Assembly (NCBI GenBank): GCA_965205275.1 | Contig: OZ242168.1 | Coordinates: 1,463,276-1,527,275 of the forward strand | Origin: Gammaproteobacteria bacterium | GTDB taxonomy: Bacteria > Pseudomonadota > Gammaproteobacteria > UBA4575 | DNA: 64,000 nt | Direction of reading: 5' to 3' | In this document: positions 1 through 64,000 of the stretch, in pieces | Layout of the letters: every line of letters starts with the position of its first letter | Position numbering within the stretch: the first letter of the stretch is position 1 | The notes under the pieces: generated by a model | What the model was told of the DNA's origin: nothing | Database searches by the model: none | What the model saw: the letters and a program-made list of their open reading frames with translations, nothing else | Position numbers and translations under genes: made by a program

Positions 1-104
1 AGGTGAATACCTGTGATTGGCAAAAAACATGAGCCTTGGCGGATGGTCGAAATGACCATCCGCCAGACACAGAGAGATTAATTCGCTAAGGAATTCTTAC
101 TGAC

Positions 105-293
105 TTAGTGGCAAGGAAAAGCCTGGGAATGGCGAATATCATGGGCCGCATTGTGCACCGCAGCCGAATTCGCAAAACCCACACCAAACAGGATCACGGC
201 CCCCAACAAAAAAGCAGCGGCAATCTGCAAAGGCCGCCATGTCGTTGTCTTCGAAATCGTTGCATCACGCACGATTGCTGTCTGATTTTGCAT
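105..293 (-). CDS. cbtB: CbtB-like small membrane protein (cobalt transporter subunit B), paralog of 12183..12380
   Basis: 62 aa with one hydrophobic helix. The C-terminal His-rich tail VHNAAHDIRHSQAFPCH is nearly identical to the tail of ORF 12183..12380 (VHNAAHDLRHGLAFPCH), which directly precedes a CbtA-like gene. This is the last gene of the minus-strand scn/ABC cluster; any partner cbtA would lie beyond the window start. Confidence 0.55.
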   Translation of the reverse strand: MQNQTAIVRDATISKTTTWRPLQIAAAFLLGAVILFGVGFANSAAVHNAAHDIRHSQAFPCH

Positions 294-350
294 AGTTATA
301 TCTCCTCCGATTAATTAAAACTTCTAATACGCTGTAAATTCATCCGGTAC

Positions 351-1205
351 TCATCCTGAGTGGTGCCAGCTGTAACGCCGAATCAGCATCGCGCAGGAAC
401 TGTCAAGGATGTAGCCCATCACCCCAATGGTAAGTACCATTGCAGTGAGATGGTCATAGGAAAGCGTCTCCCTGGCATCCGCAATGGAATAGCCCAGTCC
501 GGAAGTCACCCCCAGAAATTCTGCCGGTACCAGCACGATCCATCCGACACCCAAAGCGAGTCGAACGCCGGTCAGAATATCGAACATGATCGCCGGCAGG
601 ATAATCTGCGTCACCATATGCCAGGGCTTGGCGCCAAGGTTGCGGGCAACCTTGAACCAGGCCGGGTCCACTTTGGCCAGGCCTGCGGCCGTTGCAAACA
701 CCACCGGCCAGACCGCGGCAATCGAGATGAGAAATACAATCGCTCCGTTCCATGTGGCAAACACAATCACCGCAATGGGCTCCCAGGAGAGTGGGCTGAT
801 CATCCGTACCAACTGAAACGGTGAGTTGCTCAACTCGCGAAAGAGCTTGCTACGGCCAAGCAGGATACCGATGGGCACACCGACGATAATCGCAATGAAA
901 AGCCCGGCGCCCAGACGGTAACCACTGGTCGTGACGGCCGCTTGGATCTTGCCCTGTGCAAACAGGTGTGGAAACGCTTGAAACGTCGGGATCGGCCCGA
1001 AGTCTTTAAAGTTTGTCGTATCGGGGTTGATCTCAATGAGATACCCCCCAAACCACCAAAGCACGAACAGGATCGCAAGACCGGCGCACCAGTTGAACAG
1101 ACTCTTGCCCATCGACTTTACGATGGCTGTGTTCTGTTGCGCAGTCCTTATAGGTGGTGCCGCAGCATCTGCACCTATATCGACCAGTTTATCTCCATTG
1201 CTCAA
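351..1205 (-). CDS. ABC transporter permease, NitT/TauT (nitrate/sulfonate/cyanate/bicarbonate) family
   Basis: 284 aa multi-pass membrane protein with NitT/TauT-type permease architecture. It overlaps the stop of the upstream binding-protein gene by 4 bp. Confidence 0.8.
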   Translation of the reverse strand: MSNGDKLVDIGADAAAPPIRTAQQNTAIVKSMGKSLFNWCAGLAILFVLWWFGGYLIEINPDTTNFKDFGPIPTFQAFPHLFAQGKIQAAVTTSGYRLGAGLFIAIIVGVPIGILLGRSKLFRELSNSPFQLVRMISPLSWEPIAVIVFATWNGAIVFLISIAAVWPVVFATAAGLAKVDPAWFKVARNLGAKPWHMVTQIILPAIMFDILTGVRLALGVGWIVLVPAEFLGVTSGLGYSIADARETLSYDHLTAMVLTIGVMGYILDSSCAMLIRRYSWHHSG

Positions 1206-2491
1206 AGTTCGAACACCTCCGTACGGATATATGGATCGCCTTCTGTCGGTACGCTTGCGTCATTCCTCCACTTGGGATTGGCTTCCAGCGCCGCTTTTAC
1301 GTAGTCGTAATTGACAAGGTCATCGGCCACGTGCTCAGGGGTCAGGGTGTCAAGGAATCTCGCATCCCCCGTGACAACCGTTTCTTTCAGGTCGCTGACA
1401 ACGAGTTCTGTCGCAGACCGGTAGGGCCAGGCCTGGAAGTCAATACGGTTCTGGTTCCACTCCGGATGCTTGATCGCCAGCGGATTCTTGTAGTAGGCCG
1501 GGTCGTAGAACATCATGGCCCGTTTCACAACCTCTTTCGGGACCGGCAGGTAGCCCTTGCCGTCACGCGAAAGCACTTCTGCCATCTCCTCCCGGTTCTC
1601 GGCGAGATGAATCTGCGCTCGGACCACAGCGTTATGCACCCCTTGTGCCCAGGCGGCACGATCGGGATCCATGGCGTCTTCTTCATGCATCACCACCACG
1701 CAGCATGGGTGTCCTTTCCAGGCATCCCCTGTAAAGCGCAGCACCTTTCCACCGGCCTTGAGTTCGCCCAGCGCGTTAAACGGTTCGGCTACACAATAGC
1801 CGTCAATCGTTCCTGCTGCGAGCGCAGGCGGCATGGAAGGCGGCGCCAGAACGAGGTAGTTACACTCATCCGGTGCCAGTTTTGCAGACTGCGGCTTGAT
1901 TACCGGTTTGATGCCGGCGGCCTTCATGATCCTTTGCGAGACAATGTTGTGGATCGAGTACCAGTACGGTACGGCAAACTGCTTGCCGCCGAAGTCCTTG
2001 GGTTCATTGATGCCACTCTTCTTGCCGACCAGTACCGCCGAACCGTTGGTATGGTCCCAGGCCGTGACCTTGATGGGATACTTGTTGTTGTAGCGCATCC
2101 ACACCGGAATCGGAATCAGCATGTGTGTCAGGTTGAACCGATGCGCTGCGAAGGCCTCCACCAGTGGCGACCAGCCACGAATAAGTGTCGGCTTCACGGA
2201 ATCGATGCCTTCATCCTTGAAGTACCCCTGGTCATGCGCGATCAGCAGGGCCGCCGCATCGGTGATGGGGATATAGCCGATCTTGATCACCGGATCCCAT
2301 TTTCTCTTGGCCAAGGCAGGCATCGGCAAGGCACTTGCTCCGCCGAGGGCAGCAAGTCCCCCTACCTGGAGCAATTCACGCCGGTTGATACCGGTCCCCA
2401 GTACCCCCTTGAACAGCGGGTCATATTCTATGGCAAGCTTGGGATCATCCTGCTGTATCCCGTCGCCATGTTTCTCGTAGATTTTCTTCAT
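1202..2491 (-). CDS. Periplasmic substrate-binding protein, NrtA/CmpA/CynA-like (NitT/TauT family) with twin-arginine signal
   Basis: 429 aa. The N-terminus has the Tat motif RRELLQVGGLAALGGASALPMPALA. Size and position between ATPase and permease are typical of nitrate/cyanate/bicarbonate-type binding proteins. Confidence 0.7.
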   Translation of the reverse strand: MKKIYEKHGDGIQQDDPKLAIEYDPLFKGVLGTGINRRELLQVGGLAALGGASALPMPALAKRKWDPVIKIGYIPITDAAALLIAHDQGYFKDEGIDSVKPTLIRGWSPLVEAFAAHRFNLTHMLIPIPVWMRYNNKYPIKVTAWDHTNGSAVLVGKKSGINEPKDFGGKQFAVPYWYSIHNIVSQRIMKAAGIKPVIKPQSAKLAPDECNYLVLAPPSMPPALAAGTIDGYCVAEPFNALGELKAGGKVLRFTGDAWKGHPCCVVVMHEEDAMDPDRAAWAQGVHNAVVRAQIHLAENREEMAEVLSRDGKGYLPVPKEVVKRAMMFYDPAYYKNPLAIKHPEWNQNRIDFQAWPYRSATELVVSDLKETVVTGDARFLDTLTPEHVADDLVNYDYVKAALEANPKWRNDASVPTEGDPYIRTEVFEL

Positions 2492-2557
2492 GTCGGAATT
2501 CCTCTCATCGTTACTCTCATGGTTAATAGGATCTGAAGTGCACTTTCAGACATTATT

Positions 2558-3391
2558 TCAACTGCCGACCAGTTCGGCATTCGATGCAGCATCACTGTCT
2601 ATTTCCGTATCGGGACTGTCGTCGTCCGACACGCCTGCCGCATCGTGGAAAATTTGCATCAGGCTGGTACGCATCGCCTGAACCTTAGGATCCTGTCTTT
2701 CACGCGGATCGTCAAGGTCCACCTTGAAGTCATGTACAATCTTGCCCGGTGACCCGGCCATCACCAGGGCACGATCGGCCATGATGACCGCTTCGTCAAT
2801 GTCGTGGGTGACCATGACCAGATTGAAACCCAGCTGCTTCGAAATGGCCCGGACATCTTTTTGCAGGGTGGCGCGGGTAAAGGCGTCCAGCGCCGAAAAA
2901 GGTTCATCCAGAAGCAACAGATCGGGCTCCATCACCAGAGAACGCGCAAGCGCGACGCGCTGCTGCTGTCCACCCGAAAGGTCTTGTGTATTGTTCTTTG
3001 CAAATTCGTCAAGATGCACCAGATTGACCACCTCGGTAACCCGTTCCTTGATTTTATGGCGAGGCCAGTGGGCAAAACGCAAACCGGTACCGACATTTTG
3101 CTCAACCGTCATCCAGGGAAAGAGATGCGGCGCCTGGAACATCATGACCCATCGCGACGAGGGTTCCGTAACATCTTTTTCATTGAGACGGACAATGCCG
3201 CTCGTTTTATCCAGCAAACCGGCCAGGATATGCAGAAGGGTCGATTTGCCACATCCGGACCGCCCGATAATAACCAGCGCTTCCCTGGATTGGGCCTCGA
3301 TATTGACGTTCTCAAAAGTAACGGGACTCTTCGCCGTATAACGGTGCGTAAGATCCTCGATCCTGATGTGTACGCCTGTACGTTCTTCCAT
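2558..3391 (-). CDS. ABC transporter ATP-binding protein (NitT/TauT family)
   Basis: Walker A GRSGCGKSTL, ABC signature LSGGQQQRVALARSL and Walker B LLLLDEPFSALD are all present. Confidence 0.9.
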   Translation of the reverse strand: MEERTGVHIRIEDLTHRYTAKSPVTFENVNIEAQSREALVIIGRSGCGKSTLLHILAGLLDKTSGIVRLNEKDVTEPSSRWVMMFQAPHLFPWMTVEQNVGTGLRFAHWPRHKIKERVTEVVNLVHLDEFAKNNTQDLSGGQQQRVALARSLVMEPDLLLLDEPFSALDAFTRATLQKDVRAISKQLGFNLVMVTHDIDEAVIMADRALVMAGSPGKIVHDFKVDLDDPRERQDPKVQAMRTSLMQIFHDAAGVSDDDSPDTEIDSDAASNAELVGS

Positions 3392-3528
3392 ATGTGTTCC
3401 CTGCTTCTGTGCCGGTCTTTACGTACTGTAAATCGACGTTTCATTCGCTTTACATACCCTTGCAGGCACTAAAATCCAAGCTAAAACCGAGCCCGTTTCA
3501 TTTGGGTTCAACTCCTCATTTCATGCTG

Positions 3529-3891
3529 TCATTCCGCGATAATCTTGTCTGACCACTCCACGTCCTCGACAAAAGTGTCAGGGTTGCCAGGCTGTGCACC
3601 GGCTTTCGCCATATCCTCTTCACTCACCCCTCGAGCCCTTGAGCACGCGCCACAGCATTCTATCCGGACCCCGTTGCCGATCGCCTCGTCCCATTGTTCG
3701 GCCACGGATGGCCAGCCAAGGGGCACCATGTTTTCACGCACGACGGGCCGCGCCAGACACACGGCTTCTCCAAGCAGGAAAATCCGAACCTCATGGCCTG
3801 CACTGGCCAGCGCGTTCGAATGTCCAAACACCATGGCCGCCCGTGTCGGGTCGTCGCTTCCCCATGAAGACTTCATGAATATATTTGCCAT
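3529..3891 (-). CDS. DsrE/DsrF-like (TusD/YchN fold) sulfur-relay family protein
   Basis: 120 aa. The N-terminal segment fits the DsrE/YchN pattern (FMKSSWGSDDPTRAAMVFGHSNALASAGHEVRIFLLGEAV). It has the conserved Cys region IECCGACSRARGV and a C-terminal ...DKIIAE. Confidence 0.5.
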   Translation of the reverse strand: MANIFMKSSWGSDDPTRAAMVFGHSNALASAGHEVRIFLLGEAVCLARPVVRENMVPLGWPSVAEQWDEAIGNGVRIECCGACSRARGVSEEDMAKAGAQPGNPDTFVEDVEWSDKIIAE

Positions 3892-3974
3892 AAACTTAAT
3901 TATTCCTTACTTTTACGTTTTTCTGTCACACTTTTTCATCAACAATACGCTGACTCCGGGAAGCATACACTCCG

Positions 3975-4382
3975 TCAGACGCGATTGAGGCGTTCGTCGA
4001 CATACTTCATGCGAAGCGCCAGTTCATCTTCATCAATCAGGCCGCGCCGGATCATCGAATGGGCAAGGGCCAGGAGCTGGCGCTCCGGATACGGAACATC
4101 CTGGTACAGCGTCTCGGAGAGCTCATCTTCCTCATTGCGGCGTTCCAGCACAGGAAGCGCACAGTTTTCAGCGGAAAGCGCCTCACAGGTCGAGTCCAGG
4201 TTAAGCTTCCATGGGGGATCGGGGTTTTCCACCCCGTATTGCCTGGCCAGGTCCTCCCATGCTCTTCCTTGCCTGCGAATCTTCTCGAGCAGTGAAATCG
4301 AAGAAAATTCCGATTGCGGGTCGGTCAAACCGGCTTCGGAAGCTTTTTTCTCCGGGGCAGCCATCGCGTTCCTAGTGACCAT
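3975..4382 (-). CDS. Nitrile hydratase / thiocyanate hydrolase accessory (activator, NhlE/P15K-like) protein
   Basis: 135 aa acidic protein immediately downstream of the gamma (NHase-alpha-like) subunit, overlapping it by 11 bp. Size and position match the self-subunit-swapping activators of Co-type NHase/SCNase. The homology is inferred, not confirmed. Confidence 0.4.
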   Translation of the reverse strand: MVTRNAMAAPEKKASEAGLTDPQSEFSSISLLEKIRRQGRAWEDLARQYGVENPDPPWKLNLDSTCEALSAENCALPVLERRNEEDELSETLYQDVPYPERQLLALAHSMIRRGLIDEDELALRMKYVDERLNRV

Positions 4383-5064
4383 GAACCGGGTTGGCCGCCT
4401 TGTGTACGGGCCGCTTGTCGTCTGCCTTGCGGTCCGGGTGCGGCAGGGCTACGCCCAGCATACAGTCACGCGTTACAATTTCGGCGAGCTGATCCTCGCT
4501 CCAGCCTTCCGTGCCTTCGGGGCGCATCGGCATGACCATGAAACGGCACTTCTGGTTCGAGTCCTCAACCCGGACTTCTGTATCGGCAGGCACCTGCAGA
4601 CCAAACTCTGCCAGCACCTGGCGTGGCCATCGGACCAGTCGGCGTCGATAATTCGGAGTCCGGTACCACTCGGGGGAATGACCCAGAATGGGCCTGGGGT
4701 AACACGAGCACAGCGTACACACCACCACATGATGCACGGACGGGGTGTTTTCAAGGACGCGTAAATCGCAATAATCACTTGGCGTTCCGAATCCTGTCGG
4801 GTTCAGCCAGTCGACCCCCACTTCCTTGCTGGCCGCGAAGCCATCCTCCAGGGCACGTTTCTTGAATTCGGGATCGAGCCAGGACTTGGCAACCAGTCGT
4901 GCCGCCGGCAGCGGTCCTATGCTATGTGCAAATTCCGCAAAGCGTCGATGATCTTCGGCACTGAAAAGGCCTTTCTCAATCGCCAGCTCACGAACAGCCA
5001 CTTCCAGAACTTCGAAGTCGCTGACCTCATCCACCATGGGTGCGGCTTTATGTTTCTCTGCCAT
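4372..5064 (-). CDS. scnC: Thiocyanate hydrolase gamma subunit (Co-type nitrile hydratase alpha-like), metal-binding VCTLCSC motif
   Basis: 230 aa carrying the motif HVVVCTLCSCYPRPILG (the Co-type C-T-L-C-S-C claw), then SPEWYRTPNYRRRLVRWPRQVLAEFG. It follows two separate beta-half genes, as in SCNase. Confidence 0.75.
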   Translation of the reverse strand: MAEKHKAAPMVDEVSDFEVLEVAVRELAIEKGLFSAEDHRRFAEFAHSIGPLPAARLVAKSWLDPEFKKRALEDGFAASKEVGVDWLNPTGFGTPSDYCDLRVLENTPSVHHVVVCTLCSCYPRPILGHSPEWYRTPNYRRRLVRWPRQVLAEFGLQVPADTEVRVEDSNQKCRFMVMPMRPEGTEGWSEDQLAEIVTRDCMLGVALPHPDRKADDKRPVHKAANPVHGH

Positions 5065-5110
5065 AATTCTTTCCTCTCTATTCGGTTCGCTTTATCCGTT
5101 CCGGTCCGGG

Positions 5111-5485
5111 TTACGCCGACTCCAGCCAGCGTTCGGAAAACTCTGTCTGCAAGGTATCGTTCGCATAGGCATCCGGATATCCGGACCAGAGATCCTTCTG
5201 CCTGAAACGCACAATGTAGAACCACTCGGGATCGTCAACGTTATCCCAGGCCTCGTCCTCAGGGGCGGGGCTTTCATGCGTCACCGCGGCCACGACACCC
5301 TCCGCACCCCGTGTATACACCTGACACCGGGTGTAGAAGATATCCGGCAAATCCTGGATGCGCACGCGATCACCGACGTTGAATTTGGGCGGGCCGGCTT
5401 CGCCTTGGAAACATTGGGGGTCGCCTTTCCCCGTAGCTTTTTCGGCGTGATGACTTCTACTCATGGCGCTTCTTGACCTCATCAA
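5111..5485 (-). CDS. scnA: Thiocyanate hydrolase alpha subunit (corresponds to the C-terminal half of nitrile hydratase beta)
   Basis: 124 aa with an NHase-beta C-terminal-like segment (VGDRVRIQDL...YTRGAEGVVAAV...PEWFYIVRF). It lies between the beta and gamma genes. The alternative identity is a split NHase beta. Confidence 0.65.
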   Translation of the reverse strand: MMRSRSAMSRSHHAEKATGKGDPQCFQGEAGPPKFNVGDRVRIQDLPDIFYTRCQVYTRGAEGVVAAVTHESPAPEDEAWDNVDDPEWFYIVRFRQKDLWSGYPDAYANDTLQTEFSERWLESA

Positions 5486-5930
5486 TCTTGTTCATCAGTT
5501 CGGTGAGCGTAACGTGTTGCTTGTCTACCATGATGCGTGCAGCAGAAAGCAGCCAGCGCCCATAGTAGGGCAAGCCCAGGTACTGGGTCTGGCCCAGGTC
5601 AACGTTCTGCCGGCGACGTCTTTCCTCGGCATTCCAAACCCCGCGCCACGCCAGGCATTCACAGGTTACGTAGGTATTCAATTCCCACTGCTCTTCCTCT
5701 TTTTCATGCCATTGAATGGAGACGTCGGGTTCGCCACCGACATCATGCGAAGTGCGCATATAGGCCCTGAAATGAGCGTTATCAACCTCAGTGGGAAGTG
5801 GTGCATGCTGCGGTTGATGCAAAGCCGGTTGCAGTTGACCGACAATGTCAATATGCCGCATCACCTTCTGTCTCGTATCGGATGACATAGCGTTGATCTC
5901 CTCCTTACTTCCTACATATATGGATGTCAA
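5457..5930 (-). CDS. scnB: Thiocyanate hydrolase beta subunit (corresponds to the N-terminal half of nitrile hydratase beta)
   Basis: 157 aa, the size reported for ScnB, with NHase-beta N-terminal-like motifs (HDVGGEPDV...WELNTYVTCECLAWRGVWNAEERRR...LGLPYYGRWLL). It is the first gene of the minus-strand operon and overlaps scnA by 29 bp in another frame. Confidence 0.65.
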   Translation of the reverse strand: MTSIYVGSKEEINAMSSDTRQKVMRHIDIVGQLQPALHQPQHAPLPTEVDNAHFRAYMRTSHDVGGEPDVSIQWHEKEEEQWELNTYVTCECLAWRGVWNAEERRRRQNVDLGQTQYLGLPYYGRWLLSAARIMVDKQHVTLTELMNKIDEVKKRHE

Positions 5931-6081
5931 ACAAGTTGCCTTGTAAGCCAGATAATTCGGGTATTTTAGAATTTACTTATTTACTTATTTTATAGCATAT
6001 TCACTTTAGATAATGACAAGTCTAAAGGAGTTGTGTTATTAATCCAAGACTTTATATTTATCAAACCTATAAGAGTTGACT

Positions 6082-7014
6082 ATGGACCGAAGGGACATTT
6101 TCCCGCGTTCCCTCCAGTACCTGATCGCCATCGCAGAGTATGGCAGCTATACGCGCGCGGCTGAAGCCTTGCATGTCTCACAGCCCACTTTGTCGCAACA
6201 AATCAAACAACTGGAAAGTTACCTGCAATCCCCCTTGCTGGACCGGTCCGGACGACATGTGCAGCTCACCGACGCCGGCAAGATATATGTGCGCCATGCC
6301 CGTCGCGCCTGGGGGGAATTGAGCACCGGTACGCGGGCCATCCACGATGTACAGAACCTGAGTCGCGGTTCATTGCGCCTGGGATGGACACCGATTACCG
6401 ACTATCTGACCTGCTCCCTGCTGGCCTGCTACAACAGCCAATATCCCGGTATTACCCTGAGTACGCTGGATATGCCCCAGGACGACATTGAATCCGCCAT
6501 ATCCGAAGCCCGCATTGATATCGGCATTACCTTCAGCAAACCCACCGACCCCGAGGATGTATCGGGCAATACCGAAACGTTCACGCTGTTTGAAGAAGCC
6601 CTGCACCTGGCCGTCGGCAACGCACACCCGCGTGCCAAACGGCATAAGCGGATCAGTGTCCAGGATTTTGGCAAGGAATCCCTGGTACAGCTCAATACGG
6701 ACTTCGCGCTGCGCCGTCACATCGACCGCTATTGTCATGATCACGGCATCGAACCCTATAATGCAATCGAAACCAATTCTCTTACCGTGATCATAGAAAT
6801 GGTGGAACACGGCCCACTGGCCACCGTGCTGCCCAGTACCATTATCAATGCGCAGAGCGGGCTTCATCCAATCGAGGTATTACCGGAACTTCCCCATCAC
6901 ACCGTCAGCCTGGTCTGGCATAAAGGCGGTTACAAAAGTCCGGCATGCCAGGCCTTTCTGGAGATGGCATCGGACTGGGCCGCGCGCATGTGCCAGAAAA
7001 AACAGGCACCGTGA
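6082..7014 (+). CDS. LysR-family transcriptional regulator (CynR-like position, divergent from the scn operon, upstream of cynS)
   Basis: N-terminal HTH (LQYLIAIAEYGSYTRAAEALHVSQPTLSQQIKQLE) followed by a LysR substrate-binding domain. The ATG at 6082 is preferred over the TTG at 6076. Confidence 0.85.
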   Translation: MDRRDIFPRSLQYLIAIAEYGSYTRAAEALHVSQPTLSQQIKQLESYLQSPLLDRSGRHVQLTDAGKIYVRHARRAWGELSTGTRAIHDVQNLSRGSLRLGWTPITDYLTCSLLACYNSQYPGITLSTLDMPQDDIESAISEARIDIGITFSKPTDPEDVSGNTETFTLFEEALHLAVGNAHPRAKRHKRISVQDFGKESLVQLNTDFALRRHIDRYCHDHGIEPYNAIETNSLTVIIEMVEHGPLATVLPSTIINAQSGLHPIEVLPELPHHTVSLVWHKGGYKSPACQAFLEMASDWAARMCQKKQAP

Positions 7015-7034
7015 TGTGCCTGACCCGGCCTGCC

Positions 7035-7076
7035 GCATCCAAAAGGATGCGATGGCCGGATGCAGCAGGCTGCATC
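7035..7076 (+). terminator. Two adjacent stem-loops after the LysR stop (gcatcc-aaaa-ggatgc and gatgcag-cagg-ctgcatc)
   Basis: Perfect 6-bp and 7-bp inverted repeats seen directly in the sequence 20-60 nt after the stop at 7012-7014. There is no strong T-run. Confidence 0.35.
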
Positions 7077-7254
7077 GGCTTCATGGGTGACCGATATGGA
7101 TACATTGATGCACAATAATGGTGCAACCCTGGCATTCCACCGGTCCAGCCCCTGACTACCGGATTCACAAGTGTATGAAAAACCAGTCGTCAACGGAGTT
7201 GGCCCGGGTTTTGCTTGAGCTTCAGTCCATACAACTTACAGTAAGGGGAATGAA

Positions 7255-7695
7255 GTGACCAAAGAAGAAATGACGGACTGCATCATTGCGTCCAAAAAAG
7301 CAAAAGGATTGACCTGGAAAGCTATTGCCAGCAAGCTGGGCATGCACGAGACTTGGGTGACTTCCGCATGCCTTGGAATGAACAGCATGCCTGAAAAGGA
7401 AGCCAGTATCTTGTGTGAAGCCCTCGAACTGGACGAAAGCACATGCGCAGCCCTGAAAGAGTATCCCGATAAATCATGGGAGAAGACCATTCCACAGGAC
7501 CCGGTGACCTACCGGCTGTACGAAATTGTCGGCGTATACGGCAATACGATCAAGGAACTCATCCATGAAAAGTTCGGCGACGGGATCATGAGCGCGATCG
7601 ATTTTTCAATGAACATCGAGAAGGAAGAGAACCCGAAAGGAGACCGGGTTGTAATCACACTGAACGGTAAATTCCTGAAATATACCGCATGGTAA
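7255..7695 (+). CDS. cynS: Cyanase (cyanate hydratase/lyase)
   Basis: 146 aa. The C-terminal half closely matches the CynS catalytic domain (YRLYEIVGVYGNTIKELIHEKFGDGIMSAIDFSMNIEKEENPKGDRVVITLNGKFL). A GTG start with a GGGGAA ribosome-binding site precedes it. Confidence 0.9.
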   Translation: MTKEEMTDCIIASKKAKGLTWKAIASKLGMHETWVTSACLGMNSMPEKEASILCEALELDESTCAALKEYPDKSWEKTIPQDPVTYRLYEIVGVYGNTIKELIHEKFGDGIMSAIDFSMNIEKEENPKGDRVVITLNGKFLKYTAW

Positions 7696-7883
7696 TACCG
7701 GGTCCCGGTTGTACGTTACCTTCAGCCTGATGCGATCGTACCGGGAGGCTTCGGACTGCATTCTTTTACAAACGGAACCGGCAGGTTCCCAAAGACAGCT
7801 GGGGTCATGCCGGGGCCGTTTTCCGGTATGGCCCAGCCATTGAGCGGTGTTCAAATGATGCGCCGTTGCGGTAATCTTCTCCC

Positions 7884-8207
7884 ATGCCCGACCCCCAACA
7901 GGCACTAGTTTCTTTTTTTGAGCAGGTCGCCCGAAAAGACAGGGCGTTACTGGAAAAACTGGAACAGGAACCGCGCTTCAGTATGGAACCGGAACGCTGG
8001 TGCTTTACCTTGCCGGGCCTGCATGCCTTCCTTCAACGCCAGGATGAAACGTTTGGCCACCTTGAATACGGACCGTTCCGGCAATTGATTTTTTGCAGCG
8101 CCATCAACCAGACCCTGCAGTCCTGCGGGGCTGAAATCACCCTTCACGACAACCGGAGCAACGTGGACAAGTCGACGTACGCCCTGGTTTGGCCAGCCCG
8201 CGATTAG
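7884..8207 (+). CDS. Hypothetical protein
   Basis: 107-aa ORF with no recognised motif. Coding status is uncertain. Confidence 0.3.
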   Translation: MPDPQQALVSFFEQVARKDRALLEKLEQEPRFSMEPERWCFTLPGLHAFLQRQDETFGHLEYGPFRQLIFCSAINQTLQSCGAEITLHDNRSNVDKSTYALVWPARD

Positions 8208-8277
8208 CGGACCTCCGGGTCCTGCGGACAGGCCCGGGCTTCCCGAACCCCTTTGCGTTCGACGGATTCGCGCGCGC

Positions 8278-8547
8278 TCATCTTTGCGTGCGTTTTCGTT
8301 TACTGGCATCCGCAAAATGCACGACGCTGTACGAAATGCCGAAGCCCATGAACAGGGAGAGGATGATCAATGCGGCATTTGCCAGGTCGATATCCCCGCC
8401 GATACTGGTGTTCACACCCAAAAGCCTGGCCAGGATATTCATGATCAGCAAGCCCAGAAACACCCCTCCAAAAAATAAAATGCGAAACGGCCGGTTCCCG
8501 GTCGTGATCACATCAACGAATCGGTCGATCAACTGTTGTCGCATCAT
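8278..8547 (-). CDS. Hypothetical small membrane protein (2 predicted TM helices)
   Basis: 89 aa with two hydrophobic helices and a KRKRTQR C-terminus. No family was recognised. Confidence 0.35.
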   Translation of the reverse strand: MMRQQLIDRFVDVITTGNRPFRILFFGGVFLGLLIMNILARLLGVNTSIGGDIDLANAALIILSLFMGFGISYSVVHFADASKRKRTQR

Positions 8548-8642
8548 GCTGTTTTATATCCCAAGCTTCCAGGCACACTAGTATATCCCCGTACGCGGTA
8601 CGGTGCCCGCCCATCAACACACCGCCATGGATGAACCCCTTT

Positions 8643-9659
8643 TCATGTGCGGTCCAGACCGGGCGGGTCCAGGGCATATTCGAATGAATCATAGTACAAC
8701 GCATCGCCCGCCAGCCCATGTTGCGGAAAAGAGGTCCGGATGGCGGCAATCATCTCCGGCGGACCGCTGGCATACACCTGCACCTGCGACAGGTCCGGGT
8801 GGTCGGCCAGCACCGCTTCGTGCACCGGCCCGCACCGGCCTTCCCAGTCCGGATCCGGCCTGGATAATACGGGCGTGAAGCCAACGCCCAGTTCCCGTTC
8901 CCAGACGGCTATCTGCTCATGGCGGTACAGGTCCCGCCGTGCGCGTACGCCCCAGTAAAACTTCACAGGTCTTCGCACCCCGCGCACGCACAGGTCATCG
9001 AGCATGGCCGCAATCGGGGCAAAACCCGTACCGCCCCCCACAAGGATCGCCGGGCGCGGATCCTCCCGCAGGAAAAAAGTCCCCAGAGGGCCCATTACAT
9101 GCAGCAGGTCCTGTTCCTGGATCGCACTGAGTTCATGCTCACTGAACCGGCCGCCGGGAACCCGGCGTACGTGCAACTCGATCGATTCGGTGTGGTCAGG
9201 CGTACTTGCAATCGAGTAACTGCGACGACGGTTGTCCCACAACAAAAGATCGACATGTTGTCCGGCAAGAAAATGCAGGGTGCCGCGCCCTTTCTCCAGG
9301 CCGAGCGTGATCGCGGTGACGTCGTGGCTGAGCGGTTCCAGGCGCTGCACCCGGCAGGCCAGGGTACTCACCTCAAACCCGGCCATGGCTTCAATTTCCC
9401 GGGCCTCGATGACCAGATCGGAACGCGCGAGCGCCTGGCACAGCAGGATGGCACCGCGCGCACAGGTGCCCAGTACCTCTTCCGGTGCCGCACCCGGGGA
9501 AATTTCGCCGGATACCAGACGGGCGCGACATATCCCGCAGTTCCCGCTGCGACAGCTGTACGGGAACACAAGCCCCTCGCGAAGCGCAGCCGCCAACACC
9601 GTCTCTCCCTCCCGGCTCGTAACCTCGCGCCCGCTGGGCTGAAAACGAATACGTGTCAT
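8643..9659 (-). CDS. 2Fe-2S ferredoxin / FAD-NAD(P)H oxidoreductase fusion (FNR-like reductase)
   Basis: N-terminal plant-type ferredoxin cysteines (CRSGNCGICRARL...C), the FAD motif RRSYSIAS and an NAD(P)-binding GGGTGFAP. The start was moved to the internal ATG at 9659 (MTRIRFQP...); the ORF table extends it to 9728. Confidence 0.75.
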   Translation of the reverse strand: MTRIRFQPSGREVTSREGETVLAAALREGLVFPYSCRSGNCGICRARLVSGEISPGAAPEEVLGTCARGAILLCQALARSDLVIEAREIEAMAGFEVSTLACRVQRLEPLSHDVTAITLGLEKGRGTLHFLAGQHVDLLLWDNRRRSYSIASTPDHTESIELHVRRVPGGRFSEHELSAIQEQDLLHVMGPLGTFFLREDPRPAILVGGGTGFAPIAAMLDDLCVRGVRRPVKFYWGVRARRDLYRHEQIAVWERELGVGFTPVLSRPDPDWEGRCGPVHEAVLADHPDLSQVQVYASGPPEMIAAIRTSFPQHGLAGDALYYDSFEYALDPPGLDRT

Positions 9660-9828
9660 AAGTAACTGCCTATTGTCTACAATCTTGCAGGCACATGGAA
9701 GCCGGTCCCGGGCCTGACGCTCCCGCACTCACAGGGTGTACGTGATCTCGATCAGGCCGTTTTACCGTTCTGTACCATTTGGTATATACTGTACTGATCG
9801 GTAAAACCTACAACAAGGAGCTGCAGCC

Positions 9829-10296
9829 ATGTCCGAACGACCCCCATTCCCCCCTTTTACCCGTGAGGGTGCCATACAAAAAGTCCAGATGGCCGAAAAT
9901 GCATGGAACTCGTGCAACCCGGAGAAAATCGCGCTGGCGTACAGCGAAGACAGCCGCTGGCGTAACCGGGCCGAGTTCTTCGAGGGCCGTGAAGCGATCG
10001 TCACCTTTCTTACGCGCAAGTGGGCACGTGAACTGGATTATCACCTGATCAAGGAACTCTGGGCATTTCATGACGACCGCATCGCCGTGCGTTTTCAATA
10101 CGAATGGCATGACGATTCCGGCAACTGGTTTCGTGCACACGGCAACGAAAACTGGGAATTTGACGAACGGGGTTTGATGCGCCGGCGCGAGGCCAGTATC
10201 AACGACGTTCCGATTGAGGAATCCGAGCGGAAATTCCTGTGGGAACAGGGACCGCGTCCAGGTGATTATCCCGGACTGACCGAACTGGGCCTTTAG
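9829..10296 (+). CDS. DUF1348 family protein (NTF2-like fold)
   Basis: 155 aa with the characteristic DUF1348 run [12 protein letters not shown]...[39 protein letters not shown]...[27 protein letters not shown]. Confidence 0.7.
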
Positions 10297-10299
10297 TTC

Positions 10300-10872
10300 A
10301 TGTCCCGGAAAATCGCGGAACGCCGGGACGCGATTCCGGCACTCGGGGAAATTTTCAGGGAGCACGGCTTCTCAGGCAGCTCGCTCACAGAAATTACACA
10401 ACGAACCGGCCTCGGCAAGGGCAGCCTGTATCATTTCTTTCCCGATGGCAAAAAAGAGATGGCCGAGGCCGTGCTGGATGATGTGACGGCCTGGTTCGAG
10501 ACCCATGTGTTTTCAGCTTTGCGCGACAGTAAAGACCCTGGGTCCGGCATCCGGGATATGTTTGAGGCCGTGAACCGTTATTTCAATTCAGGTAACCGGA
10601 TCTGTCTGGTCGGCGCTTTTGCGCTGGACGATACCCGCAACCAGTTCGAGGCCCGGATCAGCGCCTATTTCAATGCCTGGATCCGGGCCCTCACCGTGGC
10701 TCTCAAACGCTCTGGCTTCGGCAAGAAAAATGCAAAAAAGACGGCGGAAGATATTGTCATCGGCATCCAGGGGGCCTTGGTGCTGGCGCGGTCACAACAG
10801 GACCCGCAGGTGTTCACCCGGGCCTTGAAGCGACTGCAACAACGCATTACAGCAGGCCCTTTCAAATCATGA
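10300..10872 (+). CDS. TetR/AcrR-family transcriptional regulator
   Basis: N-terminal TetR HTH (GFSGSSLTEITQRTGLGKGSLYHFFPDGKKEMAEAVL). It starts 4 nt after the DUF1348 stop. Confidence 0.85.
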   Translation: MSRKIAERRDAIPALGEIFREHGFSGSSLTEITQRTGLGKGSLYHFFPDGKKEMAEAVLDDVTAWFETHVFSALRDSKDPGSGIRDMFEAVNRYFNSGNRICLVGAFALDDTRNQFEARISAYFNAWIRALTVALKRSGFGKKNAKKTAEDIVIGIQGALVLARSQQDPQVFTRALKRLQQRITAGPFKS

Positions 10873-11037
10873 AAACAGTCTCGGGATTTTCCGGGAAAAC
10901 AAAAAATCACCGGACCGGTACGTATCGGCCTTCGGATTTTGCAGGACTGCAGGAACCGCATTCCCTGCATACCCTTCACTGAACCCGATCATCCGGAAGC
11001 ACCCTTCAGGCACCCCCAAGCACGACCCTTCCAGCCT

Positions 11038-11858
11038 ATGTCCAGTGAATTACGGAATCCTCCGCACGATGTCCTGAGGTTTATTCATATCACGGATACC
11101 CATATCCTCAACCAGGCGGGCGAAACCTTTTGCGAACTCAATACCACAGAGAGTTTGCAGGCGGTTTTATCCCACTGTGCAGGGTCTTACCCGGATATCG
11201 ACTTCTGGCTGTTCACGGGTGATGTTTCGCAAACGGGGCACGGGAAAGCTATGCCTTGTTCAAGTCTGCGATCCAGCCATACGATGTGCCGGTGTACTGC
11301 GTGCCCGGGAATCATGACACACCAGAACTCTTGCAGCGTGCCGTCCCGGACTGTCCGGTTGACTCCATCCATGTGATTCAGCGGGGCCGGTTTTCGCTTG
11401 TATTGCTCAATACCTGGGTCGAGAACAGACATCACGGCAGGATTTCCCAACGGTGCCTGCGACAACTGGAGAAGCATCTGCAAGATTGCAGGGACCAGGT
11501 CAATATCATTGTCCTGCACCACCCCCCGGTGCGGGTGAACAGCGAGTGGCTGGATGAAATCGGGCTGCAAAACAGGAGCGAATTCCTGCAGGTCCTGGAT
11601 GTCTGCCCCGGAAATGCGCTGGTGCTGTTCGGACATGTTCATCAGGAAGTCGATCAGCAGTCCCGCAAGCTGCGTTTGTTATCCACGCCTTCCACCTGTT
11701 ACCAGTTCAAACCGAATACCCGCGTGCATCGCGCAGACACGCTTCCACCCGCTTACCGGTTTGTCGAACTGGACACAAGCCATCGCATGGATACAAAAGT
11801 GCATTACCTCCGGCAAGGGCTGTTTCCGGGAAAGACGGTTGAGACCGGACCGGCCTGA
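11038..11858 (+). pseudogene. cpdA: 3',5'-cyclic-nucleotide phosphodiesterase CpdA (metallophosphoesterase), interrupted by a -1 frameshift near 11242-11247
   Basis: The N-terminal part (RFIHITDTHI...LFTGDVSQTGHG) is in frame 1. It continues in another frame as ESYALFKSAIQPYDVPVYCVPGNHD...VLHHPP...GHVHQ. The junction falls in the homopolymer-rich stretch ggggcacgggaaagc. Confidence 0.7.
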
Positions 11859-11899
11859 GTGCCCTGGAACTATATAGAGTATTCCTGTCGATACATCCT

Positions 11900-12175
11900 G
11901 TCTGTAATCGAATTCCATGAATTTGAGGGTATCTGTGTCTTGGCAGAATACCCGATCTCCTTTAGACTAATAATAAAGCCAGGTGAGTCCCTTGCGGGCC
12001 TATGCAGATTGGAATAATGATTAAAAGCTCTGTATCCCCTGGCTACCGGGGAGTCTGAAGCCAGGGTATCGTGTCACGCTGACACGCGCCAGGGTTGCCT
12101 GAATTCGGCCAGAAGCACGTGAAAATGCGCCCGTCCGACTTTTCCTGATTTTTGGATATACGTAACCGGAAGGAG
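11900..12175 (+). promoter_or_regulatory. Structured 5' leader of cbtB-cbtA; weak candidate cobalamin-type riboswitch
   Basis: A 320-nt non-coding leader lies upstream of cbtBA. It contains two copies of AAGCCAGG (resembling the start of the B12-box rAGYCMGG) and a GGTGAGTCCC element resembling GGTGnAAnTCC. The match to the consensus is incomplete. Confidence 0.2.
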
Positions 12176-12182
12176 GAATGAA

Positions 12183-12380
12183 ATGAATACAGTTCAGAAT
12201 ATAAAAGATCTGCCCACTCACATTCAGGCAGGCGCATTGCCCTGGGCAACCGTCCATGCTGTGACGGCGGCCATTCTGATCGGTACCCTGATCCTTGCAG
12301 CCGCGGGTTTTGCCGGACCCGAAGTCGTTCACAATGCCGCGCATGACCTGCGTCACGGTCTTGCCTTCCCTTGCCATTGA
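12183..12380 (+). CDS. cbtB: Cobalt transporter subunit CbtB
   Basis: 65 aa with one TM helix and a C-terminal His-rich tail VHNAAHDLRHGLAFPCH. It is preceded by the ribosome-binding site ggaggag and immediately followed by cbtA. Confidence 0.65.
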   Translation: MNTVQNIKDLPTHIQAGALPWATVHAVTAAILIGTLILAAAGFAGPEVVHNAAHDLRHGLAFPCH

Positions 12381-12392
12381 TACGGTGCGGTC

Positions 12393-13076
12393 GTGAAAGC
12401 CTTTAACAGGATATTGTTGACTGCCTTGCTGGCGGGCAGCATTGCGGGGTTGATTCTCGGAGGCATCCAGCAGTTCACGGTAGTCCCCAAGATCCTTGAA
12501 GCGGAGACCTATGAGACTGCCGGTGATGACGGAGAAGCCCATGGTGGCGAGACCTGGGCGCCACAAGAAGGTACGGAGAGAACCCTCTGGACGATAGTGA
12601 ACAGCATGCTGGTGGGCATAGGATTCGGCCTGCTGCTGACCGCCTGTTATGCATTGCGCAGGAAGGTTACCTGGCAACACGGCATTCTGTGGGGACTGGC
12701 GGGTTTTGCCGCATTCCATCTGGCGCCCGCACTGGGATTGCCGCCGGAACTTCCAGGAGATGCCGCAGCGGGTCTGGATCAACGGCAGGTATGGTGGCTG
12801 CTGACCGTGGCGGCGACGGCTGCCGGTCTTTGGATCATAGCCTTCCAGTCGAATGTCTACCTGAAGCTGTTCGGGGTAGCCTTGCTCGCATTGCCTCATA
12901 TATTCGGGGCGCCCCAGCCCGCGAGGCACGAAGGTCTGGCACCCGCAGAACTGAGAGAGGCCTTTGTTTTTACATCGCTGGTGACGAATGCCGTTTTCTG
13001 GGTCGCGCTCGGTGTCCTTTGTGCGCTGTTTTATAAATGGTTTGGAGATAAAGACGGAAAGCCCTGGGCTGACTGA
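12393..13076 (+). CDS. cbtA: Cobalt transporter subunit CbtA
   Basis: 227 aa with about 5 TM helices. It has an acidic/His-containing periplasmic loop (ETAGDDGEAHGGETWAPQEG) and HIFGAP/H-rich segments typical of CbtA. It is in an operon with cbtB. Confidence 0.65.
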   Translation: MKAFNRILLTALLAGSIAGLILGGIQQFTVVPKILEAETYETAGDDGEAHGGETWAPQEGTERTLWTIVNSMLVGIGFGLLLTACYALRRKVTWQHGILWGLAGFAAFHLAPALGLPPELPGDAAAGLDQRQVWWLLTVAATAAGLWIIAFQSNVYLKLFGVALLALPHIFGAPQPARHEGLAPAELREAFVFTSLVTNAVFWVALGVLCALFYKWFGDKDGKPWAD

Positions 13077-13309
13077 CCCCGAACTGAATGAGTGGTTCGC
13101 GTCACAGCTTTTGCTCTGCCTCGTATCGTCCCGTCAGCACCCGGCTGTACCTGTCGCACATGATCGTCCAGGCAACCGTTCGGCTCCGTCGGGACGGGCA
13201 CGCACACCTGCCTGATGCCGGCGTTGTGGTTTCGGGAATCCTGATTGCGGGATGGGTTCCCAACCCGATACAATCCCGTTACTGACTATCCGAGAAACAG
13301 GAGGATGAC

Positions 13310-13816
13310 ATGTATCCAGGCATACGAATCGCCGCGACACTGATCACGGTGGGAATTCTGTGCACAGCCCAAAGTGCCGTCGCCAATGAAGCGGGCAGCT
13401 TCAGCATGATTGCCAGTTGGGCTCGCGACTACACCACATTGGAACGTCCCGGGCGGGCCATCACCACCGGTACCCTCAACGGGACCACCACCATACTCGA
13501 AAGCAGTGGCGGCCCTTTTGCTGCAGGCGCACACAGCCGCTCAACCTGCCTGGTCTATGCAAGGAAGTCGGAGAATGAGCATAGCCTTGAAGCGCACTGT
13601 GCCGCGGCCGATGCCGCGAACGACGAGTTTTATATGCGGGCACAGAGACGTGAAGGGGATACGGAGGCAGGCGGTGGCGGCGCAGGACGCTGGGAGTTTC
13701 TGGGCGGCACCGGGAAGTATGCCGGTGTGACAGGCGGCTGCGACTACCAGGTCGAATACCTGGTGGGCGACTGGGTGGTGAATATGGCCAAGCACTGCGA
13801 ATGGCATAGGCCGTAG
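13310..13816 (+). CDS. Hypothetical secreted protein (signal peptide, 4 Cys)
   Basis: The N-terminal signal peptide is MYPGIRIAATLITVGILCTAQSAVA. The ribosome-binding site aggagga is upstream. No family was recognised. Confidence 0.45.
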   Translation: MYPGIRIAATLITVGILCTAQSAVANEAGSFSMIASWARDYTTLERPGRAITTGTLNGTTTILESSGGPFAAGAHSRSTCLVYARKSENEHSLEAHCAAADAANDEFYMRAQRREGDTEAGGGGAGRWEFLGGTGKYAGVTGGCDYQVEYLVGDWVVNMAKHCEWHRP

Positions 13817-13840
13817 GCAGACCGGCCGTCGCCGGTCTGC
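13817..13840 (+). terminator. Stem-loop directly after the 13310..13816 stop (10-bp stem gcagaccggc/gccggtctgc, 4-nt loop)
   Basis: Perfect inverted repeat seen in the sequence. There is no T-run, so it is a terminator-like hairpin only. Confidence 0.4.
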
Positions 13841-14088
13841 ATGATCCAGGCTGCACCCGAGCCAAATGCATGGCAGGAGGAATACCGGTGCGGTAGACCG
13901 GAAGCCCCAGCTACCTTTTTATTCGCCTGAGATTCTATCACCCTCCTCTTCTTCCCTGACGTTAAGGAATAGACAAGCACTTCTGTTTCCATCACGCTTT
14001 ACCCGTCTGTCCAGACTGGAACGGCGTGCGCCCAGATTTATTCTGGCGCGGCTTGCGGATGCGTTGCGGCAAGTGCTCCTCTCCCGGC

Positions 14089-14838
14089 CTAGACCTCCAC
14101 GACCCTGTCCGGCCTGAAGGCCCGGTTCCGGGCTTCCGGAGTATACCCGCGCGGGTTGCAGACCACCCGCGTGCCATGGATATCATAATCAAAGGAGTCA
14201 TGTACATGTCCATGGACCCACAGGGCTGCACGGTCACCATCCATCAGGGCTTCCAGATTGCTGGCGAAGGCCGGGGATAGCCGGTCATCGGCATACCGCT
14301 GGGGCACCGAGCGCGAAGAGGGTGCATGGTGGGTGACCACCACCGTCTTGCCGTCGAAGGGTTGTGCAAGCGTTGCCGCCAGCCAGTCCCGGCTGGCCGT
14401 GTGCAACCCGATGGCATCCTGGGGCGTGAAGTCCCTGCCGTGATTCCGGATAATGGAAAAATCCGTCATGCACTGCTGTGCCTGCCGTATGGCGAAGAAC
14501 CGGTCCGCCTCGCCAAAAAGGGCAAAGTCCGTCCAGAGGATGCTTCCCAGAAACCGTACACCGTCGATGATCACCTGATCATTGTTCAGGACGTGTATGT
14601 GGTCCGGTGCCTGGGTCTTCAGATCATCGATCAGGGCGATGTCGTGGCGATAGAACTCGTGGTTGCCCGGCACGTAGACCACAGGCCTGTCCGGGAACCG
14701 GTCCTGTGCCCAGTGCAGGCCTCCCATCCCGACCCCGATATCACCCGCCAGAACCACGACGTCGGCATCCGTTGCCGGTGGCTCGAAGTCTCCGAATTCG
14801 ATGTGCAGATCATTCAGGATGTGGGCTTTCATTTGCAA
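14089..14838 (-). CDS. Metallophosphoesterase (calcineurin-like phosphoesterase)
   Basis: Metallophosphoesterase motifs are present: DLHIE, VVLAGDIG, VPGNHE, VVTHHAP and GHVHD. Confidence 0.75.
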   Translation of the reverse strand: MQMKAHILNDLHIEFGDFEPPATDADVVVLAGDIGVGMGGLHWAQDRFPDRPVVYVPGNHEFYRHDIALIDDLKTQAPDHIHVLNNDQVIIDGVRFLGSILWTDFALFGEADRFFAIRQAQQCMTDFSIIRNHGRDFTPQDAIGLHTASRDWLAATLAQPFDGKTVVVTHHAPSSRSVPQRYADDRLSPAFASNLEALMDGDRAALWVHGHVHDSFDYDIHGTRVVCNPRGYTPEARNRAFRPDRVVEV

Positions 14839-14923
14839 CCAATTACCAGGAAATTCGAATAATGATACCTTTCAAATACTATACCATTCGTGCAGACGGC
14901 TCGATCCGTCCCATTTGAATGCT

Positions 14924-15133
14924 CTACAATTCCGCATCCACCGGTGCATGCTCGTCACACTTCTTACACTTGAGTATATGACCAAGCATGGATTCCCTGC
15001 CCTCTTTCGAAAGTACCCACGGGCGGGACACCAGGGGAGGATCGTGTCGAACGTGCTGGTAATGACCGCAGGCAAGTTCAGCTACCCAGTGATTTTCGTC
15101 GTCCTTGTGATACCCGACTATACTTTGTTGCAT
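14924..15133 (-). CDS. DUF3565 domain protein
   Basis: The core MQQSIVGYHKDDENHWVAELACGHYQHVRHDPPLVSRPWV...CKKCDE matches the DUF3565 pattern. The start was moved to the internal ATG at 15133. Confidence 0.5.
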   Translation of the reverse strand: MQQSIVGYHKDDENHWVAELACGHYQHVRHDPPLVSRPWVLSKEGRESMLGHILKCKKCDEHAPVDAEL

Positions 15134-15198
15134 GCAACTGGCCCCAACCTGTTCCTCTCGACGTGTAACCCTCCACAACGTTCACCGCAGAATCTTTT

Positions 15199-15531
15199 TT
15201 ATCGTTTGAATATTATGGTCAGCAGGATGACGGCCTCCTCAATGGCCACAAGGGAGTGTGGTTCTCCCGGCTCAAGGTGTAACAGTTGACCGGATTCCAG
15301 CTCCTGCGCAGCGCCCATTGCCGTAAACTCAACGCTGCCCCGTATGCAATGCACAATAATGGATCCATTCCGTACCTTATGATTCGGGATTTCCTTCCCT
15401 GCGGGTAAATACATCCGGATCAGTTCCATTTCATCGGACTTTACAATGGCTTTCGTGCGCGCTTCAGGCTGATCCTTCGCCCAGGTTTCAAGATCGACTA
15501 CTTCCCCTGGATTCGCATGATGTGTCGCCAT
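15199..15531 (-). CDS. Cupin-domain protein
   Basis: Small beta-barrel cupin signature (IVHCIRGSVEFTAMG...HLEPGEPHSLVAIEEAVIL). The start was chosen at MATHHANPGE. Confidence 0.55.
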   Translation of the reverse strand: MATHHANPGEVVDLETWAKDQPEARTKAIVKSDEMELIRMYLPAGKEIPNHKVRNGSIIVHCIRGSVEFTAMGAAQELESGQLLHLEPGEPHSLVAIEEAVILLTIIFKR

Positions 15532-15676
15532 ACTTCCCTCCATGTACTGTTGTAACCACAACGGTCCCGTTACACGTGCGGATCCCGGGCAAACGGGTAT
15601 TCCGATACATCACTTGCCCCGGAACATAAGGAAAAACACCGGAGGCGCCCGGGTTACGGTTACAGGATCCAGAATT

Positions 15677-16288
15677 TCAGTCTAGCATCCCTTCAGAACG
15701 AATGAACCGGATGATTTCCTCCAGCCCTTCCTGCTGTTTCAGATTGGTAAATACAAAGGGCCGCGCACCGCGCATTTTCCTTGCGTCGCGCTCCATGACT
15801 TCAAGCGATGCCCCTACCATGGGGGCCAGATCCGTTTTATTGATCACCAGTAAATCGGACTTTGTGATACCCGGGCCCCCTTTGCGTGGAATCTTGTCCC
15901 CGGCGGCGACGTCGATGACGTAAATCGTCAGATCCGAAAGTTCCGGGCTGAACGTGGCACTCAGATTATCACCTCCACTTTCCACCAGTATGAAATCCAG
16001 TTCAGGAAACTCGTCACAAAGATCCTGTACGGCCGCCAGATTGATCGAGGCATCTTCACGAATGGCCGTATGCGGACATCCACCTGTCTCAACACCCTTG
16101 ATGCGGTTTTCAGGCAGTGCTCCATGTTTGATCAGAAATTCCGCATCTTCACGCGTGTAGATGTCATTCGTGACGACGCCTATCTCATACTCGCCACGCA
16201 TGGCCGTACACAATGCATTCAGCAATGCCGTTTTACCGGAGCCGACAGGACCGCCCACCCCAACCCTTAACACTTGTTTGGATGTCAT
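15677..16288 (-). CDS. ureG: Urease accessory protein UreG (GTPase)
   Basis: P-loop [10 protein letters not shown], UreG length 203 aa, located 3' of ureF. Confidence 0.95.
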
Positions 16289-16294
16289 GATGGG

Positions 16295-16981
16295 TTACGA
16301 CCTGAATAACCGTGAATACTGTGATTCGTGGTTGGCACTGGCAATACCCAGTCCCACCGCTGTGCTGCCCAGATCATCGTCCTGCAGCTGCAATCCCGTT
16401 TTGACCCGGGCCGGGATTTCATCAATCAGGGATGAGAGCATGCGCTGGCCCGCAGTCTGGCCCAGTGGAATCAGTTTAATGGCGGCATTCACCTGATTCT
16501 CGCACCAGGCCCACAGGTACCCCGTGCAGGCATCCGCTTTGCCTACCTGCCATTGTGTGGCGGCCAGTGAAAAGGCAGTGGCATAGGTCACATAGGGCGC
16601 GCCCATAATTTGTCCGGCTTGCCGGATCCCCAGGTCGGCCAGCAGTTTTGACAAGGCCTTTCCCAGATGCCGGTCTTCGCTACGCAATTCCCTGGACTCA
16701 CGGCAGGCAAGCAGGTACCGGCTCCAGTACGCCACCTTATCGGCCGAGCCGGCCTGCCAGGCATCAAACAGCCGTACCAGTAGCGGCACATCCACACAGG
16801 TTTGCGCGTTTCGCAACAACCCTGCAATCCAGTCCCGGGCACTGTCTTCATCTTTTACCCAGTCCTGATCACAGGCAAATTCCAGACCTTGCGAATAGGC
16901 AAATGCACCGATCGGCAACGACGGGCTGGTCAGTCGCATGAGATTCAGCATGGCCGTGCTGCGGGATGATTCAACGGACAT
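16295..16981 (-). CDS. ureF: Urease accessory protein UreF
   Basis: 228 aa with the UreF N-terminus LMRLTSPSLPIGAFAYSQGLE. Confidence 0.85.
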   Translation of the reverse strand: MSVESSRSTAMLNLMRLTSPSLPIGAFAYSQGLEFACDQDWVKDEDSARDWIAGLLRNAQTCVDVPLLVRLFDAWQAGSADKVAYWSRYLLACRESRELRSEDRHLGKALSKLLADLGIRQAGQIMGAPYVTYATAFSLAATQWQVGKADACTGYLWAWCENQVNAAIKLIPLGQTAGQRMLSSLIDEIPARVKTGLQLQDDDLGSTAVGLGIASANHESQYSRLFRS

Positions 16982-16983
16982 GA

Positions 16984-17451
16984 TCAGTGAGCATGCCGGT
17001 CGGCATGCGCATGGGAATGAGCCTGCTGAAGGTAGGCACCCGACTCGGGTTCAAAAGAACGCATTTCATGTGAAATGGAGAGCCCCAGGTGGCTGACCAT
17101 TTGATCCAGCACATGATCTTTCTGGTACACCAGATAGCTCTCCCCGATCTGCAAGGGCATGTGCCGGTTGCCAAGATGATAACTGGCCCGGGCCAGCAGC
17201 AACCGGTCCTCACTGCTTGCCACCGAAACCGCTTCCGCTACGGCAATGACCCGGACAATCACTTCACCGTCCTCACTTTGCAGACAGTCACCCCCTCGTA
17301 ACACCAGGCCCCGGGGTAACATCACCCCTACTTCCTCACCGCTGTCCGACCGGGTTTTGAAGCGTGCCTTTTGCCGCACCTCATACGCCAGGGTCAAGGT
17401 ATGGCTGGGATGCGATACAGGGCCTGTTATGCGCGCAGTGAGCACCAGCAT
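16984..17451 (-). CDS. ureE: Urease accessory protein UreE (nickel metallochaperone) with His-rich C-terminus
   Basis: 155 aa with the LGNRH motif and a C-terminal HSHAHADRHAH tail. Confidence 0.85.
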   Translation of the reverse strand: MLVLTARITGPVSHPSHTLTLAYEVRQKARFKTRSDSGEEVGVMLPRGLVLRGGDCLQSEDGEVIVRVIAVAEAVSVASSEDRLLLARASYHLGNRHMPLQIGESYLVYQKDHVLDQMVSHLGLSISHEMRSFEPESGAYLQQAHSHAHADRHAH

Positions 17452-17456
17452 CGGGA

Positions 17457-19160
17457 TCAGAACAAAAAGTATTTCTGTGCCATGGGAACGGTGGTGGCCG
17501 GTTCACAGGTCAGTAACTCGCCGTCGGCATGCACTTCATAGGTCTGCGGGTTGACCTCAATACGGGGTTGATACGTGTTCAGATGCAGGTCTTTTTTCCG
17601 GATCCCGCGTGTATTGCTGACCGCAACGACCGTTTTATCCAGATGCAATTGATCCTGTATACCCGCATCCAGTGCGGCTTTTGAAACAAAGGTCAGTGAG
17701 GTGGATGCGTTGGCTTTGCTTTGGGCACCAAACATATACCGGTAGTGTACAGGTTGTGGCGTAGGGATTGAGGCATTGGGATCCCCCATCGGGGCCGCAA
17801 CAATAAACCCTCCCTTGATGATCAGTGAAGGTTTCACGCCGAAAAACGGCGGCTTCCATAACACCAGGTCGGCCAGTTTGCCGACTTCAACCGATCCGAC
17901 TTCATGTGCGATGCCATGCGTAATGGCCGGGTTGATGGTGTACTTGGCAACGTAACGCCGTATCCTGAAGTTGTCGTTGCGATCACTGTCTGGTTCCAGT
18001 GCACCGCGTTGAACCTTCATTTTATGAGCCGTTTGCCAGGTCCGGGCAATGACTTCCCCGACACGCCCCATGGCCTGTGAATCCGATGCAATCATACTGA
18101 ACGCACCCAGGTCATGCAGGATGTCTTCGGCGGCAATGGTTTCCCGGCGAATGCGTGACTCGGCAAAGGCAACGTCTTCAGGAATTTTCGGGTCCAGGTG
18201 ATGACATACCATCAGCATGTCCAGATGTTCGTCAATGGTGTTCACCGTAAAAGGCCGGGTTGGATTGGTACTGGACGGCAACACGTTGGCCAGGCCGCAT
18301 ACACGAATGATATCCGGTGCATGCCCACCCCCTGCGCCTTCCGTATGATAGGTGTGTATCGTACGGTCCTTGAATGCGGCAATGGTGTCCTCAACGAAAC
18401 CGGATTCATTCAACGTATCGGTGTGAATCGCCACCTGCACGTCGTGTTGCTCAGCGACTCCCAGACAATTGTCGATGGCGGCAGGCGTTGTGCCCCAATC
18501 TTCATGCAGCTTCAGCCCCATTGCCCCGGCTTCAACCTGTTCATTCAAGGCCTCCGGCAGGCTTGCATTGCCCTTGCCCAGGAAACCCAGATTCATGGGC
18601 AGACTGTCTGCGGCTTCCAGCATACGGTGAATATTCCACGGACCCGGGGTGCAGGTGGTCGCATTGGTGCCGGTCGCAGGGCCTGTGCCTCCCCCCAGCA
18701 GGGTGGTCACCCCGGACATCAGGGCATCTTCGATCTGTTGCGGACAGATAAAGTGTATGTGTGCGTCGATCCCCCCCGCAGTCAGTATTTGTCCTTCCCC
18801 GGCAATGGCTTCGGTACCCGGACCGATCAGGATATCGACACCGGGCTGCACATCAGGATTGCCTGCTTTGCCGATGCCTGCAATCCGTCCGTCCTTGATC
18901 CCCACATCGGCTTTGGCAATTCCCCAGTAATCCACAATGAGTGCATTGGTGATGACCGTATCCACGGCTTCCCGGCAGCTCGCCTGGCTTTGCCCCATGC
19001 CATCCCGTATGACCTTGCCGCCACCGAACTTTACTTCTTCCCCGTAGATGGCAAAGTCGCTCTCAACTTCCACACGCAATTCCGTATCGGCAAGTCGCAG
19101 ACGGTCCCCGACGGTGGGGCCATACATTTCGGCATACGCCTGTCTTGAGATTTTTGCCAT
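17457..19160 (-). CDS. ureC: Urease alpha subunit
   Basis: 567 aa with the amidohydrolase active-site motifs GGIDAHIH and MVCHHLD. Confidence 0.95.
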
Positions 19161-19171
19161 GTCCGTGCAGC

Positions 19172-19519
19172 TCAGTCCCGGGGCTCGTCCAGAGGGCCCA
19201 TCACTTTTGCGTTAAATCCGTAAACGGCCCTTTTCCCGTCCAGGTCCACCAGCGTGACCGTGCGTGTTTGCCCGGGTTCAAAACGCACCGCGGTCCCTGC
19301 GGGGATATCCAGACGCTTTCCCCTGGACCGCCCGCGGTCAAATTCCAGCGCGGAGTTGGTTTCATAAAAATGATAATGTGAACCCACCTGAACCGGGCGA
19401 TCGCCGGTATTGGCCACGGTAACTGTGCAGGGGACCCGCCCGGCATTAATCTCCAGTTCCCCCTCGGCTACCATCAGTTCACCCGGTATCGGACCGGTAT
19501 CTTTCCTGTTTCCCATCAT
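19172..19519 (-). CDS. ureB: Urease beta subunit
   Basis: 115 aa containing [18 protein letters not shown]. Its start overlaps the ureA stop (ATGA). Confidence 0.85.
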
Positions 19520-19821
19520 CAGATAATCGGGTTATGCACGGTCACCAGTTTCGTGCCATCCGGGAAAGTGGCCTCGACCTGCACCTCATGTACCATTTCG
19601 GCAATCCCTTCCATGACCTCTTCCGTGCTCAGCAGGGTACGCCCGTACTCCATGCATTCGGCAACGGTTTTGCCTTCACGCGCCGCCTCCAGTATCGCGG
19701 CTGAAATATAGGCGATCGCTTCAGGATAGTTCAGCCGGAGGCCTTTTGCCTTGCGCCGTTCCGCAAGCAGGCCCGCCGTAAAAATCAAAAGCTTGTCTTT
19801 CTCGCGTGGCAGAAGTTCCAT
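19519..19821 (-). CDS. ureA: Urease gamma subunit
   Basis: 100 aa: [45 protein letters not shown]... Confidence 0.9.
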
Positions 19822-19842
19822 ATGGATTCCCGTATCCTGCTG

Positions 19843-20706
19843 TCAGGTGGCCCAGATTCTGGGCTCGCATGGCTTTTTCCCAAGCGTAACCGGTCGAATC
19901 GCTTTCCAGATCTTAATAAACCAGTCCCGTATCGCCATGGCACTGGTATCCAGACAACGGCACAACAATACGCCACCCGCAACGGTAACGCTGGTACGGC
20001 GGACGTCCTCCAGCATGTCCCGAACCAGGCCCTGTGCTTCTTCCAGTACGCGTACATCCCTGTTGACAACGGTCATCAGGCCCATGACCGGTTGTTTGCG
20101 AAGCCCCCATGCGCCATTCAATACCTCTGCACAGTTTTGCAGGGTGATGCGATCGATCAGCAAGGGTTCCGTTCCCTGCCAGATTTCAAAATGCTGCCTG
20201 AACCGGCCCGTTACAAATTTTTCATCGCATGCCGGGCGGCCAAAACTCACGATCTCCCAGCCGAAAAAACCGGCCTCGCCGGCCAAGTGTACTTTCGTGC
20301 TGGAATGTACGCTTGCGCCATCAAACAATATGGTCTCCTGCGGCAGCCATTCCAGGCAGGCATTGCCCTGGACCGTTAACTCATTGTACTGCGTTGCCAT
20401 GTGACCATTGGAGCGGTAGAACTTGTTTGCGGCAGGGGTCGTGATGAGTGCAGAAGTCGCCGCCTCACACGTCACGACGACACTGAGCGAATCCCCGCCC
20501 ACTACGCCCCCCGGCGGGTGCAGGACATATACATGACAGGTGCCGTCGGATTCCGGGTAAAACGGTCGCTGCACAGTCAGGGGGCCCTCATGACGTTGCC
20601 GGCTTACGACCGTCCTGTCATTTTTCAACGCCAGCCTCAGCTGCAAGCGGGCCTCCCAGCCCGGGGCATGCTCATATCCGGAGCATTTTTGCGCAAGCGC
20701 CGCCAT
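19843..20706 (-). CDS. ureD: Urease accessory protein UreD (UreH)
   Basis: 287 aa with UreD-like core segments. It is the first gene of the ure block. Confidence 0.8.
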   Translation of the reverse strand: MAALAQKCSGYEHAPGWEARLQLRLALKNDRTVVSRQRHEGPLTVQRPFYPESDGTCHVYVLHPPGGVVGGDSLSVVVTCEAATSALITTPAANKFYRSNGHMATQYNELTVQGNACLEWLPQETILFDGASVHSSTKVHLAGEAGFFGWEIVSFGRPACDEKFVTGRFRQHFEIWQGTEPLLIDRITLQNCAEVLNGAWGLRKQPVMGLMTVVNRDVRVLEEAQGLVRDMLEDVRRTSVTVAGGVLLCRCLDTSAMAIRDWFIKIWKAIRPVTLGKKPCEPRIWAT

Positions 20707-20707
20707 T

Positions 20708-20926
20708 CTATGCTTTCAATAGCCTTCGAAAGACCAGGCCGGCAATCCCCAATCCTGCAATCAGGGCGACATACCCCCATGCTCCCCCGACAAGATGCGG
20801 ATGAACATGCACCGGATCTAGAACTCCTGACATCCCTGTACTGCCATGTCCCGTGTGCGAAATCGCTGAACCGGGCAATAAAGCCACCATCAAAAAGATG
20901 GCTGCAAGTAATGATTGGATTCGCAT
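20708..20926 (-). CDS. Mini HupE/UreJ-like protein: signal peptide + His-rich metal-binding segment + single TM (72 aa)
   Basis: MRIQSLLAAIFLMVALLPGSAISHTGHGSTGMSGVLDPVHVHPH... resembles only the mature N-terminus of HupE/UreJ nickel permeases (AHTGHG...G..HP). It ends after one TM helix, 2 nt before ureD, and sits 23 nt after urtE. Confidence 0.45.
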   Translation of the reverse strand: MRIQSLLAAIFLMVALLPGSAISHTGHGSTGMSGVLDPVHVHPHLVGGAWGYVALIAGLGIAGLVFRRLLKA

Positions 20927-20949
20927 GATGTTGTGTCCCCCAGGTATTT

Positions 20950-21642
20950 TTACACTTTTAAATATCGATCAATGAGGTCGCCATCCAGTTCATTCATTTT
21001 TCCTGTGGCGACCATGGCGCCTTTCTCCATGATACTGAAATTGCTTGCCACTTTTTTGGCAAAAGGCAATTTTTGCTCCACCAGCAAAACGGTCAGGCCC
21101 CATTCCTGGTTGAGCCGGTTGATGATATCGCCGATTTCAGAAACAATATTGGGCTGAATGCCTTCTGTAGGTTCATCAAGGATCAGTAACTCAGGCTCAA
21201 TCGCCAGTGCCCGGCCTAACGCCAGCTGCTGCTGCTGTCCGCCCGACAGATCACCTCCTCTACGATTCAGCATTTCTTTCAGGACCGGGAATAATTCAAA
21301 AATCATGGAGGGCAGGGTTTTCTTTTTACCGGCACGGGCCGTCAGTCCTGTATGCAGATTTTCGGCTACCGTAAGTTGCGAAAATATCTCTCTCCCCTGT
21401 GGCACATAGCCAATCCCGTGTCGTGCACGCACTTCAGCCGCTTTTGCCGAAAATTCGATGCCCTTAAACCGGATTTCACCGTTCTTTATTTTCTCCAGGC
21501 CCATCACGCATTTGAGCAAGGTGGTCTTGCCCACACCGTTTCGACCCATTAGGCACATGCAGGCCCCTTTCTCAATTTCAAGGTTAACGCCCCAGAGAGT
21601 ATGACTTTCCCCGTAGTAATGATCAAGGTTATGGATCTTCAT
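20950..21642 (-). CDS. urtE: Urea ABC transporter ATP-binding protein UrtE
   Basis: Walker A GRNGVGKTTL and ABC signature LSGGQQQQLALGRAL. It is LivF-like and the last gene of the urt operon. Confidence 0.85.
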   Translation of the reverse strand: MKIHNLDHYYGESHTLWGVNLEIEKGACMCLMGRNGVGKTTLLKCVMGLEKIKNGEIRFKGIEFSAKAAEVRARHGIGYVPQGREIFSQLTVAENLHTGLTARAGKKKTLPSMIFELFPVLKEMLNRRGGDLSGGQQQQLALGRALAIEPELLILDEPTEGIQPNIVSEIGDIINRLNQEWGLTVLLVEQKLPFAKKVASNFSIMEKGAMVATGKMNELDGDLIDRYLKV

Positions 21643-21653
21643 GGTCCTTGCTG

Positions 21654-22436
21654 CTATCCGCCCAGATACACTTCAACCACTTTCGGGTCATTCTGTACAC
21701 TTTCCATCGAGCCTTCCGCCAGAACGCTTCCCTGGTGCAGGACCGTTACACGGTTTGCCAGGGATCGTACAAATTCCATATCATGCTCGACCACCACCAC
21801 GGAGTGTTTCCGGGCAAGCCGGATCAGTAACTCGGAGGTATGTTCGGTTTCCTGCCGGGTCATACCGGCTACCGGCTCATCCACCAGCAAAAGCTTTGGA
21901 TTCTGCATAAGCAGCATGCCTATTTCCAGCCATTGCTTCTGCCCGTGAGACAACTCTCCGGCATCACGATGTATCTTTTCCTGCAGCACAATGGTTTCCA
22001 GAACGTCGTGTATCCTGTCATCATCTTCACCGGACAATCTGAAAAACAGGTTTTCGAATACCTTGCGGCGGCCTTCCAGGGCCAGCTTCAGGTTATCGTA
22101 TACCGTGTGATTTTCAAACACCGTGGGCTTTTGAAACTTTCGGCCAATGCCGAGGTTTGCAATTTCCGCTTCACTGAGTGAAGTCAGGTCCGTCATGTCA
22201 TCGAAGATGACGCGACCTTCATCCGGGCGGGTTTTACCCGTGATGATGTCCATCATCGTGGTTTTCCCCGCACCGTTCGGGCCGATGATGCTGCGCAATT
22301 CATTCTTGTTTACATACAAACTCAGATTATCAATGGCCCTGAAACCGTCAAAACTGACCGACACGCCATCCAGATACAGAATGCTTTCATCCGGAACATG
22401 TATGGCCGGGTTCTCGATAACGTTCAGATTACTCAT
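21654..22436 (-). CDS. urtD: Urea ABC transporter ATP-binding protein UrtD
   Basis: Walker A GPNGAGKTT and signature LSHGQKQWLEIGMLL; LivG-like. The start was moved to the ATG at 22436 (MSNLNVIEN). The ORF-table N-terminal extension is non-coding-like. Confidence 0.85.
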   Translation of the reverse strand: MSNLNVIENPAIHVPDESILYLDGVSVSFDGFRAIDNLSLYVNKNELRSIIGPNGAGKTTMMDIITGKTRPDEGRVIFDDMTDLTSLSEAEIANLGIGRKFQKPTVFENHTVYDNLKLALEGRRKVFENLFFRLSGEDDDRIHDVLETIVLQEKIHRDAGELSHGQKQWLEIGMLLMQNPKLLLVDEPVAGMTRQETEHTSELLIRLARKHSVVVVEHDMEFVRSLANRVTVLHQGSVLAEGSMESVQNDPKVVEVYLGG

Positions 22437-23577
22437 TTTTTGCTGCCTCTTTGGGTATTGCAGTCCTTGCGGGGAAGTTAAGCATTCCCGGGATTTTTTG
22501 GATCGCACCGGCGATGCCCTGTGGTAAAAATAATGTAACCCCGACAAATAACCCCCCCAGGATAAACAACCACACTTCCAGGGCCGCGGCTGTAAAATAG
22601 GTTTTGGCGAAATTGACGGCCACGGCGCCAAGGGCTGCGCCATAAAGTGTTCCGCGCCCGCCCATGGCTACCCAGATCACCATTTCAATCGAATGAACCG
22701 GAGAAAATTCCCCGGGATTGATAATGCCGACCTGCGGCACATACAAGGCCCCCGCAATGCCCGCCAGCATGGCCGCCACGACAAATACAAACAGTTTGTA
22801 ATATTCATCGCGATACCCCAAAGCCCGGACCCGGCCTTCCGAATCCCGGATCGCCTTGACCAGGCTGCCGAGACGCGACTGCACGATGAACCGGCAAATG
22901 AGATACCCCAGCAGGGTCGCAAGCGCTGAGCATACAAACAGGAAAATCCGGGTTTCATCGGACCGCAGGTCAAAACCCAGAATATCCTTGAAGTCCGTTA
23001 ATCCGTTATTGCCCCCGAAGCCGAAGTTATTTCTGAAAAATGCCAGCATCAGCGCATACGTCAGCGCCTGCGTGATGATGGAAAGGTATACGCCGGTAAC
23101 GCGCGAGCGAAACGCCAGCCACCCGAACACAAAAGCCAGCAGCCCCGGCACGAACAGCACCATGATGGATGCGAACCAGAACTGGTCAACTCCGTGCCAG
23201 AACCACGGCAACTCCTTATAGTCCAGAAAGACCATAAAATCCGGCAACACCGGATGACCGTACACGCCGCGGTCGCCGATCTGGCGCATCAGGTACATGC
23301 CCATCACGTAGCCACCCAGACCAAAAAATGCACCATGGCCCAGACTCAGGATACCCAGATAGCCCCAGACCAGGTCCAGTGAAATGGCCAGCAAGGCATA
23401 CGTCAGGTACTTGCCGATCAGGGTCACGGCATAGGTAGTCACGTGAAACGGGGAAGACTCGGGAACCGCCAGATTACAGACGGGCACCAGTATCATTAAT
23501 GCCAGCAGCAGGATGACGAAGTACTGGCCACCCCTGTCGGTTTCCAGCAGCCTGAAGATGAACGGTTTGTATTTCAT
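22429..23577 (-). CDS. urtC: Urea ABC transporter permease UrtC
   Basis: LivM-type permease. The start MKYKPFIF at 23577 overlaps the urtB stop (ATGA). Confidence 0.85.
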   Translation of the reverse strand: MKYKPFIFRLLETDRGGQYFVILLLALMILVPVCNLAVPESSPFHVTTYAVTLIGKYLTYALLAISLDLVWGYLGILSLGHGAFFGLGGYVMGMYLMRQIGDRGVYGHPVLPDFMVFLDYKELPWFWHGVDQFWFASIMVLFVPGLLAFVFGWLAFRSRVTGVYLSIITQALTYALMLAFFRNNFGFGGNNGLTDFKDILGFDLRSDETRIFLFVCSALATLLGYLICRFIVQSRLGSLVKAIRDSEGRVRALGYRDEYYKLFVFVVAAMLAGIAGALYVPQVGIINPGEFSPVHSIEMVIWVAMGGRGTLYGAALGAVAVNFAKTYFTAAALEVWLFILGGLFVGVTLFLPQGIAGAIQKIPGMLNFPARTAIPKEAAKNE

Positions 23578-25220
23578 CAGCCGTTTTCCGCAGCACGGCC
23601 CTTGAGCGCAAACATGCCCCGGGGGTATTTCTGTATGAACAGGATGATAAAAATCAGCACGAGAATTTTTGCAAAGACGGCACCCGTTGCAGGCTCCATG
23701 AACTTGTTGGCAATGCCCAGGATCATTGCGCCAAAAAAGGTGCCCCACAGGTTTCCGACGCCCCCGAACACTACGACCATAAATGAATCTACAATGTAGG
23801 CTTGGCCAAGATTGGGACCGACATTGGTAAGCTGGCTCAATGCCACGCCACCAATTCCTGCGATACCCGAACCCAGACCGAACGTGAGCGAGTCCACCCA
23901 GTGGGTACGTATGCCCATCGCTTTGGCCATGTTCCGGTTTTGAGTCACTGCACGCATTTGCAGCCCGAATGAGGTCTTCTTTAACAGCCACAGCAATCCG
24001 AACAAAACCAGTAATGCGAATACGACAATGTACATTCTGTTGTAGGTCAGCGATAAGGCCGGATTGAACTCAAAAGACCCGCTCATCCATTGCGGAGTGA
24101 TCACCGAACGGTTAAGCGGCGAAAATACGGACCGCACGGACTGCTGCAGAACCAGACTTAATCCGAACGTGGCCAGCAATGTCTCCAGCGGGCGGCCATA
24201 CAAAAAACGAATGATGCCACGCTCTATTCCCATGCCGATCAGGCCGGTCACGATGAAGGTGGCCGGAATCGCAACAAACAGGGAGTATTCAATGGAGTTC
24301 GGCATGAGTTGCTGCACAACGAACGTGGTATAGGCGCCCAGCATCAGCATTTCGCCATGTGCCATGTTAATGACGCCCATCACACCAAAAGTAATTGCCA
24401 GCCCCACGGCCGCCAGCAACAAAACCGAACCCAGGCTTAAGCCAAAGAATATATTTTCAATGTGCTTGTAAAAACCGGTTTTCAAACGGGTCGCCTGCAG
24501 CGCAGAGTCTACGGCGGGCAGCAACCGGTGGTCGGCACTTTGATTGCCGGTATAGGTTGTTTTCAATTCTTCAAGAAGCGTTCGTACTTCGGGATACAGG
24601 GATCCGGCCAATTCATGAATGGCCGCCAACTGTATCTCAGGGTCCTTTGACCGGGCATCGGATACCGCAATGCAAACCCCCATCAGCGCCTTGACTTCCG
24701 AATCCGTCTCCCGGGTGATCGCATTGCGCAGCAGCACTGCCGCAGACGGACTCAGGTTTTTAAGCATATTCCGTACGGCGCGCAGGCGTGTACTTTTTTC
24801 TTCGCTGTAGAGAGTGAGCGTTGCCAGCTTTTCGTTCAGCAACCCTCTTAACTTGTTATTGATGCCGACTTTTCTGTATTTTTTCCTGAGCTCTTTTTTG
24901 CTTTTTGTGTCCAGCCGCTTTGCAGTCAACGGATCAAGTATTTCATAGTTCCCTGGGGTTGTTTCCGAAAGCAAAACAATATTTTTATTTTTTTTATGAT
25001 AATAAATATTGCCCTCCAGGATCTGGCTTAATATCGGTACCGCCTGTGAGCTTCCCGATTCTGCAATATTGAGGATGGCGGTTGTTTTATCCGTAAACTT
25101 TTTTGAAGAAAGCAGCCTGAAGCTGCTTTGCAGAGGGTTGTCTGATCCGGTGTATTCTTCTGCATACAGGCTGTTCAGGAATAATGAACCGAGAATTGTC
25201 AGGACCAGCAAGCACTTCAT
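23577..25220 (-). CDS. urtB: Urea ABC transporter permease UrtB with long N-terminal periplasmic extension
   Basis: 547 aa: signal peptide, then an approximately 240-aa periplasmic domain, then a LivH-type permease core. Confidence 0.8.
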   Translation of the reverse strand: MKCLLVLTILGSLFLNSLYAEEYTGSDNPLQSSFRLLSSKKFTDKTTAILNIAESGSSQAVPILSQILEGNIYYHKKNKNIVLLSETTPGNYEILDPLTAKRLDTKSKKELRKKYRKVGINNKLRGLLNEKLATLTLYSEEKSTRLRAVRNMLKNLSPSAAVLLRNAITRETDSEVKALMGVCIAVSDARSKDPEIQLAAIHELAGSLYPEVRTLLEELKTTYTGNQSADHRLLPAVDSALQATRLKTGFYKHIENIFFGLSLGSVLLLAAVGLAITFGVMGVINMAHGEMLMLGAYTTFVVQQLMPNSIEYSLFVAIPATFIVTGLIGMGIERGIIRFLYGRPLETLLATFGLSLVLQQSVRSVFSPLNRSVITPQWMSGSFEFNPALSLTYNRMYIVVFALLVLFGLLWLLKKTSFGLQMRAVTQNRNMAKAMGIRTHWVDSLTFGLGSGIAGIGGVALSQLTNVGPNLGQAYIVDSFMVVVFGGVGNLWGTFFGAMILGIANKFMEPATGAVFAKILVLIFIILFIQKYPRGMFALKGRAAENG

Positions 25221-25335
25221 GGTGGATTGGCTTTACAGGGGATGCCAAGAAGCTGACCACCCTGCGGATTCAGGGTGGTCAGCCGTACCTACAAGGTTTG
25301 TTACTGAAGGCAACGGTTTAATGATGACCGGACAA

Positions 25336-26631
25336 TCAGAAACTTTGTCCTGAACATTTTCCGGTCTCGGTATTGAAGTTGCCGCAGTTTACCGGATCGG
25401 TCCAGTTTGCAACGATGACTTTGCTTTCCGGCAGCCAGTCTGTCCAGGCATCACCTTTCACTTCGCCATCCGTAGACCAGACAATTTCAAACTGCCCGTC
25501 ATCCTGAATTTCACCAATCAGCACCGGCTTAGACAAATGATGGTTGGTGTTCATAACGGCCATACCGCCGGTAAGGTTGGGCGCCTCGATCCCGTACAGG
25601 GCCGGTCGCACTGCATCCACTTCAGTGGTGCCTGCTTTTTCGACCGCGGCCGCCCACATCTTGAAACCAATGTATGTGGCTTCCATCGGGTCATTGGTCA
25701 CGCGGGCCTCGTCCTTGATGAAGGCATGCCATGACTCAATAAACTTGTCATTCCCCTCTGACTCGGCACTCATGAAGTAATTCCATGCCGCTAGGTGACC
25801 AACCAGAGGTCCGGTATCAATTCCGGACAATTCTTCTTCACCAACAGAGAACGCCACGACGGGGATGTTTTCGGCAGATAATCCCTGGTTTCCAAGCTCC
25901 TTGTAAAAAGGCACATTGGCATCCCCGTTAATCGTGGATACTACGGCTGTTTTCTTTCCTGCTGAACCAAACACCTTGATATCCGAAACGATGGTCTGCC
26001 AGTCGGAATGGCCGAATGGCGTGTAGTTGATCATGATGTCTTCTTCGGCCACCCCTTTTTGCTTGAGGTAAGACTCAAGAATCTTGTTGGTGGTACGCGG
26101 ATACACATAGTCGGTACCGGCCAATACCCATCGTGTTGCACCCACCTCATTCATCAGGTAGTCCACGGCCGGAATCGCTTGCTGATTAGGGGCCGCACCG
26201 GTGTAGAAAACGTTCCTGGAAGACTCCTCACCCTCGTACTGAACCGGGTAAAAAAGCAGACCGTTCAGTTCTTCAACTACGGGTAGCACCGATTTGCGTG
26301 ATACCGACGTCCAGCATCCGAAGATGACATCGACTTTATGAACTTCAATGAGTTCACGCATTTTTTCCGCAAACAGCGGCCAGTCCGAGGCCGGGTCGAC
26401 TACAACGGCTTCCAGTTCTTTTCCGAGCAGACCGCCTGCCTTGTTTTGCTCCTCTACCATCATCAGGACGGTATCCTTAAGCGTGGTCTCGCTGATGGCC
26501 ATGGTGCCGGAAAGAGAATGCAGGACACCAACCTTGATCTTGTCAGCAGAGTAGCCCAGCTGAGGCAACAACAATAAGCCTAGCAGTGCCAGGGAAGGCT
26601 TTATTCCCCAATCTTTAAATTTCATTTCCAT
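25336..26631 (-). CDS. urtA: Urea ABC transporter substrate-binding protein UrtA
   Basis: Signal peptide, then KIKVGVLHSLSGTMAISETTLKD..., typical of UrtA in the Leu/Ile/Val-binding family. Confidence 0.85.
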   Translation of the reverse strand: MEMKFKDWGIKPSLALLGLLLLPQLGYSADKIKVGVLHSLSGTMAISETTLKDTVLMMVEEQNKAGGLLGKELEAVVVDPASDWPLFAEKMRELIEVHKVDVIFGCWTSVSRKSVLPVVEELNGLLFYPVQYEGEESSRNVFYTGAAPNQQAIPAVDYLMNEVGATRWVLAGTDYVYPRTTNKILESYLKQKGVAEEDIMINYTPFGHSDWQTIVSDIKVFGSAGKKTAVVSTINGDANVPFYKELGNQGLSAENIPVVAFSVGEEELSGIDTGPLVGHLAAWNYFMSAESEGNDKFIESWHAFIKDEARVTNDPMEATYIGFKMWAAAVEKAGTTEVDAVRPALYGIEAPNLTGGMAVMNTNHHLSKPVLIGEIQDDGQFEIVWSTDGEVKGDAWTDWLPESKVIVANWTDPVNCGNFNTETGKCSGQSF

Positions 26632-27069
26632 TAACTCCTGAAATTTTCATTTGTATAAAAAATATCCGATCACACTGAACACATTCTTGAAATGGGGAAG
26701 CCATGGGAAACCGCCTCATCCAAAAAGCGCAAGCGCACTAGCTACAACGCACTAAGCATGCCATTGAGAAATTTCAGTTTATTCCTCTTTTATAATCAAT
26801 AAGATAGCGGAGCCTTGTGTTGCCTGCGCAGACAAATGAACATCTATGGTCCTCCGTGCGCACTACGGCCATGCGTGAACGCACCGTTAAAGAGCATACA
26901 TGTAATCCAATAAAACCTGTGGGATACCGGGGGTGAGGTCTGGCTGGGTACCAAAACCAGAGCACTGCTGTGAGTAATGACTCGGAGGTCGAAAGTAACC
27001 GTCTAGCAAGACTGTCAAAATGTTGCCGATGTCTCCGGTACGTACCCGGAATCTGAGATCTTGCGCCCT

Positions 27070-28074
27070 TCAGTCCGGGCGGCGGGCAAAGACACTGTAA
27101 TAGTTGCATGAAGCAAAAAAACGGCCGCTCTCCATGGCCTCGCGCTGCGTGTCGAGCCAGGCATCGACATCGGCTGCTGGCACCAGGCCCGCTTGTGCGA
27201 TCAACGGTGCGTAGGTTTCGGCCATGCTGCGGAAATAGCTCCCCTGTCCGATTTCCGAAACCACATCGGCGTCGGCCTCAATGAGGTCGAGACCGGCGGA
27301 TGCCAGCAGCCGGGGCAGGTGCCGCATGACTACGGGATTATTGAAGGCCGCCCGTGCCAACGCCCAGTCCATGCCCCGACCCGCTTCGGCGTCGACGAAC
27401 GCGTAGGTGAGCGAGGCGTAGTCGCCATCGAACACCACCAGCGCGCCCCCCGGCTTCAGCACCCGACGCGCCTCCTCCAGCACGGCAGCCGGATCGCTGA
27501 CGTGACTGATCAGCGTATGCGCGATCACCGCGTCAAAGCGTGCGGACTCGGACTGAAGTGCGTGCGCGTCACCAACTTCGAACGTGAGCCTGTCCGCGAG
27601 CTTCTCCTGTACCGCCAGCCGCTGCGCGGTCTCGACGAACGCTGGGCTCTGGTCAACGCCTGTGACATGAACGCCCGCACCTTTCTTGCGTGCGAGCGAG
27701 CGTGCCACGACGCCAGTTCCGGAGCCAATTTCAAGCACGCGCGCGTTCGCGGGCAGTTCAAGCCTGGAAGAATAGTTTTCAAACAGGCGGGTGAACACCC
27801 GATCCTTGCCGCGGCTCTCGAGCCGGTCAACCAGGCGGTCGATCATGGCCGGCTGGAGCTCGTTGACAAATCGATGCGGATCACGCGCCGAAGGGACGTC
27901 ATCCTCGGTACGCCGTGCCCAGTCCTGGGCATCGCGCTTGGTGCGAAAGGTCTTGCTGGCCGTCGGCCGGCCATGTTTTCGAATGATCGCTTTCCAGGTG
28001 TTCGAGGGGGTCTTCGTGATTGTCGCCATGCATCGCTTCCGGTACAGGTGTACCGAAAGTGTACCGCACGACAC
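27070..28074 (-). CDS. Chimeric ORF: class I SAM-dependent methyltransferase preceded in frame by a phage-type integrase N-terminal remnant
   Basis: The C-terminal 260 aa carry a SAM-binding motif (VLEIGSGTGVVARSLA...VTGVDQSP...LKPGGALVVFD). The first ~45 aa (MATITKTPSNTWKAIIRKHGRPTASKTFRTKRDAQDWARRTEDDV) match the conserved N-terminus of tyrosine recombinases. GC is markedly higher than in flanking DNA. Confidence 0.6.
   Translation of the reverse strand: MSCGTLSVHLYRKRCMATITKTPSNTWKAIIRKHGRPTASKTFRTKRDAQDWARRTEDDVPSARDPHRFVNELQPAMIDRLVDRLESRGKDRVFTRLFENYSSRLELPANARVLEIGSGTGVVARSLARKKGAGVHVTGVDQSPAFVETAQRLAVQEKLADRLTFEVGDAHALQSESARFDAVIAHTLISHVSDPAAVLEEARRVLKPGGALVVFDGDYASLTYAFVDAEAGRGMDWALARAAFNNPVVMRHLPRLLASAGLDLIEADADVVSEIGQGSYFRSMAETYAPLIAQAGLVPAADVDAWLDTQREAMESGRFFASCNYYSVFARRPD
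27895..28029 (-). pseudogene. Tyrosine recombinase (integrase) N-terminal remnant, truncated after about 45 codons
   Basis: MATITKTPSNTWKAIIRKHGRPTASKTFRTKRDAQDWARRTEDDV runs directly into methyltransferase sequence. No catalytic R-H-R-Y domain is present anywhere nearby. Confidence 0.5.
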
Positions 28075-28472
28075 CGGGGTTCAAAACAGGAGATATCGAT
28101 CGTATGGATCAATATGGTGGCAGGGGCGGAACTTTTTCCGCTATTCAGTCCCGAAGGCGAAACCCTGTGGGTGCCAGATTGGAGTTACGAGAACCTGATG
28201 TCAGCAACGAGCGCATTGAGCGACGTTGCCCTGTATTGCCGCAGATCTTTATCGGGATCCGAGAAGTAGGTGGTGATGTCACCTGATTCCTATTGAACCG
28301 TCTTACCGGCCTCGGGAATCAGGGCAATGTTCTCGAAAGTTTGCCCGATCAGGGCTGACAGGAGCAGACATGCCGCAAAAGTGAATTTGTGCCTGCGCAT
28401 CAATCCGTCTCCTCATGTTCCGTACGGCTTTGTCTCGTCCCCCGTAGTGTCATCTCAACAGATCAGCGATGA

Positions 28473-29831
28473 TCAGGAAACCAAGGATACCGTGGCACTC
28501 AGGCTTCTGTTTTCCTCCATCTCGTCGTTGCGCAGCAGCTGAATGGATACCGTGGCGCTCGTACTTCCTTTCGTGATTGTGGTCTCGACCGGTTGGTCGA
28601 TGTAATCCACGCCAGCCACGGCCGGGTTATCGCCGCTTCCCGGAACGAGACGCACCTCAACGCGAATGTCTTTCTGTGCTGCCTCGGGAAGTACAACTTC
28701 CAGCTGGACCGTATTGCCGCTGTTAACGGCACTCTGAAGGAACCGAACTTCCGCTCTATTGACGAGACTGGCCACAGTTGTGTGGGTGGCAACCCTAATC
28801 TGCCCAACGCCGTCGATCGGACGCCACAATTCCGAATCGTTCGGCGCGGAACCACCTGCCGTCACGCCCAGGCCTTCCCACCGCGGAGTCTTGGATGGAC
28901 CTCCGATTGGCATTGTAAACCGGACGAGGACCGACGCCGTCCCCTCAGCATTACTTGGCCGGTCATAGCCAGCGGTGATGTTGAGCCATGGATGCGGTCG
29001 CCATCCGACATCCAGTCGCGCGCCCTCGATCCAGCTCCCGGACCCATCCTCCGACTGCCAGCGATAGCCCGTCGTGTTCACGCGAACAGTCGACGTGATA
29101 TCGACTCTCGTCGCCAACTCCATACCCTCGAGCGCCCGCTCTTCGTATCCGAGGCGGGTTAGTCGCCCGCCCGTAGTCGGGCTGAAGTACCGGAACGAGC
29201 TGCTCCCCCACTTGCCGGAATAGTCGAACCCGGGCACCAGAACCGCATGCTGGTGTTCAGCGTTGACCAAGTGCAGCATGGAGATCCCAAGGACATCGGC
29301 GTCCAATCCCTCTGAGACCCGGAATCGGTATACCAAGCCCTGACGCACATCGTTGTGGAGCGAGCCATGCGCATCCCACCAACGGGTGATGCCCTGCTGA
29401 AGAAAGAGTGCAGAGCTCGATGCCCTTTCCCCGGACACTGGCTCACCGCCGACAAGCGGTATCACCAAATCAAGATCGCCTTGCAGACCGGTTCTGCCTG
29501 AGGATCTCGAATACGCCAGATTCCCCACAATCTGAAAATGCTGGCCAAAGGCCCTCTTCCCGCGCTCATCTGCCAGATCTATCCCCTGATCGAGCACAAA
29601 ATTCAGACCACGTTCAAACAGGCAGTGCGCACCCTCCGAGACGGTTTCGTTGAGCACCGCACCACACCCCCTCACCTGAGTCAGGGCCGCGGTCCATATC
29701 CGATTCTCCGACTCTGCTTGTGCGGTTGAGATGATGGTCAGAGGTGCCGCCATGAACACGGTGGCAATGAGGAACAAACCATTCCTCGTGAGGTAATGCA
29801 TCATGACACGAATCCCCCGACTTCGACCCAC
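28473..29831 (-). CDS. Secreted/outer-membrane protein with C-terminal Calx-beta domain (possible inverse-autotransporter-like N-terminal beta region)
   Basis: Signal peptide MMHYLTRNGLFLIATVFMAAPLTIISTAQA. The beta-rich body has alternating hydrophobic residues. The C-terminus has a Calx-beta-like segment (VAGVDYIDQPVETTITKGSTSATVSIQLLRNDEMEENRSLSATVSL). It lies in the high-GC island. Confidence 0.45.
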   Translation of the reverse strand: MGRSRGIRVMMHYLTRNGLFLIATVFMAAPLTIISTAQAESENRIWTAALTQVRGCGAVLNETVSEGAHCLFERGLNFVLDQGIDLADERGKRAFGQHFQIVGNLAYSRSSGRTGLQGDLDLVIPLVGGEPVSGERASSSALFLQQGITRWWDAHGSLHNDVRQGLVYRFRVSEGLDADVLGISMLHLVNAEHQHAVLVPGFDYSGKWGSSSFRYFSPTTGGRLTRLGYEERALEGMELATRVDITSTVRVNTTGYRWQSEDGSGSWIEGARLDVGWRPHPWLNITAGYDRPSNAEGTASVLVRFTMPIGGPSKTPRWEGLGVTAGGSAPNDSELWRPIDGVGQIRVATHTTVASLVNRAEVRFLQSAVNSGNTVQLEVVLPEAAQKDIRVEVRLVPGSGDNPAVAGVDYIDQPVETTITKGSTSATVSIQLLRNDEMEENRSLSATVSLVS

Positions 29832-30265
29832 GTCTTGAACGCTACCCTACTTAAATAAAGGCGTTTATATACTTGGCACCACCGCCTTAGACACCCATAC
29901 TCTTTTCCTATGGGTAGCCTGCATCTCTGCGGGCTCCCGGAAATACCAGAAGAAATGCCGTGGCTCATTACGTTATGTGTCTCATTAAATTGGTCGTACA
30001 TTGCCTCGTGCAACGGAAGGAGCCGCTCTTGCGTTCTATTGAAGTGTTGGCGTTCCTGCATCGCAGCGGAACCACTATCCACCAGTAGATTGCGAACTTG
30101 GGGTAGTGGTCGCGGGACCGGGCCTTGTTCAAGTTTCTGATATTCAACCCCAGTAATGGGCTCGCCATGGCGAGCACAGGATAGAAAGTCGACCCACCAC
30201 AAAATCTTGTTGAGTTTTGTCACGCCATAGGTGAGGTTTTCCCTGCACCGGCTGACGATATGCAA
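29801..30265 (-). CDS. Panacea-domain (SocA/PanA antitoxin-like, DUF4065) protein, possibly N-terminally truncated
   Basis: GVTKLNKILWWVDFLSCARHGEPITGVEYQKLEQGPVPRPL matches the Panacea core (T-KL-KLLYY...G-PIT...Y-KL--GPVP). It has only a TTG start, a short N-terminus and no adjacent toxin ORF. Confidence 0.4.
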   Translation of the reverse strand: MHIVSRCRENLTYGVTKLNKILWWVDFLSCARHGEPITGVEYQKLEQGPVPRPLPQVRNLLVDSGSAAMQERQHFNRTQERLLPLHEAMYDQFNETHNVMSHGISSGISGSPQRCRLPIGKEYGCLRRWCQVYKRLYLSRVAFKTWVEVGGFVS

Positions 30266-30467
30266 AATTGCTCCGCAAGGCGTGCCTTTGCAGCTATCGC
30301 ATCGAAGTGGAACGTACTTGGATTTCGCTTTGATATCGAATTCCCTTTCGTTATGACATCCTCCTGCAAAAGGAAGTGTCTCCCTTCAGTTAGTCACTTG
30401 TAGGTTAGGCGTTTCCCTGCAACGCCCGCGGTCTACATCATCATCCGCTCTTTCATCATCAACACTG

Positions 30468-30990
30468 AGCACTGACCGATTGTCTGTAACGGAAATTGAA
30501 CTCGCTCAGGCATCGCTTCAGATGTTTGCTTAGACAATGCTGGTAAACGCGCTTCATCCATCACCAAGGCGTCTCCGCATGGAGCTGCTTCATAAGGATA
30601 GGATTCAAGGTTTCCGCATTGGCTTCTGGAACATGTGTAAACCGAACGTTCCCGCCACGTTTTACTAAGCTTAGCACGGCTTCCTTGTGGGCGTAACCCC
30701 TGGCGTTCCGCGGCTCTTCGTACTTCTTCCCGATGAACGTGGAGGGATCTGCCCCGCACGCATGGCTGGATTCGAATACCGTGCCGACCTTGACTGTGAA
30801 TTCCTTCTTGCACTCCTTGCAACGTCACAGATCGATTCGATTCCGTTTGCCTTTGAACTCGTAGGCACTGCCGATGACTCCACACTTCGGGCATACCGAA
30901 CCCTGTGACCACAGGATGCTTGAGGGTAAACCGTACCTGATTTCACTGGCAAGTGAATGTAACAGGTTCCTCAGCCGTGTAGTGATTGGT
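30468..30990 (-). mobile_element. IS1595-family transposase remnant (pseudogene: zinc-ribbon N-terminus, stop codon, internal deletions, C-terminal ...CLSEFNFRYRQ motif)
   Basis: Reading the minus strand across frames gives ...ILWSQGSVCPKCGVIGSAYEFKGKRNRIDL* then RCKECKKEFTVKVGTVFESSH...FIGKKYEEPRNARGYAHKEAVLSLVKRGGNVRFTHVPEANAETLNPILMKQLHAETPW*. It ends with ...HLKRCLSEFNFRYRQ. These match the conserved IS1595 zinc-ribbon, DDE-start and C-terminal blocks, but the HTH and most of the DDE domain are missing. Confidence 0.55.
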
Positions 30991-31419
30991 TCCTGTAACA
31001 ATGAACGTGAGTGTTACGTTGCCGGTGTAGCCATTATCGCACGTGAACGTGATGTAGATTGATTCCGCATAACTCTGATAGCAGCACATTACCCCTGCAT
31101 TAATAGGGTCGATTTCGTAATCGAAAATATTCCACTGGGCGCCCGCCGGTTCCAGTGTTATGCGCATGTCGGTCTCCCGGGCTTGCTGGTTCTGCAGCAT
31201 GACCCGTATGCCCGTTAGCCCGTTCTCCTGCACCGTCCTGGTGCTGCGGGCGGAAGGCGTGATCACTACCTCGGGTGCGGCCGCGCCGCCGCTGCCACCA
31301 CCTCCGCCACCGCAAGACGATAACCCAACCGATCCGACCACGACCGCGAGAATCAAACATGCCATCAGTGCAAAACTGCTTCGTCTCATCATTTCATTCC
31401 CTTCGTTCGAGTGTGCCAT
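30943..31419 (-). CDS. Hypothetical lipoprotein (signal peptide with lipobox LSSC, Gly-rich linker)
   Basis: MMRRSSFALMACLILAVVVGSVGLSSCGGGGGGSGG..., then a Cys-containing beta-rich domain. It lies next to tRNA-Phe inside the island. Confidence 0.45.
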   Translation of the reverse strand: MAHSNEGNEMMRRSSFALMACLILAVVVGSVGLSSCGGGGGGSGGAAAPEVVITPSARSTRTVQENGLTGIRVMLQNQQARETDMRITLEPAGAQWNIFDYEIDPINAGVMCCYQSYAESIYITFTCDNGYTGNVTLTFIVTGTNHYTAEEPVTFTCQ

Positions 31420-31498
31420 TGAATTTTTAGGTATTCTTGGAAATGTAAAAGAAGTGTGCTTCCTGAGACATAGCTTACAGCAAATACCGGAGACAGTT

Positions 31499-31574
31499 TG
31501 GTGGCCAGGGGCGGAATCGAACCACCGACACGAGGATTTTCAGTCCACTGCTCTACCGACTGAGCTACCTGGCC
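31499..31574 (-). tRNA. tRNA-Phe (GAA)
   Basis: The reverse complement reads GGCCAGGTAGCTCAGTCGGTAGAGCAGTGGACTGAAAATCC(A)CGTGTCGGTGGTTCGATTCCGCCCCTGGCCACCA. It has a cloverleaf with a CT-GAA-AA anticodon loop, GTTCGATTC T-arm and an encoded CCA end. Confidence 0.9.
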
Positions 31575-31660
31575 TAATCTGAAAGTTTTATTTCAAGGTG
31601 TGCTATTTTTAACGGGGCTGCCTACATCAAAGAGGCCAACATGTATCCTGGATGTATTGG

Positions 31661-31936
31661 CTATTCGCTGCCCGGATCAACAAATTCCTGGGGTTTATCA
31701 GACCCTTCTCCAAAAAAGAATTTTTCCATTTCCTCTTCCAGAAATTTGCGTGCCTTGGGATCAACAGGGGTCAGCCTGTACTCATTCATCAGCATGGTTT
31801 GATGATTCACCCATTGCTGCCACCCTTCCTTGGAAACATTTTCGTAAATTTTTTGCCCGAGTTCACCGGGATAAGGCATATATTCTAGACCTTCGGCTTC
31901 TTTATTAAGCTTCACACACTGAACCATGCGCGTCAT
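31661..31936 (-). CDS. yggX: Fe(II)-trafficking protein YggX (oxidative damage protectant)
   Basis: 91 aa: [52 protein letters not shown]. It pairs with mutY. Confidence 0.85.
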
Positions 31937-32996
31937 GGGAGTTTTCCTTTGTACGTAGTGTTATTTGCTGCAAGGCCTTGCGTACCGGAGCCGCCAGACC
32001 GATCTTTTCATCAGGATCTTTATACCAAACCCCGGCGGCATCTTCCATTACACCAATGGGTTTACTGTCCACATGCACCAGCGTCGGGTGCATGTGCAGT
32101 CGAAAATGTGAAAAAGTATGCGTGATCACAGGTAATGCCTTCATTTGAAAAATATCTGTCTTGCAGGTCTTGACAAGCCACCTTTGCAAACCCGCTTCAT
32201 CCGCAAATTCGGGAAAACTGTACAACCCTCCCCAGATGCCCATGGGTGGGCGTTTTTCGAGCCACACGGCATCCTCGTTATTCTGTACCAGCGCGACATG
32301 CACCTCGCGCCGGGGTAAGTTGCGAGAGGGTCTGGGGGCCGGCAGTTCGTGCTGGCGCCGTTGCCCGAACGCCATGCAACCTGCTTGAACGGGGCACAGC
32401 AGACAGCCGGGACGAGTGCGGGTACACAGGGTTGCCCCCATATCCATCATGGCCTGCGTGTAGTCAGCAATGTCATGTTCCGGCAGCAATGACTCTGCGT
32501 GTGCCCAGAGCTGCATCTCAACCTTGCGTTCACCCGGCCAGCCTTCCACTGCAAAATACCGGGCAAGCACACGTTTTACGTTACCGTCCAGGATGGCATG
32601 CCGTTGGCGAAAACCCAGTGCCAGGATGGCGGCAGCGGTGGAGCGACCGATACCGGGCAAGGCGGTCATCCCATCCATGTCTTCCGGAAACTTCCCCCGG
32701 TGCTGTTCGCATAACTGCTGTGCGGCCTTGTGTACATTGCGTGCGCGTGCGTAATACCCCAGACCGGTCCAGCAATGCAGCACTTCGTCAATTTCTGCGC
32801 CAGCAAGTTCCTGCACACTCGAAAAGCGCTGCATGAACTTTTCATAGTACGGAATCACGGTGTCCACACGTGTCTGCTGCAACATAATTTCCGATATCCA
32901 GATTCTGTAAGGATCACGCTTGCGTTGCCAAGGCAGGTCTTTGCGACCATGATGATCAAACCAGGCCAGAACCTGCTCACTGAACGTACGGCTCAT
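31905..32996 (-). CDS. mutY: A/G-specific adenine DNA glycosylase MutY
   Basis: HhH-GPD domain, a 4Fe-4S cysteine cluster (C-x6-C-x2-C-x5-C) and a C-terminal NUDIX-like domain. The N-terminus reads [12 protein letters not shown]. Confidence 0.9.
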
Positions 32997-33068
32997 GGCT
33001 GCCTACCGGGACCGCCTGCAGACGTCATGTGACGCTGGCACACGGGCCTGGAGCCTTCCCATCCGGTA

Positions 33069-33590
33069 TCATGGCCCCTCGCGTTCCCATGTACCCGATT
33101 TTCCACCGGATTTTCTGACCAGCCCGGTAGCCTGTAAAGTCATGCCACGGTCGATGGCCTTGCACATATCATAGATCGTCAACAATGCAATCTGCACGGC
33201 AGTAAGCGCTTCCATTTCCACACCGGTTTGCCCAAGCGTTTCCACTGTGGCCTTGCAGTATACGGCCGGCGGGGTCTCTTCGATATCAAACTGCACCTCT
33301 ATAGAAGTGCACGGTATGGGATGACATAAAGGGATCAAATCAGAGGTCTTTTTGGCTCCTGTAATACCGGCAATCCGTGCGATACCCAGCACGTCACCCT
33401 TTTTATGGCCACCGCTTTGAATGCGTTGCAGGGTTTCTGCCTGCATGCATATCCGCCCGTCGGCAACGGCTATACGGCGGGTAACGGGCTTTTCGCCGAT
33501 ATTGACCATGTGGGCTTCACCTGCAGGATTAAAATGCGTAAGTTTATTCACACCGTGGATTCCATATTGCCGGGACAGTAATGGTACCAT
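33069..33590 (-). CDS. moaC: Cyclic pyranopterin monophosphate synthase MoaC
   Basis: [25 protein letters not shown]... is the MoaC core. The true start may be the GTG at 33551. Confidence 0.85.
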
Positions 33591-33635
33591 CCGGTTTTAA
33601 CATTTCGTATTGCTGATTCACGCTGAAGTGCAACG

Positions 33636-33875
33636 ATGACGGTCCATGTAAAGTATTTTGCCAGTCTGCGGGAAACGATCGGACGCGCAGGAGATACGGT
33701 CTCGATCACAGGAACCACAACCGTAGGGGAAATCTGGCAACGGACGACCGGGCGCATGGAACGGGAGCACCCCAGACAGGTCCTGGTGGCCGTCAACCAG
33801 GAATACGCAGATTTTACTCATGCCGTCAAGGATGGCGATGAAGTGGCTTTTTTCCCCCCTGTTACCGGAGGATAA
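33636..33875 (+). CDS. moaD: Molybdopterin synthase sulfur-carrier subunit MoaD
   Basis: 79 aa with a ubiquitin-like fold and a C-terminal Gly-Gly (PPVTGG). Confidence 0.7.
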   Translation: MTVHVKYFASLRETIGRAGDTVSITGTTTVGEIWQRTTGRMEREHPRQVLVAVNQEYADFTHAVKDGDEVAFFPPVTGG

Positions 33876-33966
33876 GACGCTCTTTATGTATACAGAAATC
33901 CATTGCATCCCCGTTCACTTCCGGCGCGCCGAAATGCCAGCCTGGACCCGCAGGCTTCACACATGC

Positions 33967-35325
33967 CTATCGAATAAGAATAAACAGACCCCGTGCTTCA
34001 CGCTGAATATTCAGCAGCAGCGCATCGGGATTTTTCTTGATCGTGTCTTTCATATCCTGAATCGTCTTCACACGTTGTCTGTTCACACTGACGATGATAT
34101 CGCCTTTGCGAAGGCCGGCGGCGGCCGCTTTGCCGCGTACCTTGACCACCCCAATTCCAGCAGCGATCTTGCGCGAAGGATCTTCCGGCACTTCTCTTAA
34201 CTTGGCACCTGCCAGCTTATCGCTCAGCGATTCCCCGCTCACCGTGTGTGTCACCTGCTTGCCTACCGAAGCGGTTAACCGACGTGTTTTGCCATCCTGC
34301 AACACCTCAATCTCGACCTGTGAACCAACACGTAACAATCCAATTTCATTGCGTACCTGTGCCGAGTTTTCCACTTCACGTCCGTTTACCGTAATGATGA
34401 CGTCACCTACTTTTACGCCGGCTTTCTGCGCAGGGGATTTTGCTTCGACCTGTGCAACCACCACACCTTTTTTGCGGGTCACCCCGAACGCTTCGGCCAG
34501 CTCAGGGGTCAGATCCTGTACCACAAGCCCAAGCCGCCCCCGTCTGACTTCACCGTGCTCAATCAGTTGAGAGGCGATCTGCTTTACCATGTTGACCGGG
34601 ATGGCAAACCCGATCCCGATATTGCCGCCACTCGACCCGTAGATGGCAGTGTTGATACCGATCAACTCCCCACGTAAATTCACCAGCGCACCGCCTGAGT
34701 TTCCAGGATTAATGGATGCATCGGTTTGAATAAAGTCTTCATACGATTCGATCCCGAGCCCGCTTCGCCCGAGTGCACTCACAATTCCGGACGTCACCGT
34801 CTGGCCCAGGCCAAAGGGATTGCCGATCGCTACCACAAAATCGCCTTGTCGCAGGCCATTCGAGTCCCCCAGAGGAATTTCAGTCAGATGATCGGCCTCA
34901 ACCTGGATCACCGCGATATCAGCCCCCGGATCCTTGCCGATGACCGTGGCACTGAAGTGCTGCCCGTCTTCCAGGGTAACCATGATGTTTTCAGCTTTAT
35001 CAATCACATGCGAGTTCGTTACGATATAGCCATCTTTTGCATCCAGTATAACGCCCGACCCCAGCCCGACAACGCGTCTTTCACGCTGCTGCTGTCTGGG
35101 CACATCAAAAAACCGTCGAAAGAACGGATCATCAAAAAACGGGTCGCGCACCACGACCTTGCCCGCGGTAGAGATATTGACGACCGCAGGGGTGGTTTTC
35201 TCCAGCATCGGTGCCAGGGTAGGCAGGACCAGATTGCCCGCAGCGATAGCCGGAGCACCAAACGCCGGGGCTATAAATGCCAGCAGAGCCACTGCCGCAA
35301 CCCGTTGAAGTATTTTTTTTAACAT
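33967..35325 (-). CDS. degP: Periplasmic serine endoprotease, HtrA/DegP/MucD family (2 PDZ domains)
   Basis: Signal peptide, catalytic triad contexts (TNSHVI, the D of the triad, GNSGGAL) and two PDZ domains. Confidence 0.9.
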   Translation of the reverse strand: MLKKILQRVAAVALLAFIAPAFGAPAIAAGNLVLPTLAPMLEKTTPAVVNISTAGKVVVRDPFFDDPFFRRFFDVPRQQQRERRVVGLGSGVILDAKDGYIVTNSHVIDKAENIMVTLEDGQHFSATVIGKDPGADIAVIQVEADHLTEIPLGDSNGLRQGDFVVAIGNPFGLGQTVTSGIVSALGRSGLGIESYEDFIQTDASINPGNSGGALVNLRGELIGINTAIYGSSGGNIGIGFAIPVNMVKQIASQLIEHGEVRRGRLGLVVQDLTPELAEAFGVTRKKGVVVAQVEAKSPAQKAGVKVGDVIITVNGREVENSAQVRNEIGLLRVGSQVEIEVLQDGKTRRLTASVGKQVTHTVSGESLSDKLAGAKLREVPEDPSRKIAAGIGVVKVRGKAAAAGLRKGDIIVSVNRQRVKTIQDMKDTIKKNPDALLLNIQREARGLFILIR

Positions 35326-35382
35326 GTACTGAAAGACGTGCCTAAAAAATTTGAACGCGCCGGATTATACCGGTAAATCCAG

Positions 35383-36291
35383 TTAAAAATATTCACGTGG
35401 ATTGAATTTGAAACGTTTTTCCATATCCTGATAAAATTGCCGGTCCTGTTCTGTCGAGGCCCCGGGTACGACGATCTGCAACATGAGGATCTGGTCCCCT
35501 GCCGGGGTTCCAGGCAGACCGCGCTTGTTCAGACGCAGTTTTTTGCCGGACTTTGAGCCTGCAGGAATGTGCATCTCCACACGACCTCCAAGCGTCGGAA
35601 CCTGTACGCGCGCACCCAGTGCAGCTTCCCATGGACTGATGGGGAAATCCAGCAGAACATCCAGACCGTCCAGCCTGTAGAGGTCATGTGGCTGAATCTG
35701 CACCTCGAAATAAAGATCCCCGCTGGGGCCACCTCCCACCCCTGCGCCACCCTGCCCGGCAAGACGCACGCGTTTGCCAGAAGTCACCCCTGGAGGAATT
35801 TTAACTTCCAGGCTCCGTCCATTGTGCAGACGAACATTTTTGGTCACACCTGAAAAGGCCTCCTTCAGGGTCACTCGCAGGCTTGAACGCTGGTCCGCCC
35901 CTTTCGTTTTCAGCGACTGTCCCTGCGTAAAGCCCTGGCCAAACAGCGATTCAAAAAAATCGCTGAATCCGGATGTGTCAAATCCTGCCTGGGAAAAAGG
36001 GCGGCCTGAAAAACCGGCACCGGAGACGTGCACGTCCTGCCAGCCCGGGGGTGGCTGAAAGTCCTGTCCGGCACGCCAGTTGGCACCCAGCTGATCATAC
36101 GCCTGGCGTTTCTGCGGGTCGCGTAGCACCTCATAGGCTTCGCCCACTTCCTTGAATTTTTGTTCCGCGTTAGGCTCGCGACTTACATCCGGGTGATATT
36201 TGCGCGCAAGACGGCGGTAGGCTGTTTTGATTTCAGCTTCCTTCGCACCACGCTTCACGCCCAGCATTTCATAATAGTCTTTGTATTGCAT
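35383..36291 (-). CDS. cbpA: Curved-DNA-binding protein CbpA (DnaJ-like co-chaperone lacking the Zn finger)
   Basis: J-domain with HPD ([13 protein letters not shown]) and a DnaJ C-terminal domain; no CxxCxGxG repeats. 302 aa. Confidence 0.8.
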
Positions 36292-36374
36292 GCGTGCGTT
36301 ACACCAGGCTGCAAGCCGCTACCGGAACGCCACAGCGTTCCGGTTTTCCTGCAGCGACCCGACTGAATACGGGC

Positions 36375-36812
36375 CTATCCTTGTACCGTAATCTTTTTCG
36401 GCAGTGCCTTCTCCTTTTTCGGTACAAGAAGCTTGAGCACCCCGTGTTCGGTCCTGGCAGAAATATTTTCTGCATCGGCCGTATCCGGCAGCGTAAAGCG
36501 GCGGTAAAAACTTCCGTATATGCGCTCCGTACGGGTATAGCCCAGGCCTTCTTCCTGGTCCTCTGCCTTGCGTTCGCCCTTCACGGTCAACACACCCTCT
36601 TCCAGGGAGACATCGATATCCTTCGGGTCCACACCCGGCACTTCGGCACTGACTTCATAGGCTTCTTCACCTTCCTTGATGTCAATGGGCGGCACCCAGT
36701 CGGATGCCGTGTCGGTATAGCCTGCCGTGCTACCGTTCAGAACACGGTCCACTTCACCACGAAATTCCCGTAATGAATCCCATGGATCATGATATATCCT
36801 TCTTGCAAGCAT
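36375..36812 (-). CDS. Hsp20/alpha-crystallin family small heat-shock protein
   Basis: Alpha-crystallin domain (DIKEGEEAYEVSAEVPGVDPKDIDVSLEEGVLTVKGERK) with a C-terminal IXI-like tail. Confidence 0.85.
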   Translation of the reverse strand: MLARRIYHDPWDSLREFRGEVDRVLNGSTAGYTDTASDWVPPIDIKEGEEAYEVSAEVPGVDPKDIDVSLEEGVLTVKGERKAEDQEEGLGYTRTERIYGSFYRRFTLPDTADAENISARTEHGVLKLLVPKKEKALPKKITVQG

Positions 36813-36898
36813 CGCGCACCTCCTGAAATAAACAAGTAGTAGATACTTATGGAGATATGGGCCAAACAGGCTTTTTCAAGCCTCATAAAATTATTTTT

Positions 36899-37423
36899 TT
36901 ATCCGGTGTCCCGAATGCATTCAAAGCGTGCGGACTCACGGTTTTTTTGCACCGCCTGCGGGGTAAAAAGCTGCCCGTTCATTGCCAGATATACGCCGTG
37001 AGGGAGGTGCTGGGCAGCCGCAACGGCATAGCCGATATTAAAGATGGCATCGGTATTGCGAAAACGTGCAGGCTGCATGGCGCCCGTCAGCACGATGGTT
37101 TTACCCGTAACTTCCTGCAAACACTGTGCGGTATCCACCATGGTATCGGTACCGTGGGTAATCAGAATGTGTGTACACGGCTCAGCCCGGACATGATCGA
37201 CGATATGCCTGCGGTCTTCTGCACTGATTTCCAGGCTGTCCTTTTTAAGGATCGATTCTACCTCGAACGGGAATCCGGCCAACGCCTCTTTGAGAATACC
37301 GTTCACAACCGGCTCGCCAATCTGGTATGTACTCAGGGCATCAAAATACACCTTGTCCAGCGTGCCGCCTGTGCAGAATATTTTTACCTGGTGTTTTTGC
37401 AAGTGGGGGGTGGTGTTTGTCAT
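36899..37423 (-). CDS. Asparaginase-family N-terminal-domain-only protein
   Basis: 174 aa with asparaginase motifs IFCTGGT and HGTDTM, but no C-terminal domain. Confidence 0.5.
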   Translation of the reverse strand: MTNTTPHLQKHQVKIFCTGGTLDKVYFDALSTYQIGEPVVNGILKEALAGFPFEVESILKKDSLEISAEDRRHIVDHVRAEPCTHILITHGTDTMVDTAQCLQEVTGKTIVLTGAMQPARFRNTDAIFNIGYAVAAAQHLPHGVYLAMNGQLFTPQAVQKNRESARFECIRDTG

Positions 37424-37443
37424 GGGATACGTCTCGTAACGGT

Positions 37444-38310
37444 TTATTCTACATTCTGGACCTGCTCTCGCATCTGTTCGATCAACACCTTCAGATCAAC
37501 CGCAGCCTGTGTGGTTTCCGTATCGGCTGATTTCGCCGCCAGGGTGTTGGCCTCACGATGAAATTCCTGCATAAGGAAGTCCAGACGCCGCCCGGTTGCA
37601 CCCTGGCATGCGAATATTGAAGACATTTCATCCAGATGACTTTCCAGGCGGTCCAGTTCTTCCATGACATCCAGTTTCTGTGCAAGATAAACGAGTTCCT
37701 GTTCCAGACGGGTCTGATCGACCTCGCCCCGTAATTCACCCACGCGTTGTTGCAGCTTTTCCCGGATCGCAGCCAGCACCTGCGGGTACCGGGCGCGCAC
37801 TTTCCGGACAATGGACCTGACCTCTGCGCATTTGTCTTGCAGTATTTTTTCGGTACGTTCACCTTCTGTTGCACGCATGCCGACAAGCTGTTCGACCGCC
37901 TTCTCGAATAACCCGGAACAGGCGGCATGAAAACCTTTCATATCCCTCTCGGCTGTCTGCACCATGCCTGGCCAGGCCAGAATATCCATGGCCCGAGCCG
38001 GTGCGGAATCCGGCAGCTTTTCATTCACCTGCCGGATTTGCAGCAAGAGACTTTCCAGCAAAGGCGTGTTCAGTTCCAGTGCTGCAGTTTGTGTATCGGT
38101 CAGCCGGTAACGAAACGCACAATCGATTTTTCCACGGGCAAGCCGGGCCTGAAGATAGCTGCGCAACGGCACCTCCAGCCTGCGAACCTCCTCCGGCAGG
38201 CGAAAATTGATTTCCAGATAACGGTGATTGACCGAGCGTACCTCCCAACTCAGATTGCCCTGTTCACAGGTATCTTCTACACGCGCGAATCCTGTCATAC
38301 TGCACAGCAT
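37444..38310 (-). CDS. yicC: YicC-family stress-induced protein
   Basis: MLCSMTGFARV...SWEVRSVNHRYLE matches the YicC N-terminus. The YicC C-terminal domain is also present. Confidence 0.85.
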   Translation of the reverse strand: MLCSMTGFARVEDTCEQGNLSWEVRSVNHRYLEINFRLPEEVRRLEVPLRSYLQARLARGKIDCAFRYRLTDTQTAALELNTPLLESLLLQIRQVNEKLPDSAPARAMDILAWPGMVQTAERDMKGFHAACSGLFEKAVEQLVGMRATEGERTEKILQDKCAEVRSIVRKVRARYPQVLAAIREKLQQRVGELRGEVDQTRLEQELVYLAQKLDVMEELDRLESHLDEMSSIFACQGATGRRLDFLMQEFHREANTLAAKSADTETTQAAVDLKVLIEQMREQVQNVE

Positions 38311-38407
38311 GGACGGTCCTTTTTCTACCGATTTAAATTGCGCTCACACCTTTGCAAGCAAGTTTTTTACGTATACTACGTCTTTTTGCACAACACCAGG
38401 CTAACTT

Positions 38408-39136
38408 ATGAATCCTGCAAACAGGCCCAGTGGCCGCACCCCGGACCAACTGCGTGACATCCGGTTTACACGCAACTATACCCGAAACCCCGAAGGTTCC
38501 GTATTGGTGGAATTTGGAGATACCCGGGTCCTTTGCACAGCCACGACAGCGGATCAGGTACCCAAATTTCTCAAAGGCAAGGCACAGGGATGGATAACGG
38601 CTGAATACGGCATGCTGCCACGTTCAACCAATGATCGCATGCCCCGGGAAGCGGTGCGTGGCAGACAGGGCGGGCGCACACTTGAAATCCAGCGCCTGAT
38701 TGGCCGTGCATTACGGGCCGGTGTGGACCTGAAGGGGTTGGACGGATACACCATTACGGTCGATTGTGATGTGATTCAGGCCGATGGCGGAACCCGGACT
38801 GCTTCGATCTCGGGTGGATTTGTCGCCCTGCACGAGGCCCTTGCGCAACTGGTAGACGCAGGCAAGATACCCGTTCATCCGGTCCAGCACTTCGTGGCGG
38901 CCGTGTCGGTCGGGATTGTCGACCATGTCCCCGTACTGGACCTTGATTATCCAGAAGACTGCGCCGCACACACCGATATGAACATCGTCATGACCGATGC
39001 GAAATCCTTTATTGAAATACAGGGCACTGCCGAACAACAGGCTTTCACACATGAGGAGTTGACCGCATTGCTGGATCTTGCCAGCCAGGGCATTCAGGAC
39101 ATTATTCAACAGCAAAAGAGCTGCCTGGGGACGTAA
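38408..39136 (+). CDS. rph: Ribonuclease PH
   Basis: 242 aa: [41 protein letters not shown]... Confidence 0.95.
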
Positions 39137-39137
39137 G

Positions 39138-39728
39138 ATGACTCGGAAAATTGTCCTGGCCAGCAACAATCCCGGCAAACTGCGGGAGATTCAGGCAGTG
39201 CTGGACCGGCAACGATATCCGCTCATTGCCCAGTCTGAATTGCAGATCGGGGAGATTGCCGAAACCGGCACAACCTTTGTGGAAAATGCACTGATCAAAG
39301 CGCGGCATGCCGCGCAACAAAGTGGGCACTGCGCACTGGCGGATGACTCAGGCTTGGAAGTTGATGCCCTGCAAGGGGCTCCGGGTGTCTACAGTGCACG
39401 CTATGCAGGCGAACAGGCCTGTGACAGATCGAACAATGAGAAACTGTTAACCGCGCTCAAAAGTGTGCCGGATTCTGAACGCACTGCACGCTTTCAGTGT
39501 GTCATCGTGTATATACGACACGCACAGGACCCCACGCCAATCCTGTGCCAGGGCACTTGGGAAGGCCGCATTTTGCATGAAGTCACGGGAGACAACGGAT
39601 TCGGCTATGACCCCCTGTTTTACGTCCCCACCCATGACTGCTCTTCTGCGCAACTGGACCCGGCAGAAAAAAACCGCATCAGCCACCGTGCCCAGGCCCT
39701 GCAGAAACTGATGCGCGCACTGGGCTGA
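39138..39728 (+). CDS. rdgB: dITP/XTP pyrophosphatase RdgB (Ham1 family)
   Basis: The start MTRKIVLASNNPGKLRE is 1 nt after the rph stop, and the Ham1 motifs are present. The ORF-table upstream extension overlaps rph and was rejected. Confidence 0.9.
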   Translation: MTRKIVLASNNPGKLREIQAVLDRQRYPLIAQSELQIGEIAETGTTFVENALIKARHAAQQSGHCALADDSGLEVDALQGAPGVYSARYAGEQACDRSNNEKLLTALKSVPDSERTARFQCVIVYIRHAQDPTPILCQGTWEGRILHEVTGDNGFGYDPLFYVPTHDCSSAQLDPAEKNRISHRAQALQKLMRALG

Positions 39729-39757
39729 AAGGGGCCTGTTTTTTTGTGCCTGCCTGA

Positions 39758-40936
39758 ATGTACAAGGTCGATATACCATTATCCCTGTATGTGCACATCC
39801 CCTGGTGTGTGAGGAAATGTCCGTATTGTGATTTCAATTCGCATGAGGTGCGCTCCGCCTTTCCCGAAACACGCTATGTGGATGCCCTGATCACTGACCT
39901 GGAAACACAGGCCGGCCTCGTTGCCGGGCGGGAAATTATCAGCGTTTTCATCGGCGGAGGTACCCCCAGCCTGTTTTCTGCCGGCAGTATTGAACGACTG
40001 CTGGCGGCCATTGCTCGTGAAACAACCCTTGCGCACCTTGCAGAAATCACTATCGAGGCCAACCCGGGAACCCTTGACCAGCAAAACTTCACAGGCTTTC
40101 GCCGCGCAGGCGTCAACCGTATCTCGATTGGTGTGCAAAGCTTCAACGATGCCATGCTGCACGCCCTTGGGCGTATCCACGATGCACATGCCGCAAAACA
40201 GGCCGTGCGGATGGCAAGACAGGCCGGCTTCGAGAATATCAATATTGACCTGATGTATGCCCTGCCCGGCCAGACCCTGGCACAGGCCAGGCAGGATGTT
40301 GAACAGGCCATTGCCCTGCAGCCCGCGCATATCTCCTACTATCAGCTCACCCTTGAACCCCATACCCGCTTTTACCGTTACCCCCCCGCACTGCCCGACA
40401 GCGAACTCAGCTGGGCAATGCAGCAACAGGGGATACGCCGGCTTGCGCGGCATGGCTGGCAGCAATACGAGGTGTCCGCCCACGCACCGGACCGGTCCCG
40501 ATGTGTTCACAATCTGAATTACTGGCAATTCGGAGACTACCTCGGCATTGGTGCCGGAGCACATCAGAAAATCAGCTTCGACAATGCCCGGGTGGTGCGC
40601 AGTGCAAAATCCCGAAATCCGCAGCAATACATGGAGCAGACGCTCAGCGGTACCCCCGTAAAGCCTGAACCGCCCTTGCATCCTGATGAACTGGTATTCG
40701 AGTTTTTACTGAATACCCTGCGCCTGAAATCAGGGTTTACCCGGCAACAGTTCGAACAGCACACGGGCCTTCCCTTCGCATCACTGGTACCGAAGCTGCA
40801 GGCGCTGCTCCTTGAAAACCTGCTGGTCATGCAGGAGGACCGGGTATGCTGCAGTACAACCGGGTACCGGTTTCTCGATGACCTCCTGCAGCGTCTGCTT
40901 CCTGAAATACCCGCGGCGTCTTTGTGTGTGCCGTGA
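39758..40936 (+). CDS. hemW: Radical SAM heme chaperone HemW
   Basis: Radical SAM CxxxCxxC (CVRKCPYCDFNS) and a HemW C-terminal domain. The rdgB-hemW pairing is conserved. Confidence 0.9.
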   Translation: MYKVDIPLSLYVHIPWCVRKCPYCDFNSHEVRSAFPETRYVDALITDLETQAGLVAGREIISVFIGGGTPSLFSAGSIERLLAAIARETTLAHLAEITIEANPGTLDQQNFTGFRRAGVNRISIGVQSFNDAMLHALGRIHDAHAAKQAVRMARQAGFENINIDLMYALPGQTLAQARQDVEQAIALQPAHISYYQLTLEPHTRFYRYPPALPDSELSWAMQQQGIRRLARHGWQQYEVSAHAPDRSRCVHNLNYWQFGDYLGIGAGAHQKISFDNARVVRSAKSRNPQQYMEQTLSGTPVKPEPPLHPDELVFEFLLNTLRLKSGFTRQQFEQHTGLPFASLVPKLQALLLENLLVMQEDRVCCSTTGYRFLDDLLQRLLPEIPAASLCVP

Positions 40937-41212
40937 CGGGTCCCCGGCGCCGGATGTTCCGCAAGCGGGATCAGGCCCTGCAGACGGCTCCGGATGTGCC
41001 CTCCACACGCATATTTGGCATTTTGGCAGCAGAGTTATTCACAGCTGGCCTTCAGGCGTGAACCCCTGCGTGGTTTTACGGACGGGAATCCTGCATAAAA
41101 ATAGCTATACTGAAAATTATTCAATACAATTAAGCAGTTACAATATTGTACGTTATTTAGACAGTTTAACAAAAATGTCACCTTTCTCGGGTTTTTTCAC
41201 TAGGTTTGATAA

Positions 41213-41247
41213 TTATCCACAATCTTATCCACAAAATTTGTGGATTA
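41213..41247. promoter_or_regulatory. Cluster of three DnaA boxes (TTATCCACA x2 perfect, TGTGGATTA inverted with one mismatch) in an AT-rich intergenic region upstream of rpmE
   Basis: The sequence aattatccacaatcttatccacaaaatttgtggattaa was read directly. The boxes lie at 41213-41221, 41225-41233 and 41239-41247. Confidence 0.45.
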
Positions 41248-41398
41248 AGCCATAAACCCCCGTATGGACAATCAGTTAAGTGAGAATAGTTAAAAATACT
41301 TTAAAGGATTCCGCTAACTTAAAATCTCCCGTGCAGCACTTGAGTTGCAGGGTAGGGTTGAGTATGCTCCGTGCCACATTGCAGAAAATATCAAACTC

Positions 41399-41608
41399 AT
41401 GAAACCAAATACCCATCCAGACTATCAAGAAGTAAATGTAGTATGCAGCTGCGGGAACCAGTTTGCCACACGCTCAACCTATGGCGCTGAATCCCTGCAG
41501 ATCGACGTGTGCTCACTGTGCCACCCATTTTTCACGGGCAAGCAGAAAATCCTGGATTCCGCCGGACAGGTGGACAAGTTCAGAAAGCGTTATGGCAAAA
41601 AAAGCTGA
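41399..41608 (+). CDS. rpmE: 50S ribosomal protein L31 (type A, Zn-ribbon)
   Basis: [22 protein letters not shown]...[15 protein letters not shown]. The ORF-table N-terminal extension was rejected. Confidence 0.9.
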
Positions 41609-41753
41609 TGCCGCACACAGGGCTCGCCCCGAGTAGCCGGTTTTGAGGCGCCCGGGACCGGGTCACTTGAAACCCCCATGTGTGCACCCGTTCGCCGGCA
41701 AGACTGCAAAAACCCTGTCCCCGTCACACCGTCGGAAAGATCGCCCGTATCCG

Positions 41754-41759
41754 TATAAT
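41754..41759 (+). promoter_or_regulatory. Candidate -10 hexamer TATAAT upstream of the M48 peptidase gene
   Basis: TATAAT lies about 105 nt upstream of the GTG start, with a weak -35. Confidence 0.25.
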
Positions 41760-41866
41760 GTATGGCATGCGATTGGGTGCATGTCCGGGCAGGACAACGT
41801 AAACTGCGCAGGTCTGAATTCCGTAAAATTCGCACTGGATCAACGTCTGTTACCTCAGGAAAAATC

Positions 41867-43327
41867 GTGGTCAGGTATACGCAATTTCTCATCGTGAGCC
41901 TTCTGTTTGGAGGCGGGGTCATTTCAGGATGTGCCACCAATCCGGTTACGGGCAAACAGGACTTTGTGTTGATGTCGGAAGACAGGGAAATCAGTCTTGG
42001 CAGGCAGGCACACTCTAAAATCATGCAACAGTACCGTCCCTACGGTGACCCCGAACTGCAAAGTTACGTAGCGGGTATCGTTGCAGAGTTGTCCCGGAAA
42101 AGCCATCGCAAAAACCTGGAGTTTCAGGTAACGGTTCTGGACAGCCCCCAGATCAACGCCTTCGCGTTGCCCGGAGGCTATATCTATATCACGCGCGGGA
42201 TCATGGCTTATATGAATTCAGAGGCTGAACTGGCGGGCGTGCTGGGCCATGAAATCGGACACATTACGGCCCGCCACGGTGTCCGTCAGCAAAGTGTCGG
42301 AACCTTAACCGATTTAGTGGGTACGGGAATCAATATCCTGACCGGCAGCCGCATTGCCTCACAGGCTGCTGATGTGGGAGGCATGGCATTGATCCGTGGC
42401 TATGGACGCCGCTATGAACTGGAAGCAGACCGCTTGGGCGCCGAATATCTTGCCCGTGTCGGCTATGACCCTGAAGAAATGATCCATGTCGTCGGCCTCC
42501 TCAAGTCGCAGGAAGAGTTCGAAACACGGCTGGCCGAAAAAGAAGGGCGCGTGCCGAATATCTACCACGGTATATTCTCTACGCACCCGGCCAATGACAA
42601 GCGCTTTCAGGAGGTCGTCCGGGCTGCAAACCAGTTCAAGTCAGCCGCCACGCGCGAGGCCAACCGTGAGAAATTCCTGCAGTATATCAATGGACTCGTG
42701 CTGGGTCCCGGCGAAAAAGATGGCGTATTGCGGGGCCGTAAATTCTATCACGGTGATCTGGACCTGTTCATCGAGTTTCCCGAAGGCTGGAAAGTAGACA
42801 ATCTGCCCGAACGCCTGGCAGCCCGGCCCGCAAGCCAGGAGGTACAGTTGCACATCACAGTCGTGAACCTTGACCGATACCAGACTCCTGAAGAATACCT
42901 GGCGAAGCACACCCAGGGCAGGCTGAGCAAGGGCCAGGCCATACAGACCGCAGATTTTCAAGGGTATACAGGACGTACCACTTTCAATGTCAAGGGGGCT
43001 TTCCTGCCAGGGCGCATTGCGGCCATTCTTCATGACACACACCTCTATGAAATAACGGTCGTGGGCAAAAACCAGAGCGCCCTGGACCGTTACGACCGCG
43101 CAGCGCTCACTGTCATTAAAAGCCTGCGAAACCTCAAAGGCAGCGAGAAAAAATTGGCAAACCCGAAACGCATCCAGCTCATCCGTGCAAAACCGGGGGA
43201 TACCTTCGCTTCTCTGGCAGGACAATCGGACCTCCCTGACCATGCGGTAGAACGATTACGCCTGCTCAATGGCCTGTATCCGGACGGTGAGCCCCAGGCC
43301 GGCCAATGGATCAAGACCGTCCATTGA
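41867..43327 (+). CDS. M48-family zinc metallopeptidase lipoprotein (HEIGH) with C-terminal LysM-like domain
   Basis: GTG start with the ribosome-binding site agga. Lipoprotein signal ...LLFGGGVISGC, HEIGH zinc motif, and a C-terminal PGDTFASLAGQSDLP...LNGL (LysM-like). Confidence 0.8.
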   Translation: MVRYTQFLIVSLLFGGGVISGCATNPVTGKQDFVLMSEDREISLGRQAHSKIMQQYRPYGDPELQSYVAGIVAELSRKSHRKNLEFQVTVLDSPQINAFALPGGYIYITRGIMAYMNSEAELAGVLGHEIGHITARHGVRQQSVGTLTDLVGTGINILTGSRIASQAADVGGMALIRGYGRRYELEADRLGAEYLARVGYDPEEMIHVVGLLKSQEEFETRLAEKEGRVPNIYHGIFSTHPANDKRFQEVVRAANQFKSAATREANREKFLQYINGLVLGPGEKDGVLRGRKFYHGDLDLFIEFPEGWKVDNLPERLAARPASQEVQLHITVVNLDRYQTPEEYLAKHTQGRLSKGQAIQTADFQGYTGRTTFNVKGAFLPGRIAAILHDTHLYEITVVGKNQSALDRYDRAALTVIKSLRNLKGSEKKLANPKRIQLIRAKPGDTFASLAGQSDLPDHAVERLRLLNGLYPDGEPQAGQWIKTVH

Positions 43328-43376
43328 ACAGGCCGCCACCACTGACCCGTCGCACCCGATTTCCCTTGCTGTTCAG

Positions 43377-44267
43377 ATGATGTCAGACAAGGTCTACCTG
43401 ATCGATTCCAGTATCTACGTATTCCGTGCTTGGTTTACCGTACCGGATCATGTCGTGAATCAGGACAATGAACCGGTAAATGCCGTGTACGGCTTTGCCG
43501 ACTTCGTATACCAGTTCCTGCAGCAGACCCAGCCCCGGTACATCGCCTTCGCCTTCGATGACAGCCTGAAATCCTGCTTCCGGAACCAGCTGTACCCTGA
43601 ATACAAGGCCAATCGTGAGCCCGCACCGGAAGAACTGAAACGGCAGTTTGCCTATTGCCGGGAATTTTTGCAGGCATCGGGTCTGTTCGAAATCGCGCGG
43701 ACTCATTATGAAGCCGATGACGTAATCGGCACACTGGCCAAGCAAATGCGTGCGCGCGGACATCCGATTACCATCGTGACCGCAGATAAAGACCTGGCAC
43801 AGCTTATTTTTGAAAATGATATTTTGTGGAATTTCGCAAAGGGCCAGCGACACTCCATCCCTCAAATCAAGAAACAGTTCGGGGTCTACCCCGATCAGAT
43901 TGCCGATCAACTGGCCATTGCCGGAGATAAAGTGGATAACATCCAGGGGACACCCGGTATCGGTATGGCTACAGCAGCCAAACTGTTGAACCGGTTTTCC
44001 AGTCTGGAAGGGCTGCTTGCCAATTATACTGAAATTGGCTCAATGAATATCCGCGGTGCCAAGCGAATTCAGAATCTGATTGAAAATCACAAGGAACATT
44101 TGCCGCTGTACAAAAAGCTGACCACCATTCACTGTGATATCAATTTTTCTGACACCCTCAGCCTGAAACGAAAACCACCTGATTTTGCAGCACTGGAAAA
44201 ATTATTCGACAAGTTCGGGTTCAGCAGGTTTCGACGCGAGCGATGGCTGAACATTCTGCAAGCCTGA
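43377..44267 (+). CDS. xni: 5'-3' exonuclease / flap endonuclease (Xni/ExoIX-like)
   Basis: PIN-like 5'-nuclease motifs (LIDSSIYVFRAWF, EADDVIG) and an H3TH domain. The start was moved to 43377. Confidence 0.8.
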   Translation: MMSDKVYLIDSSIYVFRAWFTVPDHVVNQDNEPVNAVYGFADFVYQFLQQTQPRYIAFAFDDSLKSCFRNQLYPEYKANREPAPEELKRQFAYCREFLQASGLFEIARTHYEADDVIGTLAKQMRARGHPITIVTADKDLAQLIFENDILWNFAKGQRHSIPQIKKQFGVYPDQIADQLAIAGDKVDNIQGTPGIGMATAAKLLNRFSSLEGLLANYTEIGSMNIRGAKRIQNLIENHKEHLPLYKKLTTIHCDINFSDTLSLKRKPPDFAALEKLFDKFGFSRFRRERWLNILQA

Positions 44268-44279
44268 TGCAATGAAGCC

Positions 44280-45161
44280 GTGCCCATTGATATCCCGTCT
44301 CTCGAACAACAATTAAACAGGAAGATTGCTGAACCCCTGCACATCGAAAAAATCACGCCGGTCGCGGGCGGTGACATCTGCAAGACCTACAGGATTCAAT
44401 GCCGTACAAAAAGCTGTTTCCTGAAAATCCATCAGTCGCTTATGTATGACATGCTGCAAAGTGAAGCCGGTAATTTGCAGGCCATTGCCGATACGAAAAC
44501 CCTGCGGGTGCCGCACCCTGTCGCGCATGGGCAAACCGATACCTACAGCTTTCTGCTGCTTGAATTTCTGGAGCTTCGCCCGGGCGGATCAAGTACGGCT
44601 TTCGGAAGACTGCTCGCCCGATTGCATCGGCACACGGATGCGCATTTTGGCTGGCATCAGGATAACTGGATCGGCACGACCCCACAGCCAAATGCCCGGT
44701 GCGCGGACTGGATTTCGTTCTGGCGCGACAGGCGGCTCGCACCTCAGCTGAAACGGGCCAAACACAACCATGCCGGCCATTCATTGCTTGCAAACGGTGA
44801 ACGCCTGCTGCGTGATTTTGACGGGCTGTTTGACGGCTACTTGCCCAAACCCAGCCTGTTGCACGGTGACTTGTGGTCAGGAAATTATGCCTTTGACGCA
44901 CAGGCCAGGCCCGTGGTCTACGATCCGGCATGCTACTATGGAGACCGGGAAACCGATCTTGCCATGACCGAATTATTCGGTGGCTTCAGTCAGGAATTCT
45001 ACAGTGCCTATGTGGAGTCCTACCCCCTGGACGGGGGCTACCGGATACGCAAGGATTTTTACAATCTTTATCATGTCCTGAACCACTTTAATATATTTGG
45101 CGGTGGCTACGCCAGACAGGCCGAGCAACTGTGTATGAAGGTATTAAGCGAGCTCAAATAG
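44280..45161 (+). CDS. Fructosamine/ketosamine kinase family protein
   Basis: 293 aa with the kinase-like LLHGDLWSGN motif. Confidence 0.75.
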   Translation: MPIDIPSLEQQLNRKIAEPLHIEKITPVAGGDICKTYRIQCRTKSCFLKIHQSLMYDMLQSEAGNLQAIADTKTLRVPHPVAHGQTDTYSFLLLEFLELRPGGSSTAFGRLLARLHRHTDAHFGWHQDNWIGTTPQPNARCADWISFWRDRRLAPQLKRAKHNHAGHSLLANGERLLRDFDGLFDGYLPKPSLLHGDLWSGNYAFDAQARPVVYDPACYYGDRETDLAMTELFGGFSQEFYSAYVESYPLDGGYRIRKDFYNLYHVLNHFNIFGGGYARQAEQLCMKVLSELK

Positions 45162-45176
45162 CGGTTTGTCAGACGG

Positions 45177-46280
45177 TTACTGTTTGGCACCCTGTTGCAA
45201 TGCACGTTGCCGGGCGGCTTCCCGGTCCTGGGGATCCGGCGCAGTGCTGCATTCCGGCCAGCCCTGTATGTGTCGGGAAATAATCCCGGTCAGGGCCTGA
45301 ATATGAACAGGCCCGTCATTCAGGGCCGGAATATAGTTAAATGACTTGCCACCCTTCCGTAAAAAAATCTCATGGTTCTCCATATCGATTTCTTCCAGGG
45401 TTTCAATGCAGTCTGCCGAAAACCCGGGGCAGAACACATCGACTGACCTGATCCCTTCAGCGGGCAGTTTTTCAAGGGTTGTACGGGTATAGGGTTGTAG
45501 CCATTCGGCCACACCAAAACGTGACTGGAAAGTGAGCATCCAGTCCTCGTCCTTCAGACCCAGCTGCTCGACAATCAGCCGTGCCGTTTGCTGACATTCA
45601 CAATGATAGGGGTCCCCCAGCAAAAGATTCCGTTTCGGCAGGCCGTGAAAGGAAAACAACAGCTTTTGGCTGCGCGGGTGATGCGCCCAGTGCGACCTGA
45701 TCTGTTCCACGCAGGCACTAATATACTCAGGCTCGGCGCCATAACTGTTCACCATGCGTATTTCCGGCAACCATCGTAATTGCGCAAACTCTTTTGCAAG
45801 TGCATCAAAGGTAGACGCTGTGGTACTGGCAGAATACTGCGGGTACAAAGGAAGAACCAGGATACGGCGGGCATTATTTGCCTGCAATGCCTGCAATGCG
45901 GAAGCGATCGAGAGCCGGCCATAGCGCATGGCCAGCACAACCTTTACCCTGCCTGCGCAGGATTGCTCCAGGGCTGCCTGCAAGGCAGATTCCTGTTTTT
46001 TACCAATTGCCAGAAGCGGTGAGCCTTCATGCGTCCATATTTTTACATAGGACTCGACTTTTTTACGAGGCCGCAACGGCAAGACCACGGCATGCAGAAT
46101 GAACCACCATAATGCCCTTGGCATCTCAATGACCCGCGGGTCCCACAGAAACTCTGCAAGATATTTTCGTATGGCACGGACCGTGGGGGCATCCGGTGTC
46201 CCAAGATTCACGATCAACACGCCAAGGCACGTGTCGCCTCCGTGTATATGATCCGGTTCGCCTTTATATTTCGGCATCAA
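45177..46280 (-). CDS. hemH: Ferrochelatase
   Basis: GVLIVNLGTPDAPT and the conserved His/Glu ferrochelatase motifs. It has an approximately 30-aa C-terminal extension. Confidence 0.85.
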   Translation of the reverse strand: MMPKYKGEPDHIHGGDTCLGVLIVNLGTPDAPTVRAIRKYLAEFLWDPRVIEMPRALWWFILHAVVLPLRPRKKVESYVKIWTHEGSPLLAIGKKQESALQAALEQSCAGRVKVVLAMRYGRLSIASALQALQANNARRILVLPLYPQYSASTTASTFDALAKEFAQLRWLPEIRMVNSYGAEPEYISACVEQIRSHWAHHPRSQKLLFSFHGLPKRNLLLGDPYHCECQQTARLIVEQLGLKDEDWMLTFQSRFGVAEWLQPYTRTTLEKLPAEGIRSVDVFCPGFSADCIETLEEIDMENHEIFLRKGGKSFNYIPALNDGPVHIQALTGIISRHIQGWPECSTAPDPQDREAARQRALQQGAKQ

Positions 46281-46394
46281 TATGAACGGTTACGCCGGGT
46301 CGGTGATTGCAGATCATGATCCAAAGGTGAAAAAAACGATGCACAGGGGGAAACAGCAAGGACTGTTTTTCGTTCTGTACAGAACCGGTATCAA

Positions 46395-46985
46395 TTATAC
46401 CAGTTTGCTGAACCGCTTGTGCAAGGGGCTGGTGCGCGGGAAATGAGCCAGTAAGAATTTCATCTGATCGGCCAGTACACGGTGTCCCTGCAAATACATA
46501 TATTCGGCATGGGTGGGGGTGAACGGAATCGCCAGTAACTGCATATTGGCCTGTTCAGGGGTTTGTCCGGCCTTGTGATTATTGCAGCGCTTGCAGGCCG
46601 AAACGACGTTGTTCCAGTCATCGTGACCGCCCTGACTCAGCGGGCGCACATGATCCCGTGACAGGTCACGACGATTAAACTGTTCTCCGCAGTACAGGCA
46701 CATATTGGCATCACGCTTGAACATCGCGCGGTTATTCAATGGGGGTGTATAGCTGTCGTGCAGGGAGCGATTGCTGCCCTGCGTGGCAATAATGGAGTGC
46801 ACCTCAACTGTACTGCGAAGGCCACTGCGCGCATTGATGCCGCCACGAATGACATACAGGCGCTCCCCGCAGGTATAGGCTACCTGCTCGATATGATACA
46901 GACGCACTGCATCCTGATAGTTGACCCATTCCATAGGCATGCCGGATACATCCGTGCGCAGTATCTGTAGATTGAGATCGATCAA
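46395..46985 (-). CDS. Stand-alone HNH endonuclease
   Basis: Classic HNH/Zn-finger core CLYCGEQFNRRDLSRDHVRPLSQGGHDDWNNVVSACKRCNNHK. 196 aa. Confidence 0.75.
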   Translation of the reverse strand: MIDLNLQILRTDVSGMPMEWVNYQDAVRLYHIEQVAYTCGERLYVIRGGINARSGLRSTVEVHSIIATQGSNRSLHDSYTPPLNNRAMFKRDANMCLYCGEQFNRRDLSRDHVRPLSQGGHDDWNNVVSACKRCNNHKAGQTPEQANMQLLAIPFTPTHAEYMYLQGHRVLADQMKFLLAHFPRTSPLHKRFSKLV

Positions 46986-47316
46986 CTGGACTCTCCAGGT
47001 TCATCTTCAAGCTGTACCGTACACAACCGGTGCTGTACTTTACAAAATCAGTGCATGGGATACTACACTATTTCTACACTTGTTAAATCTGCAAATAAAA
47101 AACCTGCATCCGACAAAAAAACAATCTGCACAGGCCCGGCGGGCCCGTATCGGCCGGACTCCTGCAGGACGTGACCCTATCCGGCGGCCGGGGCATGCGG
47201 CGGGTTGAAGAAATAAAGCGGCATGAACGGGGTATCAGGCACTATTGATGTGGTTTATTCACACTTGCGGCTAACCGCTCCCTTGCAGGGGCCCGCAGAC
47301 CCTTGACTCAGACACT

Positions 47317-47337
47317 TTATCCACAGAATTGTCCACA
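47317..47337. promoter_or_regulatory. Two tandem DnaA-box-like 9-mers (TTATCCACA, TTGTCCACA) in the priA promoter region
   Basis: ctttatccacagaattgtccacag lies about 90 nt upstream of the priA ATG. A TTGACT -35-like hexamer is at 47303. Confidence 0.4.
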
Positions 47338-47427
47338 GTTTGTACCGGACAGCGGAGCCCGGTCGGCTTGCCGGCCGCTTTGGGTGGAAACAGCGGGTTG
47401 TACACCTTGGTAGACTATGCCCTGACT

Positions 47428-49632
47428 ATGTCAGCACTCCCTGTTTTAAAACTTGCCCTGCCTGTACCGCTGTATCAGTATTTTGAGTATCGGGCCCCCT
47501 CTAAGCCGGAATTTGACGACATCCAGGTCGGGGTACGCGCACGGGTGCTTTTCGGCAAACGACAACTCACAGGCATTGTAGTCGAGAAGTGTCGCGGCAC
47601 CTCCGTGGCCCCTGAAAAATTAAAAACGGTCCTGGAAATTCTGGATGCCGAACCGGTTTTTGACCCGCTATTGCAACAGTTGCTGTTCTGGGTGGCCCGC
47701 TACTACCAGCAACCCCCGGGTGAGGTCTTCAACGCAGCCCTGCCCGATGCGTTGCGCAAGGACGGGCACATCAAAGCGGCGACCCGCACGGTCTATCGGG
47801 TCTGTACGGATCAGGCGGGCGAACAGGTATTGCACCAGGCCCCTAGACAACGCCAGGCATTTGAGTTGATCCGGGCACACCCCGAAGGTCTCAGCGCCGA
47901 CGAAATTACCGCCCACATGGCGCACTGGCGCCCCTTTGTCCGTGCCCTGGTCGGCAAAAACCTGATCAAGGAAGTCACGCAGGACAGAACCCCGGAAAAA
48001 GCGCTCCATGCCGGTACGCCCCCCGTGGCACTCAATCAGGAGCAGCGACATGCCTACCACCTGATTTGCCGCAACCTTCACAAATTCGGCGCCTATCTGC
48101 TGGACGGTGTGACCGGCAGTGGCAAGACCGAGGTGTATCTGGCCCTGGCAAAAGATGTCATACGTCATGGCAGACAGGTACTGATACTTGTGCCGGAGAT
48201 CGGGCTGACGCCGCAACTGGTACAGAGAATTGAAACCCGGCTGAATGTATCGGTCGCACGGATGCATTCAGACCTGAATACAGGCGAACGCGCACGGGCA
48301 TGGCTGCAGGCCAATACAGGCAAGGCAGATATCGTTGTAGGTACCCGTTCAGCCGTTTTCCTGTCCTTCAGGAACCTTGGCCTGATCGTGGTGGACGAGG
48401 AGCACGATTTATCCTTCAAGCAACAGGAAGGGTTTTTATACAATGCACGTGATGTCGCCATCTATCGGGCCAAACAGCAGTCCATCCCGGTTGTTTTAGG
48501 CAGTGCAACACCTTCCCTGGAAAGCCAGCACAATGTCGACCTGGATCACTATCAGAGAATCATTCTGAGTAAACGTGCACAGCAGGCTGAAATCCCGCAG
48601 GTCAAATTGATCGACCTGCGCTCCAAACGGGTTACAGACGGGTTGTCCAGTGAACTGTTGCAGGCCATTGAAACCGAAATCCCGCGTGGACACCAGATTC
48701 TGCTCTTTTTGAATCGACGCGGGTACGCCCCTGTTTTGCTTTGCCATGACTGCGCCTGGACGGCAACGTGTTCCCGTTGTGATGCCCGCATGACGTTTTA
48801 TAAAAAACAGAATATCCTTAAATGCCATCATTGCCTGAAGCAGGAGAAAACGCCGGAGGCCTGCCCGCAATGCACTTCTGAAAATATACTGTTTCTGGGC
48901 GAAGGAACCCAACGGATTGAAAACAGGCTGAGGGAGGTTTTCCCCGGCGTCGCCATGGTACGCATTGATCGTGACAGCACACGCAGGAAGAATACCCTGC
49001 AGGACAAACTGGATGCGATCCGCAAGGGAGAATACCAAATCATTATTGGCACTCAGATGCTCACCAAGGGACACGACTTTCCAGGGGTCACTCTGGTCGG
49101 CATCCTGAATGTCGATCACGGATTGTTAAGCAGCGATTTCCGAGCTACGGAACGACTTGCGCAATTGATTGTGCAGGTTTCAGGCCGGGCCGGACGTTCG
49201 CAGCACAAAGGCAAGGTGTTGTTGCAGACCTATCAGCCTGAGCACCCTTTGCTTAACTGCCTGCTGGCGCGCGGGTATCAGGATTTTTCCAGAGAGGTCC
49301 TCAAACAGCGTGAAAGCTGTGCTTTGCCACCTTATACTTTCATGCTGCTGATGCGCGCACGTGCACATCAGCAAAATCTGGTTCACCGGTTTTTACGGGA
49401 CGTCAAATCTTCAATGCAGCGTTCCGGCGCATCCGGATTGAATCTGTTCGGACCCATTCCTGCAAACCTGGAACGCAAGGCCGGTATGTATCAAAGCCAG
49501 CTGGTCGTCATCGCCTCGAACAGAAATGCCATACAAAGACATCTGGCACAGTGGGCCGGGATGATTCAGCAGCACCCGCTTGCAAAGCGTGTGCGCTGGA
49601 ACCTTGAAGTGGACCCGCTTGAAACAGCCTGA
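47428..49632 (+). CDS. priA: Primosomal protein N' (replication restart helicase PriA)
   Basis: Walker A GVTGSGKTEVYL, DEEH box and a Cys-rich zinc-binding region (CHDC...CSRC...CHHC...CPQC). The start was moved to 47428. Confidence 0.9.
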   Translation: MSALPVLKLALPVPLYQYFEYRAPSKPEFDDIQVGVRARVLFGKRQLTGIVVEKCRGTSVAPEKLKTVLEILDAEPVFDPLLQQLLFWVARYYQQPPGEVFNAALPDALRKDGHIKAATRTVYRVCTDQAGEQVLHQAPRQRQAFELIRAHPEGLSADEITAHMAHWRPFVRALVGKNLIKEVTQDRTPEKALHAGTPPVALNQEQRHAYHLICRNLHKFGAYLLDGVTGSGKTEVYLALAKDVIRHGRQVLILVPEIGLTPQLVQRIETRLNVSVARMHSDLNTGERARAWLQANTGKADIVVGTRSAVFLSFRNLGLIVVDEEHDLSFKQQEGFLYNARDVAIYRAKQQSIPVVLGSATPSLESQHNVDLDHYQRIILSKRAQQAEIPQVKLIDLRSKRVTDGLSSELLQAIETEIPRGHQILLFLNRRGYAPVLLCHDCAWTATCSRCDARMTFYKKQNILKCHHCLKQEKTPEACPQCTSENILFLGEGTQRIENRLREVFPGVAMVRIDRDSTRRKNTLQDKLDAIRKGEYQIIIGTQMLTKGHDFPGVTLVGILNVDHGLLSSDFRATERLAQLIVQVSGRAGRSQHKGKVLLQTYQPEHPLLNCLLARGYQDFSREVLKQRESCALPPYTFMLLMRARAHQQNLVHRFLRDVKSSMQRSGASGLNLFGPIPANLERKAGMYQSQLVVIASNRNAIQRHLAQWAGMIQQHPLAKRVRWNLEVDPLETA

Positions 49633-49832
49633 TCCATTACATTCAGAAAGGATATTGCAAGGCTCGCACGCACGCTCAAACCTGAGATCACCCAAAGGGC
49701 CACAGGACGGGTTTGCGTTTTCACCAAAAGACGAAAATCAAAGAAGCGTAAAGTTCGGCGCTCCTTAAATTTAGTGCAGGGTCTTTAATTTGGGTACAAT
49801 GCAGCCTGCCACAAAGAACTACCCTTTTATTC

Positions 49833-51584
49833 ATGCAAGCCCGAATCTCGAAACTGCTGGCGACTGCGGTATCCAGCTTACAAACCGCAGGAGATTTGCC
49901 TGCAGACATGGACACGGATATTCATGTTACCCGCAGTAAAGACAAGACCCATGGTGACTTTGCTTCCAACCTGGCGCTTCGGTTATCCAAATCTGTCAAT
50001 GTGCCTGCACAGGTGCTGGCCGAAAATATTGCCGCACATATTCCTGAGGACTCCAGCCTTGCAAAAATTGAAATTGCAGGCCCCGGATTCATCAATTTTT
50101 ATGTGCGTGCCAGTCTTGAGGCTGAAATACTGAACCGGATCCTTCATGAAAAAGACCGTTTCGGTCATAACCGAACATCTGCAAACAGGAAAATACTGAT
50201 AGAATTTGTTTCTGCAAATCCTACCGGGCCTTTACATGTTGGTCATGGACGGGGGGCGGCATACGGGGCCACCATTGCCAATCTGCTTGAAGCCACCGGC
50301 AATGAGGTACAGCGCGAATACTACGTAAACGATGCCGGCCGCCAGGTGGATATCCTGACCGTTTCCGTATGGCTCAGGTACCTGGAACTGTGTGGACAAA
50401 CCCTGCGCTTTCCGGACAATGCCTATCAGGGCGACTATATATGGGATATCGCAGCCTCTGTGCACCGTGAATTCAAGGATGCATTTCTGCACCCGGCAGA
50501 GACCTGGAAGCTGTCGGCCTGCGAAAGTCATAACGGGCAGACCGATGCGGAAGCCTGTATCGATGCGATGATCGGTAAAGCCAGGGAACTGCTCACGGAA
50601 GAGGAGTACAAAACCCTGCTCGGCTGTGCACGCGATACCCTCACCCAGGATATCAGGGACGATCTGGAGCGGTTTGCGGTCACTTTCGACCGATGGTATT
50701 CGGAGCAGTCCCTGACCCAGAACCGGGTACAGGCCGTGCTTGATACCCTGGCGGCAGGCGGGCACACCTACCGAAAAGACGGTGCCTTGTGGTTCAGCAG
50801 TACGGCATTCGGTGATGAAAAAGACCGGGTACTGGTACGCGAAAACGGCAAGGTGACCTATTTTACTTCCGACATTGCCTATCATCTGGACAAGTATGAA
50901 CGCGGCTACGACCGGTTGATCAATATATGGGGAGCCGACCATCATGGCTATATTGCGCGGGTACAGGCCGCCATGCAGGCACTGGGCAAAGACCCGGAAC
51001 ATTTGCGGATCCTGCTGGTGCAATTTGCCAGTCTTTATGAAGACGGTAAAAAACTCGCCATGTCCACCCGCTCTGGAGAATTCGTTACCCTGCGACAACT
51101 GCGCAAACAGGTCGGCAAGGATGCCGCGCGCTTTTTCTATGTGATGCGAAGGTGTGAGCAGCATCTGGATTTTGATCTGGACCTGGCCACCTCGAAGACA
51201 CAGGATAATCCCGTCTATTACGTGCAGTATGCGCATGCCAGAATCTGCAGCATCCTGAAACAGGCTGATCCTCCACTACAGGATGACGGATTGATCGAGG
51301 CAAACGCTGAACCCCTGGTTCAGGAACAGGAAAAAAACCTGATAAAAGTACTGGCCCAGTTCCCGGAAAACGTACAGACGGCAGCGGATCAGCTTGCGCC
51401 CCATATTATTGTCAGGTACTTGCGTAACCTTGCCAATTCCTTTCACAGCTTCTATAGCGCTCATCAGGTCCTGGCGGGGGATTCCACAATACGAAAGGCA
51501 CGTCTCAAGCTGGTCCGGGCTACACAGATTGTGCTGAATAATGGCTTGACCTTGCTTGATGTAAGCGCACCGGAACATATGTAG
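49833..51584 (+). CDS. argS: Arginine--tRNA ligase
   Basis: Class I HIGH motif (PTGPLHVGHGRGA), a KMSK-like motif and a DALR anticodon-binding domain. Confidence 0.95.
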   Translation: MQARISKLLATAVSSLQTAGDLPADMDTDIHVTRSKDKTHGDFASNLALRLSKSVNVPAQVLAENIAAHIPEDSSLAKIEIAGPGFINFYVRASLEAEILNRILHEKDRFGHNRTSANRKILIEFVSANPTGPLHVGHGRGAAYGATIANLLEATGNEVQREYYVNDAGRQVDILTVSVWLRYLELCGQTLRFPDNAYQGDYIWDIAASVHREFKDAFLHPAETWKLSACESHNGQTDAEACIDAMIGKARELLTEEEYKTLLGCARDTLTQDIRDDLERFAVTFDRWYSEQSLTQNRVQAVLDTLAAGGHTYRKDGALWFSSTAFGDEKDRVLVRENGKVTYFTSDIAYHLDKYERGYDRLINIWGADHHGYIARVQAAMQALGKDPEHLRILLVQFASLYEDGKKLAMSTRSGEFVTLRQLRKQVGKDAARFFYVMRRCEQHLDFDLDLATSKTQDNPVYYVQYAHARICSILKQADPPLQDDGLIEANAEPLVQEQEKNLIKVLAQFPENVQTAADQLAPHIIVRYLRNLANSFHSFYSAHQVLAGDSTIRKARLKLVRATQIVLNNGLTLLDVSAPEHM

Positions 51585-51591
51585 CGTACCT

Positions 51592-52131
51592 ATGGTCGCA
51601 AGAAAAAAACGAAAACCCGCCAGGTCTGCCAGACTCCTGCCCGCCTGGGGCTGGTGGGTGCTTGGAGTCGTTACAGGAGTCGGTATTGCCATGCTGATCG
51701 ACATTGATGGCTGGTATGCCGACAAGACACAAACCCGGGCAGGCGCGCAGGAGGCCGCAAAAGCGGCCCCCCCGCCAAAACGAAATTTCGATTTCTATAC
51801 GCTGTTGCCCGAACTGGAGATCATCATCCCGCAAGAAGAAATCGACCCGCAAGGCAGGCGGCCTCTCAAACCGGACAGTCCCCCTCCTACGCACCAGGGT
51901 GGATATTTACTGCAGGCGGGTTCATTCAGGCACTTTAACGAAGCCGACAGTCTCAAGGCGCGTCTGGCATTACTGGGTATCGAGGCTCACATTCAATCGG
52001 TAGCGGTCAACAACACAAAATGGCACCGGGTCCGTATTGGACCCTCGAATGACCGGCCAGCACTGGAGCAAACACGCACACGCTTGCGCACCCATCAGAT
52101 TGACACGATATTAATGCAGGCGAAACGGTAG
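51592..52131 (+). CDS. SPOR-domain cell-division protein (DedD/FtsN-like)
   Basis: N-terminal TM anchor, Pro-rich linker and a C-terminal SPOR domain (GGYLLQAGSFRHFNEADSLKARLALLGIEAHI...WHRVRIGP). Confidence 0.7.
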   Translation: MVARKKRKPARSARLLPAWGWWVLGVVTGVGIAMLIDIDGWYADKTQTRAGAQEAAKAAPPPKRNFDFYTLLPELEIIIPQEEIDPQGRRPLKPDSPPPTHQGGYLLQAGSFRHFNEADSLKARLALLGIEAHIQSVAVNNTKWHRVRIGPSNDRPALEQTRTRLRTHQIDTILMQAKR

Positions 52132-52179
52132 CCCCGGCCGGAGTCGAAGCGCGCGCGCACCGGTATCCTGCACTGCAGT

Positions 52180-53994
52180 TTACTTTGCCAGGGAGGCATA
52201 CAGGGCCTCTATATCCTCTGTAAACCGCTTTACAAGCTGTGTCCTTCTGATTTTTAATGTCGGAGTAAGCAACCCGTTTTCAATCGTCCACGGCTCCAGA
52301 TACATCCCTGCCCTGCGCACCTGGGCATACCCGGGAAATTCCTTCAGGCAATCCGTCAGGCGCCGCAGCACATATTTATGCACAGCCGCTTGCCGCAGGC
52401 TTTCCGGTGCCTGACTGTCGAGCTTCAGGTCTTTGGCAAGCATTTTCCACTCCATCTCATTCAGTACCAGAAGCGCCGACAGAAAAGGCCGGCCTTCTCC
52501 CAGTATCATGGCCTGGTCAAACAGGGGATCGGCACACATTGCAGTTTCCATGTCCTGGGGCGGTACTTTCTCCGCATTCGCCAGAACGATAATGTCCTTG
52601 ACCCGGCCCGTGATATACAGATACCCCTCATCACTGATATGCACGATGTCGCCGGTGTGTAACCAGCCTTCGGAGTCAATGACCTGTTCGGTAGCCTGTT
52701 GATTATTGTAGTACCCCAGCATCACACAATCGCTGCGCGTGCACAGCTCACCTTCTTCGGTAAGCCTGACCTCGAGATCCGGCAACGCCTTGCCTATACT
52801 GAAAGGATCATTGCTGCCTTGCCGGCCCACACTGATAACAGGACTGTTTTCTGTCATCCCGTAACCCTGATACACCGGAACGCCAAGGCTGACAAAAAAC
52901 CTTGTGATTGTTTTGTCCAGTGCCGCACCGCCGACAATCGCATACCGCAACCTTCCGCCCAGCCTTTGATTGATTTTCCTGGCTACCAGATAGTCCAGCA
53001 GCGGCCACGCCAGCAGGCTCCAGTGCCAGCCAGCATGGCCGGATTCCAGCTCAAAACGTCGCCAGCCGACTTGCTGTGCCCAGGCAAACACTTTTTTCCT
53101 GAAAGAAGATTGCCGGGCCATCTGGCTTGAAATTTTTGCATACATCATTTCGTAAATTCGCGGCACCGACACAAATATGGTTGGACGAACCTCCTGTATG
53201 TCTTCTGCCAGATGCTGGATTGAACGGGCAAAACATACTTTTGAGCTGGCCATCATTGGCATGAAACAGCCCGACGAGCGCTCCAGTGCATGCGATAAAG
53301 GCAAAAAAGATAAAAACACATCCTGTTCGGAGAAATCTGCACACTGCAAAGCGGCGTAGGCATTGGAAAGTATGTTTCGATGACTGAGCATGACGCCTTT
53401 GGGGCGCCCCGTTGTACCTGAGGTATAGACAATCGTGGCAAGCTCACTGCTGTCCAGGGGAACCTGTCTGTATTCGCCATTCAAATCACTGTCCAGCCAG
53501 GCCTGCATGGATATCAGCCGGGGATCGTGATCATCGGCTTGGGTCACCGGGGCAACGCTGATCACGCATTGCAATGCCTGACGGGTGCTTTTGATTTGCG
53601 ACAGTTGCCGCCACTGGCGCAGGTTCTGAACAAGCAGTACCTTTATGCCTGCATCCTGAATAATATAGGCTGCGTTTTCAGCCCGGTCGTTCGTATACAG
53701 AGGTACCGTAACCAGACCCAGACCCAGTGCAGCCATATCGAACATGACCCATTCCGGGCAGTTGCGCAGCATAATGGCAATGCGGTCACCTCTGGCAACC
53801 GGTTCATTTTGTAGCGCTGCCTGGACCCTTGCCGTATACTGGGCGACCTGTTGCCAAGTCAAACTTTCCCAGACCTGTTTTTCATCATTGTAGAAACCAT
53901 AGGCCTGTGAATGCGGAGAACGCATCACACGCTCACAGAGCAGACCCGGCAAGGTCAATGCAACTTCTGGAGCAATGTAGTCAGTCTTATTCAT
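52180..53994 (-). CDS. Long-chain acyl-CoA synthetase (AMP-dependent synthetase/ligase)
   Basis: AMP-binding motif YTSGTTGRPKGVMLSHRN. 604 aa. Confidence 0.85.
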   Translation of the reverse strand: MNKTDYIAPEVALTLPGLLCERVMRSPHSQAYGFYNDEKQVWESLTWQQVAQYTARVQAALQNEPVARGDRIAIMLRNCPEWVMFDMAALGLGLVTVPLYTNDRAENAAYIIQDAGIKVLLVQNLRQWRQLSQIKSTRQALQCVISVAPVTQADDHDPRLISMQAWLDSDLNGEYRQVPLDSSELATIVYTSGTTGRPKGVMLSHRNILSNAYAALQCADFSEQDVFLSFLPLSHALERSSGCFMPMMASSKVCFARSIQHLAEDIQEVRPTIFVSVPRIYEMMYAKISSQMARQSSFRKKVFAWAQQVGWRRFELESGHAGWHWSLLAWPLLDYLVARKINQRLGGRLRYAIVGGAALDKTITRFFVSLGVPVYQGYGMTENSPVISVGRQGSNDPFSIGKALPDLEVRLTEEGELCTRSDCVMLGYYNNQQATEQVIDSEGWLHTGDIVHISDEGYLYITGRVKDIIVLANAEKVPPQDMETAMCADPLFDQAMILGEGRPFLSALLVLNEMEWKMLAKDLKLDSQAPESLRQAAVHKYVLRRLTDCLKEFPGYAQVRRAGMYLEPWTIENGLLTPTLKIRRTQLVKRFTEDIEALYASLAK

Positions 53995-54172
53995 TCAGAA
54001 ACAGGCGATCATCATGCAGGCCGCTGTACTGTGCATGGGAAACGGCATTACGATTACTTTCCCCTATGGCAATCATTCTACACTGTACAAAACTTTTGGA
54101 GTCCGGTGTCTGGGCTTGATTTACGCCTTTTACCCCTTTATATATGAATATACGTAAACCTTGTATTTGAAC

Positions 54173-55222
54173 ATGCCAGATACATCATTTGAAACTGCAA
54201 TACCCCTGCAAGGCATTCCTGAAACAGCGATCATCCAGTCAGGCCTGCCGGTTTACACTGCGCAGCAGGAAAAAGAAAAAATTGCCCGCATTAAACACCT
54301 GCTCAAAAAAGAAAATGCAGTACTGATTGCACACTATTACACCCATGAAACCCTGCAAAGGGTCGCTGAAGAAACCGGAGGCTATGTTTCCGACTCACTG
54401 GAAATGGCGCGTTTTGGCAGCCGCCATGACGCTACAACGCTGATCGTTGTCGGGGTTCGCTTTATGGGCGAAACCGCAAAAATACTGAACCCGGAAAAGC
54501 GGGTCCTGATGCCTACGCTGGAGGCAACCTGTTCACTTGATCTGGGGTGCCCTGCCCGCGAATTCAGTGAGTTCTGCGACCTGCATCCGGACTATGAAGT
54601 CGTCGTTTATGCCAATACAAGTGCCGAGGTCAAGGCGCGTGCGGACTGGGCAGTCACTTCAAGCATTGCGGTAAAAGTGGTTTCCCATTTAATGGATCAG
54701 GATAAAAAAATTCTTTGGGCCCCTGACCGACACTTGGGTCGTTACATTGAAAAAGTGACGGGCGCAGACATGATCTCATGGCAAGGGGCCTGTGTCGTGC
54801 ATGAAGAGTTCAAGGCACGTGCACTGGGAGACCTGATGGCACAACACCCGGACGCCGGTATTCTGGTACACCCCGAATCCCCTGAGGCAGTCATTGAAGC
54901 TGCGGATGTGGTCGGTTCAACCACGGCCCTGATCAAGGCAGCCAAAGAACTGCCACACCCGTCATTCATTGTGGCCACCGACAATCGTATTTTCTACAAA
55001 ATGAAAAAAGCGGCACCGGACAAGATTTTTATCGAGGCCCCCACTGCCGGAGAAGGTGCTACCTGCAAAAGCTGCGCACATTGTCCGTGGATGGCCATGA
55101 ATGGCCTGCACAATCTTGAAGCGGTGTTGGAATCCGGTGAGAACGAGATTTTCGTGGAGGAAGAAATACGCAGGAAGGCGTATCGCTCAAGCCGCCGTAT
55201 GCTGGATTTTATGGCCCATTAA
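54173..55222 (+). CDS. nadA: Quinolinate synthase A
   Basis: Near-colinear match to canonical NadA, e.g. [35 protein letters not shown] and [25 protein letters not shown]. Confidence 0.9.
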
Positions 55223-55294
55223 AAGATTGCAAAAAACAGTCCTGCTGCCTTGTATCCGTGCCCATGCATGGACCCCTCCAGACCGTACCCTTTT

Positions 55295-55657
55295 TTACCC
55301 CGCCCCATCATCCCCCGGTTGCACGAAATCTGACTCAGGCTTCAGGAGAGTTTTCTGCCCGGCACTTTGTTGTGGTTCATACAGGTGTGAAGCCCACACA
55401 ATCGAGGTGGTTACCAGACCTGCAATCAGCAGTGCAGCGAGTTGCGCCGGTATCCATGGCTTTGCCAGACGCCTTTGCAAAATCCAGTAAAAAATCCAGC
55501 TGGAGAGTACGAAGACCAGAAAACCAAACCAGTAGGTGGCTACGAAAACAGAATCTATCCGCTCATGTTCGCCATGGATCAGTTGTATGAACAACCAGCC
55601 ACCGGCTCCTGAAAAAGGGATGCAGACAGCACTATGCAGGACAAAGCCTTTTGTCAT
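55295..55657 (-). CDS. Hypothetical membrane protein (about 4 TM helices)
   Basis: 120-aa hydrophobic ORF with no recognised family. Confidence 0.35.
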   Translation of the reverse strand: MTKGFVLHSAVCIPFSGAGGWLFIQLIHGEHERIDSVFVATYWFGFLVFVLSSWIFYWILQRRLAKPWIPAQLAALLIAGLVTTSIVWASHLYEPQQSAGQKTLLKPESDFVQPGDDGAG

Positions 55658-55676
55658 AAACGGGAAACTGAAACGG

Positions 55677-55925
55677 CTATCCGGTCAGTGTGTGGTGTTG
55701 TGGGGGCATGTGTAAATAATAGCCATGTTCATTCAAATTAGCCATGACCTGCCTGGCATCAGCCTGCGCAAGGGTACGGTGCTCTGTCAGCTCAAACTCC
55801 AGCACAAAACCAGGCTCGCCAAAAAGGGCCAACAGTTCGTCCGGAAGGATATCAAAGCGGTCTTTCACACCCAGGTAAAGGAAGGTGTCCGCTTTTTTAA
55901 AGCTCTTGTAGGCATAACATTTCAT
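55677..55925 (-). CDS. ycgL: YcgL-domain protein
   Basis: MKCYAYKSFKKADTFLYLGVKDRFDILPDELLALFGEP matches the YcgL family pattern. Confidence 0.7.
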   Translation of the reverse strand: MKCYAYKSFKKADTFLYLGVKDRFDILPDELLALFGEPGFVLEFELTEHRTLAQADARQVMANLNEHGYYLHMPPQHHTLTG

Positions 55926-57865
55926 GGCGTGTCCCTGTGTTTACCGGATGTCGGCACCAGATAGCTGTTTGCCTGCAGGGCAGCTTCTAGCACCTGTAGC
56001 ACCTGCCCGGCGGTCTGTTCGGATGCATTCGTTTCAGCCAGCCTGTCCCGCCAGACCTGGCGCATTTCAGTGGCATCAATGTGAACATAAGACAGCACCT
56101 CCTCAATGGTGTCGCCTGGCTGTCGTTCACATATCCTGTAGCCTCCATCGGAATTCAATTCAATATTCACGGCATGCGTGTCGCCAAACAGATTATGCCG
56201 GTCGCCAAGTATTTCCTGATATGCGCCGATTAGAAATACACCGATCAGATAATCCTGCCCCGGACTGAATTCATGCAGGGACAGGTAAGACCTGATTGAA
56301 CCGGCTTCAATATAACGATCGATCTGGCCATCCGAATCACAGGTAAGATCATGCAGGCGCACCTGCCGGGTCGGGGCCGTATCCAGATGGTGCAGCGGCA
56401 GAATCGGAAAGACCTGGTTCAGTCCCCATATATCCGGGGTCGACTGAAACAGGGAAAAATTGCAGAAATACTTATCGGTCAGTTTTCCCTCCAGATCACT
56501 GCTTTGACCGGCATCAAGGTATTCCCTGTATCCGGACATCCGTCGATAGGCCTCCTGTGCAATTTTTTCCGCATAGGCCTTTTCAGCCAGTGAAATATAG
56601 GCATGGGAAAAAGCATGGTCCACCTGTTTCACAGCCTGTATCAGGCGGGTATAGCTGTGCGGGTAATCGGTTACACCCTTATGCCCTTCGGGGCTGGATT
56701 GAATATGCTGGCATATGTCAACCAGTGCCTTTAATTTTTCGTTCGCAGTATGCGACCCACCGGAAAAACCCAGATTTGCACCAGAGACCATTTCCTGCCG
56801 ATACTCAGCATCAATGACATTGGTGATCAGTACGGCGTGGTAAGCCGTCATGGCTCGTCCGTTTTCAGTGAAGACGGTGGGTGCCGGAACCCCCTTTTCC
56901 AGACATACCGAATGAACACTGCTGATAATGGAGCCGGCATATTCGTCGATGCCGTAATCCATCGAGAAATACGAGTTCGACTGGCTGCCTTCATAGTCCA
57001 CGGCAAGACCTCCACCTACGTTTAACTGGGTAAACCGTATTCCGAGCCCGTATAGTTCCGTAAAGTAACGCATGCCTTCCTCGATACCTGAGCGGATATG
57101 CTGCAAACAGGGGATCTGTGAACCCATGTGAAAATGCAGCATGCGCATCCACCCGGATGCATGGTTCTCCTTCAGCTCCCTGAGCAGTTGCAAAACCTCG
57201 CCTGCAGTCAATCCAAACTTTGAATGCTCACCGCCGGTATTCTGCCATTTACCCTCCGCAATCGCGGATAAACGAACCCGCATACCCAGAACCGGCTGGA
57301 CACTGATTTCGGCCGACTGTTTCAGAACATGCTGAAACTCAGCCAGACTTTCCAGAACAATAATGACATCGTGTCCCAGCAAACGTCCGGTTAATGCAAG
57401 ACGTATGTAGGCTTCATCTTTATACCCATTGCAGATAATTGTCTGGTTCCGTGTCCGCATGATCCCCATACAGGCAATCAGTTCCGCCTTGCTGCCCACC
57501 TCAAAGGCGACCGGCCACCGGTTCTGATGATGGAAATACCGAATGACTGAGGCCTGCTGGTTTACCTTGACCGGATAGGCAGCAATGTAGTTGCCGGCAT
57601 AATTACAGGAAACAACCGCCTTCTGAAATGCCGCATACAGCCTGTCAAGCATATGCTGCAGAATGTGTGGGAAACGGACCAGTACGGGAAATCCAATCCC
57701 CCTGTCTTTCAGGTCTGCGCTTAATTCATACAAGTCCAGTTCATGGGTGCCGGCTTTAGTGCTTGCATTCCCGGCTGCATTGATATCAAAAAATCCGATC
57801 CCCCAGTTGAGGACACGATAATGCAGCCGGGCACGCCGGATACTCCAATGCGGATGGCTATTCAC
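55922..57865 (-). CDS. speA: Biosynthetic arginine decarboxylase
   Basis: 647 aa, PLP-dependent fold III decarboxylase with a SpeA-type N-terminus (WSIRRARLHYRVLNWGIGFFDIN). Confidence 0.9.
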   Translation of the reverse strand: MNSHPHWSIRRARLHYRVLNWGIGFFDINAAGNASTKAGTHELDLYELSADLKDRGIGFPVLVRFPHILQHMLDRLYAAFQKAVVSCNYAGNYIAAYPVKVNQQASVIRYFHHQNRWPVAFEVGSKAELIACMGIMRTRNQTIICNGYKDEAYIRLALTGRLLGHDVIIVLESLAEFQHVLKQSAEISVQPVLGMRVRLSAIAEGKWQNTGGEHSKFGLTAGEVLQLLRELKENHASGWMRMLHFHMGSQIPCLQHIRSGIEEGMRYFTELYGLGIRFTQLNVGGGLAVDYEGSQSNSYFSMDYGIDEYAGSIISSVHSVCLEKGVPAPTVFTENGRAMTAYHAVLITNVIDAEYRQEMVSGANLGFSGGSHTANEKLKALVDICQHIQSSPEGHKGVTDYPHSYTRLIQAVKQVDHAFSHAYISLAEKAYAEKIAQEAYRRMSGYREYLDAGQSSDLEGKLTDKYFCNFSLFQSTPDIWGLNQVFPILPLHHLDTAPTRQVRLHDLTCDSDGQIDRYIEAGSIRSYLSLHEFSPGQDYLIGVFLIGAYQEILGDRHNLFGDTHAVNIELNSDGGYRICERQPGDTIEEVLSYVHIDATEMRQVWRDRLAETNASEQTAGQVLQVLEAALQANSYLVPTSGKHRDTP

Positions 57866-57948
57866 AACAATGTATGATCTGTTTGCTTGTTACCTACAAT
57901 GACCTGGTTCACTATATATACAATTTTTTCCCTGTAATACAGACTCCC

Positions 57949-58806
57949 ATGCCGGACAAGAGTAAGAAATGGTTTACTGAAGCATGCACCGAATCCGGCA
58001 CTGCGCTCTCATTCGAGATCAATGAAAAGCTTCACCAGGAACAGACACCCTTTCAAAAAATAGAGATCTACTCAACCAAAAGCTTTGGCAGGCTGATGGC
58101 CATAGACGGTTTTGTGATGCTAACGGAACGTGACAGCTTTATATACCATGAAATGCTGGCACATCCTGCCTTATTCAGTCACCCGAGTCCTGTGAGTGTC
58201 GTGATCGCCGGAGGTGGTGATTGTGGCACCTTGTGTGAAGTGGCGAGACATGCATGCGTGCAGGAAATTTTACAGGTTGAAATCGATGAGCGGGTCACGA
58301 GGTTATCCGAGAAGTTTTTTCCGGCATTGTGCGAGGCCAATAACGACCCGCGTGCCGAATTCATTTTTGAAGATGCCACCCGGTGGATTCAGGAAAAGGA
58401 GCATGAATCGACTGACATCATTATCGTAGACAGCACAGACCCGATCGGCCCTGCAGAAGGCCTGTTCTCCACACCCTTTTACAGGGACTGTCTGCGCACA
58501 CTGAAGCCTGACGGGCTACTCGTTCAGCAAAGTGAATCGCCTCTGGTTCATTTCGAGAGCATAATCCAGCCTATGCACGCTTCCATGCAGGAAGCCGGAT
58601 TCGGGACCACTGACCTGATTTATTTTCCGCAACCCTGTTACCCCACCGGGTGGTGGACCGCAACTGTAGCCAGCAAAACCGGGCAACTCGCCTACGCTCG
58701 CAAGGAGTCTGCCGGACACCCCGGGTTCAAAACCCGTTACTATAACCGCTCCATTCACCTTGCCAGCCTTTCAACCCCGCAGTTCATACGAAACTGGGGG
58801 CCATAA
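57949..58806 (+). CDS. speE: Polyamine aminopropyltransferase (spermidine synthase)
   Basis: VVIAGGGDCG, VEIDERV and IIVDSTDPIGPAEGLF motifs. It is divergent from speA. Confidence 0.85.
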   Translation: MPDKSKKWFTEACTESGTALSFEINEKLHQEQTPFQKIEIYSTKSFGRLMAIDGFVMLTERDSFIYHEMLAHPALFSHPSPVSVVIAGGGDCGTLCEVARHACVQEILQVEIDERVTRLSEKFFPALCEANNDPRAEFIFEDATRWIQEKEHESTDIIIVDSTDPIGPAEGLFSTPFYRDCLRTLKPDGLLVQQSESPLVHFESIIQPMHASMQEAGFGTTDLIYFPQPCYPTGWWTATVASKTGQLAYARKESAGHPGFKTRYYNRSIHLASLSTPQFIRNWGP

Positions 58807-58830
58807 AAAAGCGCCTCCCGGGAGGCGCTT
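58805..58830. terminator. Bidirectional rho-independent terminator between speE and amtB (perfect 18-nt palindrome gcgcctcccgggaggcgc flanked by an A-run)
   Basis: aaaaaaGCGCCTCCCGGGAGGCGCtt. The A6 on the plus side gives a U-run for the minus-strand amtB transcript. Confidence 0.7.
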
Positions 58831-58854
58831 CAACCAGACAAGGCGGGTGAAAGT

Positions 58855-60120
58855 CTACTCGACTACAAATTCCGGATAGGCCTCCAGGCCACATTCGGAA
58901 ATATCCGCACCCTGCATCTCTTCTTCCTCGCTGATACGGATTCCCATAATCATTTTGATGATACCCCAGACTATCAGGCTCGCCAGGAATACCCAGACAA
59001 ATATCGTGACCATACCCAGCAGTTGTCCGCTGAACTTCACGCCAGGATTGGTAAGCGGTACAGCCAGCAACCCCCACAGCCCGGCGGTACCGTGTACGGA
59101 AATCGCGCCAACTGGATCATCGATCTTGATTTTGTCCAACAGCACAATGGACAGCACCACAAGGCCTCCGCCTGCAGCACCAATCAGGGTAGCTGCCAGG
59201 GCAGAAGGGGTTGAGGGCTCTGCCGTAATGGCGACCAGACCTGCCAACGCACCGTTCAGGGCCATGGTCAGGTCTGCCTTGCCGAACCACAGACGGGCAA
59301 CGACCAGCGCAGCCACCAGACCGCCTGCGGCAGCAGCATTGGTATTCAAAAACACCATGGCTACCGCATTGGCACTGGCGGCATCCCCGAGCTTCAGCAC
59401 TGAGCCACCATTAAAGCCAAACCACCCCATCCACAGGATAAAGGTCCCCAGCGTGGCAAGCGGAAGATTGGCACCCGGGATGGCAATCACCTTGCCGCCC
59501 GGTCCGTACTTGCCTCGGCGTGGCCCGAGTAATAGTACCCCTGCCAGGGCAGCCGTTGCACCTGCCATGTGTACAATGCCCGATCCTGCGAAATCGGAAA
59601 ACCCGGCATCGCCGAGATTGAACCAGCCAAACACATCCTTGCCATTCCAGGTCCAACTGCCTTCCAGTGGATAAATCAGTCCGGTAAACACGACCACGAA
59701 AATCAGGAACGACCACATTTTCATTCTCTCAGCTACGGCACCTGATACAATCGACATGGCCGTCGCGACAAATACGACCTGGAAAAAGAAGTCTGAAGCA
59801 TCCGCATACACGGAATCACCGTGGAATCCATTTTCCGCGGAAGCGGCCAATGCATCCTGTACCAGACGCTCACCTCCGGCAATGCCTGACAAAAACCATG
59901 CACCGTCGTACATGATCATGTACCCGCAAACCATATACATAATGCAGGCTATCGAATACAGCGCGACATTTTTGGTAAGAATTTCGGCTGTGTTCTTGCT
60001 TCGCACAAGACCCGATTCGAGCATGGAAAAGCCTGCGGCCATCCACATCACTAATGCACCACACACTAAAAAGTAAAAAGTGTCGATCGCATATTGCAAT
60101 TCAAAAATTTGATCTGTCAC
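58855..60120 (-). CDS. amtB: Ammonium transporter AmtB
   Basis: 421 aa with about 11 TM helices and the Amt/MEP signature regions. It is downstream of glnK. Confidence 0.9.
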   Translation of the reverse strand: MTDQIFELQYAIDTFYFLVCGALVMWMAAGFSMLESGLVRSKNTAEILTKNVALYSIACIMYMVCGYMIMYDGAWFLSGIAGGERLVQDALAASAENGFHGDSVYADASDFFFQVVFVATAMSIVSGAVAERMKMWSFLIFVVVFTGLIYPLEGSWTWNGKDVFGWFNLGDAGFSDFAGSGIVHMAGATAALAGVLLLGPRRGKYGPGGKVIAIPGANLPLATLGTFILWMGWFGFNGGSVLKLGDAASANAVAMVFLNTNAAAAGGLVAALVVARLWFGKADLTMALNGALAGLVAITAEPSTPSALAATLIGAAGGGLVVLSIVLLDKIKIDDPVGAISVHGTAGLWGLLAVPLTNPGVKFSGQLLGMVTIFVWVFLASLIVWGIIKMIMGIRISEEEEMQGADISECGLEAYPEFVVE

Positions 60121-60149
60121 AACTCCCTCCTAAGAAACGTATGTATCCC

Positions 60150-60593
<444 letters not shown>

Positions 60594-60959
60594 TCAAAGC
60601 CGTAATGAATACGGATGCAGGCCTCAGTTTCATCATCATGATCTTCACCCCGCAGAACCTCGGCATCCGTGTGCACGGGTGCTGCAGTCACCTCAAAACC
60701 TGAAACCTCAAATCCATTTTCATTGGCATTCTCCCTTGAAAAGACAGATTGTCTCCTGTACACCCAGGAACTAAGGCACACACTGTGCCAAGTTTTTCAG
60801 CCTTGATGAAACAATGGGTTATGACAATTGCTTTGACATCGAACCGGTCCGCACCTGAAATACTGCACCCAGCCAGAACCCTTGCGCACATTATTGGTGC
60901 ATCGAAATTTGAGTCGTGTATGGTATATTTAGATGTTTGGACTCAAGGAGTGTTAACCG

Positions 60960-61211
60960 ATGAAACTGAACCCCCGCATCCTGGATGAAGTCGTGCGCAG
61001 AGTCGTTGCGGTGGTCCCCGATGATGTAAAAAAAGGCACGAAAATCCTTGAAAAAAACGTGCGCGCCGTTGCAGAAGGTACATTCCAGCAACTGGATCTT
61101 GTCACACGCAAGGAATTTGACGCACAGAGTGAGATGCTGTCGCAAAGCCAGTTGCGCGTTAAGGATCTGGAACAGCGTATACAGGAGCTCGAAGGGAAAA
61201 GTACTGAATGA
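60960..61211 (+). CDS. ubiK: Ubiquinone biosynthesis accessory factor UbiK (YqiC/BMFP family)
   Basis: 83-aa coiled-coil protein whose LDLVTRKEFDAQSEML...LEQRIQELE segment fits the UbiK pattern. Confidence 0.7.
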   Translation: MKLNPRILDEVVRRVVAVVPDDVKKGTKILEKNVRAVAEGTFQQLDLVTRKEFDAQSEMLSQSQLRVKDLEQRIQELEGKSTE

Positions 61212-61375
61212 ATAAAGGGCGTACCAGGCCTTGCAGCAGCATGCAAACCATGCAGGCCCTGTTCCAATCTGGGCATCACCGGAACCTACCCGGACTCAAC
61301 TCCTCAAGCGGGATACCCCGTCAACAGGCACCCCTCTGAGCGTTTGCCAACCGTAAAAAACAGACGCAAACGGGA

Positions 61376-61870
61376 TCAGCGTACTGAATCCAGCATGTAG
61401 TCGACGGCTCTTTTAACATCTTCATCGGAAAAATCAAGACGACCGCCTTTGGGAGGCATCACATTTATTCCGTTGATGGCGTTTGCATAAAGCTGCTCCA
61501 CGCCTTTGGCCAGACGCGACTCCCAGTCTGTCTTGGCCCCCAGCTTCGGAGCATTCAATACCCCGGGGCCATGACATATGGCACAAGCCTGATAGATTTG
61601 TTCGATGGGTTTTTCTGCATCGGCTACAACAAGCTCAGGCTCATTTTCCCCTGCTTCACTTGCGGTTTCATCAGCCATTACGGATTCACCGGCTATATGC
61701 ACATTACCGACAGGCTTGATCCGATCCTCAATATTTTCCTGAATCACGGTTTCATGGGAATAGTCCGCATCGGAAATAAGCACATTTGCCAAGGCCAGAA
61801 TCGCGACCGTGGATCCGACCAATACTCCGAATACGACTTTTAACGTTTTTGCAAACTTCGTGTTGCTCAC
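61376..61870 (-). CDS. Membrane-anchored mono-haem c-type cytochrome (cytochrome c5-like)
   Basis: N-terminal TM anchor, an acidic linker, and a single CAICHG haem-binding motif with a distal Met region. Confidence 0.7.
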   Translation of the reverse strand: MSNTKFAKTLKVVFGVLVGSTVAILALANVLISDADYSHETVIQENIEDRIKPVGNVHIAGESVMADETASEAGENEPELVVADAEKPIEQIYQACAICHGPGVLNAPKLGAKTDWESRLAKGVEQLYANAINGINVMPPKGGRLDFSDEDVKRAVDYMLDSVR

Positions 61871-62060
61871 ACAAACTCCTGTTCTTGTTGGCTCTTAATT
61901 TTAAATACGCAGCGAATTATAGTGAATGATTGGTGCGAAACCAACTAACCTTCATACAGTAGGTTTGATTATCCATTTCGTAATACTGCATCTTCCCCTG
62001 GCGAACGGTCACATCGGCTGCGACAGAATGCGGGACGGCACGAAAGCATTGACCGGTCCG

Positions 62061-63872
62061 CTACGCAGATTCATGCCGTATGGGTTCCACAGCTTCTACC
62101 AGCACGGTTACGATATCCGTGTCATGGTATTGCTGGTGGCGAACCGAGGACGCAAGGTGTCGCAACAGCCGAAGCGAAACTTCCTGCTCGCCTGAAGTTG
62201 CATCGGCCCGCTCGCCAAGTAACCCGATCCGGTCCTGAAGGTTTTCCTCGCCGGGGGCGGCAACGAACTCAAGAATCGCCCGGCCGCTTTCCTTGTGCGC
62301 CATCAGGAGCAGGCGACGTCCCCGATTTTCCACATCTTCACTACGCTGGAGAAGCATCAGCAAAGTCTCTTCAGCAGCGCCGACAAGGCGGTTTTCCATC
62401 GCCGTGTCCCAGCCACTGCGGGATGTAAACTCCCCAAGAAATGTCCTGATCTTCGGCAGGGCCAAGGAATCCAGCACCATCTCAGTGCGGCGACGGCGGG
62501 ACTCCGTCAGCTCCATAAGCAGCGTCATGAGGATGGCGACCAGACCGCCAGCCGTCATCCCGTTCTCCAGCAAACCCCCCGCAAATCCCGAAACATACTC
62601 GGGAAATATCACTCCATTCTGGAAACCGACCCCGATCCAGAACGCAATACCGGTGACCAGGCTCTTGCGATAATCGATCCCGTCCTGAACGACGACCTTC
62701 ATGCCGACTACAAAAAGCATCGCCAGCAATACACCCAGATACGCAGCAGCGACCGGGCCGGGTATTGCCAGGATCACGGCGAGTGCCTTGGGAAGGAATG
62801 CCAGAATAATAAACACGGCCCCAAGGGCAATTCCGACCCGGCGAGCCCCGACCCCGGTAAGCTCGGCCACCGCCACGCTTGTCGAGTAGGTCGTGTTGGG
62901 CACTGTCCCCGTGAGACCGGACAGCAGGTTGCCCATCCCATCCGCAGCTACCGTACCCTGCACGGCCCGGAAATCCACTGCCCGGGGTCGACGCCAAGAT
63001 ACGCGCTGAATGGCGATGGAATCACCGACCGTTTCGATGGCACCGACCAGGGTCACGAATATGAATGCAGGAAGAAGTGCCCAGAAAACCGGAGTGAAGC
63101 TGAGATCAAAGCCAGGCCACCCACCCTCCGGAAAACCGATCCACGAAGCGGCGGCAACGCGGCTTACGTCGTAGAGACCATAAAATCCGGCAACCACCGA
63201 GCCGGTGAAAACACCGATGACGGGTGCCCAGAGGCGCAGTGCACCCTTCGCCTTCAGGGCGATCGTGACTATGGTGAACACCGTTACAAAAGCGCTCAGT
63301 GGCACCGCCAGGCCAGAAGCCCCCTCCGGCACATCCTTCAGAAAACTAAAGATGATCGGCATCACCGTGACCGGTATCAGCATGATAACCGTTCCTGCAA
63401 CCGTCGGGGTCAGGATTCGGCGGAACAGCGAAAGCCGTGCAGACAGCGCAAACTGGAAAAACGATGAGACCACGACCAGGGTGGCAAGCATCGCCGGGCC
63501 GCCCTCAGCGATCGCCGTGACACAAATTGCAATGAAGGCCCCGGAGGTGCCCATGACCAGTACATAACCGGCACCGATCCGGCCCACCCGGACCGCTTGC
63601 AGTATCGTACTTATCCCACTGACCGCGACTGCGGCAAAGACGGCCCATGACAGGAAGGCTTCGGTCCCGCCCGCCGCACGGACTATGATCGCCGGGGTCA
63701 ATACGATGCCGGATATACAGAGAATCGCAAGCTGGATGCCGAGACCCAAGGCAAGCGCTGTTGGAGGGTTTTCATCGGGCTGATAGCGAACACTTGTGTG
63801 CCGGTCAGAATTTTGTGTGCCTATGGTGTACCCCTCATGTACCGTAGAAATCGCTGATCCTGACTTTATCAT
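62061..63872 (-). CDS. NCS2 (xanthine/uracil permease-like) family transporter with about 150-aa C-terminal cytoplasmic extension
   Basis: About 12 TM helices with NCS2-like topology and Gly-rich helices. The C-terminal soluble domain is unrecognised. The family call is tentative; SulP is the alternative. Confidence 0.5.
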   Translation of the reverse strand: MIKSGSAISTVHEGYTIGTQNSDRHTSVRYQPDENPPTALALGLGIQLAILCISGIVLTPAIIVRAAGGTEAFLSWAVFAAVAVSGISTILQAVRVGRIGAGYVLVMGTSGAFIAICVTAIAEGGPAMLATLVVVSSFFQFALSARLSLFRRILTPTVAGTVIMLIPVTVMPIIFSFLKDVPEGASGLAVPLSAFVTVFTIVTIALKAKGALRLWAPVIGVFTGSVVAGFYGLYDVSRVAAASWIGFPEGGWPGFDLSFTPVFWALLPAFIFVTLVGAIETVGDSIAIQRVSWRRPRAVDFRAVQGTVAADGMGNLLSGLTGTVPNTTYSTSVAVAELTGVGARRVGIALGAVFIILAFLPKALAVILAIPGPVAAAYLGVLLAMLFVVGMKVVVQDGIDYRKSLVTGIAFWIGVGFQNGVIFPEYVSGFAGGLLENGMTAGGLVAILMTLLMELTESRRRRTEMVLDSLALPKIRTFLGEFTSRSGWDTAMENRLVGAAEETLLMLLQRSEDVENRGRRLLLMAHKESGRAILEFVAAPGEENLQDRIGLLGERADATSGEQEVSLRLLRHLASSVRHQQYHDTDIVTVLVEAVEPIRHESA

Positions 63873-64000
63873 ATCCCATGGAGCTGGCGCATTTTGACAC
63901 GACGGACAGGGGGTTTGGTAAAAGGGTAACGGCCGCCTGCGCGGGAACAGGAGGCGTCCGCCGGATGAATCTCATGAAAGAAATCCGAAACGAACTTTAC

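Follow-up and report, generated by a model that had tools for sequence, protein, structure and literature searches.

A predicted thiocyanate-use operon with a candidate importer, a DsrE-fold protein and a solo cbtB in a gammaproteobacterium

Background

The cyanobacterial cynABDS genes form a cyanate operon, and cobalt-type nitrile hydratase clusters encode a cobalt transporter of their own, such as nhlF in Rhodococcus rhodochrous J1. Closest to the locus analysed here is the scn cluster of Thiobacillus thioparus DSM 505, in which genes for a NitT/TauT ABC transporter and a DsrE/F-like protein, then tusA and sqr, lie downstream of scnABC, and those for cyanase and a cobalt-transporter subunit upstream of it (PMC5328954; Berben et al. 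2017, Fig. 3). A similar layout is found in Thioalkalivibrio thiocyanodenitrificans ARhD1 (PMC5328954).

The present analysis concerns a window of 64,000 nucleotides, the whole stretch of gammaproteobacterial DNA that was analysed. An earlier, sequence-only reading of this DNA regarded the linkage of importer, cobalt supply, thiocyanate hydrolase and sulfur-relay protein as not well described, but linkage of thiocyanate hydrolase with a NitT/TauT transporter, a DsrE-like protein, cyanase and a cobalt transporter was published in 2017 (PMC5328954). The window locus is a further tidy example of a kind of cluster known from Thiobacillus since that year, and not a new system.

Organization of the scn unit

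The scn unit consists of nine genes on the minus strand (105-5930), in the order scnB, scnA, scnC, a P15K-like activator, a DsrE-fold protein, an ABC ATPase, an NMT1_2 binding protein with a twin-arginine (RR) signal, a permease and cbtB (Table 1). The sequence-only reading had placed four further elements directly downstream of the scn genes on the same strand; all are present, together with a fifth extra gene, that of the activator, between scnC and the DsrE-like gene, and the order of the transporter genes has been corrected to ATPase, binding protein, permease. Its suggestion that the gaps are short enough for one transcription unit agrees with intergenic distances that range from overlaps up to 137 bp and with four internal spacers whose folding is no more stable than that of shuffled sequence (z 0.2 to 0.9).

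Table 1. Features of the scn locus, with positions in the window
Feature	Position	Strand	Basis
Intrinsic-terminator-like hairpin and T-run	22..64 (hairpin 38-64, T-run 22-27)	-	Fold energy against shuffles
Solo cbtB, scn-operon-type CbtB paralogue	105..293	-	TIGR02459, 75.8 bits (cutoff 64.4)
ABC transporter permease, single copy	351..1205	-	PF00528, 76.5 bits
Periplasmic substrate-binding protein, candidate thiocyanate binder, RR signal	1202..2491	-	PF13379 NMT1_2, 130.5 bits
ABC transporter ATPase, NitT/TauT-like	2558..3391	-	PF00005, 121 bits
DsrE/YchN-fold protein with C80-x-x-C83 motif	3529..3891	-	PF02635, 52 bits
P15K-like activator, NHase-beta-N-related accessory protein	3975..4382	-	Weak PF21006 match, 22.1 bits
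scnC, thiocyanate hydrolase gamma subunit (catalytic, cobalt-binding)	4372..5064	-	TIGR03887, 397.6 bits (cutoff 291.45)
scnA, thiocyanate hydrolase alpha subunit	5111..5485	-	PF02211 NHase_beta_C, 80.5 bits
scnB, thiocyanate hydrolase beta subunit	5457..5888, ORF to 5930	-	PF21006 NHase_beta_N, 64.9 bits
AT-rich divergent control region, scnB/cynR	5889..6075	.	Conserved block
CynR-type LysR regulator, divergent from scnB	6076..7014	+	NF008416 CynR equivalog, 351.8 bits (cutoff 277); HTH_1, LysR_substrate domains
cynS, cyanase, downstream of cynR	7255..7695	+	NF002773, 207 bits (cutoff 150); TIGR00673, 174 bits (cutoff 113)
Second cbtB and cbtA	12183..13076 (cbtB 12183-12380, cbtA 12393-13076)	+	CbtA TIGR02458, 232.7 bits (cutoff 182.9); PF09490

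Beyond cbtB stands an 11-bp, GC-rich hairpin (GGCGGATGGTC-ATTTC-GACCATCCGCC) followed nine bases further on by a run of six T, and its folding energy of -31.9 kcal/mol (z -4.67) was reached by none of 200 shuffles. The gene order of the unit recurs in three other loci (L001, L002 and L170), each of which has a hairpin of different letters at the same post-cbtB position. At the opposite end of the unit, a block of about 64 nt beside cynR (roughly 6010-6073), reading CTATAGGTTTGATAAATAYAAAGTCTTGGATTWATAACAYAACTCC...TTGYCATTA, is kept in the window and in all three loci while its flanks diverge; this conservation makes it a candidate CynR site and scn promoter, and no match to a consensus sigma-70 promoter was found in the divergent control region. 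Comparison with L001 gave dN/dS values of 0.015-0.18 across the seven measurable genes of the unit, all of which are under purifying selection, and the arrangement as a whole is far beyond chance. From the short distances, the shuffle-like spacers, the stable hairpin after cbtB and the conservation of both terminator position and promoter-side block, we infer that the nine genes are co-transcribed.

The likely start of scnB is ATG 5888, which yields a protein of 143 aa, matching 143-aa homologues, and is preceded 8 nt upstream by an AAGGAGG box; that of scnA is at 5464, its homologues being 117-122 aa in length. The ScnC motif VCTLCSCYP is invariant in our alignment (A1), and scnC has a dN/dS of 0.017 against L001. 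Among thiocyanate-hydrolase-like loci whose sequence runs on beyond scnC (L001-L032, actinobacterial ones included), the activator follows scnC directly in nearly all. By analogy with P15K of T. thioparus, from which we take its presumed role, it would load cobalt into the enzyme. The divergent LysR regulator is conserved in L001-L004, L006, L008, L009 and L011, and since E. coli CynR is a cyanate sensor, the inducer of the scn unit could be cyanate.

The ABC importer

The transporter reaches no equivalog cutoff. The ATPase has sub-cutoff NCBIfam matches to nitrate (ntrCD), taurine and sulfonate transporter ATPases, with PotA/PhnT-type models scoring slightly higher, and the permease to SaoP, NtrB and TauC. 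The binding protein (dN/dS 0.036) had been assigned to the NrtA/CmpA/CynA family, but it is not an orthologue of these proteins: it stays below every NCBIfam equivalog cutoff, shares 27% identity with the CynA-like proteins linked to cynS, and has as PDB neighbours 3un6 (4e-19), the C-terminal domains of NrtC/CmpC (near 1e-15), NrtA (1e-11) and CmpA (1.6e-6). Its AlphaFold model (pLDDT 57.5) is too poor for inspection of the pocket. As for the proposed Tat signal, all of 39 homologues keep the twin-arginine motif NRRELLQ (R37-R38) unchanged, but the score of the window protein itself is below the TAT HMM threshold, which a 77%-identical orthologue (P0197) reaches.

The set of ATPase, binding protein and permease follows scnBAC and the activator in 15/15 proteobacterial thiocyanate hydrolase loci sampled. 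Every homologue of the window type examined (type 1, 67-95% identity) lies within a scn cluster, whether reached from the ScnC side (L001-L004, L006-L011, L029) or from the binding-protein or DsrE side (L167-L170), and the family is small, a search of 1.84 billion proteins yielding only 98 representatives at E <= 1e-30. Elsewhere the importer's place is taken by an FNT channel with NicO, in an Acidithiobacillus scn locus, or by a CynABD-like set paired with the thiocyanate hydrolase of Xanthobacteraceae, apparent cases of non-orthologous replacement. The actinobacterial thiocyanate-hydrolase-like loci (L012-L032) are without such a transporter, so an importer is not universally needed. Because the transporter is the constant companion of the proteobacterial enzyme, a dedicated thiocyanate importer, as the sequence-only reading had proposed, is the best reading and is well supported by comparison, with thiocyanate as the candidate substrate; a search of the accessible literature found no experiment on the binding protein's ligand.

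Cobalt genes and the DsrE-fold protein

No cbtA adjoins the solo cbtB; a cbtA lies outside the scn unit, about 12 kb from the solo gene, in a cbtB-cbtA pair about 6-6.5 kb beyond scnB that is also conserved in L001, L002 and L170. The solo CbtB groups with the scn-linked CbtB of these loci and of L167, L007 and L029, to which it is 49-84% identical, whereas its identity to the copy next to cbtA is only 38%; the distant CbtA is its probable partner. The sequence-only reading had CbtB supplying the cobalt, which it cannot do alone, but the link to cobalt stands, in that scn clusters repeatedly contain genes for cobalt transporters from several unrelated families: the type differs between loci (CbtAB, HupE/UreJ, NicO), with HupE/UreJ or cbtB-cbtA(-cbtB) in other scn loci and NiCoT in the Acidithiobacillus cluster L081. 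No cobalamin riboswitch was found in positions 1-24000.

The DsrE-like protein gave a confident AlphaFold2 model (pLDDT 92.9), for which the top Foldseek matches were YchN (1jx7), DsrE3A (3mc3), DsrE2B (2qs7), DsrE (2hy5_A) and TusD (2d1p_A). Alignment of homologues showed that the family cysteine is kept, C83 being invariant and C80 nearly so. The protein belongs to a YchN-like CxxC clade, members of which occasionally occur in unrelated contexts (L089, L171).

Alternative readings

The transporter could instead import cyanate, as an analogue of CynABD, or cyanate and thiocyanate alike, and feed the adjacent cyanase within a cyanate island under CynR control that had gained thiocyanate hydrolase. 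The CynR equivalog and the adjoining cynS are consistent with this, as are the pairing seen in Xanthobacteraceae, the NitT/TauT systems that lie beside cynS in L085, L086 and L090-L094, and the motifs W...NGxA...SIHN...GHPCC that window and CynA-like binding proteins have in common. It is nevertheless rather unlikely, as the window-type transporter goes with scnBAC rather than with cynS (L003, L007 and L009 have transporter and scnBAC without cynS within 10 kb), no copy was found outside scn clusters among the loci examined, and the cynS-linked type differs in sequence, in gene order and in having Gln at the position of an invariant Ser. That the transporter serves an unrelated small anion (nitrate/nitrite, bicarbonate, taurine or an alkanesulfonate) and is a mere passenger in the cluster is highly improbable: the NMT1_2 family, sub-threshold matches to SsuA, TauA, NtrB and NtrCD models and the presence of NrtA and CmpA among the nearest solved structures would allow it, but no equivalog cutoff is reached, linkage to scnBAC is strict and order-preserving in Gamma-, Beta- and Alphaproteobacteria, and the same slot is filled by other anion channels elsewhere.

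For the DsrE-fold protein, the sequence-only reading proposed a DsrE/TusD-like handler of sulfane sulfur derived from COS/sulfide, which would make it a classical persulfide relay from COS-derived sulfide to assimilation or oxidation. Fold and family cysteine agree with this idea, as does very strong purifying selection, the codons differing from those of L001 at 61 synonymous but 4 non-synonymous places. A further point in its favour is that in other scn clusters tusA and the gene of an SQR-like flavoprotein come after a DsrE-family gene of a different type (see also Berben 2017, PMC5328954). The protein is, however, not a DsrE/TusD orthologue, scoring 19 bits against an equivalog cutoff of 89; with the tusA-linked type it shares about 20% identity, and its extra invariant, CxxC-forming cysteine also sets it apart from that type; and the 64-kb window holds no DsrF/H, TusA, SQR, rhodanese or sulfur-oxidation genes. 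Since the clade also stands beside cyanase-ABC operons that encode no thiocyanate hydrolase and release no sulfur, a role limited to COS-derived sulfur appears doubtful, and the relay can be entertained only tentatively. The solo cbtB, in turn, might be a decaying, functionless remnant of a former cbtB-cbtA(-cbtB) tail, given that the operon ends in cbtB-cbtA or cbtB-cbtA-cbtB in relatives (L007, L009, L029, L167) and that the window lineage lacks an adjacent cbtA. This is improbable for an ORF that is intact between permease and terminator in four diverged genomes, with a conserved C-terminus (HNAAHDxRHxxxFPCH) and a dN/dS of 0.18.

A scheme for thiocyanate use

The preferred reading, to which we give a probability of roughly 0.6, is that 22-6075 of the minus strand is one thiocyanate-use transcription unit that the divergent CynR-type regulator probably activates, with importer, cobalt-supply and nitrogen-scavenging steps whose substrates are all putative. 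Thiocyanate, an anion, would be kept outside by the inside-negative membrane potential; the RR-signal binding protein would capture it in the periplasm and the ATPase/permease pair would pump it inward, where the cytoplasmic three-subunit cobalt enzyme ScnBAC would convert it to ammonia and carbonyl sulfide. Cobalt would be taken up for the enzyme by the small membrane protein CbtB with the distant CbtA, and loaded into the gamma subunit by the P15K-like protein. The cyanase, urease, urea transporter and ammonium transporter encoded nearby suggest that the purpose here is nitrogen scavenging. In the weakest step of the scheme, the DsrE-fold protein would most likely use its cysteines on a reactive compound formed as thiocyanate/cyanate is broken down, either accepting sulfide/persulfide or assisting thiol-redox chemistry.

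Comparison with known systems

Like cynABDS, the window pairs a pseudohalide-degrading enzyme with an ABC importer of the NitT/TauT type, here a candidate one, for such an anion, but cynABDS-type operons, including those of L085, L086 and L090-L094, run binding protein, permease, ATPase, cynS, whereas the window has the ATPase first, a binding protein 27% identical to theirs and a transporter that goes with thiocyanate hydrolase and not with cyanase. As in E. coli cynR-cynTSX, a divergent CynR-type LysR regulator adjoins cyanase; unlike that system, the locus here lacks the carbonic anhydrase cynT and cynX, and the operon facing away from the regulator is that of thiocyanate hydrolase and an ABC importer. 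With cobalt-type nitrile hydratase clusters it has in common a non-corrin cobalt enzyme of the same superfamily co-encoded with an activator and a cobalt importer, the latter being CbtB/CbtA in the window and NiCoT in R. rhodochrous J1. The best structural matches to the DsrE-fold protein, E. coli YchN and archaeal DsrE3A, are only 17-18% identical to it, and YchN, for which we know of no established function, has its Cys-x-x-Cys at the same place (LCKTC; CCGAC in the window). The gene of DsrE3A, a thiosulfonate carrier, lies with those of sHdr/TusA (PMC11094781), partners that are both missing from the window locus.

The clusters of Berben et al. (2017; PMC5328954) come closest. In these too, a short hypothetical gene (the activator) and an ABC transporter of the NitT/TauT family come after scnABC, and the cluster also encodes cyanase, a member of the DsrE family and a component of a cobalt transporter, the accessory functions being putative in both. 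The window differs in having one permease and not two, in lacking tusA and sqr, in its solo cbtB at the operon end, and in a DsrE-family gene of another subfamily that lies between activator and ATPase and not after the transporter. Finally, its neighbourhood is one of nitrogen scavenging, whereas theirs is one of sulfur oxidation.

Gene content and proposed transcription unit

ORF listing and profile searches place nine genes in a single minus-strand row in the window, with a regulator gene and a cyanase gene divergent from them (table). All of the elements named by the sequence-only reading, which had described a thiocyanate hydrolase operon extended by a DsrE-like protein, a NitT/TauT-type importer and CbtB, were recovered in these searches; the activator gene was not separately listed there. 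The three consecutive scn genes match PF21006, PF02211 and PF02979, that is, as homologues of the N-terminal half of the nitrile hydratase beta subunit, its C-terminal half and the alpha subunit. ScnC scores below the cutoff of the nitrile hydratase alpha model (211 against 249.85), and its VCTLCSCYP metal-site motif is invariant in the ScnC alignment.

Features of the scn region and of the second cobalt locus (window positions)
Feature	Position	Strand	Match or remark
scnB	ORF 5457-5930	minus	NHase_beta_N; AAGGAGG precedes the probable start, ATG 5888, from which the product is 143 aa long, matching homologues
scnA	5111-5485	minus	NHase_beta_C; start probably 5464
scnC	4372-5064	minus	TIGR03887, 397.6 bits (cutoff 291.45); VCTLCSCYP motif
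P15K-like activator	3975-4382	minus	weak NHase_beta_N
DsrE-family protein	3529-3891	minus	PF02635
ABC ATPase	2558-3391	minus	PF00005
Binding protein	1202-2491	minus	NMT1_2
Permease	351-1205	minus	BPD_transp_1
CbtB	105-293	minus	TIGR02459, 75.8 bits (cutoff 64.4); PF09489, 76.6 bits
CynR-type LysR regulator	6076-7014	plus	CynR equivalog, 351.8 bits (cutoff 277)
Cyanase (cynS)	7255-7695	plus	divergent from scn row
Second cbtB	12183-12380		directly ahead of cbtA
cbtA	12393-13076		

Gene junctions within the row are overlaps or gaps of 46, 83, 137, 66 and 57 bp, and none of the four larger spacers inside the row is more stably folded than its shuffled counterparts (z 0.2-0.9). Behind cbtB lies a hairpin, GGCGGATGGTC-ATTTC-GACCATCCGCC, with a run of six Ts nine bases later and a folding energy of -31.9 kcal/mol (z -4.67, 0 of 200 shuffles); the terminator scan missed it because the T-run begins 9 nt beyond the stem, and it was seen by folding. 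Hairpins of different sequence occupy the same position in the three other loci of the window's lineage (L001, L002 and L170), and a block of about 64 nt adjoining cynR is kept in all four genomes amid diverged surroundings. The promoter and terminator scan returned no credible promoter. We infer a single unit that would run from a CynR-controlled promoter within 5889-6075 to a terminator at 22-64.

Linkage of the transporter to thiocyanate hydrolase

Linkage was followed by fetching 80 genome loci with 10-kb flanks from the ScnC homologue alignment and mapping the window proteins onto them. ScnC of the thiocyanate hydrolase type, with 58-96% identity to that of the window, occurs in 12 proteobacterial loci (L001-L011 and L029), and in all 11 having downstream sequence the activator, ATPase and binding protein come directly after scnC. 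L029 has no detectable ATPase or permease matches, and the full window order is kept in the remaining proteobacterial loci except L008, where the contig ends ahead of the permease. Twenty-one mostly actinobacterial loci (ScnC 68-77% identical) hold only scnBAC and the activator amid housekeeping genes; a search for an alternative transporter in two of them, L012 and L025, found housekeeping neighbours only, in high-GC DNA where ORF calling is unreliable. About 50 ordinary nitrile hydratase loci are without these accessory genes, save one (L040) with a cbtB-like gene nearby. Approached from the transporter side, binding-protein homologues picked at 83%, 78% and 72% identity all lie within scn clusters, as does that of L170, so that enzyme-side and transporter-side loci together give scn linkage of window-type transporters in 15 of 15 cases. 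Three loci (L003, L007 and L009) carry a window-type transporter with no cyanase within 10 kb.

The ABC slot of the cluster can be filled by other systems: an FNT-family channel with a porin in Acidithiobacillus sp. M4-SHS-6 (L081), and a CynABD-like system in Xanthobacteraceae (L083). These replacements point in the same direction as the importer reading, and the earlier suggestion of a thiocyanate importer is strengthened by the comparison. Coding constraint was estimated as dN/dS against L001 for every gene of the row except scnB and scnA, where the L001 slice contains an in-frame stop that disrupts codon threading. The values are 0.017 for scnC, 0.036 for the binding protein, 0.056 for the ATPase and 0.11 for the permease, with 0.16 for the activator, 0.18 for cbtB and about 0.015 for the DsrE-like gene.

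Several variant clusters were seen in the course of this comparison. That of Acidithiobacillus (L081:6013-12497, CP175559.1) is a compact acidophile cluster flanked by transposase genes, consisting of a fused scnBA, scnC, the activator, a DsrE-like gene (67% identity), the FNT channel, a porin-like protein, cyanase and NiCoT. In a member of the Hyphomicrobiales (L007:7096-7852), an extra scnA/scnB-like pair of 53-57% identity is found immediately upstream of the main scnBAC and in the opposite orientation to it. Divergent from a Xanthobacteraceae scn cluster is a CynR-type regulator of 512 aa (L083:3496-5034; also L084:684-2222), whose C-terminal domain is an NHase_beta_N domain 66% identical to ScnB; fusion to a domain resembling an enzyme subunit might allow this regulator to sense thiocyanate.

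A binding-protein family of its own

Adjacent genes matching PF13379/PF09084, PF00528 and PF00005 make up the importer set of the NitT/TauT family. NCBIfam matches to SsuA, TauA, NtrB, TauC and NtrCD models all remain below cutoff, including those of the binding protein (SsuA_fam 81.5 bits against 163.5; taurine model 28.6 against 304), the permease (NtrB 119 bits against 209; TauC 114 against 342) and the ATPase (ntrCD 192 bits against 292), and the best models for the ATPase are of the PotA/PhnT type. Among solved structures the relatives of the binding protein are remote: 3un6 scores 4e-19, the regulatory domains of NrtC/CmpC about 1e-15, NrtA 1e-11 and CmpA 1.6e-6. A search of 1.84 billion representatives returned only 98 proteins at 1e-30, and the next full-length relatives are 35-49% identical. 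Identity to a cynS-linked binding protein (L085) is 27%. Operons of the CynABD layout, in L085 and others, read binding protein, permease, ATPase, cynS and are linked to cynS, whereas the window type reads ATPase, binding protein, permease and is linked to scnBAC rather than to cynS. The earlier placement in the NrtA/CmpA/CynA family thus survives at the level of the superfamily and fails at the level of orthology: the binding protein is part of the NMT1_2/NrtA-like superfamily yet of none of its named members.

Invariant in the binding-protein family are W107, N149-G-S151-A, S-I-H181-N and W-K259-G-H-P-C-C. His181 aligns to a histidine in NrtC-type domains; for NrtA, a review singles out H196 and K269, in NrtA numbering, as the residues that balance charge (PMC8786288). 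The invariant Ser151 of the scn-linked type is replaced by Gln in the cynS-linked type, a difference that would fit a bulkier sulfur end and is offered only as a lead; these pocket remarks are drawn from pairwise alignments only. AlphaFold2, run on 39 homologues of 71-96% identity, gave a poor model of the protein (pLDDT 57.5).

The signal region, NRRELLQVGGLAALGGASALPMPALA, contains an arginine pair invariant in 39 of 39 homologues. With the TIGR01409 TAT model the window protein falls below threshold, its 77%-identical orthologue P0197 reaches 21.7 bits against 16.7, and a further homologue, P0177, comes close with 14.1; Pfam TAT_signal is precomputed for several homologues. P0197 has SRRDFLK, a stronger motif than the NRRELLQ of the window protein. 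Ahead of the arginines, a segment (HGDGI..DP.L...YDPLF.GVLGTG.NRR; window 2386-2491, the first ~35 codons) is kept across the 39 homologues and is missing from the 35-49%-identical relatives. Since Tat n-regions are normally variable, this conserved segment may be recognised by a chaperone or determine targeting. In two longer representatives (P0372 and P0373, 650-690 aa) the C-terminus is a binding-protein-like domain 40-44% identical to the window protein, an architecture resembling the ATPase-plus-regulatory-domain arrangement of NrtC/CmpC.

Thiocyanate is an anion shut out by the membrane potential, and thiocyanate hydrolase has no signal peptide; together these make a physiological case for an importer. 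No demonstration of a thiocyanate uptake mechanism was found in the searchable literature. As judged from genome comparison, this highly conserved family, confined to scn clusters, is the obvious candidate for a first thiocyanate-specific binding protein.

Cobalt genes

The cbtB that ends the row is 49-84% identical to scn-linked CbtB of L001, L002, L170, L167, L007 and L029, and only 38% identical to the second cbtB of the window. No cbtA adjoins it, for the hairpin follows and the ORF row stops; in L001 and L170 the next gene lies on the opposite strand. Elsewhere scn rows end cbtB-cbtA or cbtB-cbtA-cbtB (L007, L009, L029 and L167), while throughout the window's lineage cbtB stands alone at the row end and the other pair lies beyond cynS. 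The stretch between cynS and that pair (8643-11858) encodes a 2Fe-2S/FAD/NAD protein of the ferredoxin-reductase type, a DUF1348 protein, a TetR regulator and a metallophosphoesterase, the last of which L170 also keeps between cynS and cbtB. The proposal that CbtB supplies cobalt to the enzyme is therefore upheld in the identity of the protein, which scores above cutoff, and not in the sufficiency of CbtB by itself, since a remote CbtA, its presumed partner, would be required.

In other clusters the cobalt slot holds HupE/UreJ (L168 and L169) or NiCoT (L081), and cobalt supply is a recurrent theme of scn clusters. The same cluster position is taken by unrelated anion and cobalt transporters in different clusters, an argument that the enzyme depends on both kinds of uptake. 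The original CbtAB prediction was based on cobalamin riboswitch control. No cobalamin riboswitch was found upstream of either cbtB, with no Rfam hit at the gathering threshold in window positions 1-24000, which fits supply for a non-corrin cobalt enzyme.

The DsrE-like protein

The DsrE-like protein is the most conserved protein of the operon, with 61 synonymous and 4 non-synonymous codon changes relative to L001. Its AlphaFold2 model (pLDDT 92.9) matches YchN, DsrE3A, DsrE2B, DsrE and TusD in Foldseek (E-values 1e-7 to 3e-5, TM 0.76-0.84), the structures 3mc3 and 2qs7 being DsrE3A and DsrE2B (PMC11094781). A single-sequence search of the PDB found nothing, and a profile search found a marginal YchN match (E 0.74). 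C83 is kept in all of 25 homologues and C80 in nearly all, forming a C-x-x-C pair; the active-site cysteine, whose absence would have counted against the sequence-only reading, is present. WGSD(D/N)PT, H24 and GWP are also conserved. At 19 bits against a TIGR03012 cutoff of 89.25, the protein is not a DsrE/TusD orthologue.

The sequence-only reading had proposed that this protein could handle sulfane sulfur derived from COS or sulfide. C80 does align with the only cysteine that the protein has in common with tusA-linked DsrE-family proteins, and with the first cysteine of the YchN motif LCKTC; identity to the DsrE-family gene that stands ahead of tusA and an SQR-like gene in clusters of the Thiobacillus type (L167-L169) is about 20%. 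The annotated ORFs of the whole 64-kb window include no DsrF/H, TusB/C or TusA partner, and no sox, dsr, sqr or tusA gene. Among the ScnC-fetched loci a dsrE-like gene between activator and ATPase is found in the window's lineage only. A cytoplasmic branch of 120 aa (at least 60% identity) recurs in scn clusters of Acidithiobacillus, Xanthobacteraceae, L087 and L170. In L085/L086 (one cluster), L090, L091, L092, L093 and L094, which lack thiocyanate hydrolase, it stands directly beside cynS and a transporter of the CynABD-like kind; L089 and L171 show neither context. With the window's own lineage set aside, the branch is tied to thiocyanate or cyanate genes at 10 of the 12 informative loci. 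The neighbours across loci thus indicate a protein that tracks cyanate and thiocyanate genes and not sulfur-oxidation genes, which weakens the relay proposal. A role as a cobalt or maturation factor for thiocyanate hydrolase was set aside, because the clade also accompanies cyanase operons that have no cobalt enzyme, and foreign insertion of the gene was rejected on its ordinary GC content and its conservation in place in four genomes.

A hydrolytic route for thiocyanate through cyanate was proposed decades ago, and to our knowledge no enzyme for it has been identified. Cysteine-based handling of a reactive product is, with low confidence, a working idea for the DsrE-like protein. Going further, the 120-aa CxxC DsrE/YchN branch would be a dedicated component of cyanate/thiocyanate assimilation and not a general sulfur relay, and in the boldest version its cysteine pair would desulfurate thiocyanate, or a thiocarbamate/S-carbamoyl intermediate, to cyanate. 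Taken jointly, this reading is a long shot, with a probability of roughly 7%. If the boldest version were true, operons of the form ABC-cynS-dsrE-like would constitute a complete route from thiocyanate to ammonia via cyanate. The association of this branch with cyanase and thiocyanate hydrolase operons could be the one new thread in the analysis.

Operons of the cynABDS type with an adjacent CxxC DsrE-like gene (L085:4341-8363, L090, L091, L092 and L094) have no thiocyanate hydrolase within 8-9 kb, and L085/L086 have soxYZ and soxA-like genes nearby. At L171:5299-7363 a homologue of 76% identity sits beside an ArsR-rhodanese regulator and a fatty-acid hydroxylase, with no scn row, in a genome sharing housekeeping synteny with window 41.7-49.6 kb (peptidase M48, 5'-3' exonuclease, fructosamine kinase, ferrochelatase and PriA). 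A second branch of 150 aa (L095-L166 and L172:7001-7456; 54-61% identity), common in soil metagenomes among unrelated neighbours, bears at its N-terminus an RR signal such as MERRRFFLSRLAGLPLLA and looks like an exported paralogue.

Possible use of thiocyanate for nitrogen

Thiocyanate is a pollutant from mining and coking, and a natural source of nitrogen and sulfur. Window positions 15677-26631 and 58855-60120 encode urease accessory and structural proteins, an ammonium transporter and a urea-type ABC transporter of two ATPases, a permease and a Peripla_BP_5 binding protein, which together suggest that thiocyanate is used as a nitrogen source. An Rfam 5_ureB_sRNA match (99 bits) at 18725-19011 on the plus strand, antisense inside the urease large-subunit gene (17457-19160, minus), most likely reflects coding-sequence conservation, not a real sRNA gene. 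The closest loci come from the uncultured-bacterium genomes COS4_bin_31 and SB0662_bin_53, which, to judge by their names, may be sponge-metagenome MAGs. A nitrogen-scavenging neighbourhood and such relatives hint that the enzyme serves nitrogen nutrition outside the classical sulfur oxidisers.

Comparison with known scn clusters

A cluster of this kind is probably described as well in Kantor et al. 2015. The claim that linkage of importer, cobalt supply, enzyme and sulfur-relay protein was not well described does not hold, for the layout is already present in Berben et al. 2017 (PMC5328954). In Thiobacillus thioparus DSM 505, scnABC is followed by a hypothetical protein, four NitT/TauT ABC subunits, a DsrE/F-like "peroxiredoxin", a tusA-like gene and sqr, and upstream lie cyanase, a methylase and a cobalt-transporter subunit (PMC5328954). 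In Tv. thiocyanodenitrificans the arrangement is similar except that cobalt is taken up by another system (PMC5328954), and in Huddy et al. 2021 "the necessary transporters" are noted next to the enzyme (PMC8061750). The searched literature contained no tests of the transporter substrate, the cobalt genes or the DsrE-family genes, and the comparison mainly tells the experimenter which protein to purify. The window offers a tidy and compact case of the scn cluster already known from Proteobacteria and leaves the 2017 picture unchanged. It differs in small ways from other clusters of this known kind, having a single permease, a cbtB that stands alone and, at a new position, a gene of another DsrE-fold subfamily.

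Follow-up and report, generated by a model that had tools for sequence, protein, structure and literature searches.

Described systems

Thiocyanate hydrolase (SCNase, EC 3.5.5.8) converts thiocyanate according to SCN− + 2 H2O → COS + NH3 + OH−, and its Co(III) is coordinated by Cys-SO2H and Cys-SOH. In nitrile hydratase (NHase, EC 4.2.1.84) the beta subunit is a single chain of about 220–230 aa, and in both enzymes second-shell arginines hydrogen-bond the oxidised cysteines. Activators of the P15K/NHase type are proteins of about 15 kDa with weak similarity to the beta subunit, and their genes lie immediately downstream of the gene for the catalytic subunit.

The closest described counterpart of the present locus is the SCNase of Thiobacillus thioparus THI115 (PDB 2DD4, 2DD5, 2DXB, 2DXC and 2ZZD; R136W mutant 3VYG) with its activator P15K. 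The gene order (beta-alpha-gamma) is the same, the claw CTLCSC is identical, Arg136 of the T. thioparus gamma subunit corresponds to R124 here, beta R90/R91 and alpha R55 are retained, and in both cases a small beta-like gene directly follows scnC. In contrast, the beta subunit described here lacks the C-terminal tail of about 14 residues of T. thioparus ScnB (143 versus 157 aa), and the gamma subunit falls short of its counterpart by 13 residues, 10 of which are missing at the N-terminus; a two-residue insertion is also absent from it. The host belongs to a gammaproteobacterial lineage of metagenome-assembled genomes (MAGs), whereas T. thioparus is a betaproteobacterium. The cobalt NHases (Pseudonocardia thermophila 1IRE, Bacillus smithii 1V29; activators NhlE and P14K) share the superfamily fold, the VCTLCSC cobalt site, the oxidised cysteines and a weakly beta-like accessory protein with the present system; they differ from it in their single-chain beta subunit, in the Trp of CSCYPWP and in the nitrile substrate, and the proteins described here stay below the cutoffs of the NHase equivalog models.

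In T. thioparus DSM 505 and Thioalkalivibrio thiocyanodenitrificans ARhD1, scnABC is followed by genes for a hypothetical protein and a NitT/TauT ABC transporter, with DsrE/F-like, cyanase and cobalt-transporter genes nearby (Berben et al. 2017, PMC5328954). The operon layout has thus already been published for T. thioparus and Thioalkalivibrio, and the enzyme is of a well-studied kind. The present locus departs from those of DSM 505 and ARhD1 in that its DsrE-like gene, which comes after that of the activator, precedes the transporter genes instead of following them. In addition, neither tusA nor sqr follows within the window (the whole stretch of DNA analysed, 64,000 nucleotides), cobalt transport is of the CbtA/CbtB type, and operons for urease and a urea transporter are located nearby.

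Gene content and start codons

The locus very probably represents an intact SCNase operon of the T. thioparus type, as judged from sequence comparison: scnB-scnA-scnC, followed by genes for a P15K-like activator, a DsrE-like protein and a NitT/TauT-type ABC importer, and by cbtB; upstream lie a divergent cynR and a cyanase gene. The following features were assigned (window positions; likely start codons where these differ from the maximal ORFs):

5457..5888, minus strand: scnB, SCNase beta (N-terminal half of NHase beta), 143 aa; Pfam NHase_beta_N 9e-18; 2dd4_B
5111..5464, minus strand: scnA, SCNase alpha (C-terminal half of NHase beta), 117 aa; Pfam NHase_beta_C 1.3e-22; 2dd4_A
4372..5064, minus strand: scnC, SCNase gamma (NHase alpha), catalytic cobalt-binding subunit, 230 aa; Pfam NHase_alpha; 2dd4_C; TIGR03887
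3975..4364, minus strand: P15K-like SCNase activator candidate, 129 aa, 14.8 kDa; position and beta-subunit homology
3529..3891, minus strand: DsrE/DsrF-like small protein within the operon, 120 aa; Pfam DsrE 8.3e-14
2558..3391, minus strand: ABC transporter ATPase, NitT/TauT (nitrate/sulfonate/taurine) type; Pfam ABC_tran; NCBIfam ntrCD, TauB-like below cutoff
1202..2491, minus strand: periplasmic substrate-binding protein, NMT1_2 family, NrtA/CmpA-like; Pfam NMT1_2 1.2e-37
351..1205, minus strand: ABC transporter permease; Pfam BPD_transp_1; NCBIfam ntrB, TauC-like matches
105..293, minus strand: CbtB-like small cobalt-transporter subunit, operon end; PF09489 (CbtB) on the equivalent gene of a related locus (L001)
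6076..7014, plus strand: LysR regulator of the CynR type, divergent; NCBIfam CynR equivalog 351.8 bits, cutoff 277
7255..7695, plus strand: cyanase (CynS); NCBIfam cyanase 207 bits, cutoff 150

The four ORFs named in the first-pass annotation were found on the minus strand exactly as given there: 5457–5930 (157 aa, TTG), 5111–5485 (124 aa, TTG), 4372–5064 (230 aa, ATG) and 3975–4382 (135 aa, ATG). The lengths of 157, 124 and 135 aa are those of maximal ORFs, and the real proteins are likely to comprise 143, 117, 230 and 129 aa, the same values as those called by a gene caller on a near-identical contig. For scnB, ATG 5888 is the most likely start, because AAGGAGG lies 8 nt upstream of it and the alignment with T. 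thioparus ScnB begins at that Met. The most likely start of scnA is ATG 5464, which gives an overlap of 8 nt with the end of scnB, including its stop codon (ATGAGTAG), and that of the fourth gene is ATG 4364, with the gene beginning 7 nt past the scnC stop. Shine–Dalgarno-like sequences precede scnB, scnC and the DsrE-like gene.

Protein size had also been put forward as a mark of SCNase. The calculated masses (16.9, 13.4, 26.0 and 14.8 kDa for beta, alpha, gamma and the fourth protein, respectively) are in keeping with this for the three subunits, but the ORF lengths on which it had been based do not hold except for gamma. The agreement between the 157-aa ORF and T. thioparus ScnB (157 aa) was discarded as evidence of identity; it is a coincidence, since the TTG start at 5930 is supported neither by the position of the Shine–Dalgarno sequence nor by the gene caller nor by the alignment.

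Identity of the subunits and the question of substrate

When the PDB was searched by sequence, the best matches of all three subunits among solved structures were those of T. thioparus SCNase (gamma 2.6e-116, beta 9.5e-66, alpha 1.6e-48), and nitrile hydratases followed far behind (3e-63 for gamma, >0.01 for beta, 6e-8 for alpha). E-values of 1e-48 to 1e-116 exclude chance similarity. Sequence identity to the T. thioparus enzyme amounts to 70% (beta), 62% (alpha) and 74% (gamma). With the 143-aa form of beta, a phmmer search of the PDB aligned residues 1–141 on residues 1–141 of 2dd4_B (6.4e-66), so that the SCNase-specific N-terminal extension of about 45 residues is present and aligned from residue 1. 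The gamma subunit scored 397.6 bits on TIGR03887 (SCNase subunit gamma equivalog; cutoff 291.45). The Pfam and PDB subunit assignments agree on the order beta-alpha-gamma, as had been proposed.

The cobalt-type motif VCTLCSC that had been noticed in the 230-aa protein occupies gamma residues 115–121 (window 4722–4702), and C116, C119, S120 and C121 align with C128, C131, S132 and C133 of T. thioparus. These four residues and R124 are conserved in all of the 82 sequences compared. The position after the claw carries Arg (CSCYPRP) both here and in 2DD4_C, in contrast to the Trp (CSCYPWP) of the Co-NHases 1V29 and 7QOP and of the engineered R136W mutant 3VYG; the suggested check of SCNase-specific pocket residues thus came out in favour of SCNase. 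A literature search for "Arg136" in connection with SCNase returned no paper. The second-shell Arg positions (equivalents of NHase beta Arg52 and Arg157, as judged from alignments) are present: none of about 80 homologues deviates at beta R90/R91/R92 or at alpha R46, and alpha R46 aligns with T. thioparus R55 at the position of NHase beta Arg157.

A true SCNase-family enzyme might nevertheless act in this lineage on another small pseudohalide or related compound, such as cyanate, selenocyanate or an organic thiocyanate. The adjacent CynR-type regulator and cyanase, taken together with the NrtA-like transporter, would point to cyanate-type metabolism (E. coli CynR responds to cyanate), and the closest relatives of the locus come from marine sponge metagenome datasets, a setting for which no free SCN− levels were documented in the literature searched. 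On the other hand, the subunits are 62–74% identical to the characterised enzyme, every first- and second-shell residue checked is conserved, and cyanate already has its own enzyme at the locus in the form of the cyanase. The cynR/cynS/ABC context also surrounds experimentally proven genes of the T. thioparus type (PMC5328954) and hence does not discriminate between the substrates. A substrate other than thiocyanate is accordingly considered improbable.

Separation of beta and alpha, and conservation of the locus

At least 576 species genomes carry a relative of gamma. The survey of related loci drew on the best 80 and covered 81 loci, mostly from Gamma-, Beta- and Alphaproteobacteria and also from Gemmatimonas; the analysis of the beta/alpha split covered the 77 loci in which both ORFs could be delimited.

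An ordinary two-subunit cobalt NHase (converting nitriles into amides), with its beta gene broken by a frameshift or a sequencing error, would share several of the features described above: the three proteins are all members of the NHase superfamily, as judged by Pfam (NHase_alpha, NHase_beta_N and NHase_beta_C), and the claw VCTLCSC is of the Co-NHase type. The first and second ORFs do correspond to separate N- and C-terminal halves of NHase beta, as the first-pass annotation had proposed, with NHase_beta_N matching the former and NHase_beta_C the latter. A frameshift origin is, however, ruled out by the related loci, since in 77/77 each of the two subunits has its own ORF, with the frames of beta and alpha differing in 75; the 8-nt overlap that couples the two genes is the modal value (39/77). 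The NHase equivalog models were not reached either, neither TIGR01323 (NHase alpha) by gamma (211.1 bits, cutoff 249.85) nor TIGR03888 (NHase beta) by the two halves (31.7 and 62 bits, cutoff 152.2). Together with the much better matches to SCNase subunits than to any NHase, the Arg in place of Trp after the claw and the SCNase-specific extension of beta, these results leave an NHase with a broken beta gene as an extremely improbable explanation, and the earlier preference for SCNase over NHase stands.

The scnBAC-activator-ABC module is kept in the same order in 70–78 of the 81 loci and is thus widespread. The operon is also kept across at least nine related MAGs at 94–96% gamma identity, which indicates purifying selection. 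The sizes of the source contig (2.1 Mb) and of the chromosomes of closely related MAGs (1.7–2.0 Mb) point to a degree of genome streamlining. That the genes are decaying and no longer functional, left over in a symbiont-like genome of small size (about 2.1 Mb), is nonetheless hardly credible, as all eleven genes of the operon region are intact, with plausible start codons and coupled overlaps, and the catalytic residues are invariant in an operon that has been kept among these relatives.

The activator candidate

The fourth protein (129 aa) fits a P15K-type activator and is regarded as a candidate on account of its position and remote homology, the two grounds that also back the activator role that had been expected of the 135-aa ORF. 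A homologue is encoded directly downstream of scnC in 78 of the 81 loci. Comparison of its family with the SCNase beta family by hhalign gave a probability of 96.6% (E 6e-10), the best PDB match of the family profile was T. thioparus SCNase beta (2dd4_B, 2.1e-5), and the protein itself scored 22.1 bits on Pfam NHase_beta_N, narrowly over the cutoff of 21.5. Its E-R-R motif aligns with beta E89-R90-R91. The nearest proxy for T. thioparus P15K is a protein of 140 aa and 15.8 kDa encoded at the corresponding place in a Thiobacillus MAG (L074), which is 58% identical to the present one; it contains an internal loop (CVKPYDQVEPGS, about 12 residues) that is absent here.

Transporter, DsrE-like gene and neighbourhood

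Synteny of the transporter genes was found in 75 (ATPase), 72 (binding protein) and 70 (permease) of the 81 loci. The specifically named PDB relatives of the binding protein are NrtA, CmpA and the solute-binding domains of NrtC/CmpC (1e-6 to 1e-15), and its N-terminus is signal-like and contains RR. Synteny and family membership, from which the substrate is deduced, make it a candidate for the thiocyanate-binding component.

The DsrE-like gene occupies its position in the operon in only 16/81 loci, which marks it as a clade-specific insertion; its product is a possible sulfur-handling protein, and a sequence search of the PDB gave no match for it. In the variant that carries this gene, conservation of the enzyme subunits is far lower than that of the DsrE-like protein and the binding protein, a pattern that could reflect exchange of the transporter module between lineages. 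A mobile-element origin was rejected, as the composition is even and neither an integrase nor a transposase occurred among the scanned ORFs.

A CbtB homologue was found in 40/81 loci and in many cases comes immediately after the permease gene. Homologues of the CynR-type regulator occur in 68/81 loci, in most cases on the opposite strand and some 1.8 kb upstream, and a cyanase gene lies within the fetched flank in 44/81. A search with Rfam at gathering thresholds for regulatory RNA near the operon or cbtAB retrieved only a tRNA and an antisense urease match, and consensus scans for promoters and terminators over positions 1–7400 gave sites no more numerous than in shuffled sequence.

Proposed role and significance

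By analogy with the characterised homologues, thiocyanate would be taken up by the co-transcribed ABC system, the binding protein of which belongs to the nitrate/bicarbonate-binding NrtA/CmpA group, and would be hydrolysed to carbonyl sulfide and ammonia by the enzyme, the Co(III) of which would be coordinated by Cys-sulfinate and Cys-sulfenate. Cobalt would be supplied by CbtA/CbtB, and the 129-aa protein would aid cobalt insertion and cysteine oxidation of gamma; since it retains the E-R-R motif, it may be a mimic of beta, like the subunit-swapping chaperones of NHase. Hydrolysis of COS to H2S and CO2 would be left to an enzyme encoded elsewhere; neither a COS hydrolase nor a beta-carbonic anhydrase was found among the approximately 45 window ORFs scanned with Pfam.

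Of the conceivable roles (supply of nitrogen and sulfur, or of energy), nitrogen scavenging is the most likely, because the window also encodes cyanase, urease, a urea ABC transporter and an ammonium transporter (Amt); sulfur would then be a by-product or serve as an additional source of electrons. The streamlined lineage of about 2 Mb, the gain of the DsrE-like gene and the nitrogen-scavenging neighbourhood also raise the more doubtful possibility that a sponge symbiont harvests thiocyanate derived from its host or community as a source of nitrogen and possibly of sulfur or electrons; a description of such a niche for SCNase was not found in the literature searched.

The locus adds one more well-supported SCNase operon, in a small-genome gammaproteobacterial lineage, and leaves knowledge of the enzyme family unchanged. 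The organism is predicted to be able to release ammonia and reduced sulfur from thiocyanate, which is useful for metabolic reconstruction. The only practical gap concerns the annotation of beta, alpha and the activator, which often appear as "hypothetical" or under the wrong label "nitrile hydratase subunit beta"; gamma is named correctly by automatic annotation, and proteins 96% identical to it already carry the NCBI label "thiocyanate hydrolase subunit gamma".

Enzyme identity and gene boundaries

Four consecutive ORFs, all on the minus strand, were present in the mechanical ORF list with the coordinates and lengths claimed in the first-pass annotation.

ORFs of the scn locus
5457-5930, minus: beta, maximal ORF of 157 aa; Pfam NHase_beta_N
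5111-5485, minus: alpha, maximal ORF of 124 aa; Pfam NHase_beta_C
4372-5064, minus: gamma, 230 aa; Pfam NHase_alpha
3975-4382, minus: fourth ORF, maximal ORF of 135 aa; marginal Pfam NHase_beta_N (22.1 bits, cutoff 21.5)

The Pfam assignments bear out the earlier reading of the 157- and 124-aa ORFs as the N- and C-terminal halves of nitrile hydratase (NHase) beta. Each subunit was searched against all PDB chains, and the top match of all three was the thiocyanate hydrolase (SCNase) of Thiobacillus thioparus.

Best PDB matches (E values)
gamma: 2dd4_C (SCNase), 2.6e-116; best NHase, 3e-63
beta: 2dd4_B (SCNase), 9.5e-66; best NHase, 0.013
alpha: 2dd4_A (SCNase), 1.6e-48; best NHase, 6e-8

Within the aligned parts, gamma, beta and alpha shared 74%, 70% and 62% identity, respectively, with their T. 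thioparus counterparts. Gamma scored above the cutoff of TIGR03887, the NCBI equivalog "thiocyanate hydrolase subunit gamma" (397.6 bits versus 291.45), and below that of the NHase alpha equivalog (211.1 versus 249.85); beta and alpha, the two halves, both fell below the cutoff of the NHase beta equivalog. By these matches the locus encodes orthologues of all three SCNase subunits, the enzyme initially proposed.

The lengths of 157, 124 and 135 aa hold for the maximal ORFs; the true beta, alpha and fourth proteins are likely shorter. Translation of beta from ATG 5888, with AAGGAGG 8 nt upstream, gives 143 aa, and the alignment with T. thioparus ScnB begins precisely at this Met. Alpha, read from ATG 5464, has 117 aa and overlaps the beta stop by 8 nt (ATGAGTAG), which is the modal arrangement (39/77 related loci). 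The fourth gene most likely starts at ATG 4364, 7 nt past the gamma stop, and encodes 129 aa. On a near-identical public contig, the gene caller also gave 143, 117, 230 and 129 aa. The masses calculated for beta, alpha, gamma and the fourth protein were 16.9, 13.4, 26.0 and 14.8 kDa, respectively.

A frameshift in a single beta gene, raised in the first-pass annotation as another origin of the 157/124 split, was examined in the 77 related loci with definable boundaries for both beta and alpha. It is ruled out because the split is kept throughout: the two are separate ORFs in 77/77 loci, their reading frames differ in 75/77, and the overlap is usually 8-23 nt. The split beta is ancestral.

Active-site conservation

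Conservation was assessed in an alignment of approximately 80 homologues from related genomes with the T. thioparus sequences. The VCTLCSC motif expected in the 230-aa protein was located at gamma residues 115-121 (window 4722-4702), and its metal ligands C116, C119, S120 and C121 (T. thioparus C128, C131, S132 and C133) were invariant, as was gamma R124 (T. thioparus R136). The position of R124 tells the enzyme types apart, the motif being CSCYPRP in the window and in 2DD4 and CSCYPWP in Co-type NHases; PDB 3VYG is an engineered R136W mutant. Beta R90, R91 and R92 and alpha R46 were likewise invariant and align with NHase beta arginines, which are known from structures of NHase and SCNase to hydrogen-bond the oxidised cysteine ligands. 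As judged from the alignment, the cobalt site and pocket are intact.

The fourth gene

A homologue of the fourth gene lies directly 3' of scnC in 78/81 related loci, the position expected of the activator. Profile-profile comparison of its family with the SCNase beta family gave a probability of 96.6% (E 6e-10; residues 51-126 against beta 67-142), and the best PDB match of the family profile was T. thioparus SCNase beta (2.1e-5). An invariant E74-R75-R76 is aligned with beta E89-R90-R91. In a Thiobacillus MAG, the gene at this position encodes a homologue of 140 aa and 15.8 kDa, in agreement with the name P15K. P15K is described as promoting functional SCNase expression (Kataoka et al. 2006, as related in PMC5458468 and PMC3511329), and NHase activators of this kind have been described as beta-like subunit-swapping chaperones (PMC3511329). 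Position and family point to the fourth gene as a probable P15K orthologue. Public relatives of the accessory protein and of beta are mostly unnamed or called "hypothetical protein" or "nitrile hydratase subunit beta"; gamma is named correctly.

Operon and neighbourhood

Genes around the scn locus
3529-3891, minus: DsrE-like gene, downstream in the operon
2558-3391, minus: ABC ATPase, downstream in the operon
1202-2491, minus: NMT1_2-family binding protein, downstream in the operon
351-1205, minus: permease, downstream in the operon
105-293, minus: CbtB-like gene, downstream, operon end
upstream, divergent: CynR-type LysR regulator, above equivalog cutoff
upstream, divergent side: cyanase
12393-13076, plus: CbtA
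about 15.7-20.7 kb: urease cluster
about 20.9-26.6 kb: urea ABC transporter
58855-60120, minus: ammonium transporter

The operon with its beta-like accessory gene and ABC importer is conserved. Across 81 loci, the counts were scnB 80, scnA 81, scnC 81, activator-like gene 78, ATPase 75, binding protein 72, permease 70, CynR 68, CynS 44, CbtB 40 and DsrE-like gene 16. The layout is essentially the published one of T. thioparus DSM 505 and Thioalkalivibrio thiocyanodenitrificans, where scnABC is accompanied by a hypothetical protein, a NitT/TauT ABC transporter and a DsrE/F-like protein, and cyanase and a cobalt transporter are encoded close by (PMC5328954). In Thiobacillus genomes from bioreactors it has been termed a conserved operon (PMC5458468), and SCNase and cyanase have been noted together, and transcribed, in lucinid clam symbionts (PMC11171427). 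The feature is a standard member of a biochemically and structurally characterised family in a known operon context; current pipelines already annotate it, and its novelty is minimal. Mildly new are only the insertion of the DsrE-like gene, which is clade-specific, and the host lineage, which is probably sponge-associated.

The specifically named solved relatives of the binding protein are the nitrate- and bicarbonate-binding NrtA, CmpA and NrtC/CmpC domains, so a small linear anion would fit as its ligand. By analogy with the T. thioparus enzyme and the NHase literature, SCN- would be taken up by the ABC system and hydrolysed to COS and NH3 at the Co(III) centre; the accessory protein would aid cobalt loading and cysteine oxidation, with cobalt supplied by CbtAB, and COS would be hydrolysed by a function encoded elsewhere in the genome. 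Neither a beta-carbonic anhydrase nor a COS hydrolase was found among the scanned window ORFs. Urease, urea-type ABC transporter, ammonium transporter, SCNase and cyanase together form a nitrogen-scavenging neighbourhood, and these nitrogen-acquisition neighbours suggest ammonia release as the main benefit; the sulfur might also be used for energy.

Genes for cobalt uptake lie on either side of the cobalt enzyme: an orphan CbtB-like gene ends the operon, and CbtA is approximately 6.5 kb upstream of scnB; on the related contig L001, CbtB adjoins CbtA. The DsrE-like gene stands between activator and ABC ATPase in only 16/81 loci (L001-L009, L023, L045, L055, L060 and L068-L070). In the distant loci that carry it, the DsrE-like protein is mostly 81-90% identical to that of the window (64% in L070) and the binding protein 88-92%, versus only 60-76% for the scnBAC products, which hints at either exchange of a transporter module or unusually strong constraint.

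The urease cluster comprises the alpha subunit UreC and the accessory UreD, UreE, UreF and UreG, and spans 15677-26631 (minus) together with the urea transporter. Rfam RF02514 (5' ureB sRNA of Helicobacter; 99 bits) matches 18725-19011 (plus), in antisense orientation within the urease alpha gene; the likeliest cause is conservation of the coding sequence of urease rather than an sRNA gene. Past cyanase towards cbtA, 8643-10872 holds a Fer2/FAD/NAD oxidoreductase (minus), a DUF1348/SnoaL-like protein and a TetR regulator. At 46395-46985 (minus), surrounded by housekeeping genes, is a stand-alone HNH endonuclease gene; no other mobile-element genes were found among the scanned window ORFs.

Distribution and host lineage

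Gamma relatives were sought in one genome per species and were found in at least 576 species genomes. Named among the best 80 of these were Gamma-, Beta- and Alphaproteobacteria, Gemmatimonas and one Bryobacteraceae MAG, with Ca. Thiodiazotropha, Sulfuritalea, Thiogranum and Thioalkalivibrio among them. Thousands of relatives are present in the protein database, and the name thiocyanate hydrolase gamma is already attached to many of them. Proteins identical to those of the window were found in NCBI/ENA on a 2,106,183-bp contig. The closest genomes among the matches listed were Gammaproteobacteria MAGs with gamma identities of 94-96% and chromosomes of 1.7-2.0 Mb. The names APA_bin and SB0662_bin carried by these MAGs are those of metagenome series from the sponges Aplysina aerophoba and Ircinia ramosa (PMC11706023, PMC7883664), from which we infer that the window itself probably comes from a sponge habitat.

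Follow-up and report, generated by a model that had tools for sequence, protein, structure and literature searches.

The segment between tRNA-Phe and urtA in the window, the 64,000-nucleotide stretch of DNA analyzed here, is best explained as two degraded integrative elements arranged in tandem at the tRNA-Phe 3' end, a reading to which we give a probability of roughly 0.8. The initial annotation had described a single integrated element that later eroded; decay of mobile-element-derived DNA was borne out, but the remnants form two tandem modules, not one. The segment that varies between strains covers positions 26653 to 31498, next to urtA (25336 to 26631). At its other end lies an intact tRNA-Phe (GAA) gene at 31499 to 31574 of the minus strand (ARAGORN; Rfam tRNA, 68 bits), 100% identical to the tRNA-Phe of the relatives L002 and L165. 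Given this strand, the region lies on the 3' side of the tRNA, as had been proposed. In the syntenic relative L002, homology breaks exactly at 31499 and restarts at 26652, just upstream of urtA, and the cargo between these breakpoints (P450, epimerase, and steroid-reductase genes) is unrelated to that of the window. Homology with L165 also stops exactly at 31499, the last base of tRNA-Phe. The tRNA-Phe gene is the integration target, and the variable DNA is bounded proximally by the 3' end of this gene, at 31499. An empty site, with tRNA-Phe directly adjoining urtA, was not found in any genome examined. Overall, the analysis supports the view that this DNA at the 3' end of tRNA-Phe derives from mobile elements, was acquired horizontally, and has since eroded.

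The region is divided into two modules by a displaced tRNA-Phe 3' fragment (pseudo-att) that lies within it, at 28115 to 28131 of the minus strand. Searches that allowed only mismatches missed this fragment, and it was recovered by gapped local alignment (score of 29). As previously stated, no tRNA-like repeat is present at the distal border, even when searched with gaps, but the gapped copy inside the region had been overlooked. It matches the tRNA 3' end at 17 of 18 positions, with one base missing, in the same orientation as the tRNA (TTCCGCCCCTG-CCACCA versus TTCCGCCCCTGGCCACCA in tRNA-Phe). A score of 29 was reached anywhere in the region by only 3 of 2000 shuffles. Orthologous degenerate copies were observed in L161 (CGGTTCCGCCCCT-GCCACCA) and in L165 (GTACGATTCCACACCCGGCCACCA, 20/24), so that the fragment measures 17, about 20, and 24 nt in the window, L161, and L165, respectively. 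Module A ends at the pseudo-att, which also marks where the tRNA formerly met the integrase gene of module B.

Module B, the distal and older module (about 26653 to 28114), consists of an integrase stub, a methyltransferase, and a noncoding tail. The stub (27895 to 28029, minus strand) comprises the first 44 to 45 codons, the arm-binding N terminus, of a tyrosine site-specific integrase, and is the present 5' end of the methyltransferase open reading frame (ORF). The initial call of an integrase N-terminal fragment was confirmed by its first 45 codons, which are 82% identical to residues 1 to 45 of a 439-residue fusion protein in L165. The 164-residue N terminus of that fusion matches Pfam Int_N (31.4 bits) and the PHROG_1 integrase family (81.8 bits) and is 32 to 49% identical to annotated site-specific integrases. 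The stub starts about 85 bp past the pseudo-att, in the same orientation, and 3.4 kb away from tRNA-Phe; similarly, a Proteus homologue of the integrase starts about 105 bp past a tRNA-Met, in the same orientation. The complete class I SAM-dependent methyltransferase that follows (27070 to 27894, minus strand) matches Methyltransf_31, _11, and _25 at E values of about 1e-24. About 273 residues are conserved in the family, and homologues of 273 to 284 residues cover residues 62 to 334. Its own start codon is absent, it is in frame with the integrase ATG at 28029, and its first internal Met comes after the invariant N-terminal motif ARDPHRF; therefore, the methyltransferase must be translated from the old integrase ATG. 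In the alignment, the junction reads TEDD joined to VPSARDPHRF, and the methyltransferase side of the junction is identical in the 439- and 319-residue forms. The dN/dS of the methyltransferase is about 0.10 (versus L165), compared with 0.16 for mutY, and the gene is under purifying selection. Hence, the earlier picture of a decayed region holds only in part, since not everything is eroded: the stub continues in frame into a full-length gene. The intact methyltransferase fused to the integrase fragment, which forms the main high-GC segment, was absent from the initial annotation. Downstream, the noncoding tail (26653 to 27069, minus strand) has a GC content of 47.7% and no tRNA-like repeat, and an ORF at 26774 to 27109 showed no family match. 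Homology with L165 ends within the tail at 27037, and the distal border of module B is bracketed between 26653 and 27037.

Module B is common to the 98%-identical strain L161 and to the sister lineage L165/L169, at about 87% nucleotide identity, where the integrase fragment is longer (165 codons). Since it occupies the same locus in relatives down to about 87%, module B is not strain specific, and the integrase fragment belongs to this older, shared module and not, as had been assumed, to a single island with the rest. The presence of the same genes at the same locus in close relatives, with uniform composition, had been named as what would point to ancestral core DNA; this does not apply to 28132 to 31498, where even the 98%-identical strain diverges. 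These data bear on the possibility that one element at tRNA-Phe eroded in place and that the internal 17-mer is due to chance or irrelevant. All the mobile remnants do lie in one contiguous variable block from tRNA-Phe to urtA, with just one integrase remnant. Nevertheless, we consider this improbable, given the position of the integrase stub (about 85 bp away from the internal fragment, as against 3.4 kb for the tRNA), the conservation of that fragment at the orthologous place in three genomes, the outcome of the shuffle test, and the sharing of module B at 87 to 98% between the same genomes in which module A is unrelated.

Module A, the proximal and younger island remnant, occupies 3,367 bp (28132 to 31498, minus strand) between the regenerated tRNA and the displaced fragment. 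It contains no integrase or integrase remnant, and its entry by site-specific recombination is therefore something we only infer. No similarity to the corresponding stretch was found in L161 (98%), L165 and L169 (about 87%), or L002 (about 75%). All the genes described below lie on the minus strand. Closest to the tRNA is a lipoprotein ORF of 158 residues (30943 to 31419), whose translation contains a signal peptide and an LSSC lipobox as well as a Gly-rich linker. It has no significant Pfam or NCBIfam family, and no identical protein is on record. The lipoprotein ORF may be truncated, since its 3' end and the start of an IS1595 remnant overlap. The remnant, reported as an internally deleted IS1595 transposase, is indeed a pseudogene (30459 to 31001): it lies in a single frame that is interrupted by two stops, and it has two internal gaps. 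It matches Zn_ribbon_IS1595 at 29.4 bits (above the cutoff), DDE_Tnp_IS1595 at 25.3 bits (just below the cutoff), and the NCBIfam IS1595 model at an E value of 4e-6. Deletions affect the HTH region (about 55 residues) and the central DDE region (about 60 residues). In a gapped alignment with the full-length 324-residue IS1595 transposase of L169, the HTH-region gap corresponds to transposase residues 98 to 157. That alignment stops near residue 210, and the second gap, in the DDE region, is suggested by the match of the remnant's C terminus to the end of the IS1595 models.

Next to the transposase remnant, a SocA/Panacea-domain fragment (29801 to 30298, or 29801 to 30265 in a narrower delimitation) matches Pfam SocA_Panacea at 38.4 bits and phrog_1281 at an E value of 5e-6. 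As in Panacea (PanA/SocA) antitoxins, which belong to toxin-antitoxin pairs, the domain's N-terminal half can be recognized (residues 18 to 75 against model positions 1 to 55 of 113). Unlike in those antitoxins, the C-terminal half is missing, no toxin gene is adjacent among the local frames, and PADLOC returned no match. The gene is a remnant and not part of a working toxin-antitoxin pair, in agreement with its earlier description as an orphan. The end of the fragment overlaps a small, apparently intact inverse autotransporter (type Ve) gene (28473 to 29831), previously called a Calx-beta outer-membrane protein. Its product comprises N-terminal helices, an intimin/invasin-like beta-barrel, and a single C-terminal Calx-beta domain. 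The Pfam IAT_beta domain is found in 24 of the 29 members of its family, and the window protein itself matches Calx-beta at 22.9 bits. The best PDB matches of its AF2 model (pLDDT of 82) are the beta-domains of intimin (4e1s) and invasin (4e1t), followed by Calx-beta domains. Compared with intimin and invasin, the protein is much smaller, and the single Calx-beta domain replaces the long Ig-like/lectin passenger array. Moreover, a sequence-profile search against the PDB found nothing, so that the relation to intimin and invasin is remote. The protein has 452 residues; the annotated form has 443, which places its start near 29804. A 100%-identical protein (P0121) is encoded on a 2.106-Mb contig. 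Finally, a short gene fragment (28185 to 28400) has a signal-peptide-like start (MRRHKFTFAACLLLSALIG...), an in-frame stop, and then ...YFSDPDKDLRQYRATS... in its translation. It probably represents what is left of a secreted protein truncated close to the att junction; it has no Pfam match, and its resemblance to a surface-protein domain is only a reading of the sequence.

The slot between tRNA-Phe and the pseudo-att differs between relatives. The window and L161 are collinear from 17066 to 28132 and then unrelated, the break coinciding with the border of the tRNA-like fragment (over the 420 bp compared, up to the end of the L161 contig). With L165, the alignment restarts at 28125, a few bases inside the fragment, and the L165 slot encodes a Mo-oxidoreductase, an rve fragment, and OsmC. 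The same slot content is found in L169 (a 98% relative of L165), which also carries a further 6.4-kb insertion, with IS1595 and an N6_Mtase added. The one-base gap in the fragment is common to the window and L161, although their slots differ, and so the slot may have been replaced by recombination between att copies or flanks and not through independent primary integrations. This leads to a variant with the same two modules, in which the proximal slot was swapped between strains by homologous recombination instead of repeated de novo site-specific integration. The exchange could be an allelic replacement, using tRNA-Phe/mutY and the integrase-methyltransferase fusion/urt DNA as arms, or could occur between att copies. 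Besides the shared gap, this variant agrees with the lack of an integrase in module A, with the 98% identity of the window and L161 flanks, and with the IS and methylase DNA insertions that distinguish L169 from L165 inside the slot, away from the att sites. However, neither the break with L161 at the fragment edge nor that with L165 at 28125 falls arbitrarily within a long identical flank, and fragment lengths of 17, about 20, and 24 nt fit different crossover points of different elements. We regard it as possible but doubtful.

The initial annotation had also characterized the region as GC rich. This holds only in part. The mean GC content of 27.1 to 29.8 kb (59.6%) exceeds that of every same-size window elsewhere (maximum of 59.2%), but the whole region is at 55.6% versus 54.1% for the window, a value equaled or exceeded by about 20% of same-size windows elsewhere. 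The peaks are at 27.15 to 27.9 kb (63 to 67%) and 28.8 to 29.4 kb (62 to 64%), with a trough of 52 to 56% between them. The GC-rich portion is limited to two genes, the methyltransferase (63.8%) and part of the autotransporter gene. In a relative, the DNA in the equivalent slot has a GC content of 41.7%. The k-mer comparison, suggested previously as a check, showed that no same-size window has a tetranucleotide signature as atypical as that of the region; the signature of module A, too, exceeds that of every same-size window. The ordinary GC content of the whole region would suit an intergenic or accessory region that is ancestral, evolves fast, and has been remodeled solely by IS activity and local deletions. 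So would the lack of both an intact integrase and a distal repeat, the IS1595 remnant, and the IS1595 and IS3 copies and IS-associated deletion of urtABCD in L165 and L169. Nevertheless, tyrosine-recombinase integration has as its signature a tRNA 3' end that is duplicated and then followed by an integrase start (PMC4383910), and the breakpoints fall at the tRNA end and at the fragment. In addition, homologues of the methyltransferase (77 to 80% identity) in other genomes occupy unrelated loci and are GC rich relative to every host examined. Such an origin without any island is, in our view, highly improbable.

A tandem array of two decayed elements also agrees with known systems. Island ends are marked by regenerated tDNA and a displaced fragment, and tandem arrays are known (PMC4383910). 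As in Islander tRNA/tmRNA islands, the locus is at a tRNA 3' end, a displaced 3' tDNA fragment is in direct orientation, the integrase starts right after the tDNA 3' end, and two units lie serially at one tRNA (PMC4383910). In contrast to these islands, the modules are very small (3.4 and about 1.5 kb), and neither would pass the Islander filters, module A having no integrase and module B only 44 codons of one and no distal fragment. In Escherichia coli GI-pheV, the integrase adjoins pheV and the attR repeats are imperfect and 19 to 23 bp long; E. coli tRNA-Phe islands lacking attR are shorter (PMC11537424). GI-pheV and GI-pheU (intP4) have in common with our locus the target tRNA species, an integrase directly 3' of the tRNA, imperfect direct repeats of the tRNA 3' end, and a modular, variable gene content. 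The common E. coli attR (TTCGATTCCGAGTCCGG-CACCA) even lacks one G before CACCA, like the pseudo-att (PMC11537424). However, as judged by Pfam matches, the integrase type appears to differ: the N terminus here is Int_N and weakly Arm-DNA-bind_4, with no P4-type arm-binding domain among those matches. The present locus also differs in its far more degraded state, in having no virulence modules, and in its host, an uncultured marine-type gammaproteobacterium whose genome measures about 2.1 Mb.

Taken together, the following history probably accounts for the segment. A tyrosine-integrase element would have entered the T-arm/acceptor 3' end of tRNA-Phe, leaving its int gene in the orientation of the tRNA and about 85 bp further downstream. 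Comparison of the genomes shows that the integrase catalytic domain was then deleted, joining codon ~160 to about codon 3 of the downstream methyltransferase and yielding the 439-residue int(1-165)::MTase ORF retained in L165 and L169. A second deletion, in frame and of exactly 120 codons, left only 44 integrase codons in the lineage of the window and L161. Judging from the displaced fragment, at least one later element may have entered the same tRNA and restored its 3' end, pushing the old 3' end (the pseudo-att) and module B away from the tRNA, and the slot in between, which holds different DNA in the window, L161, and L165, would then have turned over. The window slot has itself decayed, as seen from the IS1595 pseudogene, the half Panacea domain, the secreted-protein stump, and the lack of an integrase, with only the lipoprotein ORF and the small inverse autotransporter surviving apparently intact. 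Neither module is now able to move by itself. Overall, the locus is an instance of a common, well-understood kind of bacterial genome variation, a tandem array of decayed tRNA islands.

On the minus strand, moaC (33069-33590), mutY (31905-32996) and an intact tRNA-Phe gene (31499-31574) are followed by the region, urtA (25336-26631) and the remaining urt and urease genes; this order places the region exactly between the tRNA-Phe 3' end and the urtA start (26653-31498). Variable DNA begins at 31498, the first base past the tRNA-Phe 3' end. The initial annotation proposed a single decayed high-GC island at this tRNA. Its outline was correct, and the internal structure is that of two modules: a proximal remnant (module A, 28132-31498) and a distal unit with an integrase stub and a methyltransferase (module B, about 26653-28114), with a displaced piece of the tRNA-Phe 3' end between them at 28115-28131 on the minus strand.

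As for base composition, the region as a whole has a mean GC content of 55.6% against 54.1% for the window, a value equalled or exceeded by about 20% of the other same-size windows. The interval 27.1-29.8 kb averages 59.6%, and the maximum among same-size windows elsewhere is 59.2%. Two peaks are seen, of 63-67% at 27.15-27.9 kb and 62-64% at 28.8-29.4 kb, with a trough of 52-56% between them. In the proposed k-mer check, the strand-symmetrised tetranucleotide signature of the region was the farthest from the window background among all same-size windows, making it the most atypical of them. The composition thus stands out by this signature, GC over the whole region is not unusual, and the description as a high-GC island is true of two genes only, the methyltransferase gene and part of an autotransporter gene. 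A promoter and terminator scan gave counts equal to those of shuffled sequences. Among the flanking genes, an Rfam 5_ureB_sRNA match (18725-19011, plus strand; 99.3 bits, gathering threshold 40) lies antisense to the urease alpha ORF (17457-19160, minus strand) and may be conserved urease coding sequence that the family overlaps, and not a real sRNA.

Five relatives were recovered for comparison, among them L002, L161, L165 and L169. L002, a 2.14-Mb gammaproteobacterial MAG with about 75% nucleotide identity, shares the order from mutY and tRNA-Phe to urtA; its homology ends at 31499 and restarts at 26652, with 6.9 kb of unrelated genes between (P450/GPP34, epimerase, steroid reductase). L161 (98.1% identical) is collinear over 17066-28132 and then continues as unrelated AT-rich sequence for its final 420 bp. 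L165 (about 87%) is collinear over 37572-31499, followed by 3.85 kb of other DNA (41.7% GC) with a molybdopterin oxidoreductase, an rve fragment and OsmC; collinearity is back at window position 28125, spans the methyltransferase and ends at 27037. L169, which was sampled together with L165 and is its 98% relative, carries an extra 6.4 kb in this slot between tRNA-Phe and the displaced fragment, including a full-length IS1595 and an N6 methylase. L161, L165 and L169 share module B with the window, and L002 lacks it; across these four relatives the presence of the island DNA is variable, with breakpoints at att sites. An empty site was not found, tRNA-Phe lying within 10 kb in 1 of 80 UrtA loci (L002). 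A metagenome scan with MutY returned no close relatives (best 69-70% identical), and the distant mutY-tRNA-Phe loci were uninformative on integrases. Exact matches were also sought for UrtA, MoaC, the autotransporter, the lipoprotein and the proteins P0002 and P0121 and none was obtained, and neither approach recovered the same strain.

Some further features of these loci are worth recording. In L165 (11352-12532) and L169 (11352-11420), the methyltransferase 3' flank abuts the urtD/urtE boundary (window 27037 and 21677), indicating that urtABCD and window 26653-27036 were deleted there; both keep urtE and the urease genes, and the L165 junction also has IS3-type fragments. The L002 slot (3042-9981) encodes a GPP34/cytochrome P450 fusion, a 3-beta-HSD-like epimerase and a steroid 5-alpha-reductase, that is, sterol-type cargo. 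At L163 (4594-6820), a methyltransferase homologue has an ERG4/ERG24-type reductase and an SDR close by and an integrase about 10 kb away. Such sterol-type cargo is unusual for small marine gammaproteobacterial genomes.

The breakpoint common to the comparisons with L161 and L165 coincides with the displaced fragment. Read on the tRNA strand, window 28132-28115 is GTTCCGCCCCTGCCACCA and the tRNA ends in ...ATTCCGCCCCTGGCCACCA; in a gapped alignment, 17 of 18 positions match, with a one-base gap. An equally good match to the tRNA end was obtained in 3 of 2000 shuffles of the region, either strand counted. Mismatch-only searches of the region with the final 16-23 nt of tRNA-Phe were negative, since the one-base gap makes the fragment invisible to them. 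The earlier failure to find a tRNA repeat at the distal border is confirmed: a distal copy for module B was sought in 26653-27069, and the matches there were 8-13 nt long and no better than chance. The gapped copy lies inside the region. Orthologous fragments are present in L161 (CGGTTCCGCCCCT-GCCACCA) and L165 (GTACGATTCCACACCCGGCCACCA, 20/24), and fragment length varies by genome (17, about 20 and 24 nt). The window, L161 and L165 are unrelated upstream of the fragment and aligned downstream of it across about 85 bp to the integrase ATG. A regenerated tRNA with a displaced 3' fragment is an accepted mark of island ends (PMC4383910). The tRNA-Phe islands of E. coli have imperfect attR copies of 19-23 bp, one of them without a G in the same run as the window fragment, and those that have no attR are shorter (PMC11537424). 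An inverted string resembling the tRNA 3' end, CCGCCGCT-GCCACCA at 31286-31300 (plus strand), falls on a poly-Gly run within the lipoprotein gene and was judged a chance match of GC-rich codons.

Directly beyond the fragment, module B carries an ORF at 27070-28074 (minus strand) of 334 aa, or 319 aa from the ATG at 28029. Numbered from that ATG, the stub starts MATITKTPSNTWKAIIRKHGRPTASKTFRTKRDAQDWARRTEDD; the integrase N-terminus is MATITKTPSNTWKAIIRK... The integrase N-terminal fragment reported earlier is real: the stub shares 82% identity with the beginning of a 439-aa relative, whose residues 1-164 match Pfam Int_N (31.4 bits) and PHROG_1 integrase (81.8 bits) and whose N-terminus is 32-49% identical to annotated plasmid site-specific integrases. 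Only codons 1-44 of the integrase are left in module B. A Proteus homologue of this integrase lies about 105 bp past a tRNA-Met in the same orientation, and in E. coli tRNA-Phe islands the integrase directly follows the tRNA (pheV) (PMC11537424).

The remainder of the ORF (residues about 62-334) accounts for the main GC peak and encodes a complete class I SAM methyltransferase (MTase), which was missing from the original gene list; its homologues have 273-284 aa. It matches Methyltransf_31, _11 and _25 at E values of about 1e-24 and has a Rossmann-type SAM-binding domain with the GxGxG signature, present as LEIGSGTG. No NCBIfam equivalog was assigned at cut-off (best CpaM, 80 bits versus a cut-off of 180). 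The best 120 matches are all at least 58% identical, many of them from Proteobacteria MAGs; together with homologues P0003-P0120, the MTase (27070-27894) forms a tightly conserved family that has no curated name, with the invariant block DPHRF..L.P...RLESRGKDRVFTRLFENYSSRLELP. Other small genomes carry homologues of 77-80% identity at unrelated loci, with 60-63% GC in hosts of 48-58% GC; these scattered loci and the GC above that of the host are consistent with a horizontally moving gene. Among catalogued plasmids and phages, the region gave matches of roughly 55-90 bp, in the MTase, on Azospirillum and Pseudoroseomonas plasmids and nothing in phages. PADLOC found no defence system in the region besides a mad2 match, which was set aside because it covers the generic SAM-binding core only. 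A 358-aa ORF antisense to the MTase and stub (27193-28269, plus strand) has no family match and is most likely a shadow ORF of a 64% GC strand.

In L165 and L169 the corresponding ORF (439 aa) joins integrase residues 1-165, cut just ahead of the catalytic domain, to about codon 3 of the MTase (native N-terminus of the homologue P0003 MNKPVDDVSSVRDPHRF versus ...RPGRPVGGVSSARDPHRF in the fusion). The window and L161 lack exactly 120 codons more, again in frame, with TEDD abutting VPSARDPHRF at the junction. The fusion is present in at least five assemblies, and between the window and L165 dN/dS is 0.10 for the MTase and 0.16 for mutY. The DPHRF-N-L-P motif, invariant across the family, sits upstream of the first internal Met, and in our reading of the translation there is no other in-frame ATG, GTG or TTG between it and the integrase ATG. 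The old integrase ATG is therefore the only start giving the conserved N-terminus, and the MTase is predicted to be translated from the start codon of the dead integrase.

The frame of the integrase-derived leader was kept through two deletions, dN/dS over its first 44 codons is about 0.17 between lineages (10 synonymous and 7 nonsynonymous changes, p=0.002), the MTase has no start of its own and the fusion recurs in at least five assemblies, all of which would allow the stub, the arm-type DNA-binding N-terminus of the integrase, to have been co-opted as an N-terminal module of the MTase, e.g., as a tether to DNA or to the former arm sites. However, between two close relatives the leader differs at 8 of 165 amino acids and the MTase at 2 of 274 (p=0.007), so constraint on the leader is weaker than on the enzyme; this faster change, together with the loss of 120 of 165 codons in one lineage with no apparent harm, disfavours a functional domain. 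We regard co-option as very improbable; in a plainer version of it, the stub would provide an indispensable promoter, RBS and start codon for the gene.

Besides the integrase fragment, the other four items first listed for the region are also present, and they fall in module A. The IS1595 remnant (30459-31001, minus strand) is a single frame with two in-frame stops that lacks about 115 residues, namely about 55 of the HTH region and about 60 of the DDE core; its zinc ribbon scores 29.4 bits and its partial DDE domain, in two stretches, 25.3 bits. Alignment to the full-length L169 transposase shows the HTH-region gap directly, and the DDE gap is deduced from where the C-terminal piece matches the IS1595 models. 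With its zinc ribbon present and its DDE domain partial, this copy is a pseudogene, in agreement with its description as an internally deleted transposase. The orphan Panacea-domain ORF matches positions 1-55 of the 113 in the model; its neighbours are the IS remnant and the autotransporter gene, and no toxin gene lies beside it, so that neither the complete domain nor the adjacent toxin of a PanA module is found. Translation of the lipoprotein ORF shows a signal peptide and an LSSC lipobox. A further ORF at 28185-28400 (minus strand) has a signal-peptide-like start and an in-frame stop followed by a peptide, ...YFSDPDKDLRQYRATSLN..., with no Pfam match, which we take to resemble repeats of secreted adhesin-type proteins. 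In module A, nothing resembling an integrase was found, either as an ORF or as a fragment.

The product of 28473-29831 had been called a Calx-beta outer-membrane protein. A Calx-beta domain is indeed present, as the C-terminal domain matches Calx-beta structures in a fold search, and the protein is better named a small inverse autotransporter. Pfam IAT_beta is matched by 24 of 29 homologues, the window protein itself falling below threshold, and the AlphaFold model (pLDDT 82) has its best matches in the beta-domains of intimin (4e1s) and invasin (4e1t), at E values of 1e-7 to 1e-8. A family sequence profile against the PDB gave no matches, and the fold search alone succeeded. The modelled fold thus identifies the product as a small type Ve inverse autotransporter, with a predicted barrel followed by a C-terminal passenger. 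Mini inverse autotransporters of about 443 aa with one Calx-beta passenger number 213 homologues, most of which have no precomputed Pfam domain. The L164 homologue (10001-11332) sits between two integrase genes in a region that also has IS21 and HTH_32 fragments, and for this reason such genes may commonly be carried by mobile DNA. A small ORF precedes this homologue but is unrelated to the window lipoprotein, and a lipoprotein/autotransporter cassette was rejected.

Taken together, the two modules suggest a succession of events. Module B, comprising the displaced fragment, the integrase stub and the MTase, is the older insertion. A first deletion removed the integrase catalytic domain and joined integrase residues 1-165 to the MTase, the state seen in L165 and L169, and a second, in the lineage of the window and L161, removed 120 more codons with the frame kept. 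The distal border of module B is bracketed within 26653-27037 and has no repeat. Module A is the present occupant of a slot that turns over; we infer its mode of entry, as no integrase remnant is left there. The window and L161 have the one-base gap in common despite different slot contents, which argues that at least some replacement took place after the fragment was displaced, whether att copies recombined with each other or alleles were exchanged. Breakpoints at the fragment edge and the differing fragment lengths fit site-specific events better.

Overall, these results indicate that the region is a degraded member of the tRNA-integrated genomic islands, in a tandem array. The tRNA is intact with an island directly at its 3' end; a far-end tRNA 3' fragment is found for module A and is missing for module B, and neither module has an integrase of its own, so that both are remnants and not functional islands. 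Tandem arrays at a single tRNA are documented (PMC4383910). The strict Islander definition requires an integrase and a fragment for every unit, and the region falls short of it, as two units here share one fragment and one integrase stub; the putative tandem arrangement is read from the order of fragment and stub and from the comparative breakpoints.

For annotation, the 452-aa protein should be labelled a miniature inverse autotransporter and not a generic Calx-beta protein, and the 319/334-aa ORF is a chimera for which the label integrase is wrong. The feature is ordinary and well understood overall and opens no new biological question; the survival of a cargo gene, the MTase, on the start codon of a dead integrase is its only mildly unusual point. 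The region is a small and clean case of the ageing of a tRNA hotspot, in which stacked elements lose their integrases and att copies are left as markers, and the slot beside tRNA-Phe is where strain-specific genes should be sought in this poorly sampled gammaproteobacterial lineage.
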